This document shows positions 1-46,580 of a stretch of 46,580 nucleotides of DNA, one piece after another; within the stretch, counting starts at the first letter, position 1, and each line of letters begins with the position of its first letter. Source of the DNA: Pirellula sp. (GTDB taxonomy: Bacteria > Planctomycetota > Planctomycetia > Pirellulales > Pirellulaceae); NCBI GenBank assembly GCA_025459245.1, contig JALOQZ010000001.1:1-46580 (forward strand), written 5' to 3'. The notes under the pieces are model-generated. The model was given only the letters and a program-made list of their open reading frames with translations. It did not search any database and was not told where the DNA came from. A program made the translations under genes and the position numbers.

Positions 1-115
1 TCAAATAAACTGTACGTAATTTTCCAAAGGCACTCCGCTTCGAGGTTCTTTGGTGGCTAGCCATCGAGAGAAGAATCCCTACAACCTTCACGATCCGCAT
101 ATCCAGTTATTCTTA

Positions 116-183
116 GCGCCTATCCGAAAACCATTAGCCGCTTTGGCGCTAGCCGCGGTTTCCGACGGTTTTCGGATAGGCTC
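116..183 (+). mobile_element. 68-bp MITE/REP-like element, copy 1
   Basis: Terminal inverted repeats GCCTATCCGAAAACC (118-132) / GGTTTTCGGATAGGC (167-181) flank the core ATTAGCCGCTTTGGCGCTAGCCGCGG; near-identical copies at 42562, 43588 and 46357. Confidence 0.8.
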
Positions 184-547
184 CTGCGATTAACTCGAGA
201 CTATGCGTCCCTCAGGAATGCAGATCAACGGCATTCCGACTTGTGTAATGACTTGAGAAAATCTTTGAAATCGGAGCCGTGCAACTCAGCATTCGATACT
301 ACAGTCGGCGAACTAAGAATGACTGCTGCTGTTGATAGATCTCACCAAGAAAACCTTGCTGGTTGGCGAATTCCTACGGGCTGGACAAGCCGGTACGATT
401 TGGTGGGTTATTCTTCTTCATCGTGAGTTCCGTATGCCCCCTACGGTATTGATGGAATGGATCAATGCAGCTCACTCCCTCGACGTTCACGCGGCAGGAA
501 GTGGGAATGGATCTGAATTGTGCAGGAAGAAAGTTGGGGGCACTGGT

Positions 548-3199
548 ATGTTTCAAGATGATGAACTCATCCATGACTTTGTAGTCGAGAGCAGTACACA
601 TTTGGCTGAGATCGAAGGCCAATTATTGGAGATCGAAGCATCGGGCGACAGCATCGACGTCGAACTTGTCAACACTGTCTTCCGCGCCATTCACTCGGTT
701 AAAGGGGCGGCAGGTTTTCTAAGTCTGGTCGTAATCAACTCTCTAGCCCACAGTCTCGAAAATGTTCTCAATATGATTCGCAATCGCGAATTGGTGATGA
801 ACAAGCAGATTGTAAACACACTTCTTAGGGCATCCGACCAACTCCGCTCCTTGGTCGAAAATGTTGAGAGCAGCAACGATGTTGATGTCCGCGACTTGAT
901 TGAGGAACTGGACAGCATTGTTCGGCGAGATCCCTCTCCGACCGAGTCGGAGGTCATCAACACCTTGGAAGAAATGGTTCAGGACGCTTTAGTCCTTGAC
1001 GATCAATCGAATCCCCCAGATCCACAAGATACAGATCCGCAATTCGAGGAGATCATGGAGAACAAAGAGACCGATGCAATAATCCCCCGTACCGTTAGCG
1101 AAAGGGGCAAGGAACCTGCGGCATCTCCAAACAAACCAAAGGCAACAGACTCCATCGTTCGTGTGAACGTCGCCGTTCTCGACCGTTTGATGAATTTGGC
1201 TGGTGAATTGGTGCTCAGCCGAAATCAGTTGCTAGCAGCTGTCGCTCGCGGAGGCCGTGAAGGACTGGATACCGTCGCTGCTCGCGTCGATCAAGTCACA
1301 AGCGAACTACAAGAAACGATCATGCAGACACGGATGCAGCCTATTGGCACCGTGTTCAATCGATTCCCCCGTGTCGTTCGGGATCTCAGCAGCAAGCTGG
1401 GGAAGGAATGCGATCTGATCATCGAAGGGAACGAAGTCGAGGTTGACAAAACGATTGTCGAGGCGATGGGTGATCCTCTAACACACCTCGTACGTAACAG
1501 TATCGACCATGGAATTGAATCGCCAGCCAGGAGAGCAGCGGAAAACAAGCGCCCGACAGGGACTGTTCGGCTGCACGCATTCCATCAAGCGGGTAAAGTT
1601 TGCATCCGAATTGAGGATGATGGGGCTGGAATGGATCCCGTGAAACTAAAGACAAAAGCGGTTGAGAAAGGAATCATTTCAGGTGAGCAAGCCGCAGTCA
1701 TGACCGACAGCGAAGCATTGCGGCTCATATTCGCTCCTGGCTTCTCGACAGCCGCCGAGATTACCGATGTCTCCGGAAGGGGCGTCGGTATGGATGTTGT
1801 AAAAACGAATATTGAGCAACTGGGTGGAACCGTCGATGTGGAGAGCGAGCTCGGAATCGGCTCCGCGATCCACATTACCCTGCCATTAACCCTGGCTATC
1901 GTTCCATCGATGATCGTCAGTTGCGGAGGTGAGCGTTATGCGATTCCACAAACGAACATCGCAGAACTGGTGAGAGTTCCTGGTTCGGAGGTAGAGGAAA
2001 AGATTGGACGCATCCATGGTGCCGAGGTGCTCCGTTTGCGAGGTGCGCTCCTGCCGCTCGTCCGCCTCGATGAAGCCCTCGGGGTGGTTCGCCCTGTTGA
2101 CTATCAGCCAGAATCAAACGCAACCAGCATTCTTGTTCTCGAGACGGGGCAGATGCGTTATGGTCTCGTGGTCGATTCGTTGCATGACAATGAAGAGATT
2201 GTCGTGAAACCGCTTGGAAAGCATGTGCGCGATCTCGGATACTTGGCCGGTGCAACGATATTAGGGGACGGCTATGTCGCCTTGATATTGGACGCGGTAG
2301 GCATTGCAATGCACTGCAACCTCCGAAACGTCGACTCGGTCCTCGTCAATGAGCAGCAACAAAACAAGACCGCATCGGAAGTCCATCGTCTACTGTTGTT
2401 CTCCAATCACCCAGAAGATCATTTCGCGATCCCAATGGCAATGGTCGCTCGAATCGAACGAATTAAAGCGTCCGAGATTAAAGTGGTTGGTGGGCAGAAC
2501 ATCTTGGTCTATCGAGGTACGTCACTACCAATCCTTAGATTGGAACAGAACATTTCCGCTCTCTACCCTGAAACCGAAGAACAGAATTTGTTCGTCATCA
2601 TTTTCAAGATACAGGATCGAGAGATTGGGTTGGTGGCCCCGACCCTTCGCGATATCCGGGATATTGAAATGATTATCGACTCCAAGACATTGAGAGAGCC
2701 TGGCGTGCTAGGAACGGTGGTAGTCGACGACGCACCGACACGAATTCTTGATTTGGTCGAGCTCGTTCGGATTCGTTACGCCGATTGGTTCCAACCCGAA
2801 ACTATAGCCCAACCCGGAAAGTCATCGCATCCCACCTCTGTGTTGCTTGCGGAAGATTCCGATTTCTTCCGCAACCACGTGACGAGAACTCTCGAAAGCG
2901 AAGGGATAAAAGTCGTCGGAGCGGTCGATGGATTAGATGCTTGGGAGAATTTGAAGACCATGGTGGATGAAATCGACGTAATTGTCACGGACATTGAAAT
3001 GCCCCGGATGAATGGTCTCGATTTTGCCAAGGCGGTGAGAGCTGATAGTTCCACCTCAAAATTGCCGATCATCGCACTGACTAGCCTCGCAGGGGATGAT
3101 GATCGCGATCGAGGTACCAAAGCAGGTATCAACGAATATCAAGTAAAAATGGATCCGGCTCGGCTCATCGACGCCGTGAGACGCCTAGCTACTGTTTAA
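548..3199 (+). CDS. cheA: Hybrid chemotaxis histidine kinase CheA (Hpt-dimerisation-HATPase-CheW-CheW-REC)
   Basis: Hpt motif FRAIHSVKG, LDRLMNLAGELV, HLVRNSIDHGIE, DDGAG, GFSTA..DVSGRGVGMDVV, two CheW-like domains, C-terminal receiver (AEDS..TDIEMPRMNG..K). Start placed at ATG 548 (MFQDDELIHDF); the ORF track extends to 332. Confidence 0.95.
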   Translation: MFQDDELIHDFVVESSTHLAEIEGQLLEIEASGDSIDVELVNTVFRAIHSVKGAAGFLSLVVINSLAHSLENVLNMIRNRELVMNKQIVNTLLRASDQLRSLVENVESSNDVDVRDLIEELDSIVRRDPSPTESEVINTLEEMVQDALVLDDQSNPPDPQDTDPQFEEIMENKETDAIIPRTVSERGKEPAASPNKPKATDSIVRVNVAVLDRLMNLAGELVLSRNQLLAAVARGGREGLDTVAARVDQVTSELQETIMQTRMQPIGTVFNRFPRVVRDLSSKLGKECDLIIEGNEVEVDKTIVEAMGDPLTHLVRNSIDHGIESPARRAAENKRPTGTVRLHAFHQAGKVCIRIEDDGAGMDPVKLKTKAVEKGIISGEQAAVMTDSEALRLIFAPGFSTAAEITDVSGRGVGMDVVKTNIEQLGGTVDVESELGIGSAIHITLPLTLAIVPSMIVSCGGERYAIPQTNIAELVRVPGSEVEEKIGRIHGAEVLRLRGALLPLVRLDEALGVVRPVDYQPESNATSILVLETGQMRYGLVVDSLHDNEEIVVKPLGKHVRDLGYLAGATILGDGYVALILDAVGIAMHCNLRNVDSVLVNEQQQNKTASEVHRLLLFSNHPEDHFAIPMAMVARIERIKASEIKVVGGQNILVYRGTSLPILRLEQNISALYPETEEQNLFVIIFKIQDREIGLVAPTLRDIRDIEMIIDSKTLREPGVLGTVVVDDAPTRILDLVELVRIRYADWFQPETIAQPGKSSHPTSVLLAEDSDFFRNHVTRTLESEGIKVVGAVDGLDAWENLKTMVDEIDVIVTDIEMPRMNGLDFAKAVRADSSTSKLPIIALTSLAGDDDRDRGTKAGINEYQVKMDPARLIDAVRRLATV

Positions 3200-3248
3200 G
3201 TCTAGCGATTCCATCATCGCACCCAGTTGGTGTACAAGCGAGGTTAAC

Positions 3249-3722
3249 ATGTCGAACAACCATTTGAACAACAATAGATCTGTCCAATACACAACGTTCT
3301 TTTGCAACAAGGCCGTTCTCGGATTGGAGATATCCTATGTGCAAGAAATCAACCGAACGATCAATTTGACTCGCGTTCCGCTTTCTCCGCCCTGCGTCCG
3401 GGGTGTGATGAATCTGCGAGGAGAAGTGGTAACGATGCTTGATTTGCGAATCCTCATGGGGCTCCCAGCGGGAGAACCATCGAAACGATCTCGCAATCTC
3501 ATTCTCAAATACGACGGTGAAGTTTTCGGGCTTTGGGTCGATGGTGTCGCTGATATATTGACTATCGACAACAACCATATTGCTCCACCTCCTTCCAATC
3601 TATCCATGACGGAATCGAAACTGATTCGGGGAGTGTATCAGGCAGAGAAAGGGCTCGTCATGTTGATCGAGCCGAAGGAGCTGCTCAACACATCACTCAC
3701 CATGGCTCGCGTCGCGGCGTAG
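3249..3722 (+). CDS. cheW: Chemotaxis coupling protein CheW
   Basis: VQEI..TRVPLSPPCVRGVMNLRGEVVTMLDLR and FGLWVDGV motifs; AGGTT-type RBS upstream; follows cheA. Confidence 0.93.
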   Translation: MSNNHLNNNRSVQYTTFFCNKAVLGLEISYVQEINRTINLTRVPLSPPCVRGVMNLRGEVVTMLDLRILMGLPAGEPSKRSRNLILKYDGEVFGLWVDGVADILTIDNNHIAPPPSNLSMTESKLIRGVYQAEKGLVMLIEPKELLNTSLTMARVAA

Positions 3723-3753
3723 TCTCTCTGCCTCCATCCTACCTTGTGCTCCT

Positions 3754-4923
3754 ATGATGCAATTGTCTGCCGCAACCGGTGCGCCGATTCGCGTATTAGT
3801 AACAGACGACTCTCCCATCTACCGCCGATTGATCAGCGACGCACTGTCTCGACTTCCAAACGTTGAGGTTGCCGGCACCTCGTTCGATGGCGAGGACTGT
3901 TTGCGTATGCTCGAGAGACTAAAACCTCACTTCGTGACTCTCGATATCAATATGCCGCGTCGAGATGGCCTGTCGACTCTGGAAGAAATACGAAAGCGTC
4001 GCATCGACACGCACGTTGTCATGGTTAGCTCCCCAAACGCACAAAGCGCCGATCAAACGATGAGAGCTCTTCGCAATGGCGCTCTTGATATGATCTTCAA
4101 ACCAGAGGGGGATGACTTCGAAGCAAATCGAAAGTCTTTGGAAATGCAGTTGCTCCAGCAAGTCGAAACGGTTCGGAGTCTTGCCAAAACCGCAATCGCT
4201 CGATCGAGGGACTCTAGCGGATCCGCCGGCATGCGATCGGCTAATCTCACGTCGGCGATGAAGGCGGCATCGAGTGACGCATCGCGATCGGTTCACTATG
4301 TGGTTTCAAAGTCGAATCAATCGCAACCCGACGCCCGAAAGGGAGTTTTCGAATGCCTTTGCATCGGAGTTTCTACAGGGGGCCCCGCCGCTCTAGGAGT
4401 ACTATTGCCCCAGCTTCCGCAACGTCTATCGGTTCCGATCTTCATCGTGCAGCATATGCCTCCGATGTTTACGAAGAGTTTGGCGGATCACCTTAGCCAA
4501 TTGGGGCCAATCCGAGTTTCCGAAGCCATTCATGGCGAGCGTCCTCTGCCCGGGCACGCTTACATAGCCCCAGGCGGAAAACAAATGCGGGTTGTGCGGA
4601 CCGGAAAAGAATACCGAATGGAGATTACCGACGAGGAGTATGACTCACCCAGCAAACCCAGCGTGGATTATCTATTCGAATCGATTAATGCCGCCTATGG
4701 TCGGAATACATTGGCGTTGATTATGACGGGAATGGGTAGCGATGGTCTGCGAGGTTGCAAGAAACTCCACGCATCAGGTGCTTACATCCTGGCACAGTCC
4801 GCTGACACATGCGTCGTCTACGGAATGCCTCGACAAATTGTCGATCATCACTTAGCCTCCGAAGTGGTCCCTCTACCCGCAATAGCAGCTAGAATTGGCG
4901 AACTGCTAAGGAACACTCGATGA
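3754..4923 (+). CDS. cheB: Chemotaxis response regulator protein-glutamate methylesterase CheB
   Basis: N-terminal receiver (VTDDS..TLDINMP..DG); catalytic motifs GVSTGGP, VQHMPP, KPSVD, MTGMGSDG, VVYGMP. Confidence 0.95.
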   Translation: MMQLSAATGAPIRVLVTDDSPIYRRLISDALSRLPNVEVAGTSFDGEDCLRMLERLKPHFVTLDINMPRRDGLSTLEEIRKRRIDTHVVMVSSPNAQSADQTMRALRNGALDMIFKPEGDDFEANRKSLEMQLLQQVETVRSLAKTAIARSRDSSGSAGMRSANLTSAMKAASSDASRSVHYVVSKSNQSQPDARKGVFECLCIGVSTGGPAALGVLLPQLPQRLSVPIFIVQHMPPMFTKSLADHLSQLGPIRVSEAIHGERPLPGHAYIAPGGKQMRVVRTGKEYRMEITDEEYDSPSKPSVDYLFESINAAYGRNTLALIMTGMGSDGLRGCKKLHASGAYILAQSADTCVVYGMPRQIVDHHLASEVVPLPAIAARIGELLRNTR

Positions 4924-5897
4924 ATACATTGACGACGGCGCAAATCAAATTTGTGTTTGACTTTGTCGAGGAGCTCTGCGGGATTGCACTCGAGGAATCC
5001 AAAGCATACTTAATCGATGTTCGCTTCGCGGCATTGCTTAAACGCTTCCAAGCCTCCTCCGTTCTCGATCTGATCGATAAAGCAAAACAGGCCACCGGTG
5101 AGCCCATTCGCCGGGCCATGATTGAAGCAATCACGACTCGAGAGACACACTTCTTTCGCGACACCAGTATCTTTGATGCGTTCCAGTTCAAAGCCTTGCC
5201 TGAACTGCTTGATCGAAAAGTCAAACGAAACTCTTGCAAGCTTCGTATCTGGTCCGCCGCCGCCAGTTCTGGACAGGAGGCTTGCTCCATCGGGATGGTC
5301 ATTCACGAAATGCTCCCGGACATCGCGCGTTGGGATATTCAGATCCTCGGCACGGATATCTCGCACGAGGCTCTGGAGAAGGCTCGCAAGGGAATCTACT
5401 CGAGACTAGATATCGAACGCGGCTTGCCTGCCAATCTTGTTTCAAAATACATGAAACCACATCCGGAAGGATACAAGGTCGCGGATTCGGTGATGAGGCT
5501 CCTTCGCTACCAAGAACTCAATCTCTTGCATCCGTTTCGCTTTCAAGAACCTTTCGACATCATCTTCTGTCGAAACGTCGCGATCTATTTCGAGAAGAGG
5601 GTCAAAATCGACCTGTTTCGAAGAATGCTTCCAATCCTACACAAGGACGGCTATCTCTTCGTCGGAGTCTCGGAATCTCTTTTCGATTGCGGGCCTGAGT
5701 TCAAGCCACAATCGCACTGCAGAGGTGCCTTCTACCAGCCCCATTTAACCATGCAATCGCTACAAACACCTGCGACTCCCGTGCAGGGAAAGAGCAATAG
5801 CCCTTTTTCATCGAGCCCGCAAAGTCGATTGCCGAACCCTCCTCCGAGTGGATCGTATTCGTCCTCGAGTTCGAAAACGGGATACACACCTCGATGA
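4920..5897 (+). CDS. cheR: Chemotaxis protein-glutamate O-methyltransferase CheR
   Basis: TTRETHFFRD, RIWSAAASSGQE, GTDIS, FDIIFCRNVAIYF, GYLFVGVSE; ATGA overlap with cheB; Ser/Pro-rich C-terminal tail. Confidence 0.95.
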   Translation: MNTLTTAQIKFVFDFVEELCGIALEESKAYLIDVRFAALLKRFQASSVLDLIDKAKQATGEPIRRAMIEAITTRETHFFRDTSIFDAFQFKALPELLDRKVKRNSCKLRIWSAAASSGQEACSIGMVIHEMLPDIARWDIQILGTDISHEALEKARKGIYSRLDIERGLPANLVSKYMKPHPEGYKVADSVMRLLRYQELNLLHPFRFQEPFDIIFCRNVAIYFEKRVKIDLFRRMLPILHKDGYLFVGVSESLFDCGPEFKPQSHCRGAFYQPHLTMQSLQTPATPVQGKSNSPFSSSPQSRLPNPPPSGSYSSSSSKTGYTPR

Positions 5898-6208
5898 GTC
5901 CATTTCAGATTCTCCGGTATCTTTGCAGCTTTGCGATAGCCATATACGGCGTTTGCATTCTGCTGTCGTCCCCGAACATCGCAGACGAACCTATGCGTGA
6001 ATCAATGTGGGGGACTTCGCAATTGCACTATGAAGTCCTTAGCCGCCCGGCGAGCAAGCATGGTGATATCAAACCGCGCACCAGCGCCCCACAAGTCGTA
6101 CGTCCGGTGAAGCCTTACGCTTACGGTTGGTTTGGCGCCACGCCTAGCAAACACTGGTATCGTCAATTCGGACACCAAAACAGCTACACGCAGTACTCGC
6201 TCCGATGA
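5894..6208 (+). CDS. Small secreted/membrane-anchored hypothetical protein
   Basis: ATGA overlap with the cheR stop; hydrophobic N-terminus; aromatic-rich C-terminus PYAYGWFG..HWYRQFG..YTQYS. Confidence 0.65.
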   Translation: MSPFQILRYLCSFAIAIYGVCILLSSPNIADEPMRESMWGTSQLHYEVLSRPASKHGDIKPRTSAPQVVRPVKPYAYGWFGATPSKHWYRQFGHQNSYTQYSLR

Positions 6209-6272
6209 CCAATCGCATCGCCGGTTTGCAATCGAGCGATGCCAATGCGAACGCAGCGAGAACCTCGGCCGA

Positions 6273-9200
6273 CTACTTTCTCTTTTTGAAGACGCTTGAG
6301 CCAGCATCGCCTCGCGTTAGCAGGTATGCCATCAAATCAAGGACCTCCTCTTGATTGAGCTCCTTAAGAAGATCCTTTGGCATCACCGAAACAGACGATG
6401 TCTTTTGACCGATGATATCTTTTTTCGCGATCGTTTGCGTTTTCGTTGAGTCCTCTGGGTCTGTTAGCACCAACAACTCACTTTCGGATTCGGACAGGAT
6501 GCGACCGGTGACATTCCCGTCCTCCGTGCTGATGACCACTGTCTTGTATTGATCCGAAATGACTTTGCTCGGATCCAAGATCGCTTCGGTTAAATCGCGT
6601 GCATTGAACCTACCTGCCACCTGCGTCAGATCGGGTCCCGTGGCACCGCCCTCACCCGCGAATCGGTGACAGACGACGCATTTCGCCGCGGCATACATCC
6701 GCTTTCCGTTCTCAAAGTCTCGGCCTTGGAGACCTCGGTCTACCGCCGTGGAAACTTCATCGATCGAATACTCTTTGCCCGGTCCTTTCGCTTTGGGGAT
6801 CTCCTTGGCAACAAACGCCGGAGTTCGCAGCCCCAAGGCTTCGATTGATAATCGTTCCACATCCGTGCAATGAGAGTACGCGTCATTGCTAATATTGGTC
6901 AAAAATTTTTGGTAGCTGTTTCCACCGCTCCAACCTTGCGCTTTTTTGAACCACTCAAAATAGGCTCGTCTTAATGCTGGTGTCCAGCCGCTCTTTTGTT
7001 CGCGCAATACAAAGGCATAGTGCATCTGTTGCAGATCGGGTTGGTTGGCTAGCATCGAGGCAATCGAAGACCCGTAGCCTCGATTCCTTTCGAGAAGCTC
7101 CTTCGCCACATCGACGTCTTGTGCCGATTTTTTCTCCAGAAGCGGGACGAACATTGCTGGAACGCGAGGTGAGTCCAGCGCGACCAACAACGCGCAGAGT
7201 TCGCGATTAACACGGGAGTCCTCGCTTGGGAACATCCCCTCCAATTTGCGAATCCAAGCTTCGGACGCGGCGGCTGCAGGTTTTCCAAGTCGAATCATGA
7301 CGACTTCCAGCGTTCGCAAGTAGTCCCGTTGCTGCGATGTTGTAAGGGAGGACCAATTCGCTTGTTCTAAAATCTTGTAAATATCGTTCTTTCGAGCAAC
7401 AGCTCCTGATCTTGCCGCACCTAAGCATGCTTGTAGCAAGCCATCGATGGAAGCGTTTCGAGTGGCATCCGACCACCATCGCGTTTCATCGATCCTCTCG
7501 AGAGCGATACGTGCCGCATAACGAATGTAAGGATCGGAATGCCCTAGATGCTTGACTAAGAAGTCAACAGGTACCGACGAATCGGCATGTGTGTCCCGGT
7601 GCCAAGCTTCGATTTCGCGACGAAGTTTTCGCAACTCGGCTCCCTGTTCGAACCTCGGATCAACAGGGGCAATGGACTCGTTACCTTTGTAGGTCACTCG
7701 ATACAGTTCGGATTGAGTGCCTCGGCCACCAACGGTGAAATAGAAAGCACCATCCTTGCCGACCAAAGCGTCTGTCAGCGGGAGTGGTGAACGAGAAAGA
7801 AACTCCTCTTTGACAGCTCGGTAGGTGGATCCATCGGGTTCCATATGAATCGCATAGATCGTGCCGAAGGTCCAATCGCAAATGTAGAGTGCACGCTGGT
7901 AACGGTCTGGGAACTTGGCTCCATAACCAAATGACACGCCGACGGGAGAGCCAGGACCGATATCGACCAACGATGGAAGGCTATCGACGTAGTCAGTCGG
8001 CCAACAAGCCGTACCGCTTCGCCAGCCAAACTCGCTCCCCGAACTGGCATGGACAACCCGGGTCGGTCGGTACCAAGGTGTTCCAACATCCCACTCCATA
8101 TCGGAGTCGTACACAAACATGTCCCCCTCTGCATTGAAATCAAAGTCGTATTGATTGCGATAACCAATGCTGAGGATCTCCCATACCTTGCCTTCGGGAT
8201 CGCATTGAGCCATCCAACCGCCGGGAGCATAGATTCCTGTTGCGTGGCCATTGGCGTCCCACTGTCGTGTCGAAAGCACGTCTTCGTCCCATGTTGGGGC
8301 AATACGGCTCTTCATGTTTTCTGGCAAGTTCGCTCGCAGCGGTTCCTCTCTCAGCCCCCCCATCCGTTGAATAGGGGTTTGGAGAACACGGTCCGCAGGG
8401 AGCAAGGTGTGATTTCCTGCAGCCACTACGATCGATTTGCCATCTGGAGACAAACGCAAGGCGTGAGGGCCATGCTCACCGCCACCGCGAAATGATGCCA
8501 GCTTGATCTTCTCATCGAATTGATCGTCACCGTCCGTGTCTCTTAAACGATAGAGCCCACTTCCATTCCCATTGACAGAAACATAAAGACTATCAAACGC
8601 GAACAGCAATCCTTGCGCGGAGCTGATATCTGCATTGAGCTTTTCAACCCGGGTCGGTTCGCTGGAGTCGATCGGGGCAGGAGTGATTCGAACCAGTCCT
8701 TTGTCCCCTTGGTCGCTCGCGATGATCCTACCCTTTGGATCGAGCGCAATACAAACCCAGGAACCAAGCTCTTCTTTAGGAACGGAGAACAGTCGCTCCA
8801 CTTGGAAACCTGGCAGGACTTGGAAATCCCGTTGCGTGGCCGCCCCTGCTCGATCCAATACCCGCTTCCAAGGCCCCTCGCCGTATGCGGAAACGAGCCT
8901 CGCTGCCTTTGATTTGCCCTTCTTGTCAGTCGCTTGCCAGCTTTCATCCGATCCCACGGCAGACAACTTCTGGTCCTTGTCGATCAATCCGATTTGGCAA
9001 ACGAAACCGGAGATCCCTCCGGCATTGGACACAGTCGCTTCTATGCGATTCTCGCCAGGAACAAGCAGACTCGAGATGTCCCTTTCCAGCGGGGTTTCCC
9101 AGCTGTCGCTCTGGCCGGCATCTTTGCCATTCACCTTGACCGAGACGATGTTATCGCAGGACGCGATGAGGAATCCCTTGGTGTCGGTTGGTACGGTAAA

Positions 9201-9434
9201 TGTCTTTTTCAGTACATACACCTGATCATTATCGTCACCCCAAATCCACTTCGGACCATCTCCTTGCTTCAGAATGGCTCCGATGTCAAAGGAATGGCTC
9301 GGAGCCTGCGATTGATTTGTTGCAGCGATCTCAGGGAGACTCGAAAACGTCTGCGAAAAGGCTGGCGAAATCGGAATGCAAAGAAGGGAGAGGAAGGCTA
9401 AACGCAACGGGTCTTTAGAGAATTTCATTCGCAT
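6273..9434 (-). CDS. PVC-type heme-binding dehydrogenase-like protein (signal peptide, jelly-roll-like N domain, beta-propeller, HEAT-like repeats, C-terminal cytochrome c)
   Basis: Signal peptide; DTDGDDQFD loop, GEHGPH, GYRNQYD propeller motifs; C-terminal CVVCH plus GPDLT..AILDPS..SVMP, typical of the Planctomycete putative heme-binding domain. Confidence 0.85.
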   Translation of the reverse strand: MRMKFSKDPLRLAFLSLLCIPISPAFSQTFSSLPEIAATNQSQAPSHSFDIGAILKQGDGPKWIWGDDNDQVYVLKKTFTVPTDTKGFLIASCDNIVSVKVNGKDAGQSDSWETPLERDISSLLVPGENRIEATVSNAGGISGFVCQIGLIDKDQKLSAVGSDESWQATDKKGKSKAARLVSAYGEGPWKRVLDRAGAATQRDFQVLPGFQVERLFSVPKEELGSWVCIALDPKGRIIASDQGDKGLVRITPAPIDSSEPTRVEKLNADISSAQGLLFAFDSLYVSVNGNGSGLYRLRDTDGDDQFDEKIKLASFRGGGEHGPHALRLSPDGKSIVVAAGNHTLLPADRVLQTPIQRMGGLREEPLRANLPENMKSRIAPTWDEDVLSTRQWDANGHATGIYAPGGWMAQCDPEGKVWEILSIGYRNQYDFDFNAEGDMFVYDSDMEWDVGTPWYRPTRVVHASSGSEFGWRSGTACWPTDYVDSLPSLVDIGPGSPVGVSFGYGAKFPDRYQRALYICDWTFGTIYAIHMEPDGSTYRAVKEEFLSRSPLPLTDALVGKDGAFYFTVGGRGTQSELYRVTYKGNESIAPVDPRFEQGAELRKLRREIEAWHRDTHADSSVPVDFLVKHLGHSDPYIRYAARIALERIDETRWWSDATRNASIDGLLQACLGAARSGAVARKNDIYKILEQANWSSLTTSQQRDYLRTLEVVMIRLGKPAAAASEAWIRKLEGMFPSEDSRVNRELCALLVALDSPRVPAMFVPLLEKKSAQDVDVAKELLERNRGYGSSIASMLANQPDLQQMHYAFVLREQKSGWTPALRRAYFEWFKKAQGWSGGNSYQKFLTNISNDAYSHCTDVERLSIEALGLRTPAFVAKEIPKAKGPGKEYSIDEVSTAVDRGLQGRDFENGKRMYAAAKCVVCHRFAGEGGATGPDLTQVAGRFNARDLTEAILDPSKVISDQYKTVVISTEDGNVTGRILSESESELLVLTDPEDSTKTQTIAKKDIIGQKTSSVSVMPKDLLKELNQEEVLDLMAYLLTRGDAGSSVFKKRK

Positions 9435-9518
9435 CGTAGGGATGTCGGTGGGTAGAGGCGGGAGAGAACTGGAGTGCCTCTATGATAACAAAAGCGATCG
9501 ACAGATTGGATAGGTCGA

Positions 9519-12491
9519 TCAAACGCAATGTTTTAGAAACAACTCTCGGATTCGATCGCGATGCTGAGCGCAATGGCTTTCAATCTCCACTCCGTCTGCC
9601 ATATGAAGAACATAAGCGAGTCGATCCAATGCTTCCCGGTCAGTGGGGAGATCGTGTCGTGCTGATAGATTCATTAATCGCAACCCAGTCTCGATCGTTC
9701 GTAGAAACTGGTAACTCGCCTTGAGATCCGCTGACTCTCGAACCGACAAATCTCCCGCGTCGGCGAGTGCTTGCAAGATCTCCGAGGTACTGAATGACCT
9801 CTCTCCAGACAATGCGTGCGACGAGAGCCTTTGAAGCAGTTTGCATTGCGCCAGCCATTCGACGTCGAGCGTTCCACCTCGCCCTCTCTTGATATTGCGA
9901 GAAGAAGCTGTTTGCTCTAGCCGGAGTCGCTCTTCGACAACCAAACGGCTTTCATCGCTGCCCCATGGCGCTGACGTGATCGCATCATGGAGTGCTTTAA
10001 GAACTTTGCGTCCAAACGGCGACTCCGAATTCAGGCAGCGAGCTGGTGATAACTGAACTCTTTGAATCGAATTCAATGGCTGCCGCTCGATGAAGTTCTC
10101 GAAGCGTTCAAGCGACCAAGCCATGGGGCTTCGGTCTTTGGGCGCCAAACTATAAAGGTGCGATTCATAAAGCCTGCCTGTCGGCCCAAGCTTCTGGAGT
10201 TGCTGATTTACCTTGATGGCTAACTGACTAAAGAAGTCGAAGTGCGAAACAGGTCTGGAAGTGCTTGACGCTGCCGAAGGGATCACATTTCCGTCGGAGG
10301 CGTAAAAGCAAATCAGGGATAGATCGCTGTGGTAATTAGGCTCTTGAGCTCCGTACTTTCCAAGCGTTAGAAAGACAAAGGGACATTCATCGCCACTCGG
10401 CAATAGAGGCGTCCCCTGCTTTCGCTTCAGAGCGTCGTAAACAGACTGTATCAAGCGTTCGACACAGGTATCGGCGATCGCGGACAAAACTCGGTGCGTG
10501 GTCGCAATGTCGTCTTTCCCGAGTAAGTCACGGATGCCTACGTTAAGGTGCATCGCATTCTTGAACGAAACCAGAATGGGATGAATTTCATCCGCGCCAC
10601 GGCACATCTCGGAAAGAACCGACGTCAACTGAGTCGCCGTGGGCAGTTTGGAAAGCATCAACGAATCGAGTAGTTCATCGATCATCCCCGGGTGTTGCAA
10701 TAGAATGGACACCAAGTAGGGGCTTGCTCCGCAGAGCCGCACGTATAACTCCATGCTCGCTTCGTGGAAATGAAACAATTCCCACAGAATCCCCTTCCCG
10801 CCGATGGACCGCGTCGTCGCGCACAGGTTCTCTAACGTCAAATCAGGATCAGGAGTTGCATGAATCTTTTGCAGTAGAGTTCTCGCAATCTTAGAAAGCG
10901 CAAATCGGCAACGCTTGGTCGAAAGCAATCGGATATCTTCTCTAGCCAAGGCTCGCAAGTGCTGCAGCGCGGTCGTTCTATGCTTGAAACCAAAACGAGA
11001 CAGAACTTCATAGCACCACTCCTCCGATGGCTTTGGATCCAGAATCAAATCAACTTCATCCCATTCGTTCGATTGGCCCCATCGCAAGCTCTCTTTCTCT
11101 GGAGGTGCCTTTGAATCCCCCACAGAAACGTTGCGAACACCAAAAGTCGAGAAATCGATCTCTTCGATTTGACACCTCAAAACCTCCCCACGGAGTTTTG
11201 AAATCCCCGCATCGCGATCGCCGTTCTGTTCGGAAACATCGACCGAGATGTCGATCGCCTTATTGCCATTGAGGCTATCTTGCAATTGATGCCAGCATTG
11301 CTGCAGTCGGAGATCGCCCAATGCGCTCCAGAGATTTAGCAAATGAGACGACGTTGCAGGGGCCGACGAAAGTGCAGGGCCCGATGTAAAATGATACGAC
11401 TGCTTCGGACGACGAAGATTTTGACGATCGACGGCGATAAACTCCGCCTCATCCTCCTCCGATGAGAATTGCTGGAATACGAACGAACTCGATTCCTCGA
11501 TCGCTTGTGATGCCGTGAACGGATCGCCGGCAATAAACCGGGGGGATAACAACGCAAATCGACCGACCGCAAAGCCTTCACGATCGATCTCTTGGATCCA
11601 CGCCTTCGGGTCGAGCAAATTACATGGAGCGATTGAGGTAGGAATTGGAAGGAGCCCCGTCGTGTCCAGGGAATAGGCCAAGCCGCTTGGATGAGTCATC
11701 CAATAGCTCCACCGGGAAACGAAACGGGACAATTCCTCGTCACTACAGGCGGGAGGCGATACGGATGGTGCAGCCGTTCGATTAAGTAGAACCTGCAGCT
11801 CAAGCGGCTGCACAAAATCGAGCATCCCCGTTCCGTAATCTCCAACGGCTAAGAAGCTGACCAGATTGGAAAGAGGAGTAGATTGCTTTCTCCTGCTTTG
11901 AGATGAGATTTCAACGACCTTCAAACAACCGTGAACCCCCGCATCGGCGATGTCCGCCAGCTGTCGCATCGACTCTTCTGCGGATACGCCATGGAGGTAG
12001 AAACCGCAAACAACACGAAGCGTCTCCCGCTGCCGAAACGTTCGCATGCAAGGTAACCAATCCCTCTCCTCTTCAAGACCAAGCAATTCGTTGACGAGAA
12101 CATCGCGCAAGAGTTCTGCCTTGGTCGATTGCCCTGCATGAAGCCGCAGCCAATCGAAGGAGTCGGGGTCGTGGATTAGCCATTCCGTCGCGGAGGAAGG
12201 AATCGAAAGGATGCGCAGAAGTACGGGAAGCGCGTCAGGATCTCGATCCAAAAACGACAAGAAAAAACGCGGACTCCGTGTGCGGTCCACAAACCGGAAC
12301 AGCTTTTCCAATCCGTTTTCTAGGTCAGGAAAATCGGCGAGGAACCGAGCAAGCTGCTGGAAGAGGACGTCCCCCATCCCATACGCCCGAGTGGTGTCCC
12401 ACCACCGACGAATGCTCCCAAGCGAATCTTGAGATAGGGTGAGTCGATGATCGGAGCACCACTGCTCGATACTGTCCATGAACGATACCAT
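9519..12491 (-). CDS. glnE: GlnE-like glutamine synthetase adenylyltransferase/adenylyl-removing enzyme homolog (degenerate motifs)
   Basis: LGKYGAQEPNYHSDLSL (cf. GKLGGxELxYxSDLDL), NIKRGRGGTLDVEWLAQ, YQFLRTIETGLRL, HPGMIDELLD; two-repeat architecture of 990 aa. Confidence 0.8.
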   Translation of the reverse strand: MVSFMDSIEQWCSDHRLTLSQDSLGSIRRWWDTTRAYGMGDVLFQQLARFLADFPDLENGLEKLFRFVDRTRSPRFFLSFLDRDPDALPVLLRILSIPSSATEWLIHDPDSFDWLRLHAGQSTKAELLRDVLVNELLGLEEERDWLPCMRTFRQRETLRVVCGFYLHGVSAEESMRQLADIADAGVHGCLKVVEISSQSRRKQSTPLSNLVSFLAVGDYGTGMLDFVQPLELQVLLNRTAAPSVSPPACSDEELSRFVSRWSYWMTHPSGLAYSLDTTGLLPIPTSIAPCNLLDPKAWIQEIDREGFAVGRFALLSPRFIAGDPFTASQAIEESSSFVFQQFSSEEDEAEFIAVDRQNLRRPKQSYHFTSGPALSSAPATSSHLLNLWSALGDLRLQQCWHQLQDSLNGNKAIDISVDVSEQNGDRDAGISKLRGEVLRCQIEEIDFSTFGVRNVSVGDSKAPPEKESLRWGQSNEWDEVDLILDPKPSEEWCYEVLSRFGFKHRTTALQHLRALAREDIRLLSTKRCRFALSKIARTLLQKIHATPDPDLTLENLCATTRSIGGKGILWELFHFHEASMELYVRLCGASPYLVSILLQHPGMIDELLDSLMLSKLPTATQLTSVLSEMCRGADEIHPILVSFKNAMHLNVGIRDLLGKDDIATTHRVLSAIADTCVERLIQSVYDALKRKQGTPLLPSGDECPFVFLTLGKYGAQEPNYHSDLSLICFYASDGNVIPSAASSTSRPVSHFDFFSQLAIKVNQQLQKLGPTGRLYESHLYSLAPKDRSPMAWSLERFENFIERQPLNSIQRVQLSPARCLNSESPFGRKVLKALHDAITSAPWGSDESRLVVEERLRLEQTASSRNIKRGRGGTLDVEWLAQCKLLQRLSSHALSGERSFSTSEILQALADAGDLSVRESADLKASYQFLRTIETGLRLMNLSARHDLPTDREALDRLAYVLHMADGVEIESHCAQHRDRIRELFLKHCV

Positions 12492-12673
12492 CGACCGGGA
12501 AACGAAGAAACAGACACTACAAGGAGGCGGATCCGGGCCAAAGATGGCCCGCCGCCCCCTTCATAGAATAGCGTCTGCCGACCGAAACCAAAGGTCCTTG
12601 CGCGATTTGATACCGCGGTTCCTGTCCTCTGAGCTAGCCAGCAATCGTTCCTGGATCAGCCGAACCGAGGTGG

Positions 12674-13000
12674 TTATCGCCCGATGCTCGGTGGGTTGTT
12701 CGCGAAGAAATCTCGAGGTCCGCGAACGGTGTAGTAAGGATAAGCTGTGGCAGGTGCGGGAACTCCCGAGCCAACTTGGCTGTCCGCAGCGTAGTTTTGA
12801 TGACCTGCAAAGTGGCCGCCTCGCAGGTGATGTCCGTAGTCGGTCCCACCTCGTTGCCAGCCGATAGCGCAAGGCCGGCATCCAATAGGTGTGTTGCATC
12901 CATTGCAGCTACGGCAATGACGGCGTTCCATAAGATTGCAACCGCTGAAAGATGCGACTGCGATACCAAGGAGAACTAGGGCTTGAATGCCGCGTTTCAT
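12674..13000 (-). CDS. Small Cys/His-rich lipoprotein, Planctomycete-type
   Basis: Lipoprotein signal ..VASFSG-C; CxxCxxC..CxxC; C-terminal YPYYTVRGPRDFFANNPPSIG; GGAAGGA RBS-like sequence upstream. Confidence 0.75.
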   Translation of the reverse strand: MKRGIQALVLLGIAVASFSGCNLMERRHCRSCNGCNTPIGCRPCAIGWQRGGTDYGHHLRGGHFAGHQNYAADSQVGSGVPAPATAYPYYTVRGPRDFFANNPPSIGR

Positions 13001-13260
13001 GACTGGGTCCTTCCAATGTGCTAATTGCTGGCAAAATCCTTCTCGGTGAGCAGTGGCCTACTCCTCAGCAATAGCGTTAACATCGAACCGAGCAGGCCGC
13101 CAAATACAATCCCTTCGGTCCCATCCTCAGAAACTACCACCCTTCCCCAGCCTGCCTGTCTTTCCAGTGATTCTTTGACACCTGGCTGTAACCTTTTCCA
13201 AGTAAATGGATCAACACAAGTGCCTGAGTTTGGATCCTTACATTCACCCCATCATCCAAT

Positions 13261-14976
13261 ATGCTTCGATTTTATGACAACTCGCGATGGTCTAGGTCGC
13301 TTGCTATCGCACTCATCATTGGATGGTGGATCGGTTTTTTTCCGAGAGTCATGATGGGGCAAACCGGCCCACACGGCGATCGATTCATGCACAGCAGCAA
13401 CTGCGCCCTCTGTCACGCTCATTCCGACAGAGCTATCGCAATGCGAGACAGCCGCGGACAAAACATTGCCCCCTACGATCTGTGGTCGGGGTCCATGATG
13501 GCGCAGTCCTCGAGAGATCCATACTGGAAGGCGGTCCTGTCCGCTGAGATCCTCGCCACGCCTGCACAACGCGACCACATCGTTGATTTGTGTACACGCT
13601 GCCATTCTCCGATGGCTCCGGTGGCATCGCTTCACGGAGAAACTGGATCACTTCAGTTTCTTTCACCGGGAGAACCAAACCACGAATTGGCGAGCGATGG
13701 GGTGTCCTGCACGGTCTGCCATCGGATGAGCGATGAAAAGTTAGGAACTCCCGAATCGTTCACAGGTGGCTTTGTATTCAATCAAGCCAATGAAATCTAT
13801 GGACCGCACTCAGATCCCTTCACGATGCCTATGCAGCGACACGTAGGATACACGCCGAAGCGAGGGGATCACATCATGCGATCGGCCCTTTGTGCAACCT
13901 GCCACACCGTTGTCACCGAGAGCTTCGATATCGAAGGAAAAGCAACGCACCAAACTCTGCACGAACAAGCCCCCTATCTCGAATGGCAAAATTCATCCTT
14001 CAACAACGAAATAGCGGCAAACAAAGATGCAGGCCGATCATGCCAATCCTGCCACATGCCGCAAACCGATGCTGACGGAAAGATCATATCCACTCGCATC
14101 GCTCACAATCCGGGCGGACGAGACTTCCCGTTCCTAGCCCCACGCTCTCCGTTTGGACAACACACGTTTGCAGGTGGAAATGTGTTCATGACGCAACTTA
14201 TGCGATCGAATCGCAAAGACTTGGGTATCCAAACTTCCGTCGAAGCGTTCGATCGCGTCATTCGAGCATCGCGACATCTCCTCACTGAACAGACTGCAGA
14301 GGTTTCTATCGGCAAAGCTAATCGACGCGACGGAATTGTTGAGATTCCAGTGAGCGTTTCGAATTTGTCTGGACACAAGCTACCTACTGCGTATCCATCG
14401 CGCCGCTTGTGGATTGAATTCACGATTAGCAATGAATCGAACGAACGAGTTTTTAGCTCAGGGATAATCAACCGCTCGGGTCGAATCACTAACATGTCGG
14501 GGGATCTACTCCCTTCCGAAATCGCTGGAGGCCCCATCCAGCCACATTACGATTCCATTCAAAAGAGCGATGAGGTTCAAGTCTACGAAACCATGATGAG
14601 CGACTCGAACGGAAAAGTTACCTTTTCTCTTCTTCGTGGGTCGGCGTTCCTCAAAGACAATCGTTTGCTACCGAAGGGCTGGAGCCTTGATGACGACCAA
14701 TTCAAACCCATTCAACCGAGCGGAACTGGAAGCGACGCGAATTTCCTCGGCGGTGGTGATAGCACCACCTACTCCGTAGCGCTACCACCAGGCAGATATC
14801 GCGTGGAGGCCAGATTACTTTTTCAATCCCTCTCGTCCCGTTACATGGAGGAACTGTTTCAGACGTCCTCCCCAGAAGTTGAGTTGTTTCAATCGATGTA
14901 CCGCAACATGGATCTGACCCCTGAAGTCATCGACACGGCAGTGGTTGAAATGGAACTCCCGTCAGAGGCGATGTGA
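13261..14976 (+). CDS. Periplasmic multiheme (pentaheme) c-type cytochrome
   Basis: Signal/TM N-terminus; five CxxCH motifs (CALCH, CTRCH, CTVCH, CATCH, CQSCH); GHKLPT..RRLW and KDNRLLPKG in the C-terminal half. Confidence 0.9.
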   Translation: MLRFYDNSRWSRSLAIALIIGWWIGFFPRVMMGQTGPHGDRFMHSSNCALCHAHSDRAIAMRDSRGQNIAPYDLWSGSMMAQSSRDPYWKAVLSAEILATPAQRDHIVDLCTRCHSPMAPVASLHGETGSLQFLSPGEPNHELASDGVSCTVCHRMSDEKLGTPESFTGGFVFNQANEIYGPHSDPFTMPMQRHVGYTPKRGDHIMRSALCATCHTVVTESFDIEGKATHQTLHEQAPYLEWQNSSFNNEIAANKDAGRSCQSCHMPQTDADGKIISTRIAHNPGGRDFPFLAPRSPFGQHTFAGGNVFMTQLMRSNRKDLGIQTSVEAFDRVIRASRHLLTEQTAEVSIGKANRRDGIVEIPVSVSNLSGHKLPTAYPSRRLWIEFTISNESNERVFSSGIINRSGRITNMSGDLLPSEIAGGPIQPHYDSIQKSDEVQVYETMMSDSNGKVTFSLLRGSAFLKDNRLLPKGWSLDDDQFKPIQPSGTGSDANFLGGGDSTTYSVALPPGRYRVEARLLFQSLSSRYMEELFQTSSPEVELFQSMYRNMDLTPEVIDTAVVEMELPSEAM

Positions 14977-14982
14977 TTCACG

Positions 14983-15735
14983 TCAGCGGCCAGCGACTTC
15001 CAGGAGAGTTGTGTAGCGCTTTAAGCTTCGGAGCACTAGGTACTGCGACGCGCCGATGACCGCGACAGCAACCCAGATCGGCTCCATAATGAATCGATGT
15101 TCTATGACAAAATGCTCCGCGATCTCCACAATAACAAACCCCAGGCAAATCTGACACAGTGCCGTGTACTCTCGCTTAAGAACATTCCTCAAAGAAAACG
15201 GGAGAGATGGCTTCTTCCAACCAGTGAGTCGAGGCAGAAAGGCCGGAGTCGTCTCTGCCCATTCCCTGTAACTAGCACCGAACTTCGACTGAAGAAAATC
15301 CTCTTCCGCCAACATGATACGTTCGTAGTAGAGAGCAAAGGCCAGTATGTAAATGATGGGTAGCCACCAGATCAACGGCAGGAGCATTGGTCCAAGGCCG
15401 ATTAAGAAGTTCCCCAAGTAGAGTGGATGCCTCACTAGGGAGTAGATCCCGGTGGTATTAAGTTGGGATGCAGCTTGCTTCGTCGTGTTTCGTCCCGACG
15501 TGCCTTTAGGGGTATGGCCAATCGTGATGACACGGATCGCGAATCCCAATAGGGATATCGCCATGCAGCCCGCTTCTGCGATTTCATGAAAAGCATGGCT
15601 CCCCATGGGCCACGCCATGTGCATCACCGCGATTGTTAATGGGATCATCATCAAAACAGGAAGATAGCTTCTCCATCGGAAGAGAAAGTTTCCTTGCTTC
15701 GTCAAAAGATCATTCATCATTACGAATACCATCAT
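14983..15735 (-). CDS. ICMT/PEMT-family membrane methyltransferase, resembling lipid A 1-phosphate methyltransferase LmtA
   Basis: QGNFLFRWRSYLP, TPKGTSGRNT, LNTTGIYSLVRHPLYLGNFL, YYERIMLAEEDFL..FG..Y..W...PAFLP; multiple TM helices. Confidence 0.82.
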   Translation of the reverse strand: MMVFVMMNDLLTKQGNFLFRWRSYLPVLMMIPLTIAVMHMAWPMGSHAFHEIAEAGCMAISLLGFAIRVITIGHTPKGTSGRNTTKQAASQLNTTGIYSLVRHPLYLGNFLIGLGPMLLPLIWWLPIIYILAFALYYERIMLAEEDFLQSKFGASYREWAETTPAFLPRLTGWKKPSLPFSLRNVLKREYTALCQICLGFVIVEIAEHFVIEHRFIMEPIWVAVAVIGASQYLVLRSLKRYTTLLEVAGR

Positions 15736-15809
15736 CCTTGAATGTCGCGAAATGGATATGTGGGTAAGCTAACGGTCACTCTATTACAGGTCAACATCAC
15801 TGAAACTAC

Positions 15810-15843
15810 TGCAAAATACTGCATCAGTATGCAATTACGTGCA
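15810..15843. promoter_or_regulatory. Phased TGCA array (putative bEBP enhancer/UAS) between divergent methyltransferase and PAP2 genes
   Basis: TGCA at 15810, 15820, 15830 and 15840, i.e. TGCA-N6-TGCA twice with exact 10-bp period. Confidence 0.6.
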
Positions 15844-15967
15844 GGGACTTATCAACCATGCTTAGAATGCGCGTTGGTATGACATCTTGCTTCACCGTGG
15901 CATTCAATTGTATTGTCTAGCTCAATACGAAGAATCTGATCCCAAGACGGAAAGTCATTCCGATTTC

Positions 15968-16990
15968 ATGAAGCTATTGACTTGGTATTTGGGACATCGA
16001 TTTGTTCGCTGCGTCTTCTTTTCGCTAATTGCGTTCGTTGGTTGCCGATCGTCGCTTGGACCTGCGAAGTTCACCAACCAGAGTGTTTCGGAGAATCAAC
16101 GATCGAAGAGCGATTCGTTTCGGTTTCGGTGGCCGTCGAGTAAAGGTGAATCGATCGAAATTCGTTCGATAGCCGATCGAGAGATATCGCTAGAGAATCC
16201 GCTTTTGTTCCAAGCTCCATTTGAAGGTCCGTTGCCGTTGAACACAATGGACGGCTTGCAGGAGGAAAGCGAATCGGGATCGATTTGGGAGCGACTTTGG
16301 AGCGACCAAAAGAATTTTTATTCTGCCGAATCGCTCTCGTTGCTAGGAGGTGGGGTGCTCATTGGTGGTGCGATGGCGAATTCTTCGATCGACGAAGGAA
16401 TTCAGCGACATTTTCAAAGCAGCGTTCGCGGAGCGACTTCGGATGAATGGTTCGAGTCCTTGCACGCAAGCAAGGAGCTTGGCAACGGCATGTACACGCT
16501 GCCTGTTTTCGCATCGGCTTGGGCTGCAGGTGAATTGCTGCCGGATAATCGTTTCGCGGAGACGAGTGGTAGATGGGGGGAAAGATCCCTTCGCGGTTTT
16601 GTCGCTGGAGCTCCTCCGCTTATCGCTTTGCAGCAGTTGACGGGGGGATCTCGCCCAATGGAGAGTAGTTCAAGTTCGAACTGGCAGCCGTTTCAAGACG
16701 TCAACGGCGTGAGCGGTCACTCGTTCATGGGCTCGCTTCCGTTCATCACCGCAGCAAAGATGACCGATAACCTAGCATATAAATCATTATTTTATGCGGG
16801 CTCTGCGATCGCTCCACTTTCGCGTGTCAACGATAACGCGCATTATCCATCCCAAGTCGCCCTCGGATGGTGGATGGCTTATCTCGCCGCGAGTGCGGTG
16901 AATGCGACGGACAATCCTCAGTCGAAGTGGCGCTTTTATCCATACCTTTCGGGCGACGGAACAGGTGTTATGGCCGAGATGCGATTCTAA
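15968..16990 (+). CDS. PAP2-family phosphatase (possible lipoprotein)
   Basis: PAP2 motifs C1 (..GGSRP), C2 (VSGHS), C3 (SRVNDNAHYPSQ); N-terminal hydrophobic stretch ending FVGC. Start placed at ATG 15968; the ORF is open from 15887. Confidence 0.8.
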   Translation: MKLLTWYLGHRFVRCVFFSLIAFVGCRSSLGPAKFTNQSVSENQRSKSDSFRFRWPSSKGESIEIRSIADREISLENPLLFQAPFEGPLPLNTMDGLQEESESGSIWERLWSDQKNFYSAESLSLLGGGVLIGGAMANSSIDEGIQRHFQSSVRGATSDEWFESLHASKELGNGMYTLPVFASAWAAGELLPDNRFAETSGRWGERSLRGFVAGAPPLIALQQLTGGSRPMESSSSSNWQPFQDVNGVSGHSFMGSLPFITAAKMTDNLAYKSLFYAGSAIAPLSRVNDNAHYPSQVALGWWMAYLAASAVNATDNPQSKWRFYPYLSGDGTGVMAEMRF

Positions 16991-17011
16991 AGCAAACCCG
17001 CCTATTGCGAC

Positions 17012-17047
17012 TGCAAGAATTAGCACAGGTTCCTGCAATCTCCTGCA
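17012..17047. promoter_or_regulatory. Tandem TGCA-N6-(T/A)GCA boxes (putative bEBP UAS) upstream of the regulator gene
   Basis: TGCAAGAATTAGCA (17012-17025) and TGCAATCTCCTGCA (17034-17047), about 130 bp upstream of a sigma54 motif. Confidence 0.55.
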
Positions 17048-17175
17048 CCGTTCGTCGATTAGAATGAAGTGCTGACGCCGTGGTTTTTGGGAAATCAGGA
17101 GCTTGCACCTTTGTTTTCTTTGGCTTTTTGCGACTTCGGGAAACCAATGTGCCAAGCTTCGCACTTGCGATGGAA

Positions 17176-17192
17176 TTGGTATGAGTCGTGCT
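17176..17192 (+). promoter_or_regulatory. Putative sigma54 (-24/-12) promoter of the NtrC-family regulator
   Basis: TTGGTATGAGTCGTGCT: GG-N10-GC spacing, resembling YTGGCACGrNNNTTGCW. Confidence 0.6.
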
Positions 17193-17293
17193 TAACTGCG
17201 GAGCAAGGTAACGGAGCGAGGTTGCGAGCGTGTAATCTCCATCGCGTTGGATAAAGCGCACAGGACCCTCGAGTGGACTTAGGCTGGAACGGA

Positions 17294-18658
17294 ATGGAAC
17301 GAACGACGCAATTTGGTGTCTTGATAGTCGATGATGAGCCCAATATTCGGTCTGGGTTTGCCAAGGGGTTAGCTGCGGAGGCAGATCTTGTCGAAACTGC
17401 GGGGAACGCAGTCGAAGCACTTGAGAAGTTTCAATCTCGCGAGCATGCGCTCGTTATTGTCGACGTGCGGTTGAACTGCGAGATGTCAGGGCTTGAGTTG
17501 CTGCGCAGAATCATCCATTTGCGTCCGCAGACAGCAGTGATCGTTATTACCGCGCATGGTACTGTGGAGACGGCAGTAGAGGCGATGCGATCCGGTGCGT
17601 TCGATTTCATCTTGAAACCGGTCGATTTGAATTTGGTTCGGCAGCAAGTTCGGAAGGCTCGTGAGCATTTCGATTTGCTAAACGAAAACGCTTTGCTTCG
17701 ACATCAATTAGCCGAGTCGGGGGAGATTTCTCGCATCGTCGCCGGCGGCGCCGCGATGGAAGAGGTCTTCCGGCAGATTCGGCAAGTTGCAGCGACCGAG
17801 GCCACGGTGATGATTCACGGTGAAAGCGGGACAGGAAAGGAGCTCATTGCACGCGCTCTTCACGACTTGAGCGACCGAAACAAAGGGCCGTTTGTGGCCG
17901 TCAACCTAGGTGCATTGCCCGAAACATTGCTGGAAAGCGAATTGTTTGGTCATGAGAAAGGTTCTTTTAGCGGTGCAATCCGTCAAAAACCTGGCTGCTT
18001 TGAGCAGGCCGCAGGCGGGACATTGTTTCTTGACGAAGTGACCGAGATGTCGGCCAAGAGCCAAGTGGATTTGCTTCGAGTTTTGGAGACAGGCGAATTC
18101 AATCGCATCGGAGGTGAAGCGCGACTTCAGTCCAGCGCCCGTATCATCTCCGCAACCAATCGCTCCGTACAGGACTTGATCGAGGATGGTACCTTTCGCG
18201 AAGATCTCTTCTATCGACTGAACATCATTCCTATTGAAGTTCCCCCGCTTCGGAAACGGCGGGAAGACATCCCATTACTGGTGCAGCACTTTCTGGAGCA
18301 CTTTTGTAGTCGGCATCGAAAGGACTTGAAGTCGGTCACACCAGAGGCGATGCAGATCCTTAGTACAGCGCCCTGGCCAGGAAACGTGCGACAATTGCGA
18401 AATGTCATCGAGCGTTTGGTCATCGTGGGCGCATCCAGCGCCATTGGCATCCAAGACTTACCGAGCGATCTGCAAAAAGGATCACGGCTCGTGCAATCCA
18501 CTCCAACTTCGCTAGCGGAGGCGTTGGACGAATGCGAAAAGATCACCATTCAAGCCGCATTAGAAGCCTGTAATCTTCATCGTGAGAACACGGCGAAGCT
18601 GTTGGGAATCAGCGTTCGCACGTTGCATTACAAAATGAGTCGACATGGCATGCACTAA
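17294..18658 (+). CDS. Sigma54-dependent response regulator (NtrC/ZraR/AtoC family: REC-AAA+-Fis HTH)
   Basis: IVDDE receiver, Walker A GESGTGKE, ESELFGHEKGSFSGA, Walker B LFLDEV, FREDLFYRLN, WPGNVRQL, C-terminal TAKLLGISVRTLHYKM HTH. Confidence 0.95.
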   Translation: MERTTQFGVLIVDDEPNIRSGFAKGLAAEADLVETAGNAVEALEKFQSREHALVIVDVRLNCEMSGLELLRRIIHLRPQTAVIVITAHGTVETAVEAMRSGAFDFILKPVDLNLVRQQVRKAREHFDLLNENALLRHQLAESGEISRIVAGGAAMEEVFRQIRQVAATEATVMIHGESGTGKELIARALHDLSDRNKGPFVAVNLGALPETLLESELFGHEKGSFSGAIRQKPGCFEQAAGGTLFLDEVTEMSAKSQVDLLRVLETGEFNRIGGEARLQSSARIISATNRSVQDLIEDGTFREDLFYRLNIIPIEVPPLRKRREDIPLLVQHFLEHFCSRHRKDLKSVTPEAMQILSTAPWPGNVRQLRNVIERLVIVGASSAIGIQDLPSDLQKGSRLVQSTPTSLAEALDECEKITIQAALEACNLHRENTAKLLGISVRTLHYKMSRHGMH

Positions 18659-18663
18659 TCGAA

Positions 18664-18873
18664 TCACCCCTCTCGCAGCTCATGCCCCATGCAGCGTTGG
18701 GCATCTAATTTGATTCGCATATTTTCACTCGCCTCCTCTTCGTTTTGAATCTGGTTGGGGGTTGAGCCCTGACGAGGGCTCTGGCTTCGAATCGCCGCCC
18801 CGGATTGTGGGATATCCGAGCCTAGCATCGCAGTCAAAAAAGAAATGAGAATCGACGTCCGGAACCTAAGCAT
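18664..18873 (-). CDS. Small (69 aa) putatively exported protein, antisense between regulator and kinase
   Basis: AGGAG RBS just upstream of the ATG; basic then hydrophobic N-terminus; near-consensus sigma54 promoter ~120 bp upstream; stop codon lies 5 bp from the convergent regulator stop. Confidence 0.55.
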   Translation of the reverse strand: MLRFRTSILISFLTAMLGSDIPQSGAAIRSQSPRQGSTPNQIQNEEEASENMRIKLDAQRCMGHELREG

Positions 18874-18993
18874 GATCCACTCCTACGTGTAGATTGGTAG
18901 GCCATTCAAACACAGGAAGACATTCCGTTGTTTTTGTTAGGCCAAGGGACTTGTGACGGGGAAAACCCGATGCGTTTGCCACTCTCAGTCCAA

Positions 18994-19010
18994 TGCACTT
19001 AGCGTGCCAA
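18994..19010 (-). promoter_or_regulatory. Sigma54 (-24/-12) promoter, minus strand
   Basis: Minus strand reads TTGGCACGCTAAGTGCA, a near-perfect match to YTGGCACGrNNNTTGCW with GG-N10-GC. Confidence 0.75.
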
Positions 19011-19143
19011 TGCAACATGCACTTGAATCCATGCCCGTCGCGTGTTTTTTTGGGCACTTCCATGTGTGCTCCAATCAATGCTGCAACAATTGGCTGCAGA
19101 TACTGCAAAAAAACTCCTATTCTGACCAACTCTAGGTTTGCCT

Positions 19144-20493
19144 ATGTTCGAGATAAACAGCAATCGAAGCGTTAAAGCTTTCGCATTTGTGCTTGGACTT
19201 CTCAGCCTTTTCTCCCTTACCGTCACCGCTTGGGTGCTTCTAAACGTTCGACACGAGCAAGCCATAGTATCCCAGCTCATTCGCCATCTTGACGGTAGTG
19301 ATTTGGTGGTGGCCGATGAGCTTTCGAGTGAATTGGGGCTGCAGGGGAGCCTTTCCTTTCTTCTCGTGCTCAACATTTTTGCGACCGGAATTGCGTTTTC
19401 GTTCGTTCTTCGCGGGTATTTTAGCAGCCAGCAAAATCTGCAAGATGTCAAAGTCTTATCCACCGACATTCTGGCTAGCATGGATGCAGGCGTGATTACA
19501 ACCGACTTAGAGGGACGCATCACCAGCCTCAATAGTCGTGGGGGTGAATTACTAGGCCCCAGCTACACAGGTCTTAACCAAACCATCGAACAACTCGGAG
19601 CGGAACACGCCTTGCTTGCATCGATATGCAAGGAACTCCGAGCGCATGGAACACCCATCCGCGACCGGGATTACCAGATTGTTCGAAACGGTCATCGCAA
19701 GACTCTTCGAGCCGGCTGCACAATTCTGAGAAACAGACATAAGGATGAGGTAGGGATGGTAATACACGTGCGAGACGTCACCGAGAAAGCATTCATGGAA
19801 GAACGTTTAAGGAGGATGGAACGCTACGTGGGTCTTGGATCGTTGGCCGCAGGGCTGCAGCATGAGATCAAGAATCCGCTCAATGCTTTGTCGTTGCATA
19901 TTCAACTGCTTTGCGAATCGCTGGCAAAAGAGCATTTGAATGCAGAGATCAGCGAGACCCTAAGCATCCTCAATTCGGAGGTGAGACGCATTAGTGAGGT
20001 TCTCGATGGATTCCGAAACTATGCGTCGGTCGACGAGATTCGGCTTGCGCCGGTCGACATGGCGATGCTGATTGAAAAGCTGATCCGATTGCTTCGCCCC
20101 GATGCAGAGCAAAAGCGTGTCGCGCTCGAGTTCCATTGCCCCCAAGATTGCTCATCGCAGCTCATTGCCGACGGAGCAAAGCTGGAGCAAGTCCTCCTGA
20201 ACCTTGCATTGAATGCCGTTGCTGCAATGCCGAACGGCGGAAAGCTGCTCTTCACGATATCGAGCGACTCGGAAGAAATGAGGATTCAAATCGCAGATTC
20301 AGGAAATGGAATTCCTGCGGAGATCCGAGGCCAGATTTTCGATCCCTATTTCACCACCCGAAAGGACGGCATTGGTATGGGGCTCGCCATTTGCGAGAAA
20401 ATCATCCGTCAGCACGATGGTCGTATCGAGTTTCAGACAGGCAACTCCGGCACTACTTTCTCCATCCATCTGCCCTTATCGCAGGAGCGGTAA
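19144..20493 (+). CDS. Two-component sensor histidine kinase (2 TM, short periplasmic loop, PAS, HisKA, HATPase)
   Basis: H-box LAAGLQHEIKNPL, N-box QVLLNLALNA, DSGNGI, IFDPYFTT, GIGMGLAI; PAS-like ILASMDAGVITTD. Confidence 0.93.
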   Translation: MFEINSNRSVKAFAFVLGLLSLFSLTVTAWVLLNVRHEQAIVSQLIRHLDGSDLVVADELSSELGLQGSLSFLLVLNIFATGIAFSFVLRGYFSSQQNLQDVKVLSTDILASMDAGVITTDLEGRITSLNSRGGELLGPSYTGLNQTIEQLGAEHALLASICKELRAHGTPIRDRDYQIVRNGHRKTLRAGCTILRNRHKDEVGMVIHVRDVTEKAFMEERLRRMERYVGLGSLAAGLQHEIKNPLNALSLHIQLLCESLAKEHLNAEISETLSILNSEVRRISEVLDGFRNYASVDEIRLAPVDMAMLIEKLIRLLRPDAEQKRVALEFHCPQDCSSQLIADGAKLEQVLLNLALNAVAAMPNGGKLLFTISSDSEEMRIQIADSGNGIPAEIRGQIFDPYFTTRKDGIGMGLAICEKIIRQHDGRIEFQTGNSGTTFSIHLPLSQER

Positions 20494-20505
20494 GGCAACT
20501 TCGAC

Positions 20506-20539
20506 TGCTAGGTATTGCACGAAGGTGCAACTCCTTGCA
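20506..20539. promoter_or_regulatory. Phased TGCW array (putative bEBP UAS) upstream of the RND operon
   Basis: TGCT at 20506 and TGCA at 20516, 20526, 20536: exact 10-bp period, same layout as 15810-15843. Confidence 0.6.
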
Positions 20540-20736
20540 CCCTTCTTGAGGCAAACGATTAGACGCCGAGCGAATTTTCAAAATTGTTTCCGTTTTCATC
20601 GTCTCTGCCGTCTCTTAGGCCGAAACGATAGTTGTCCTCAAATGACTGGCTAAATCGACTTGCTCGAATGAGTTAATAGTCCATTGCCTTAGCGTTTCCT
20701 TCTCGTACGAGCGGCCTCCCCTCAAGCTTGCCCGGA

Positions 20737-20753
20737 TTGGCCCGATGGTTGCT
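20737..20753 (+). promoter_or_regulatory. Sigma54 (-24/-12) promoter of the RND efflux operon
   Basis: TTGGCCCGATGGTTGCT, one mismatch from YTGGCACGrNNNTTGCW, ~90 bp upstream of the MFP start. Confidence 0.75.
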
Positions 20754-20845
20754 ATAGGTGCATATATCACCGCAGATTGGGAATCCTCCAGCCGTCGGAA
20801 TCCACGCTGGTACCGCTGCCGCTTGAAAACTACTCGTTCAAAACC

Positions 20846-22114
20846 ATGCGACGATCCGTGAAGAGAAATCTACTGCTGTTGTGTTTGTTCGTGCCCACTC
20901 TGCCAGCCTGCGATGCCATCAAGGCAAAGTTCAGTAGCGAGGGGCAATCGCAGCTGACCGAGAACGGTAAAGGGACCGGGCATGAAGAGGCCGTTCATGG
21001 GGGAATTCATCAAGACGGTCCTCATTCGACCAATGCAAAGCAGGGGCAGGTGGTGCATACAACCGAAGTGCATAAGCCGGGTGAGCATGGCGCTTCAGAG
21101 CACGAGCATCACACCCACAAGATTGTCGCCACTGAATCGGTCTCGCGCGACGTTGTAAGTACACAATCCTACGTGTGCCAGATCCATTCTTGCCGTCACA
21201 TCGAAGTTCGCGCATTAGAGCGAGGTTATCTCGAAGAAATCTCCATTCGCGAAGGACAGCAAGTTCAACAGGGAGATGTTCTCTTTCGCATTCTTCCTCC
21301 AGTCTTTCAAGCAAAACTCGATACCGACGTCGCTGAGGCAAAGCTCGTTCAAATCGAGCTCGACAATGCCAGGAGACTCTTCGACCAGAAAGTGGTATCG
21401 GCGCAAGAAGTTGCTCTCGCAGAAGCCAAGTTAGCAAAAGCGCAGGCGCAGGTGAAACTGTCCCTCGCGGAGTTGAACTTTACCATCATTCGAGCTTCTT
21501 TTCCAGGAATTGTTGATCGTCTGCGCAGCCAGCAAGGGAGTTTGGTGTCGGAAGGGGACGTGCTTACCACGCTTTCCGACAATAGCACGATGTGGGTTTA
21601 CTTCAACGTTCCCGAATCTCGCTATCTGGAGTACCGTTCCCAAGTCGCTCAGCATGCCGCCGATATGTCGGTGGAATTAGTTTTAGCGAACCACACCAAA
21701 TTCAACCAACCAGGAAAGATCGGCGCTATCGAAGCTGACTTCAATAGTGAAACAGGTAATATTGCTTTCCGCGCGGACTTCCCCAACCCAGAAGGACTCT
21801 TACGACACGGTCAAACAGGGAATGTCCTCATCCATCGACAACTACACAACGCGATTGTTATTCCACAACGAGCGACTTTCGAGATTCTGGCGAACCGATA
21901 TGTCTACGTCATCGACGAAAACAACGTTATTCAACAAAAGCAGATCAATATCAAAACGGAACTCGAGGATATCTTTGTCATCGACAGCGGTATCGAAAGC
22001 GGAACGCGTATCGTTCTCGAGGGGATACGAGATGTGAAGGTAGGAGACCAAGTGGAATTCGAATTCCGCGATCCCAACCAAGTGCTTCAGAATCTCAAGA
22101 ACAAAGCTGAGTAA
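20846..22114 (+). CDS. RND efflux membrane fusion protein (lipoprotein) with His-rich N-terminal segment
   Basis: Lipobox LPA-C; EVRALERGYLEEI..EGQQVQQGDVLFRI, IRASFPGIV, FPNPEGLLRHG, IVIPQRA. Start placed at ATG 20846. Confidence 0.92.
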   Translation: MRRSVKRNLLLLCLFVPTLPACDAIKAKFSSEGQSQLTENGKGTGHEEAVHGGIHQDGPHSTNAKQGQVVHTTEVHKPGEHGASEHEHHTHKIVATESVSRDVVSTQSYVCQIHSCRHIEVRALERGYLEEISIREGQQVQQGDVLFRILPPVFQAKLDTDVAEAKLVQIELDNARRLFDQKVVSAQEVALAEAKLAKAQAQVKLSLAELNFTIIRASFPGIVDRLRSQQGSLVSEGDVLTTLSDNSTMWVYFNVPESRYLEYRSQVAQHAADMSVELVLANHTKFNQPGKIGAIEADFNSETGNIAFRADFPNPEGLLRHGQTGNVLIHRQLHNAIVIPQRATFEILANRYVYVIDENNVIQQKQINIKTELEDIFVIDSGIESGTRIVLEGIRDVKVGDQVEFEFRDPNQVLQNLKNKAE

Positions 22115-22126
22115 AGGAGCACAAGG

Positions 22127-25100
22127 ATGTTTGTACGTTTTCTTCATCGCCCTGCACTCGCGATTGTCATTTCCCTCCTTATCCTTTTCATGGGGGGGCT
22201 TTCTATTCAGTCGTTGCCTATCTCCCAGTTCCCATCGGTCGCACCGCCGAGCGTCGTGGTGTCGGTCTCGTATCCCGGCGCAAGCGCGAATGTGCTTGTC
22301 GACTCTGTCATGGTGATCCTTGAACAAGCCATCAATGGCGTTCAAGACATGCGATACATGATCGGCGATGCTACAAGTGCAGGTGAAGGAACGATCCAAG
22401 TTATCTTTGAGCCAGGGACCGATCCCAACGTCGCCGTATTGAACGTGAACAACCGCATACAAGCGGTCAAAAACAATTTGCCACCTATCGTGGATCGCGA
22501 AGGCATTATCGTCATGCAAAACATGTCGAGCATGCTAATGTACGTAAACGTCTTTAGTACCGAGGAGGGAGTCGATCAGAACTTTCTCTTCAATTATGCA
22601 ACGGCGAATATCCTGCCTGAAATCAAGCGCATTCAGGGGGTCGGTCGAGCTAGTATCCTAGGGAACCGAGCCTATGCGATGCGGGTGGAACTGAATTTGG
22701 ACCGATTGCGCGCCTATAATCTTTCGTCGGATGACGTGATGAAGGCGATTGCGGAGCAGAGCATGATCGGCTCCCCTGGACGACTTGGCCAAGCGACAGG
22801 CCGAACGTCACAAACCGTCGAGTACGTTCTGACTTGGGTGGGACGTTATAACAAGCCGGAGCAATACGAGAGCATCATCCTTCGCGCGAATCCCGATGGT
22901 CAAATTATTCGAATCAAAGACGTAGCGACCGTCTCACTTGGCTCGTCGTTTTACGACTTGTACTCGGATATCGATGGTCACCCCTCCGCAGCAATCGTGC
23001 TTAAGCAAACTCCCGGATCGAATGCGACGGTTGTGATTGAAAAGGTCAAGGAGAAACTGGAGCAAATCAAAAAGGATTCGTTCCCGCCGGGAATGGACTT
23101 TGAAGTGAGCTATGACGTTTCCAAGTTTCTGGAGGCCTCAATCGAGAAGGTTCTTCACACATTAATCGAAGCGTTCATCTTGGTTTCGCTGGTGGTGTTT
23201 CTCTTCCTGGGGGACTTCCGAAGTACGCTCATCCCGACCCTTGCTGTTCCCGTTTCTTTGATCGGAACCTTCTTCTTTCTCCTGTTGTTCGGGATGTCCA
23301 TCAATCTCATCACGCTATTTGCCTTGGTACTCGCCATTGGTGTGGTTGTCGATGATGCGATCGTGGTAGTGGAAGCGGTGCATGCGAAAATGGCGGAGAA
23401 GCATCTTTCCCCCTATGCCGCGACAAAAGAAGTTGTCCATGAAATTAGTGGTGCAATCATCGCGATTACGCTGGTGATGACTGCCGTATTTATCCCTGTA
23501 ACGTTCATGACAGGCCCCGTTGGAGTCTTCTACCGACAATTCGGTCTGACGATGGCGATGTCGATCGTTTTGTCAGGGGTCGTCGCTCTTACGCTGACAC
23601 CTGTGTTGTGCGCGATTATTCTCAAGCCGCACGGTCACGGTGATGCTCCAAAAGGACTTATACCTCGGTTCTTTGTGTTTATGGATCGCACACTCAACAA
23701 GATGGGCGGGGTCGGTGGCTTTATTGCGAGGTGGATCTGGATCTTCTCGCTCAGTGCAGCCTGTGGTTATGGTGTCTATCGATTTCTGAGTTTGGAACCC
23801 ATCATCCATGCAACCCATGATATGTTTTTACTCACGCCGCTTCGGATCTTGTTGATCTCAGTCGCGGCAACGATTTGGATGGTCCTTACCATCCGGTCCA
23901 TCATGTCGCGAGGACGACCAGCTGACCAAGTCTCTCCAGGACCAATGGCAATTTTTATCGCTGGGATAAACCAGATTATCGAAGGAATCACCAATGTATA
24001 TGCGGGGATCCTCAAACGTATCGTCACTCTCCGCACCTTGACCATGCTGGTCATCACCGCGTTTACCGTTGGGATTTATTCCGTCAATAATGTTCTACCT
24101 TCAGGATTCATTCCGCTTGAAGATCAAGGGATTATTTACGGGGTTATCCAGACACCCCCAGGTTCGACCTTGGAGTACACGAATTCGAAGGCGCGAGAGC
24201 TCCAAGGAATCTGCGAAGAGCTGGAGGATATTACATCTGTTTCGTCGCTCGCAGGCTATGAGGTACTCACGGAAGGTCGGGGATCGAACGCTGGGACTTG
24301 CATCATCAACCTCAAGCCCTGGGCGGAACGCAAACGGACTTCCAAACAAGTCATTGAGGAGCTTGAAAAGCGTGGAAGGGATATCTCCAACATCAAGCTG
24401 GAATTCTTCGAGCCCCCAGCCGTTCCTGGGTTCGGTGCCGCTGGTGGCTTCGCATTGAATTTGCTCGACAAAACCAATTCAGGGGATTACGAAGCGTTAG
24501 GAGCCGTAACTGACAAATTCATGACGGCGCTGGCAAAACGCAAGGAACTAAAGGGACTCTTTACGTTCTTTGCTGGGAACTACCCGCAATACGAGATCAT
24601 CATCGATAACGATATCGCGATGCAAAAGGGGGTATCGATCGCAGAGGCGATGAACAACCTGTCGATCGTCATCGGTAGTACTTGGGAGCAAGGATTCATT
24701 CGATTCGGTCAATTCTACAAGGTCTATGTGCAAGCGGCGCCGGAGTTTCGTCGCTACCCGGAAGACCTTTCGAATATGTTTGTGAAAAACGATCGCGGAG
24801 AGATGGTGCCTTACTCTGCGTTCATGCGATTGAAAAAGAAGCAAGGCCTCAACGAAATCAGCCGATACAACCTCTATCCTTCGGCTCCCATTCAAGGATC
24901 GCCGGCGGCAGGCTACAGCAGCGGGCAAGCAATCGCTGCGATTCGAGAAGTTGCTGCGGAGACTTTACCTCGCGGCTATGGAATCGATTGGCAAGGCCTA
25001 TCGTTCGACGAAGCGAAGAGTGGGAATACGGCCGTGTACATCTTCATCATCGTTGTGGTGTTCGTGTACATGGTCTTGGTCGGGCAATACGAGAGTTTCA

Positions 25101-25579
25101 TACTTCCTTTAGCTGTCATTGTTTCGCTCCCAGTCGGGATTTTCGGATCCTTCTTCTTATTGCAAGCAATGGGGCTGGCGAATGATGTCTATTGCCAGAT
25201 AGGTTTGGTGATGCTCGTCGGACTGCTTGGGAAGAACGCCATTTTGATTATCGAATTCGCCATCCAGCGGAATCGCGAAGGGGTCAGCATTAAGGATGCG
25301 GCGATCGAAGGAGGAAAGCTTCGATTCCGCCCGATTCTTATGACCTCATTTGCGTTCATCGCAGGTCTCGTCCCGTTGGTTCGAGCGACGGGGCCAGGAG
25401 CGATCGGCAATCGAACGATTGGAACCACTGCGGTGGGGGGAATGTTACTAGGAACGGTCATTGGAGTTCTCGTGATTCCGGGACTCTATTATCTCTTCGC
25501 CAAGATGGCGGAGGGACGGAAGTTAATCAAGGATGAGCATGATGAGCCGCTTTTCGAAATCTTGGAACGGACGCATTAA
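22127..25579 (+). CDS. RND efflux transporter permease (HAE1/AcrB-like), with an extra hydrophobic insertion
   Basis: LPISQFPSVAPP, AIGVVVDDAIVVVE, KNAILIIEFA, RFRPILMTSFAFIAG; AAGGAG RBS; 1150 aa. Confidence 0.95.
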   Translation: MFVRFLHRPALAIVISLLILFMGGLSIQSLPISQFPSVAPPSVVVSVSYPGASANVLVDSVMVILEQAINGVQDMRYMIGDATSAGEGTIQVIFEPGTDPNVAVLNVNNRIQAVKNNLPPIVDREGIIVMQNMSSMLMYVNVFSTEEGVDQNFLFNYATANILPEIKRIQGVGRASILGNRAYAMRVELNLDRLRAYNLSSDDVMKAIAEQSMIGSPGRLGQATGRTSQTVEYVLTWVGRYNKPEQYESIILRANPDGQIIRIKDVATVSLGSSFYDLYSDIDGHPSAAIVLKQTPGSNATVVIEKVKEKLEQIKKDSFPPGMDFEVSYDVSKFLEASIEKVLHTLIEAFILVSLVVFLFLGDFRSTLIPTLAVPVSLIGTFFFLLLFGMSINLITLFALVLAIGVVVDDAIVVVEAVHAKMAEKHLSPYAATKEVVHEISGAIIAITLVMTAVFIPVTFMTGPVGVFYRQFGLTMAMSIVLSGVVALTLTPVLCAIILKPHGHGDAPKGLIPRFFVFMDRTLNKMGGVGGFIARWIWIFSLSAACGYGVYRFLSLEPIIHATHDMFLLTPLRILLISVAATIWMVLTIRSIMSRGRPADQVSPGPMAIFIAGINQIIEGITNVYAGILKRIVTLRTLTMLVITAFTVGIYSVNNVLPSGFIPLEDQGIIYGVIQTPPGSTLEYTNSKARELQGICEELEDITSVSSLAGYEVLTEGRGSNAGTCIINLKPWAERKRTSKQVIEELEKRGRDISNIKLEFFEPPAVPGFGAAGGFALNLLDKTNSGDYEALGAVTDKFMTALAKRKELKGLFTFFAGNYPQYEIIIDNDIAMQKGVSIAEAMNNLSIVIGSTWEQGFIRFGQFYKVYVQAAPEFRRYPEDLSNMFVKNDRGEMVPYSAFMRLKKKQGLNEISRYNLYPSAPIQGSPAAGYSSGQAIAAIREVAAETLPRGYGIDWQGLSFDEAKSGNTAVYIFIIVVVFVYMVLVGQYESFILPLAVIVSLPVGIFGSFFLLQAMGLANDVYCQIGLVMLVGLLGKNAILIIEFAIQRNREGVSIKDAAIEGGKLRFRPILMTSFAFIAGLVPLVRATGPGAIGNRTIGTTAVGGMLLGTVIGVLVIPGLYYLFAKMAEGRKLIKDEHDEPLFEILERTH

Positions 25580-27218
25580 GCGAAGCAGCTTCGCTGCCGT
25601 GATCGCGGGGGCGACGCTGATTCCCGGGTGCAAGATTCCTGAAATCTGTCGCCCAGAGGCAATGCGTCCCCTCCCACAAGCCTACGATCGCAACAACGAT
25701 CCTGCACAAGGAATCGTGAGCGACGAAAATTCGGCATGTCTCGGATGGCGGGAATTTTTTAACGATCCTACGCTGCATAACTTGATTTCCGAATCGCTTT
25801 CAGGGAACCAAGAACTCAAAATCCTGGCCCAAGACATTCGCATCGCGAACAACGAGTACCGCGCCAGACGCGGGCTTTTGTTCCCCTTCGCGTCGATTGG
25901 GACATCCGCTGGAATCGAAAAATCAAGCCGCTTCACTCGCAACGGTGCAGTGGAAGATCAACTACAAGCAGCCCCTGGAAAAGGCTTTCCTGAACCACTC
26001 CCCAATTTTCTTGTCGCTGCCGACGTGTCCTGGGAAATCGATATTTGGCGAAAGCTGCGCAATGCGAGAGACGCCCAGGCTCTCCGATTCCTTGGTACGC
26101 AAGCGGGGCGAAACTACGTCGTGACGAGAGTCGTTGCCGAAGTCGCTGAGAACTACTACGAGCTTCTCGCTCTGGACAATCGACTGGAGACACTGAATCG
26201 AACCATCGAAATCCAACAACAGAGTTTGGATACGGCTCGCGCTCTAAAAGATGCAGCTCGTGGGACAGAGCTTGCTGTGCAACGCTTTCAAGCGGAAGTG
26301 CAAAAGAATCAAAGTGAGAAGCTGATAATCCAGCAGGAAATCACAGAAACCGAGAACCGAATCAACTACCTAGCCGGGCGATTCCCACAGAAGGTAGAAC
26401 GGCCTTCCGTCGAGTTTCTTTCGCTTTATTTGCCTGCCATTGGGGTTGGATTCCCTTCCCAGCAGTTGTTGAATCGATCAGATATTCGCCAAGCGGAACG
26501 CGAGGTAGCCGCATCAGGGCTGGACGTTCGCGTCGCGCGGGCTCAATTCTTTCCGTCTTTGATTCTGACTGCCGGTGTTGGATACGAGGCATTCAATACA
26601 AAGTATTTGTTCTCAAGTCCTGAATCATTGATCTACAACGCGGCAGGTGGCCTGGTCGCACCCCTGATTAACCGCTCTGCAATCAAAGCAGACTATCTCA
26701 ATGCGAACGCTCGCCAACTGCAAGCTGTGTACGAGTATCAACAGACGGTCCTCAATGCCCACATCGAAGTCATCAATCAGTTGTCATTGGTGGAGAACTA
26801 TACCCGCAGCCTAGAAGTAAAAGCGCAACAGCTGCAATCTCTCGAAGCGTCGGTAGACAATGCGACCAAGCTTTTTCAGAATGCGAGAGGCGAGTACATC
26901 GAAGTGCTTCTAGCCCAGCGGGATATGATGGAAGCCAGACTTGTACTGATCGACACCAAGCAAAAGCAGCTCGCTGGGGTCATCAAAGCCTACCAGGCTC
27001 TCGGTGGCGGCGGACGCCCCGGCGACTTCGTCGTCGAGGAATTGGAGTCTCTTGAAGCCCCCGTTTTGGATAGTGCTGAGAACCAAACGATAGAAAGCAC
27101 ACCGATCCAGATTCGAACGGAAATGGGGAAACAAGTGATCGGCCGATCCGAAGGTGCACCAATCGCGATGGTTCAGGAAGCGCAGACAGCTACGTTCGAT
27201 GTTCAAGGAAGTCGATAG
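25533..27218 (+). CDS. RND outer membrane factor (TolC/OprM/NodT-family lipoprotein)
   Basis: Lipobox-like IPG-C; WREFFNDPTL, SWEIDIWRKLR, LLNRSDIRQAE, ARAQFFPS, YQALGGG; start overlaps the permease end (exact ATG among 25533/25539/25542 uncertain). Confidence 0.92.
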   Translation: MSMMSRFSKSWNGRIKRSSFAAVIAGATLIPGCKIPEICRPEAMRPLPQAYDRNNDPAQGIVSDENSACLGWREFFNDPTLHNLISESLSGNQELKILAQDIRIANNEYRARRGLLFPFASIGTSAGIEKSSRFTRNGAVEDQLQAAPGKGFPEPLPNFLVAADVSWEIDIWRKLRNARDAQALRFLGTQAGRNYVVTRVVAEVAENYYELLALDNRLETLNRTIEIQQQSLDTARALKDAARGTELAVQRFQAEVQKNQSEKLIIQQEITETENRINYLAGRFPQKVERPSVEFLSLYLPAIGVGFPSQQLLNRSDIRQAEREVAASGLDVRVARAQFFPSLILTAGVGYEAFNTKYLFSSPESLIYNAAGGLVAPLINRSAIKADYLNANARQLQAVYEYQQTVLNAHIEVINQLSLVENYTRSLEVKAQQLQSLEASVDNATKLFQNARGEYIEVLLAQRDMMEARLVLIDTKQKQLAGVIKAYQALGGGGRPGDFVVEELESLEAPVLDSAENQTIESTPIQIRTEMGKQVIGRSEGAPIAMVQEAQTATFDVQGSR

Positions 27219-27314
27219 ATCGAACGCTTTGCCTGTGGCGAAATGCGACTGTTTCGCCCGACGATGGAATGATCAGCTAGGAAAGGTTTACCGTAGGGCT
27301 TGCGCCCGTGCCGT

Positions 27315-30300
27315 TCACTTAGCGATGGATTCAAGGTAATCGAGTATCGATGCAAACTCGTAAACGCTGAACTCGTTCATCAATCCTGTCGGCATGGACG
27401 AAACCGTGGACGTTTTCCTCGCCGCAATATTGTCCTTCATGACCAAGTACTCTTTGCCTTGCGCATCTCGAAGCATGACGCGATCGTTTTGTTCGTTGGT
27501 GACGAACCCGGTAATCGTTTCATCGTCGTGCGTTTGAATGATGTTGGTTATGAAGCCTTGTGCAATCGATTTGCTCGGATCCAGAACGGCAGTAGCAAGC
27601 TCCGGTCGCTTGTAGGTCCGCGCGATGTTACCGAGGTAGGGGCCTTTTTGAACTTCGTCTTGTCGCACGGTGTGACATTGCGAACACTTCGCCTTGGTAA
27701 ACAATCGTTCGCCAAAACTGATATCCCCCTTCATTTCAACGACACTCTTCAATGCTTCTTCTAAAGCCAGCGATGCGAGCTTGGGGGATTTGTCTTCCGG
27801 CCTCGGCTTAATCTTAAGTCGGTTCGACATGTTCTGCGCGACCTTTGCCACTTCAACGTCCGGATCTTTCCAAGCGGCCAAGATCTCTTCGTCCAGATGG
27901 TGATTTACAAGCCGGCCGGCGGTTCTCATCAATCTGATTTTTCGAGTTTTGTTTCCCCATGCGTCTTCAATCTCTTTTTGGGCCGCTGCCTGAACTTCAG
28001 GACTAGCACTCTTGCTGGCCAAATGAAGCAAGCCAGCATCAGCAAGCAGTGCAATCGCTCCTGTATCTGATTTTCCCATATCAATGAGGCGAGAAACGTT
28101 TTGCCCAAGCAGCGAAGAGTTCAAGAATGCATCACGCGCTTTCTCCGACAACGCGTTATCTCCTCCGTCTTGCTCCAACCGTTCTAAGCATCGAATCATG
28201 GCATCGAACGATTCCGGATTCGAAGTTCTCGCGAGGGTTGAAACAACTTGACTCAAGGTCTGTTTCCCTAGTCCATCGGTCCTGGAAGCCGCTAGGAGAA
28301 GGGGTACGGCATTGGTGGGAATCTCTTTCGCTGTGGCAAGCTTCGCGACTGCGATCGGGAGCGCAGTGTTGTCCTTCGTCGCGATTTCGATGATGCGTTC
28401 CAGTCCCTCATCCGTTTCGATTCGATTCTTTTCCATCGCTTCGATTAGAAAAGCAGCTTCTTTGGAATCTGCATTGGCTAGCGAGGTCCGGAGAGTTGCG
28501 AGAATCTTCTTCGATTCGCCCCAAGCCTCAGGTTGGTAATAGGGGCCGCGTGTATCCGGGCGGGTACCCCATGAATCCCCATTCCACTCCCCGTCTATAA
28601 AGTGCAATCGGCAAAGCGCACCGAGGAGCAGCTCTCGCCGGTCTGGTTTCGTCTCTTTCGATAGCTGGGAAATGAGAGCATCCACAACTTTCGGTTCATG
28701 CATCATGGCGAGCGCACGAAGCAGTGGCTTCCAAGGTGCAGAGTCTTGTTCAAGAGCCTTCAAACAAGCGTCCACGGCCTTTCGCTTCGCCAAGGTTCGA
28801 ATTGCTGTATGCACAATTACCGGATCCGAATGGGACAATGCCCCAAGGATGATTTGGGGGTCGGTCGTTATCTGAATGGCATCGAGTACTTTACGATCCA
28901 GATTGCGAGTTTCGAGACCTTTCGCCAAAAGCTGGGAATGCCGACTGTCACCGCGCCGAGCAAGCTCGCGGCTTGCTTCCATCCTGCGACGGTAGCTTGC
29001 TGAGTCCATCTCCTTAACCAACTCATCGTTGTTAAGCTTGGCGTAATCTCGAAGTGGTTGCGGTTGGAATCCCTTGGGTTGGATTCGAACGATGTAGCCA
29101 ACATTCGGGCCATTCCAATTGAAGTTGGCTCCCTTCCAGCTAGCCGCGTATACGCGGCTATTCCCATCGACATCCGCATCGGTCGGACGAGTCATGCGGA
29201 CCAGTGGCTCTGGGTTAGCGGTTTCCTGATAGGTCGCTCCTTGAGGTTTTACCGTATGACGGTAGATGGCATTCGTTCCCCAGTCGGCCGTAAATGGGGC
29301 TTGATTCCAAGCTCCAAATCCCGGTTCATCGATATAAACCGCGCCGCATCCCGAGCCTCCGCCGTAATCGGCCAAGGGTGCGACGCATTCGTCGCTAAAG
29401 TTTTTGTAAAGACGGGGATAGCCATGGTCGTCATTGCCTGTGAAATGATGGAGCCGTACGTCCCAACCTCCACCGTCGTTTGTGTTATCCCGAGCAAACA
29501 TTTCCATCGCGGGACTAATTGCCACCTCGAGAATATTCCGGGTTCCAGTGGAGTAAATCTCCAAACCTGTACCGTCGGGGCGAACGCGGATGACACCTCC
29601 CCCTCGATGGGTAAGTCGCGTTCCATCGGTACCGACCGCGTCCATGAAACCGAAATCGCCACCAGCGATGTATAACCAGCCGTCTGCACCGAGACTGAGA
29701 CCGTTGGTCGTGTGATCTGCAGGCCGTTTGTCGTAATCGAAAGCCAGATTCTTCACCAATGTCTTTTGTTCATCGGCGACACCGTCGCGATCGTGATCGA
29801 TGAAGACGCTTAGATGGGGTGGATGCATCAGATAAAGGCGATCCTTATCCCAGACCAACCCGCGGGGTGCGTCCACTTCGCAAAACACTTTGGTCTCATC
29901 TGCCCGGCCATCGTTGTCGGTATCTCGAAGTCGAATGACGCGGCCTCGCATTGGGTCGCGCCCGAGCGATCCGTTTCCGTCTGAACTGACATAGAGAGTT
30001 CCATCGACATCAGCCGCGACAAATACAGGGTAGTTCACAGCGGGAGGGGCTGCGAAAAGAGTCGCTTCAAAGCCATCCGCCACCTTCACGTCTTTCAGGA
30101 TGGCTGCTTCTTCTTCCGGGCTCAATTTCTCGATACGAGGGATGATGTTGCCGCTCTTGGCATACGAGTCTCCTTGCAACGCCGTGAATTTTCCTGCGGG
30201 GGATTTGGGATCCGCTGGCCAAAGCGACTTGATTTGGGACCCGAACAGCTGAATCTCGCGAATGCTGCACCAGCCGCCAGTACTACTGAGGCCAGTAACT

Positions 30301-31484
30301 CGGACAAATCGAACGGGAGCAGTAGATGCAAACGCCTCTTTTCCAACCCCGGCTTTCGTGTTGGCGGTCTGATCGATCAAAAGGCTGTACTCTTTCCCGT
30401 CTTGAGATCCCTCGACGCGGTACTTGTAAGTAGCAGCCGGCATTTCCCAAGCGATTTGAATGGCGTCAAGAGCTTGTGGCTCTTGAAGCTCGAGTTGAAT
30501 CGATGCCGGGTAGGCGGGACCATCGGCGCACCAACGGGTGTCTTGTTTCCCGTCCACCACATGATGAGCAGGGTTGCCATCTTGGACGCTCGATGCGGAC
30601 ACCTTCACCAGCGTCGCGTCTTTAGGGGCGTTTCCAACTCCGGGTGCTGAGTTATTTGAGAATTTGTTCTTGTCGATGAAGGTGACTTCGTTCTTTCCTT
30701 CAAATGGCTTTAAGTAGTCTTCATTCAGCTTGTCACAAGCCCATAGCAAACCACGTGTCACGAGCTCCAAGTAGCGCGGGTCCGCAACCGTTTCGGTGTT
30801 GTGGCCTAGGGATGTGCTAAAGCTTCGGGCACCCTGCTTTTCATTAACCCAAACCACGACTGCTTGATCGATACGAGCTTTGTCTCCTCGTCCAACCTTT
30901 TGCTTCCCAACCGCGAGGGGCACGGCATCGAAAAGCTTTACATTGTTGTAGAGCTCCTCTCGGATGGTTGTCCAATTGCTTAGCGTCTCGGTGATCGGGT
31001 GTTTGGGCATCGAGAATTCGATATCGATAGGCTCTTGAGGTCCGTGTCCCGTGGACTGCAAACCGAGGTGTTTGAACCAAACATCATTACCAGCTCGGAA
31101 GCTGTGCATGGCGCAGTGAAGGTGAACTGCAGGAATCTTTTGATGGGTCTGAACAATGCGGTTCAAGAGTGCCGGATCCTTGATGTCTGCTGCGCACTCA
31201 TCGTGAATGATGATGTCGTAGTCTTCGGCCCAATTCAGCTTGCTGTAGAGCGGCAGCATGGGAGCGGTCGTCGAGTTATCGGTCCAGTAAACATCGACCT
31301 GAACGTTCGCTCTCGCCTGGATACCTTTGCAAAGGGCTTCTTGTTGCTTTGCGTAATCGTGGCAGCAGCCGCCCGCAATGAGCAAGGCCCGGATCGGTTT
31401 ATTGGGGCTCGTCTGCCCCAATCCGAAAGAGGCTCCGGTGGCGAGGAAGACAAAAGACAAGAGAAGCGAGATAGAGGATTTCAT
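27315..31484 (-). CDS. PVC-type multidomain heme protein: ThuA-like + F5/8 type C (discoidin) + beta-propeller dehydrogenase-like + HEAT + cytochrome c
   Basis: Signal peptide; RALLIAGGCCHDY..EELY..STSLGH (ThuA-like), VDGKQDTRWC (F5/8C), DTDNDGRAD, GTRNI, C-terminal CSQCH..GPYL..SSMPTGL. Start placed at ATG 31484. Confidence 0.85.
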   Translation of the reverse strand: MKSSISLLLSFVFLATGASFGLGQTSPNKPIRALLIAGGCCHDYAKQQEALCKGIQARANVQVDVYWTDNSTTAPMLPLYSKLNWAEDYDIIIHDECAADIKDPALLNRIVQTHQKIPAVHLHCAMHSFRAGNDVWFKHLGLQSTGHGPQEPIDIEFSMPKHPITETLSNWTTIREELYNNVKLFDAVPLAVGKQKVGRGDKARIDQAVVVWVNEKQGARSFSTSLGHNTETVADPRYLELVTRGLLWACDKLNEDYLKPFEGKNEVTFIDKNKFSNNSAPGVGNAPKDATLVKVSASSVQDGNPAHHVVDGKQDTRWCADGPAYPASIQLELQEPQALDAIQIAWEMPAATYKYRVEGSQDGKEYSLLIDQTANTKAGVGKEAFASTAPVRFVRVTGLSSTGGWCSIREIQLFGSQIKSLWPADPKSPAGKFTALQGDSYAKSGNIIPRIEKLSPEEEAAILKDVKVADGFEATLFAAPPAVNYPVFVAADVDGTLYVSSDGNGSLGRDPMRGRVIRLRDTDNDGRADETKVFCEVDAPRGLVWDKDRLYLMHPPHLSVFIDHDRDGVADEQKTLVKNLAFDYDKRPADHTTNGLSLGADGWLYIAGGDFGFMDAVGTDGTRLTHRGGGVIRVRPDGTGLEIYSTGTRNILEVAISPAMEMFARDNTNDGGGWDVRLHHFTGNDDHGYPRLYKNFSDECVAPLADYGGGSGCGAVYIDEPGFGAWNQAPFTADWGTNAIYRHTVKPQGATYQETANPEPLVRMTRPTDADVDGNSRVYAASWKGANFNWNGPNVGYIVRIQPKGFQPQPLRDYAKLNNDELVKEMDSASYRRRMEASRELARRGDSRHSQLLAKGLETRNLDRKVLDAIQITTDPQIILGALSHSDPVIVHTAIRTLAKRKAVDACLKALEQDSAPWKPLLRALAMMHEPKVVDALISQLSKETKPDRRELLLGALCRLHFIDGEWNGDSWGTRPDTRGPYYQPEAWGESKKILATLRTSLANADSKEAAFLIEAMEKNRIETDEGLERIIEIATKDNTALPIAVAKLATAKEIPTNAVPLLLAASRTDGLGKQTLSQVVSTLARTSNPESFDAMIRCLERLEQDGGDNALSEKARDAFLNSSLLGQNVSRLIDMGKSDTGAIALLADAGLLHLASKSASPEVQAAAQKEIEDAWGNKTRKIRLMRTAGRLVNHHLDEEILAAWKDPDVEVAKVAQNMSNRLKIKPRPEDKSPKLASLALEEALKSVVEMKGDISFGERLFTKAKCSQCHTVRQDEVQKGPYLGNIARTYKRPELATAVLDPSKSIAQGFITNIIQTHDDETITGFVTNEQNDRVMLRDAQGKEYLVMKDNIAARKTSTVSSMPTGLMNEFSVYEFASILDYLESIAK

Positions 31485-31727
31485 GGATAGCTGGGGAGAG
31501 ATGGACCGGCGAAGCACTGGTCTGAAAACCGTTGGCTTGTTGGAGGGAATCGTGGTCTAGCCTTCCTGACACTTTGAGGGCGAAGGCAAGACGCCGAGGG
31601 GTTCCATGGTAACTAAAAACTTCTGCTCCGTCACTTGCCATCGCCATGTGAGGAGTCGGTTATTAGATTAAAATCGAGTCCCCTTCCCTCCGCGATGTCC
31701 TCCCACCCTACCTGCTTGATTCCCCTC

Positions 31728-34592
31728 ATGATGTCTATGACAACCTTCCGGTCTTTGTTCCAAATCCAATGGCTAGTTCTCGGGATAATCGCTGCGAGCA
31801 TCTTTCTCGCGGGATTGCCCGCCAAAGGCGTTTCAGCGGAAACAAAGCAGATTCGATTACCAGCGACTCGCGACACTTGGCTATCCAATGCGGGGGACGA
31901 ATCGAAAGGTGCCAATGGCGGCGCACCGCGACTTAAACTGAAATCGATTCAAGAGCTTTCGCTCATCGATTTCGATTTCGCTTCCCTGCGTGGCCAGTCG
32001 GTTAAGAGAGCTCAGCTCTATCTCAAGAGAGCCAGTGACATTCCGGTTGATCGGATCACCATTAGCACGATTTCCGCAGATTGGGTCGAGGGGACTGCTC
32101 AGAATTACGAGATAGTGACGGGGCAATCCACGTTTTCGCACCGCTTGTACCCGACCGAATTGTGGAACGACAGCGATATCACAGCGGTCAGTCTCGGATC
32201 AGGGGGAACGCACTGGCATTCTCTTGTTCCTCGTGAGGAGGCCGACGGTTGGATTGCGTATGAGGTTCCAATCGATCTTGTGGAGGCGTGCACCGCCGGG
32301 CTCAGCCACGGTTGGCTCTTGATGGATGACACCGGGTCGACTTGGAAAAGAGAGGGGGAGAAATTCGACTTCCAGCTCTTCCCGAACCGAACCGTCTTTA
32401 GCAAGGACTCCAATCGAGCCAGCGCTCCCTATTTGATTGTCGATTCGGCTGCTGGCTCCTCTGCCCCCTCCCCTGCGCCGCCGATGAATCTTGAGTGGCA
32501 ATTACCTTCGACCGCAGATCCAAGAACTCGATTGTCATGGACGGCTGATCCCGCCACGGTTGTCGGCTGCAAAGTTCGCGTGGATGGAAAGCTTCTTCCT
32601 CAATTCTTCGTTAGGTCGAGCCCAGGAGCACCAACCGTTTTTTCCATCGTCGTCGATCCACTCAACACTCCGTGGAGTTTGCAAGAAAATCATCAAATTT
32701 CGGTGGTTTCGGTCAATCGCGACGGAGCCGAGAGCGAGGCAGTATCGATCCTTTGGAGTGCGTTTCCAAAATCTCAACCAACCCCAACAGCGAGCGCATT
32801 ACAGAAGGCTGTTGCGATCTCGCTCCCAGAGAGCAATCTTCCCAAAGTGCAGGATTCTAATGCTTTGTGGAATCAAGCTATCTCCGTCGGCAAATCGAGG
32901 ATGACTTGGGTGCATCCACTTGATCAATTCTCTGCTCCGAGCGGCGAGATTTTGCCGAAGCAACGAGGCGACTATCTAGCTCGCAACATTTTTTGGGATG
33001 CTACGACATCGTTGGTGAAATTGGATGCTTGCCGAGGCGATTGGGTTGGTGTTCAGTTAGCCATTCAATCGCCGGATCGTCCTGCTCTCGTTTGGAAAAC
33101 TGCACTGCCGGAGGGATGGCGGTGCGAGCTTTACCAATACGAATACATACCTGCCGGCGAGAGATGGCTCCCCGATCCCTTGATTCCCATCGCTTGGAAC
33201 ACATCCGTTGGCGAGAAGACTTTGCTCCCAGTATCAAAGCACTCGGTGGGATTGGGCGCTTGGCTTATCGAGCTCTATGTTCCTGCGAGCGAAGAGCCGG
33301 GAGCGAAGTTGCTTGAATTGGAAGTGGAAACCGGCGGCGAGAAGCGATCGGTTCGATTGGAAACACTAGTCCGAGCGACTCTGACGCCGAATAAACTTCG
33401 CTTCTTGCCTGAGATGAATTGTTATGACTTGCCGGTCAATGAGTTGGATTACTATCGCATGGCGCATCGACATCGCGTCGTTCTCAATCGTGTTCCTTAC
33501 TACCAGAATGGTCGGATGGCGTCAGGGCTTGCTCCCCAAGTGAATGCAGACGGCTGGGATTGGAGCGCGTGGGATGAGCGGTTTGGCAAATACTTTAGTG
33601 GCGAAGCTTTCGCGGACCTACCGCGAGGCAAAACGCCGATGGATTGCTTCTATCTACCCATGCACGAAAATTGGCCTCTGCCGATCAATGATCACTACAA
33701 CGGAAGCTACTGGGCGGATGAAGCATTTACGGAGGAATATCGTTCCGCATGGATCAAGGCCACGGCGGCCTGTGAAAAGCATATTCGTGAGAAGGGGTGG
33801 CAAGAAACTCGATTCCACGTCTTTTTGAATAACAAGGTTGATTTTAAGAAGCGGGGATGGTCGCGAGGCTCTTCCCCCTGGCTACTCGATGAGCCAGCCA
33901 ATTTTCAAGATTACCTAGCACTTCGTTATTTCGGCAGAGCCTTTGCAGAAGGGCTTTCGACATCGGTGCGCGATTCCAATCTGTTCTACCGCTGCGACGT
34001 CTCGAGGCCGCAATGGCAAAGAACCACACTCGATGGATTGATGCGTTACAACGTGGTCTCGCAGACCGCGTTTCGACAATACCGAAGGCTCGTGCTGGAT
34101 CGCAAATGTATCGATTATCAGCTGGTCATGATTTATGGTTCAGCAAATCCTCTGGGTACCAATAACGTACAGACTCTGGCGTGGGCATGGGATAGCTGGC
34201 TCCGCGGTGGAGATGGAATATTGCCTTGGCAAACCATCGGGACGAACAAGTCGTGGGAAACTCCCGATGAGTGTTCTCTTTTCTATCCAGCGAAAAGCGG
34301 GGCAACGGGAACTTCGTCGTCAGCCCCTGTCCCGTCGATCCGATTGAAGGCTTATTGCTACGCCCAGCAGGATGTCGAGCGGCTTCAAAATGCTTTGGAC
34401 CAAGACCGCGTGGCGCTCGGCTCGAATACCCTCGATCGCTATCGTTGGGGTGAAGAACTGTTAAGAATTCTTCCACTAGCATCTCGAAGAGCGGAGATCG
34501 GTGGCTACACCGAAGATGCTGGTTGGTCTGATTATGGAATGATCACACCAGAAACGATGGAGCATTGGAGACGTTCATTGCCCATGAAATGA
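31728..34592 (+). CDS. Secreted multidomain protein: DNRLRE-like N domain plus C-terminal DUF4091/GH123-like putative glycoside hydrolase
   Basis: Signal peptide; ATRDTWLS..NGG..LKLK..SLIDFD (DNRLRE-like); LLDEP, GDGILPWQ, LFYP, PSIRLK..QQDVE (DUF4091-like). Start uncertain (31635-31737). Confidence 0.65.
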   Translation: MMSMTTFRSLFQIQWLVLGIIAASIFLAGLPAKGVSAETKQIRLPATRDTWLSNAGDESKGANGGAPRLKLKSIQELSLIDFDFASLRGQSVKRAQLYLKRASDIPVDRITISTISADWVEGTAQNYEIVTGQSTFSHRLYPTELWNDSDITAVSLGSGGTHWHSLVPREEADGWIAYEVPIDLVEACTAGLSHGWLLMDDTGSTWKREGEKFDFQLFPNRTVFSKDSNRASAPYLIVDSAAGSSAPSPAPPMNLEWQLPSTADPRTRLSWTADPATVVGCKVRVDGKLLPQFFVRSSPGAPTVFSIVVDPLNTPWSLQENHQISVVSVNRDGAESEAVSILWSAFPKSQPTPTASALQKAVAISLPESNLPKVQDSNALWNQAISVGKSRMTWVHPLDQFSAPSGEILPKQRGDYLARNIFWDATTSLVKLDACRGDWVGVQLAIQSPDRPALVWKTALPEGWRCELYQYEYIPAGERWLPDPLIPIAWNTSVGEKTLLPVSKHSVGLGAWLIELYVPASEEPGAKLLELEVETGGEKRSVRLETLVRATLTPNKLRFLPEMNCYDLPVNELDYYRMAHRHRVVLNRVPYYQNGRMASGLAPQVNADGWDWSAWDERFGKYFSGEAFADLPRGKTPMDCFYLPMHENWPLPINDHYNGSYWADEAFTEEYRSAWIKATAACEKHIREKGWQETRFHVFLNNKVDFKKRGWSRGSSPWLLDEPANFQDYLALRYFGRAFAEGLSTSVRDSNLFYRCDVSRPQWQRTTLDGLMRYNVVSQTAFRQYRRLVLDRKCIDYQLVMIYGSANPLGTNNVQTLAWAWDSWLRGGDGILPWQTIGTNKSWETPDECSLFYPAKSGATGTSSSAPVPSIRLKAYCYAQQDVERLQNALDQDRVALGSNTLDRYRWGEELLRILPLASRRAEIGGYTEDAGWSDYGMITPETMEHWRRSLPMK

Positions 34593-34606
34593 TGGATGGC
34601 TTCGCG

Positions 34607-34688
34607 GGATCTTTAACAAGATCCACTACGTGACTCAGGATCTTTAACAAGATCCACTACGGGTGCCAGGGATCTTTTGCGAGATTCC
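34607..34688 (-). repeat. Cluster of GTAG-family REP-like palindromes (2 identical + 1 degenerate)
   Basis: GGATCTTTAACAAGATCCACTACG at 34607-34630 and 34638-34661; degenerate GGATCTTTTGCGAGATTCC at 34670-34688. The minus strand reads CGTAG-T-GGATCTT-GTTA-AAGATCC. Lies between convergent genes. Confidence 0.8.
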
Positions 34689-34734
34689 TTGGCCGTTGGT
34701 GTGAAGGTGAGCGATGAGGAGAAGGATGGGGATG

Positions 34735-35673
34735 TTAGGCATTGGGGATCACCGTCGCGATGTGTCCGTTTGTTCCCAGCTGCAGTACGGTTCCTGCCTC
34801 GAAGTGGCTCCGTTTGACAAAACCTAAACCAACTGATGCGCCTGTGCTCGCTTTTGCGACAGAACGAAGCTGTCCAACTTCCGCTTCTCCACTGCGAAGC
34901 TTGACCGCCTCTGCATTGTGAATGTCAATTTCACCATCCCCTTGAATCGACAACTTCACCAGCTTCTTTTGCACTTGCCCAAGCGCATCTAAACGAGCGA
35001 CCGTTTCTTGTCCTAGATAACAGCCCTTACGAAAAGAAATCGCTGTTGCGTCGCGATCCAGTTCTTGCGGGAAGTTTCTTTCATCGAGATCGGTCCCGTA
35101 CCAAGGCCAAAAGTTTTCGATGCGATGTGGTTCCCAAGCCTTTCGATCTTTCAAATCGCTTTCGATTGTGTGAGCAGCAAGCTGGGTGCTGCAATAAGCT
35201 GGCAGATCGGGCGATTCGGTGAGAATCAAACGCGAGGTTGCTGTGATCCAAGGAGCGCGTGCGAAGACGGCAGCCCCATCATTCCACGTGCTTTGAAACG
35301 CGTCGGGGTAAGGGGAGGTTGGGAGCGAACCCCCGATCGATGACAGCAGGGAGTCGTCGGAAGCGAGCCAGAACGTAAACTCCGAACTCCGATCCTTGAC
35401 CTTTGCATCCTCCATAATGATGAAGCGATCGAAATGTGGCACAAGCCGCGAGGCTTGATCGGGAACGGTTACGAACCAGTGTGTGTCCTGCAGTCCGACG
35501 GCCATCCCGTGCCCGAACGCGCGTCCCTTTGGATCGGTAATGAAAGTTTCCAGGGATTGGCCGGCAGAAAGCTCTCGCAAGTCTTGTGTCGCCAAATTGT
35601 TGAAGACTTTACTTCGATCCTTTCCTTGGAATTCGACGATCGTTCCCGTTCCCAGTTTCCACAGCGTTGACAT
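34735..35673 (-). CDS. ygfZ: YgfZ/GcvT-family folate-binding Fe-S cluster repair protein
   Basis: Signature ISFRKGCYLGQETVAR; GKDRSKVFNNLATQD; P.YGTD..E...PQE. Confidence 0.88.
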   Translation of the reverse strand: MSTLWKLGTGTIVEFQGKDRSKVFNNLATQDLRELSAGQSLETFITDPKGRAFGHGMAVGLQDTHWFVTVPDQASRLVPHFDRFIIMEDAKVKDRSSEFTFWLASDDSLLSSIGGSLPTSPYPDAFQSTWNDGAAVFARAPWITATSRLILTESPDLPAYCSTQLAAHTIESDLKDRKAWEPHRIENFWPWYGTDLDERNFPQELDRDATAISFRKGCYLGQETVARLDALGQVQKKLVKLSIQGDGEIDIHNAEAVKLRSGEAEVGQLRSVAKASTGASVGLGFVKRSHFEAGTVLQLGTNGHIATVIPNA

Positions 35674-35857
35674 GCTTGACTTTCGCGTACCGAGTTGCAG
35701 ATGTTAGAATCGATAAATGTGACGCATTCCACGCGAGACGACAATCGTAATTGGAATGGATGGCCCCCTCAGGCCGCTCGGTGTCGAGTCGCAGGGCACC
35801 TTTGGGCATAAACGAAAGAGTCGCAGTGTCGGGCTCTATCCCTCGAGAGGAATCGCT

Positions 35858-37294
35858 TTGAGCAACAGCGGATCGAAAAGCCAGTGGATTGCGAGCCTAT
35901 GCAGTTTCATCCTGCACTTGGTGCTCCTCCTCATTTTGGCGATTTGGACGATCGCGAGCGCGGGTTTGGGAGACCGGTTCACCATCTTTTCGGGTTCCTC
36001 CGAGCCGAGGGGAGAAGAGGTCGAAGTTGTTGAAATCCAACCTATCGCGCCATCAGAAGCGACGGCCGGAGTTGGTCTGGACGATATCTCAACGACGACG
36101 CTCCTCTCGGAGTCTCCGAGCACGCTCGAAACCGGGGACTTGAATGCACCGCAGCAACAGTCCACCTTGGCCGATCAAGTTCGCTTTTCAGGTACAGCCA
36201 AGGAACTCGGCTCGGGCGGTTTCCTGGAGACCTCCATCGAATCGAGAAAACCTCAAAACAGGCAATCCGCCGCGTTGAAGTACGGTGCAACTCCCCAGAG
36301 CGAGGCAGCCGTGAACGCAGCTTTGGCCTATCTAGCTTTGCACCAAAAGAACAATGGTTCTTGGTCGATGGGGTTTACCGTCTGCCAAGACCAATGCACG
36401 GACGCTTGCCGCGAGTTGGATCAGCACGAGATCGCGGCGACCGGCTTGGCTCTCCTGTGCTTTTTAGGAGCAGGACACACACCGAGCTCGAGCGAGTATG
36501 GAGACAACGTTTCACGAGCCATTTACTTCCTCGTTCAGAATCTAAAGGAAAAGCAAGGAACAGTCCAAAGCTATTGGCTTGGCGAAACCGCAAAGTCACA
36601 AATGTATGAACACGGGATCGCGACACTTGCGATTTGCGAAGCTCTGCAAATGGGAGAGGACAATTCGCTGCGGGAAGCCTGCCAGCGAGCGATTAACTTC
36701 ATCATTTCTGCTCAGCACAAGCGAGGTGGTTGGCGATACCACCCTGGACAACCAGGCGATTTGTCGGTCGTGGGTTGGCAGATACTTGCGCTCAAAAGTG
36801 CATCAGCCGCCAAGCTGCGGGTGCCTATGGAGACGCTTCGGCTCAGCGACTTGTTCCTAAAGGAAAGTTCCAGCAATGGGTATCTCTTTTCGTATTCGGG
36901 AGGAGAGCCGACCAAGTCGATGACGGCGATCGGGAATTTGATCCGATTGTTTCGAGGTTACTCGCTTACGGATGGATCGATTATCCGAGCGATCAAGTAC
37001 ATCGCAGATAAAGGACCGAGCACCGACGATGTTTACTACAACTATTACGCCACGCAGTTTATGTTTCATGCGGGTGGCAAGCCTTGGGAAAGCTGGAATT
37101 TCGTCATGCGTGAATTCCTAATCAGCACCCAGGTTCAGCAAGGGCACATGGCTGGTAGCTGGTACTTGACCGGCAATGCGTTCAACCGCGAAGGTGGACG
37201 CATCTATGTCACCACCATGTGTTGCTTGACACTAGAAGTCTATTATCGATATCTGCCCCTTTACGAATCGTCGAGCGACGAGTTTCGTTTGTGA
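35858..37294 (+). CDS. Prenyltransferase/squalene-cyclase-like repeat protein (Planctomycete type), N-terminal membrane anchor
   Basis: SFILHLVLLLILA TM; QW-like repeats HQKNNGSW, AQHKRGGWRY; ATGLALLCFLGAG, MYEHGIATLA, DLSVVGWQ, LTLEVYYRYLPLY. TTG start after GAGAGGA assumed; the ORF is open from 35756. Confidence 0.82.
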   Translation: MSNSGSKSQWIASLCSFILHLVLLLILAIWTIASAGLGDRFTIFSGSSEPRGEEVEVVEIQPIAPSEATAGVGLDDISTTTLLSESPSTLETGDLNAPQQQSTLADQVRFSGTAKELGSGGFLETSIESRKPQNRQSAALKYGATPQSEAAVNAALAYLALHQKNNGSWSMGFTVCQDQCTDACRELDQHEIAATGLALLCFLGAGHTPSSSEYGDNVSRAIYFLVQNLKEKQGTVQSYWLGETAKSQMYEHGIATLAICEALQMGEDNSLREACQRAINFIISAQHKRGGWRYHPGQPGDLSVVGWQILALKSASAAKLRVPMETLRLSDLFLKESSSNGYLFSYSGGEPTKSMTAIGNLIRLFRGYSLTDGSIIRAIKYIADKGPSTDDVYYNYYATQFMFHAGGKPWESWNFVMREFLISTQVQQGHMAGSWYLTGNAFNREGGRIYVTTMCCLTLEVYYRYLPLYESSSDEFRL

Positions 37295-37324
37295 TCGAGT
37301 CCAGATAGGGGAGCGGCGTACAAA

Positions 37325-38152
37325 CTATTGATTTCGACCAGCTGTCCTGCTGGCAATCAGCCCTGCCATGTAAGCACCTTTAAAGCCTGAATCGATATTC
37401 ACCACAGCGATATTGGATGCGCAAGCGTTTAGCATGCTTAGCAAAGCCGAAAGTCCGGCGAAGTTGGCTCCATAGCCCACACTCGTTGGGACGGCGATCA
37501 CTGGGCAACTCACGTACCCACCTAAGACACTTGGTAACGCCCCTTCCATTCCTGCAACGCAGACGATCGCGGCCATGGACTGCAGTTCCGGGACCTGTGC
37601 GAGCAATCGGTAAGGACCCGCGACCCCGACGTCTTGCACCAGCTTCGATGGAACACCCATCCAAGCAAGCGTTTCGATCGCCTCGAGCGCAATTCCTTCG
37701 TCAGTAGTCCCTGCGCTTACAACAGCCACCCGGCCCGCACTGGAGGTTCCTTCAATGGCATCAGGGGCGATTGGAGTGCTATTGCGTCCGACTCGGAATG
37801 TTCCTGCTCGGTGGTTCCATCGATGCCATGGGAACAACTCGCTAAGCGATCTCACTTGCTCAGGTATGACGCGCGTAACCAGAACTTCACGGTTTCCATT
37901 CGAGTCGGTCGGACCGTCGAGCAACCGCGTCACTGCGGTTTGGATGGCGTCGACCGATTTGCCTGAACCATATACCACTTCAGGAAAACCGCACCGGCGT
38001 TGGCGATCGCGATCGATCATGACCGCCCCGTCGCTAGGAATCGAAGCGTGTAATATTCGTTGTCCTAGCTCGAACGAGTCGATTTCGCCTCGCTCATACA
38101 ACTGAACTAGTTCGTTTACGGCTAGAGAGGTCTGGTTCGTTTCGGATTGCAT
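37325..38152 (-). CDS. larB: Nickel pincer cofactor biosynthesis protein LarB (AIR carboxylase-like)
   Basis: DRDRQRRCGFPEVVYGSGK, SAGTTD, DVGVAG, AGMEGALPSV, AVPTSVGYGA, MLNACA..VVNIDSGF. Confidence 0.92.
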   Translation of the reverse strand: MQSETNQTSLAVNELVQLYERGEIDSFELGQRILHASIPSDGAVMIDRDRQRRCGFPEVVYGSGKSVDAIQTAVTRLLDGPTDSNGNREVLVTRVIPEQVRSLSELFPWHRWNHRAGTFRVGRNSTPIAPDAIEGTSSAGRVAVVSAGTTDEGIALEAIETLAWMGVPSKLVQDVGVAGPYRLLAQVPELQSMAAIVCVAGMEGALPSVLGGYVSCPVIAVPTSVGYGANFAGLSALLSMLNACASNIAVVNIDSGFKGAYMAGLIASRTAGRNQ

Positions 38153-38161
38153 CGCAATAGA

Positions 38162-38779
38162 TCAAGCAAACTGGGGTTCGTAGTCGTGGGAGTTTATAAG
38201 ATCCACGACGCGTCCGATAGCCTCAGCCGCTTGCTCCCGAGGCATCGACGGGAGATCCCGATGCGACCGCAAGACTTGTTCTGGGGTAAGAGGTATGTGC
38301 ATAAATCCGATGGGCCGTCTTAGTTGGTGATGAAGATGCCAAAGATGACTGAGGTACATGACCGCATTGCATAGGTAAGTCCCTGCGTGAAAGGAAATCG
38401 CAGAGGGGATCCCATTCTGCATCAAATCTCGTTTCCAGAGATCCAATGGAAAATCCGTCCGAAACGCTACGGGACCATTTTGGGTGATCGGTCCGAAAAA
38501 CTCACCTTGTGAATCCGTCATCCCCGCCACGTTCAGCGCGATTGCCTCCAGCTGAATCCGGCTGGCACCTGGGGATTGCCCTAGATGCAGGACGGCATCG
38601 AACCCTCTGGCAAGATCTTTGAAAAGTCGCTCCTGCATTGTGGGAAGATCGACCGGGTAACGGCGGGTCGTCACCCCCTCCATCGCCCCTCGCCTTTCAA
38701 GAAGACAAATCAATGCCTCCCAGCTGGAATTCTGATCCCAGTTGTCGTAGGGTTCAAAGGCAGTGAGCAGGATTCGCAC
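38162..38779 (-). CDS. pcp: Pyroglutamyl-peptidase I (peptidase C15)
   Basis: MRILLTAFEPY, NSS, HLGQ, catalytic triad E (LEAIALN), C (AGTYLCN), H (GFMHIP). Confidence 0.9.
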   Translation of the reverse strand: MRILLTAFEPYDNWDQNSSWEALICLLERRGAMEGVTTRRYPVDLPTMQERLFKDLARGFDAVLHLGQSPGASRIQLEAIALNVAGMTDSQGEFFGPITQNGPVAFRTDFPLDLWKRDLMQNGIPSAISFHAGTYLCNAVMYLSHLWHLHHQLRRPIGFMHIPLTPEQVLRSHRDLPSMPREQAAEAIGRVVDLINSHDYEPQFA

Positions 38780-38973
38780 TTGGGCCTCGGTTTTTGAAGA
38801 AAGTCTCGACCATATGATATACCCGTTTTAGTTCAAAAAAACGCCGAGACAGCCTTCGCAACCCGAACAACCCTGGAATTGCCTAGTTCGTTCAGATAAA
38901 GTGAGTGTCAGTCTGGATAACTCGGTTTTTCAGCCTCCTACCCCCCAACCTCCCCTCCGAAAGCCGTTTCAGG

Positions 38974-39834
38974 ATGACTCGACCACTCGCAACGACAGCC
39001 ATTTCTGCCCTTTTTAGCGCCGTCTACGCGTTCGCGTTCGCTTATGCGATAGCTCCAAACTCTCCCTTGAACGCGCAAGACCTGTTTCCAGACAAAGCTC
39101 TCGAAGCCGCAGTGCGCTGGGAGGTTTTCGAAAAGAGGTACAACTCCGAGCCGATCAAGGCAGAGGATGTGAAAAACATCTCCCAAGTTGTCGCGAGAGG
39201 GAAAGGGGTGAAAAGCTTGGAGGGGCTGCAACACTGCAAATCCCTCATGAAGATCGATCTTGCCAACAACGAAATTTCCGATTTGTCTCCTATCGCTGAC
39301 TTGAAACAATTGCAGTCGATCGATTTGTCCGGGAATCAAATCGAAAACATCGCACCGCTCGCTGGGCTGAAACAATCTCAATACTTGCAACTTTCCAAAA
39401 ACAAAATCGTCGACTTGGCCCCCATCAAGGATCTGACCAATCTGAATTCGCTCTATCTCAACGACAACCAAATCAAATCATTGGAACATGTCGCTGCACT
39501 GAAGAAGCTTTGGACACTGCAGGCTGCCGGCAATCCACTTGAAAACACCAGCGCTGTCGCAGAACTTCGAGGACTAAAGACCTTGAACCTCAACGGCTGC
39601 GGATTGAAAAAGGTGGAGTTCCTCAAAGGAATTAAAGAGCTGAGCCTTCTGATGCTCGACAAGAACCCCATCGAATCCTTGGACCCGCTCGTCGAAGTCT
39701 GCGAAGCGGATACGGCCCGACGATTCGCTCCTTTTCTTCGGCTTTACCTCGATGCCAAAGTCGCAGGCGACTTGAACAGTGCTATCGAACGACTGAAGAA
39801 AGTGGGAGTGCGCATCAACCCCGAGAAAAGATAA
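38974..39834 (+). CDS. Secreted leucine-rich repeat (internalin-like) protein
   Basis: Signal peptide; FPDKALEAAVR cap; about seven 22-aa repeats LxxLxxLxLxxNxIxDLxPL. Start placed at ATG 38974. Confidence 0.88.
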   Translation: MTRPLATTAISALFSAVYAFAFAYAIAPNSPLNAQDLFPDKALEAAVRWEVFEKRYNSEPIKAEDVKNISQVVARGKGVKSLEGLQHCKSLMKIDLANNEISDLSPIADLKQLQSIDLSGNQIENIAPLAGLKQSQYLQLSKNKIVDLAPIKDLTNLNSLYLNDNQIKSLEHVAALKKLWTLQAAGNPLENTSAVAELRGLKTLNLNGCGLKKVEFLKGIKELSLLMLDKNPIESLDPLVEVCEADTARRFAPFLRLYLDAKVAGDLNSAIERLKKVGVRINPEKR

Positions 39835-41337
39835 ATGCAACGATCCAAACGAGCTCTTATCTTAACTTCTTTGCTTGCATGTGTGGCCTGGGCACCATGC
39901 GTCCTCGCGGACGAAACGGGCAAACCTGAATCGATGAGCGAAACGGAGGCCCGCATTCGATTCATTCCTCGAACGGACGATAAAGCGGCCTCGGACCTTG
40001 AGAAACTCCGCTTCGCTTTGAGCCAATCCGAGGATTCGCGAGGCCCCATCGATCCGCTCGCCTCTTACGCGAAACAGCCGTCCCAACCGACAGCAGGAAA
40101 GAAAGTCGATCCAGAAAAGAAAAAGGATGCAGAGAGAAAAGACAGGACGAAGGATACGGACGCCAAGCAATCGCCCCAGCTGAAAAAGGAACAGGGGGCA
40201 GATTATCGGTCTCCTCGAATTGCTTGGGAATCGAGCGTCGATCTTCTTCGCTTGCCCGAACAAGCTAGCAACTCAGGCGAGAAGAATCGCTCACTTGAGA
40301 GTGCTTCCGTTGCTCCTAGCAGTCGGCCCACCATGGTCGCCAAGTCGGATGGGTTTCGATCGGCTCGTTTCGAAAAGGATGTCGACGCGACCCAAGTCCC
40401 GGTGTTGGACGACGCGGTGACCTACGCGTCAGCCAACGTCCCAATCGTCAACGGAGTAGATCGCACGTCACGTTTCCAAGAAATTCCCTTCGGATCACAA
40501 GGCACCCCAGTCGCCCCCATTCCCGGCGGTGGAAATCCCAACTTGGGCGCGACCAATCCCTCGATCCCAGGTGTTTATCCTCCATCGGGTGTTTACCCAC
40601 CGGTTGGCAGCTATCCTCCAGCAGGCACTTATCCTCCAGCAGGCACTTATCCACCCGTCGGAACCTATCCACCAACGATGGTTTATCCACCGACCATTCC
40701 CACCGGACCTGTCGCAGTCGCTCCGCCCCCTACTACCATTCCCGCGCCCTACGACCCAGCAGCTTCCGTGGTCCCTGGAATCGCACCTCCTTCGACGGCT
40801 CCCTCCGCCGGTGTCGTTATCCCCGCACCGCCGGCGACATACGTTCCCATACCTACAGTGCCTGCCACCGGCGCACCTGTCGCTGGCGTTCCGACTTATC
40901 CGACGTATCCAACCGCTGCACCGATCGCATATCCCCCTACCGTGCCGGCTTCGAATCCACCGCCGCGATACGCCTCCAATGAATCAACTTATGTAACGAG
41001 CGAACCCTTTGTCAGCTCGCCTCCGCGGCAGATCGATGCAAGGTTTATGGTTTCGCCAACGTTGTTTCGTCCTGCGGCAGACGATTGCAACACGTGCGGC
41101 ACGTCGCCTCGACCTTATGCCCCCAGCCCAAGCACACCGAGCGGGACACCCATGAGCTACGCTCCCCCAACCTACTACCCTTACTCCTACAACGGATTCA
41201 ACTCCGGCTATCGAAGCTTGATCGGATTCGGGCAAAACGTGAGTCTTGCTCAAGTAGGACGCGGTCTCTACGGACAGCCTACTGCCTACATGCCGAATCA
41301 ACCATTCCGCAATTTTATCCGATATCTCTTTCCTTGA
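39835..41337 (+). CDS. Secreted Pro-rich low-complexity hypothetical protein
   Basis: Signal peptide; long P/A/T/Y-rich region; C-terminal GRGLYGQPTAYMPNQPFRNFIRYLFP; starts immediately after the LRR gene stop. Confidence 0.75.
   Translation: MQRSKRALILTSLLACVAWAPCVLADETGKPESMSETEARIRFIPRTDDKAASDLEKLRFALSQSEDSRGPIDPLASYAKQPSQPTAGKKVDPEKKKDAERKDRTKDTDAKQSPQLKKEQGADYRSPRIAWESSVDLLRLPEQASNSGEKNRSLESASVAPSSRPTMVAKSDGFRSARFEKDVDATQVPVLDDAVTYASANVPIVNGVDRTSRFQEIPFGSQGTPVAPIPGGGNPNLGATNPSIPGVYPPSGVYPPVGSYPPAGTYPPAGTYPPVGTYPPTMVYPPTIPTGPVAVAPPPTTIPAPYDPAASVVPGIAPPSTAPSAGVVIPAPPATYVPIPTVPATGAPVAGVPTYPTYPTAAPIAYPPTVPASNPPPRYASNESTYVTSEPFVSSPPRQIDARFMVSPTLFRPAADDCNTCGTSPRPYAPSPSTPSGTPMSYAPPTYYPYSYNGFNSGYRSLIGFGQNVSLAQVGRGLYGQPTAYMPNQPFRNFIRYLFP
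40570..40695 (+). repeat. In-frame 18-bp tandem repeat encoding (G/M)xYPPx seven times
   Basis: GVYPPS GVYPPV GSYPPA GTYPPA GTYPPV GTYPPT MVYPPT; the DNA stretch TATCCTCCAGCAGGCACT is duplicated exactly. Confidence 0.85.
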
Positions 41338-41367
41338 TTCCGTTCACTTTTTCGATTCGCTAACGGC

Positions 41368-42561
41368 ATGCGCCATTACCTCGATCATGCCGCGACAAGC
41401 TGGCCGAAAGCCCCAGGAGTGTTGGAGGCGGTCAATGCGTACCAGCAAACATGCGGCGCGCCGGCGGGGCGCAGTTCCTACCGCACTGCGAATGAAGTCG
41501 ACGCTCTGATTCGTCAGACACGGCTTGCATTGTCACATCAAGTCGATGCGTCATCTCCGAGTGATATCGCGTTTTGCAGCAATGGAACGCAAGCGCTCAA
41601 CGCAGCGATCTTTGGAATCGCTCTCCGGGCATATGAACAAAGCGAACCCTGCCACATCGTCACGACGGTCACAGAACATAATAGTGTCTTGCGTCCTTTG
41701 GCTTTAGCCCGCAAACGAGGTTGGCTGACTTGGGATGCGGTGCCGTGCGACGAAGTTGGGTTTGTGTCTCCCGATGCTGTCGAAGCTGCGATCAAGCCGG
41801 ATACGCGATGGCTCATCGTTAACCATGCCTCCAATGTAACCGGTACCGTCCAGCCGATCGACACTTGGGCCGATCTGGCACAAATGTTCGGAATTCATTT
41901 GATGGTCGATGCGGCTCAGAGCCTTGGCTATCTACCCGTGAGCATGCGGACTCAGCGAATCGATTTGCTCGCAGCTCCATGCCACAAAGGGCTTGGCTCC
42001 ATGCTTGGATGCGCTTTCTTGGCTGCAAGTCCTAGGGTTCAACGCATACTCGCTACATATTGCATCGGCGGAACAGGGTCGGACAGCGACGCGATTGAAG
42101 GGAACTTTGGTTGGTTGGAATCGACAGAATCCGGAAATCTCAATGTCCCTGCAATTGTCTCTCTGCATGCCTCGCTTCAGTGCGAGCAAAAAGTTGCACC
42201 TAAGCAGTTCGAAGCTTGGAGCGAGCGCATCTTAAGAACTGCCAGCGAGTGCCAGCACCTACGTCTGGTGGGGCGACCTACGAATGCGTTCCAGGATCGG
42301 CTCCCCGTCTTTAGTTTCGCTCCCCGCTCGGAGCAATCGAATCCCCCCCAGGCGGGGATTTGCCAAGAATGGGCATTGATGCTGGAAGGGATGCGAGGGA
42401 TAGAATGCCGAGCTGGATTCCACTGCGCGGGGCTCATACACGACTTTCTTGGTACCAGTCCGTTTGGTGGTACAGTTCGACTCAGTCTGGGGCATACTAC
42501 AAGCGATGCGGATGTCGATGCCGCTTGCGAAGGGCTCCTTCTGCTCGATAGTTCTCTCTAA
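41368..42561 (+). CDS. Class V PLP aminotransferase, cysteine desulfurase-like
   Basis: YLDHAATSWPK, EHNSV, HASNVTG, VDAAQS, PLP lysine APCHKG, CRAGFHCA, VRLSLG. Confidence 0.88.
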   Translation: MRHYLDHAATSWPKAPGVLEAVNAYQQTCGAPAGRSSYRTANEVDALIRQTRLALSHQVDASSPSDIAFCSNGTQALNAAIFGIALRAYEQSEPCHIVTTVTEHNSVLRPLALARKRGWLTWDAVPCDEVGFVSPDAVEAAIKPDTRWLIVNHASNVTGTVQPIDTWADLAQMFGIHLMVDAAQSLGYLPVSMRTQRIDLLAAPCHKGLGSMLGCAFLAASPRVQRILATYCIGGTGSDSDAIEGNFGWLESTESGNLNVPAIVSLHASLQCEQKVAPKQFEAWSERILRTASECQHLRLVGRPTNAFQDRLPVFSFAPRSEQSNPPQAGICQEWALMLEGMRGIECRAGFHCAGLIHDFLGTSPFGGTVRLSLGHTTSDADVDAACEGLLLLDSSL

Positions 42562-42629
42562 GAGCCTATCCGAAAACCATGGAAAACCGCGGCTAGCGCC
42601 AGAGCGGCTAATGGTTTTCGGACAGGCTC
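42562..42629 (-). mobile_element. 68-bp MITE/REP-like element, copy 2 (inverted relative to copy 1)
   Basis: GAGCCTATCCGAAAACC...GGTTTTCGGACAGGCTC; starts immediately after the TAA stop of the desulfurase gene; its reverse complement matches 116-183. Confidence 0.85.
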
Positions 42630-42789
42630 TAGATCAAGCTGTGCTTCGCAACTTGTTTGACTTTCGAGGAGCGAACAAAAAATTCTGGGCCAAGATATAC
42701 TCTTGGTTTCCGAACACATTGGCAGCTATCCATCCCAGTTCAAGCGTCATCCCCGATTAGCGTTCAGAAACACACGCACAGAAGATTCC

Positions 42790-43569
42790 ATGAGCAGCGA
42801 AAACCCGTATTACGCGAGCGAGCAACCTCCAGTTGCCTCACCCGTTTTCGACTCCGAGGCTTTTCAGCCGATTCATGAGCTCGATTTTGGGAGAATGATC
42901 AAGTCCCCGTTTCAAAGCCCAAACTGGCTGGTGAATCTCTTCTGGATGTTCATCGTGGAAATCCTTGCCTTGTTCGTCGTCGGTAACATCGTCTACCTGG
43001 GATATGCGGGCGAAGTTGCCATCGCTCGAAGTGGTGGCAGAACTAGAAATTGGCCCGATTTTCAGCTGGATCGGCTGACCGAGTATCTGTTGCGTGGACT
43101 TTGGCCGTTTCTTTGGCAGATGATCGGTTTCGCGGCCATGTCCATCGTTGTTGGAGTGCCCATTTCCATCGGGGCAGTCGCGACAGCGGCATTGGCGGAC
43201 GGTGGTCCTCCCTTTTTTGCTATTCTCTCAGGCGTCACGACAGGCGCGATCGGTTTTCTAGCCATGATCGCTGCAAGCTATGTCCTTTTCGCGGTCACGC
43301 TAAAGAGCTTGTTGGCGAATGACTTCATGGCGGGAATGGATCTCGTCTTTGTGAAGTCCTTTTGTGTGAACATGGTATTCACCATGCTACTCGCGGTACT
43401 TTACTTTTTGATTATCTCGACGGTCGCAACCTTGCTGGGAGCCCTCCTCTGTTTTGTCGGGCTCTTCTTAGTTTCCCCAATTCTTCGATTGATCACCTGC
43501 GACTTCCTTGCGCAAATACACGACATCCATTTAAGTCGCGGCGGCCCTTCGGCCTTTCCTTTGATCTGA
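42790..43569 (+). CDS. DUF4013-like integral membrane protein
   Basis: SENPY N-terminus; PNWLVNL..VGNIVYLGY..WPDF..EYLLRGLWPF; 4-5 TM helices; LLCFVGLF. Start placed at ATG 42790. Confidence 0.7.
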   Translation: MSSENPYYASEQPPVASPVFDSEAFQPIHELDFGRMIKSPFQSPNWLVNLFWMFIVEILALFVVGNIVYLGYAGEVAIARSGGRTRNWPDFQLDRLTEYLLRGLWPFLWQMIGFAAMSIVVGVPISIGAVATAALADGGPPFFAILSGVTTGAIGFLAMIAASYVLFAVTLKSLLANDFMAGMDLVFVKSFCVNMVFTMLLAVLYFLIISTVATLLGALLCFVGLFLVSPILRLITCDFLAQIHDIHLSRGGPSAFPLI

Positions 43570-43587
43570 GGCCAGATCCACAGCTTA

Positions 43588-43654
43588 GAGCTTGCCCGAG
43601 ATCAACGAGCCGCTCTGGCGCTAGCGGCGCTTACGATCGTTTTCGGATAGATAC
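43588..43654 (+). mobile_element. MITE/REP-like element, copy 3 (degenerate)
   Basis: GAGCTTGCCCGAGATC..AGCCGCTCTGGCGCTAGC..GTTTTCGGATAGATAC; core and right TIR recognisable; lies between convergent genes. Confidence 0.65.
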
Positions 43655-43682
43655 TGAGCATCGAGTGGAGATTCGGGGCCTG

Positions 43683-44993
43683 CTATCGAATGGGGTGGAT
43701 AAGCTCATCATCAAGCCAATTGATCGGTTCGCGATCATCGACGGGAGTCTCGTAATGCTTGAGAAGCTTGCCCTTCAACAACCCCATCTTCTCGACAATA
43801 GCAAGTGCTCTCGATGATACTTCATTCTGCTCCCAACGATCATCAGGCTTGGTATAGAGCTCAAGGTGTTCCGCTTGATCCTCGCGTCGTTCCAACCTAA
43901 GAGACCAAGCGGGGCTGCAAACATACTCTTGATTCTTTTCGCATGCGATCGCGGCGCCGACACGAGCTTCGCCATCATACCTAGAGTGGCTCAGAGACTC
44001 CAAAAAGGATTGAAACGTCTCGGATGCTGGATGATCACGAAACCAATCTTGCAGCCACTCGCCCAAATTGTGGGGCTGCATAATTGCCCCTTGTCGCCCT
44101 CCGAGCGGGAGCGATTCGCCTGGCATGATGAGACATGGTACATGCAAGGATTCGGAGTACAGCTTTTGGGAATGCCCTCCAACGTAGCCATGCTCTCCGA
44201 GAGAGTATCCTGAAACGCCTATCACTCCGACCATACAGGAAGGAAGCACCCCCATCTCTCGGAGCGAACCGAGCATATCACCGATCGCTTGATCGATCCC
44301 AATAACCTGTCCGCCTACCGCACAGGAAATACCGAAGACATCATCCGGATCGGTCTTCGCATCCACTTGCATCTCCATGGGGGACGTGTTGCTGGGGGGA
44401 TCTGGGTCATCTTCGTCGCACAGCATCTCTCGAAATTCATAGGGAGCATCCCACCTACCCGCGAGTCCTTTGGAGTGAATCCATAGCAGAGAGTGATCTG
44501 CCAAGCACTCCGTCCAAGTTCCGATGGCGGCTTCAACAAGCTGCTCAAACTCCATCAAAGTAGGTTCTGCAGAATCGTTACCATCGATATCCGATTCGCT
44601 TTCTGGTTCAAACAGAAGGACTCTGTCAAAACACTCCGCCGCAACACTATTGGCAATATCGAAATCGTCCGTGACCAATAGCCCTCGGCCTATTTGCTCC
44701 TTCCACAAGGAGTAGTTCTGCAACTGCAAACCGGAGCGGTTATCCCCGCCCCCGCTCGCCTCGGTACTGCCACGCGAAAGAGAATGCGTTCCGCTCCAGA
44801 GCGAATGCAAGCTGCGAGCGACATCCCCGGAGTCCGACCAGAGCTGATCGATCACGATTCCTCGAGAAGCCATAGCATCCAAATTCGGGGTCGGCGCCAC
44901 ACTGTTTCCATAGCAGCCGACCAAATTCGTTCCGAGACCTTGGATCGAAAGGAACAGAGCAAGTCGCGGGGATGAAGAATCCGATGGTGCCAT
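43683..44993 (-). CDS. Sulfatase-like/alkaline phosphatase superfamily protein lacking the FGly motif
   Basis: VGCYGN..APTPNLDAMASRG, IDQAIG, GYSLGEHG, LYSESLHVP, ELYTKPDDRWEQNEV; no C/SxPxR motif. Start placed at ATG 44993. Confidence 0.75.
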   Translation of the reverse strand: MAPSDSSSPRLALFLSIQGLGTNLVGCYGNSVAPTPNLDAMASRGIVIDQLWSDSGDVARSLHSLWSGTHSLSRGSTEASGGGDNRSGLQLQNYSLWKEQIGRGLLVTDDFDIANSVAAECFDRVLLFEPESESDIDGNDSAEPTLMEFEQLVEAAIGTWTECLADHSLLWIHSKGLAGRWDAPYEFREMLCDEDDPDPPSNTSPMEMQVDAKTDPDDVFGISCAVGGQVIGIDQAIGDMLGSLREMGVLPSCMVGVIGVSGYSLGEHGYVGGHSQKLYSESLHVPCLIMPGESLPLGGRQGAIMQPHNLGEWLQDWFRDHPASETFQSFLESLSHSRYDGEARVGAAIACEKNQEYVCSPAWSLRLERREDQAEHLELYTKPDDRWEQNEVSSRALAIVEKMGLLKGKLLKHYETPVDDREPINWLDDELIHPIR

Positions 44994-45083
44994 AGAGTTG
45001 AAGTCGAATAAGGGTGCTGGCAATTCCTTTCTTCTACCATTATGTTGATCGAGCAACAACCTCTCCCTACTACCTCTTCATCT

Positions 45084-46352
45084 ATGACTGAATACCCTGC
45101 CTCGGTCGACCAAGCCTATCGGCTGGCTCGAGAACGTTACGCCACGGTCGGAGTGGACACAGAACAAGCCCTCGAGAAGCTTGCAACTATCTCGATTTCC
45201 ATTCAGTGCTGGCAAGGAGACGATGTTCGTGGGTTCGAGTCCAATCAAACAACTCTTTCCGGTGGAATTGCGGTAACGGGATCCCACCAAGGTGCCGCCC
45301 GGCATCCAGATGAACTGCGGGCCGATTTAGAGTTGGCCTTGAAGCTGATTCCCGGGTCGCACCGCGTCAATCTGCACGCCATGTACGGGGATTTTGGACG
45401 CGAGAAAGTGGACCGTGATGCCATTGAAATCGAGCATTTTCGTCGTTGGTGCGACTGGGCCCGATCTCTCGGCATCGGACTGGATTTCAATCCCACTTGC
45501 TTCTCTCATCCTCTCTCTCAATCGGGGTTTACGCTAAGCCACCCCGATTCCTCTGTCCGTTCCTTTTGGATCGATCACTGCGTTCGATCGAGACGTATTG
45601 CGGCGTGGATTGGAAAACAACTCGCTTCTCCTTCAGTCAACAATATATGGATTCCGGATGGGGCCAAAGATTTTCCAGCCGATCGATTGACTCCGAGGAT
45701 TCGGCTCTCCGAATCGCTCGATCAAATCTTCAACGAGTCGTTTACCCCAGCGGAGTTGATCGATTCCGTAGAATCGAAACTTTTCGGGCTGGGCAGCGAG
45801 GCCTACGTCGTCGGCAGCCATGAGTTTTATCTCGGGTATGCTGCAAAGCATCAGAAATCAATTTGCTTGGATGCTGGGCATTTTCATCCAACCGAGTCGA
45901 TCGCAGATAAGATCAGCTCCGTCTTGATGTTCGTGCCGCAATTACTGCTACATGTAAGTCGCCCAATGCGTTGGGATAGCGATCACGTCGTCTTGCTCGA
46001 CGATCCGACCCAAGCGATAGCCTTTGAATTAGTCCGTAACAACCTATTGCACCGCACTCACATCGGCCTGGACTACTTTGACGCCAGCATCAATCGAATC
46101 GCAGCCTGGATTATTGGAACCCGGAATACGCTGAAGTCGTTGCTGATCGCGTTGCTAGAGCCCGCATCCGTTCGCTTGGCGGAGGAAAGTGGCGATCTCA
46201 CCGAGAGGCTCCTGTGGATGGAGGAGTCGAAGTCGCTTCCTTGGTCGCTCGTATGGGACAAGTTTTGTGAGATACAGGATGTGCCTATTGGTCATCTTTG
46301 GTGGGGCGATGTCAAGGAATACGAATCGAATGTTCTCTCGTTTCGAAACTGA
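45084..46352 (+). CDS. rhaA: L-rhamnose isomerase
   Basis: [92 protein letters not shown]. Start placed at ATG 45084. Confidence 0.95.
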
Positions 46353-46356
46353 ATAA

Positions 46357-46424
46357 GAGCCGATCCGAAAACCATTAGCCGATCTAGCGCATGCCAAGGT
46401 TTTCGGGGGTTTTCGGATAGGCTC
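46357..46424 (+). mobile_element. 68-bp MITE/REP-like element, copy 4
   Basis: GAGCCGATCCGAAAACCATTAGCCG...GGTTTTCGGATAGGCTC, 4 bp after the rhaA stop and preceded by TAA. Confidence 0.8.
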
Positions 46425-46487
46425 AGTGCCCAGCAATACGTTTCAGAGAACCGGGGTTTGGTGAGTGAGAGAGGAGAGAATGAAACG

Positions 46488-46580
46488 ATGTACAACTCCA
46501 AAGACAAGTTGACTTCGGGAGGATCGGCCCCATCCGATGAGAATTTAGGAGGCGAGTTCGAGCGAGAAGTCGTTCCGGAG
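46488..46580 (+). CDS. 5' fragment of a gene running off the window (possibly a permease)
   Basis: GAGGAGAG RBS-like sequence upstream; ATG at 46488 open to the window end (MYNSKDKLTSGGSAPSDENLGGEFEREVVPE); EFERExVP resembles N-termini of purine/cytosine-permease-like transporters. Confidence 0.45.
   Translation, partial: MYNSKDKLTSGGSAPSDENLGGEFEREVVPE

What the first reader, a model, noticed from the sequence alone, without database searches (positions are those of the whole stretch)
13261..27218. Candidate self-contained sigma54 regulon linking a pentaheme cytochrome, lipid A-type modifying enzymes, a small protein and a His-rich RND pump
Seen in sequence: three GG-N10-GC sigma54 motifs (17176+, 18994-, 20737+) and TGCA-N6-TGCA boxes in three intergenic regions of this block (15810, 17012, 20506), plus a looser TGCA cluster at 19082-19107. 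All lie around an NtrC-family regulator and a PAS histidine kinase. Established: bEBPs bind tandem palindromic UAS about 80-200 bp upstream of sigma54 promoters. Inference: this two-component system autoregulates and co-controls an RND pump, a small exported protein and a divergent LmtA-like/PAP2 pair, forming an envelope-remodelling/metal-stress module analogous to ZraSR-ZraP. I do not recognise this combination as described. The cytochrome is included by adjacency only.
Basis: partly seen in the sequence, partly recalled or inferred. Interest (0 to 1): 0.8.

Follow-up and report, generated by a model that had tools for sequence, protein, structure and literature searches.

The report
Planctomycete bicarbonate-pump and pH switch
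A two-component regulator of planctomycete bacteria goes with a conserved DNA motif that lies before an efflux pump and an unknown small protein here, and in relatives before bicarbonate pumps and across the predicted promoter of carbonic anhydrase, so it likely switches cells to active carbon uptake when CO2 is scarce or pH is high.

Summary
The motifs are real. Paired TGCA-N6-TGCA palindromes and three sigma54 sites lie where stated, and the genome's three best motif hits are in this block. The motif tracks the kinase: exact four-TGCA arrays in 29 of 41 kinase-positive vs 15 of 159 kinase-negative Pirellulaceae genomes, and 8 of 8 vs 0 of 7 in a second family. The metal/envelope reading is not supported. 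The pump is HAE1 (AcrB/CmeB type), and in relatives the motif precedes the DabAB CO2 pump (20 of 29 vs 0 of 31 controls), SbtA, SulP, an anion porin and Na+/H+ antiporters. It also sits in a repressor position on cytoplasmic beta-carbonic anhydrase (9 of 15). Best reading: a sigma54 switch for CO2 limitation or alkaline pH, pumps on and leak-causing anhydrase off (signal inferred, 0.6). The window holds a trimmed version: autoregulation, RND operon and a new 69-aa protein family. Its own dabA lacks the motif. lmtA-like/PAP2 have the array but no sigma54 site. The cytochrome is a bystander.

The parts
14983..15735 (-). LmtA-like membrane methyltransferase (ICMT/PEMT clan); uncertain member, possibly repressed
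   Evidence: TIGR04571 246 bits, under cut-off 325; beside the system in 3 of 81 loci; 42% identical homologue inside the motif-led DAB operon of G178; no sigma54 site
15810..15843 (.). Paired UAS array, four TGCA at 10-bp period, without a sigma54 site
   Evidence: Top genome-wide hit; conserved in L031 and L104; no sigma54 site on either side; sigma70 scan at chance level
15968..16990 (+). PAP2-family probable lipoprotein; uncertain member (start at ATG 15968 inferred)
   Evidence: PF01569; C2 SGH and C3 SR-x5-H motifs kept, C1 Lys replaced by Gln (motif names recalled); homologues beside the system in L090 and G173
17012..17047 (.). Paired UAS before the regulator gene
   Evidence: Second genome-wide hit; conserved in L031, L104
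17060..17065 (+). Conserved TAGAAT, candidate sigma70 -10 box whose -35 region would lie under the UAS (glnAp1/p2-like, inferred)
   Evidence: TTAGAATG invariant in window, L031, L104
17177..17192 (+). Sigma54 -24/-12 site of the regulator gene
   Evidence: Conserved TGGTA...GTGC in three genomes; 145-165 bp from the UAS
17294..18658 (+). NtrC-family bEBP (REC, AAA+, Fis HTH), loop-1 variant GSFSGA
   Evidence: Pfam; below all named equivalog cut-offs shown, best AtoC 455 vs 714; loop and recognition helix conserved in 53 orthologues
18664..18873 (-). 69-aa protein of an unnamed family: conserved hydrophobic N-helix, variable S/T-rich linker, conserved C-helix E-x3-I-x2-[DE]-A-R-x3-G-x-E-L
   Evidence: 15 aligned homologues from loci; 50 hits at E<=0.001 among 50%-identity representatives, 49 of them short; third-position bias 30 of 46 differences vs L031; no Pfam family; helices 3-18 and 39-68
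18994..19009 (-). Sigma54 site of the small-protein gene
   Evidence: One mismatch to consensus; a matching site recurs before the homologues
19082..19107 (.). Looser TGCA-N9-TGCA-N5-TGCA cluster between small gene and kinase
   Evidence: Same spacing in L031 and L104; does not reach the matrix threshold
19144..20493 (+). Sensor kinase: two predicted TM helices, ~35-aa periplasmic hairpin, cytoplasmic PAS, HisKA, HATPase
   Evidence: Pfam; model and PAS fold match; conserved loop residues E38, Q39, D53, E59, L60
20506..20539 (.). Paired UAS of the RND operon
   Evidence: Third genome-wide hit; UAS before the MFP gene in 18 of 20 kinase-positive vs 0 of 20 kinase-negative genomes
20738..20753 (+). 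Sigma54 site of the RND operon
   Evidence: One mismatch; score 14.5
20846..22114 (+). RND membrane-fusion lipoprotein with His-rich N-terminal linker
   Evidence: TIGR01730 over cut-off; CzcB and CusB models far under; 4-12 His in 23 homologues
22127..25579 (+). HAE1 (AcrB/CmeB-type) RND permease
   Evidence: TIGR00915 over cut-off, TIGR00914 under; nearest solved structures CmeB, MexB
25533..27218 (+). Outer-membrane factor
   Evidence: TIGR01845 over cut-off

Best explanation
The window encodes a sensor kinase and an NtrC-type activator, and paired TGCA-N6-TGCA palindromes that the activator likely binds lie before its own gene, an HAE1 efflux operon and a small-protein gene here and before bicarbonate-uptake and pH-homeostasis genes in relatives, so the pair likely responds to CO2 shortage or alkaline pH. 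Shown by sequence: unit (c/g)TGCA(A)-N4-(T)TGCA(c/g), two units 20-21 bp apart, a sigma54 site typically 110-235 bp downstream; targets in relatives dabA-dabB-nuoM-like-sulP, sbtA, CA-like genes, OprO/P porin, NhaD, a CPA-type Na+/H+ exchanger, an Ehr complex, the RND operon and the small protein. Inferred: phosphorylated regulator binds the pair of sites and opens the sigma54 promoter; where the array lies just downstream of a sigma70 -10 box with no sigma54 site (cytoplasmic beta-carbonic anhydrase) it represses. The predicted output is DAB/SbtA pumps on and free anhydrase off, which would stop pumped bicarbonate from leaking out as CO2. In the window's lineage dabA and the anhydrase have no site; what remains is autoregulation, the RND pump, the small protein (likely a membrane-anchored feedback modulator of the kinase or of the pump) and a sigma54-less site over lmtA-like/PAP2, possibly repressing.
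For: Motif tracks the kinase: 29 of 41 vs 15 of 159 genomes, 8 of 8 vs 0 of 7 in family f2; reversed-pattern control in 6 of 201. dabA: paired array in 20 of 29 kinase-positive vs 0 of 31 kinase-negative upstream regions, sigma54 site in 21 vs 2, also where dabA lies on another contig or far from the kinase (G119, G122, G146, G161, G244, G423). In f2, 6 of 8 kinase-positive genomes have the array before dabA. Array-bearing DabA keep the Zn ligands CxD, H, C in 14 of 14 full-length copies (residues as in 10.1101/476713). SbtA: both copies among 41 kinase-positive genomes lie beside the kinase with array and sigma54 site, plus 2 of 2 in the GTDB loci. Controls: other genes of the same loci 1 of 327; ammonium transporters of the same genomes 0 of 30 although 12 have a sigma54 site. 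Beta-CA: array ends 25-72 bp before the ATG in 9 of 15 genes, none with a sigma54 site towards the gene, 7 of 9 with a >=5/6 TATAAT-like box 16-37 bp before the array (random 60-bp windows 2.2%; other side of the same arrays 0 of 9). In G049 and G423 the CA array has no divergent dabA or sigma54 site to serve. NhaD (G014), Na+/H+ exchanger (G500) and Ehr without NiFe CxxC (G030, G061, G147) carry array plus sigma54 site. PMC10880623 (passages) states that cytoplasmic CA would dissipate transporter-built bicarbonate and suggests differential expression. rpoN is present; GAFSGA and GSFTGA loops are listed as active variants in PMC4641369 (passages).
Against: No binding, start-site or expression data; the signal is inferred from the target list alone. 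The window's own dabA (C247) and SulP-CA fusion (C387) have no array, nor do 9 of 29 dabA copies of kinase-positive genomes, so in this organism the output is not carbon uptake. The most constant target is the RND pump (18 of 20), which has no known carbon role and outside planctomycetes sits with unrelated OmpR-type systems and no CA/SulP genes. 6 of 15 beta-CA genes lack the array, and those 15 are biased towards loci fetched for arrays. In 7 of 9 cases the CA array is shared with a divergent dabA, so its place could be incidental. DAB pumps use CO2, which fits neutral or acid pH as well as alkaline (PMC12628692, PMC10880623 passages). Genomes are related, so the Fisher values overstate; the matrix was trained on kinase/regulator/MFP upstream regions of partly the same genomes. 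The exact loop GSFSGA was found in no paper. PMC10880623 also notes models in which moderate CA plus transporter co-expression does not leak.
Confidence: 0.6

Rival explanations
1. The same regulon answers loss of proton-motive force or cytoplasmic pH/Na+ imbalance in general; DAB, Ehr, NhaD, ClC and the RND are recruited as ion-coupled membrane machines, and carbon uptake is a by-product.
For: Nearly all targets are cation- or proton-coupled membrane complexes; the kinase has only a ~35-aa periplasmic hairpin plus a cytoplasmic PAS; the window's lineage keeps the pump and drops dabA.
Against: Does not explain SbtA in 4 of 4 cases or the repressor-placed site on beta-CA.
Confidence: 0.14
2. 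An acid-stress regulon of the EvgAS/PhoPQ kind: RND pump, ClC, lipid A-type modification and a SafA/MgrB-like small protein, with DAB taking up CO2 at low pH.
For: ClC beside the system in 4 of 81 loci, lmtA-like and PAP2 recurrences, small single-helix protein, His-rich MFP linker; DAB uses CO2. EvgAS/MdtEF analogy is recalled.
Against: SbtA, SulP and an anion porin serve bicarbonate, scarce at low pH; NhaD works at alkaline pH (recalled); ClC shows array plus sigma54 site in 0 of 4 by the tally.
Confidence: 0.12
3. One reading: a ZraSR-like metal/envelope-stress module that exports metal through a His-rich RND and remodels lipid A.
For: His-rich MFP linker in 23 of 23 homologues printed; conserved acidic loop residues and PAS His/Cys in the kinase; a related RND lies beside a two-component pair and genes that look like eptA and dgkA in 8-9 metagenome loci (labels by eye, not by a family scan); MgtE or CorA near the kinase in 3 loci.
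Against: Permease is HAE1, not HME; ZraR/ZraS models fail; no CzcA/CusA, P1B-ATPase, CDF or ZraP gene appeared among the annotated array-led genes; dominant targets are DAB, SbtA, CA.
Confidence: 0.1
4. The arrays are bound by another, unlinked factor, or are a mobile repeat that travels with the kinase locus.
For: 15 kinase-negative genomes have an exact array; half of the kinase genes have an array without a sigma54 site (30 of 60).
Against: Six of those 15 are plain 10-bp tandem repeats, G189 has a frameshifted kinase beside its array; spacers vary freely while TGCA and the 20-21 bp period stay; 8 of 8 vs 0 of 7 in f2.
Confidence: 0.04

Closest known systems
NtrB/NtrC at glnAp1/glnAp2 (recalled)
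   Same: Kinase with PAS plus REC-AAA+-HTH activator; paired palindromic UAS; activation of sigma54 promoters and repression of an overlapped sigma70 promoter by the same sites; autoregulation.
   Different: Membrane-bound kinase; different motif and 20-21 bp period; TIGR01818 427 vs cut-off 559; ammonium transporters lack the motif.
AtoS/AtoC and ZraS/ZraR-ZraP of E. coli
   Same: Best-scoring named models for both proteins; sigma54 two-component design; divergent small gene as in zraP-zraSR (recalled).
   Different: All scores far under cut-off; short periplasmic loop; small protein is not of the Spy/CpxP family; targets are neither ato nor zra genes. PMC12316311 (passages) labels planctomycete sigma54-preceded NtrC-family genes as ZraR by annotation only.
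Regulators of CO2-concentrating mechanisms: LysR-type CcmR/CmpR/CbbR and the LysR and Crp/Fnr regulators of Halothiobacillus
   Same: Same kind of target set (DAB, SbtA, SulP/BicA, CA); high-CO2-requiring LysR and Crp/Fnr genes in 10.1101/476713 (passages).
   Different: One-component sigma70 regulators in autotrophs; here a membrane kinase and sigma54 activator in heterotrophs, with predicted repression of the free CA.
DabAB / DAC / MpsAB pumps
   Same: PF10070 plus NuoL-like partner, Zn ligands intact.
   Different: Operon adds a NuoM-like subunit and a SulP often fused to P-II; its regulation is what is described here. It is not in the window.
MgrB, SafA (PhoQ) and AcrZ (AcrB)
   Same: Small regulon-encoded protein with one hydrophobic helix beside a kinase and an HAE1 pump; SafA is 65 aa (PMC12648545 passages).
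   Different: No sequence family match; uncharged stretch only ~14 residues; binding not tested.
Leptospira LmtA
   Same: Full-length match to TIGR04571 (E 5e-73).
   Different: Under the cut-off; substrate untested.

Membership tests
Sigma54 bEBP (NtrC family) | REC, AAA+ with Walker A/B and arginine fingers, Fis-type HTH | tested here: met
   Pfam PF00072, PF00158, PF02954; motifs located
Sigma54 bEBP (NtrC family) | GAFTGA loop able to engage sigma54 | tested here: inconclusive
   GSFSGA in window and 32 of 53 orthologues, GAFSGA 10, GSFTGA 9, GAFTGA 2; single variants listed as active, double variant not found in print
Sigma54 bEBP (NtrC family) | UAS 80-250 bp from -24/-12 promoters, rpoN in genome | tested here: met
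   Median 168 bp, 10-90% 111-234; rpoN in 5 of 5 genomes
ZraSR-ZraP | ZraR and ZraS equivalog scores | tested here: not met
   364 vs 760 and 178 vs 479
ZraSR-ZraP | Spy/CpxP-family periplasmic partner | tested here: not met
   No family for the window protein; no family shared by more than 1 of 52 members
ZraSR-ZraP | Induction by Zn/Pb or envelope damage | not testable with these tools
   Needs expression data
AtoSC | Equivalog scores and ato targets | tested here: not met
   455 vs 714, 258 vs 646; no ato-like gene among annotated neighbours
HME (CzcA/CusA) metal RND | TIGR00914 / TIGR00999 membership | tested here: not met
   310 vs 701; 83 vs 319
HAE1 RND | TIGR00915 membership, TM4 Asp-Asp relay | tested here: met
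   1020 vs 940; VVDDAIVVVE in sequence; CmeB/MexB nearest
LmtA | TIGR04571 cut-off | tested here: not met
   246 vs 325
LmtA | Methylation of lipid A 1-phosphate | not testable with these tools
   Needs assay
LpxE/LpxF lipid A phosphatase | Intact C1 K-x6-RP motif and family model | tested here: not met
   Gln in place of Lys in 4 of 4 copies; no NCBIfam hit; motif definition recalled
DabAB pump (targets in relatives) | PF10070 with C, D, H, C ligands plus NuoL-like partner | tested here: met
DabAB pump (targets in relatives) | Energy-coupled Ci accumulation | not testable with these tools
   Needs CA-free E. coli rescue
MgrB/SafA/AcrZ-type modulator | Direct binding to kinase or pump | not tested

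The most novel reading that the evidence does not exclude
This is a membrane-bound CO2/bicarbonate (or alkaline-pH) sensor kinase driving a sigma54 switch in heterotrophs: one activator turns on DAB and SbtA pumps and, through the same sites, shuts off the cytoplasmic carbonic anhydrase, a carbon-concentrating logic without carboxysomes; a new small-protein family tunes it, and an HAE1 pump has an unrecognised role in the same response.
Probability: 0.45. Interest if true: 0.82.

Novelty: new variant of a known kind. Interest (0 to 1): 0.68.

Why it matters
How bacteria that carry both bicarbonate pumps and a cytoplasmic carbonic anhydrase avoid a futile cycle, and what DAB pumps do and how they are controlled in heterotrophs, are posed as open questions in PMC10880623 and 10.1101/476713 (passages seen). 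This system names a regulator, its site and a predicted on/off pattern, so both questions become testable in cultured planctomycetes. It would also be a two-component, sigma54 route to CO2/pH control, where the known regulators of carbon-concentrating genes are one-component LysR or Crp types, and it gives a function lead for an unannotated small-protein family and a widespread HAE1 pump.

Tried and rejected
Cytochrome as member: rejected (no UAS or sigma54 site; 1 of 81 loci; found in 1 of 4 genomes searched, 450 kb from the kinase; only weak cytochrome c3 matches in the PDB). Carbon regulon in the window's own genome: dabA and SulP-CA lack arrays; the other genome hits examined lie in coding regions or lack paired sites; the genome is 82% complete. 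RND family tied to CA/SulP outside planctomycetes (a recalled lead): not seen in 4 plasmid records or 39 longer metagenome loci, bar one ClC. Sigma70 scan of the lmtA/PAP2 gap: one hit, 0.8 expected. Best-scoring CA per genome as a sigma54 target: 0 of 30. Metatranscriptome contigs: three studies each have a contig over all or most of the small ORF, ending at 18938, 18969 and 18996 near the predicted start (~18983), and none of four runs covers lmtA-like/PAP2; contigs show neither strand nor level, so not used as evidence. Complex prediction of small protein with kinase: tool not available, nothing folded. ESM Atlas: no usable hit for the small protein. Kinase tree: quick tree only; carbon-gene neighbourhoods need at least 12 changes on it, and the window falls in a 19-row branch mostly with RND and small protein; this shows scatter, not co-evolution. 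Earlier scan findings: none returned. The 2004 in-silico study of Pirellula sigma54 activators (recalled) was not held.


Full report
1. Observation. The window comes from a Pirellulaceae planctomycete (nearest kinase rows and their labels). The block holds, in order, a five-CxxCH cytochrome (13261-14976+), an LmtA-like methyltransferase (minus), a PAP2 protein, an NtrC-family activator, a 69-aa ORF (minus), a two-TM PAS kinase and an MFP-RND-OMF operon. Six TGCA-N6-TGCA occur in 1375 bp of intergenic DNA against a resampled mean of 0.05, and triple 10-bp arrays occur nowhere else in the genome.

2. The motif. Eighty GTDB loci around kinase homologues were fetched (best 80 of 139). Regions before kinase, regulator and MFP genes, leaving out the window, L031 and L104, gave a palindromic unit (c/g)TGCA(A)-N4-(T)TGCA(c/g) in pairs 20 or 21 bp apart. 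That matrix ranks window 15808, 17010 and 20504 first in the genome. An exact four-TGCA pattern, which needs no training, hit 44 of 200 family genomes: 29 of 41 with the kinase (E<=1e-80) and 15 of 159 without; the reversed pattern hit 6 of 201. Of the 15, six are plain tandem repeats, G189 has a frameshifted kinase beside the array, G084 and G147 have arrays before dabA/CA and Ehr genes without a kinase call (unresolved; 90% and 96% complete), and six were not explained. In a phylum sample of 301 genomes the kinase was found only in the window's family and family f2; in f2 the exact array is in 8 of 8 kinase-positive and 0 of 7 kinase-negative genomes. Some G genomes and L loci may be the same organisms, and kin are not independent.

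3. Targets in relatives. Neighbour clusters in 81 loci: regulator 66, RND trio 26-30, DabA 17, OprO/P porin 16, DabB-like and NuoM-like 13 each, SulP 11, beta-CA-like 10, ClC 4, PAP2 4, LmtA-like 3, SbtA 2, cytochrome 1. Array plus downstream sigma54 site was found before dabA in 14 of 17, MFP 18 of 28, CA-like 5 of 6, SbtA 2 of 2, regulator 9 of 65, small gene 4 of 16, porin 4 of 16, SulP 3 of 11, kinase 1 of 75, lmtA-like 0 of 3, PAP2 0 of 4, cytochrome 0 of 1, and other genes 1 of 327 (partly circular for MFP, regulator and genes divergent from the kinase). A separate test on 1-kb regions before long-type dabA copies gave paired arrays in 20 of 29 kinase-positive and 0 of 31 kinase-negative genomes, and sigma54 sites in 21 and 2. 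One copy per genome was taken; the 31 controls were picked from a longer list, one had only 252 bp, and G189 and G084 (above) were not among them. Arrays also precede dabA copies unlinked to the kinase (G119, G122, G146, G161, G244, G423). For the MFP gene, a UAS within 1.3 kb plus a sigma54 site occurred in 18 of 20 kinase-positive genomes (11 of 13 unlinked) and a UAS in 0 of 20 of the 21 kinase-negative ones fetched; in 5 of the 18 the UAS lies downstream of the sigma54 site and in one 690 bp upstream. SbtA occurs in 2 of 41 kinase-positive genomes, both beside the kinase with array and sigma54 site. Ammonium transporters, a sigma54-rich control in the same genomes, gave 0 of 30 (30 of 41 genomes had a locus). 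Further single targets: NhaD operon (G014), Na+/H+ exchanger (G500), Ehr complex without NiFe CxxC (G030, G061, G147), PTS-IIA genes, a CitMHS-type transporter.

4. A repressor-type site. Fifteen canonical beta-CA genes with enough upstream DNA were among the loci held. Nine have the paired array ending 25-72 bp before the ATG, none with a sigma54 site towards the gene; seven of the nine have a >=5/6 TATAAT-like hexamer 16-37 bp before the array, against 2.2% of random 60-bp windows and 0 of 9 on the other side of the same arrays. In most, dabA is divergent and its sigma54 site lies about 140-190 bp away, so one array would activate dabA and block the CA start. In G049 the CA is 2.7 Mb from dabA and keeps a perfect array with no sigma54 site either way; G423 shows the same by eye. 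Six CA genes lack the array. PMC10880623 (passages) explains why free cytoplasmic CA would waste transporter-built bicarbonate and proposes differential expression; it also cites models in which moderate co-expression is harmless.

5. What the window holds. The regulator gene has UAS, sigma54 site and a conserved TAGAAT under the UAS, like glnAp1/p2 (recalled). The RND operon and small gene have sigma54 sites. The small protein is real: 15 aligned homologues, 50 profile hits, third-position bias, two predicted helices around a variable linker, no family or name. It was detected in 10 of 200 family genomes, all 10 with the MFP and 7 with the kinase (one match is partial), and keeps UAS and sigma54 site when unlinked (G077, G146, G171). 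Its partner is untested. The 15810 array is conserved in three close genomes but has no sigma54 site, so lmtA-like and PAP2 are not sigma54-activated from it; repression, by analogy with CA, or action as a distant enhancer of 17177 are the options. An lmtA-like gene inside the DAB operon of G178 argues for a real but secondary link. The window genome's dabA and SulP-CA have no site. The cytochrome is a bystander.

6. Mechanism. Shown: anatomy, motif, its spacing to sigma54 sites, its co-occurrence with the kinase and its targets. Inferred: binding by this regulator (about 0.9), activation and repression modes (about 0.8 and 0.65), and the signal, CO2 shortage or alkaline pH (about 0.6). DAB, SbtA, SulP, porin and CA point to inorganic carbon; NhaD, the exchanger and Ehr to pH; both shortages coincide in alkaline, photosynthetically drawn-down water (own knowledge). 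The kinase has a ~35-aa periplasmic hairpin and a PAS fold with conserved His155, Cys162, Cys192; which part senses is unknown. The role of the HAE1 pump, the most constant target, is unexplained. Rivals are general ion/pmf stress, acid stress, metal/envelope stress and an unlinked factor.

7. Known or new. It works like NtrBC and is a bEBP, with a variant loop; it is not ZraSR, AtoSC or NtrBC, and the pump is not a heavy-metal RND. Ten literature searches (listings only, except as named) found no description of a sigma54 or two-component regulator of DAB/CA genes or of this planctomycete system. Passages were read in 10.1101/476713, PMC10880623, PMC12628692, PMC12316311 (also a term search of its 11 supplements, no DUF2309 or CA entry), PMC2754498, PMC4641369 and PMC12648545. 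Subscription papers, RegPrecise, bioRxiv supplements and the 2004 Pirellula sigma54 paper were not visible and may mention parts of it. Verdict: new variant of a known kind, interest 0.68.

Noticed in passing
window 13261-14976 +: Five-CxxCH exported cytochrome with a heme-free C-terminal half; weak ExtKL and MtrC/F matches only; patchy among kin (1 of 4 genomes searched). Function unexplained.
   Followed up: partly
L040:9190-9921, L046:9281-9922, L052:9041-9925, L075:13542-14168: A beta-CA-like protein with CAD[HE]H/G in place of CSDSR lies directly before the kinase in Stieleria-type loci, with array and sigma54 site (5 of 6); it may be a non-catalytic sensing partner.
   Followed up: partly
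L315, L325, L326, L330, L332 (G157, G146, G028, G077, G171): The UAS lies 110-160 bp downstream of the sigma54 site before the MFP gene, a downstream-enhancer layout.
   Followed up: no
L286:9442-9756, L257:9367-9798, L302:9167-9595: Outside planctomycetes this RND family is preceded by an unrelated 100-160 aa ORF (N-terminal hydrophobic segment, acidic middle, ending in FRI or RAPP), recurring across low- and high-GC loci.
   Followed up: partly
L264-L274, L286: The RND homologue lies beside a response regulator/kinase pair and genes that look like eptA and dgkA (by eye).
   Followed up: no
L159:7304-15855, L420:8404-13456, L421: Ehr (hydrogenase-4-like, no NiFe CxxC) operons with PTS-IIA genes under the array.
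   Followed up: partly
L053:1309-3315: SulP fused to a C-terminal P-II domain at the end of the DAB operon; in the window's genome a SulP-CA fusion on C387.
   Followed up: no
L309, L311, L347 (G099, G191, G111): Small-protein homologues in genomes without this kinase: beside another bEBP, beside an lptF-like gene, or near htrA with arrays; may mark a paralogous system.
   Followed up: partly
L031:6842-7863: The PAP2 gene is split into two ORFs in the closest relative.
   Followed up: no
window 22127-25579 +: The permease is about 100 aa longer than AcrB; the Pfam match is in two stretches with a hydrophobic insert after residue ~525.
   Followed up: no
L078, L080, L093: Kinase homologues in bins labelled Kuenenia, Bdellovibrionales and Emcibacter nest among Planctomycetaceae rows; probably mis-binned contigs.
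   Followed up: no
window 332-5897 + and 31635-34592 +: A cheA-cheW-cheB-cheR cluster, and a 985-aa ORF with no Pfam family.
   Followed up: no
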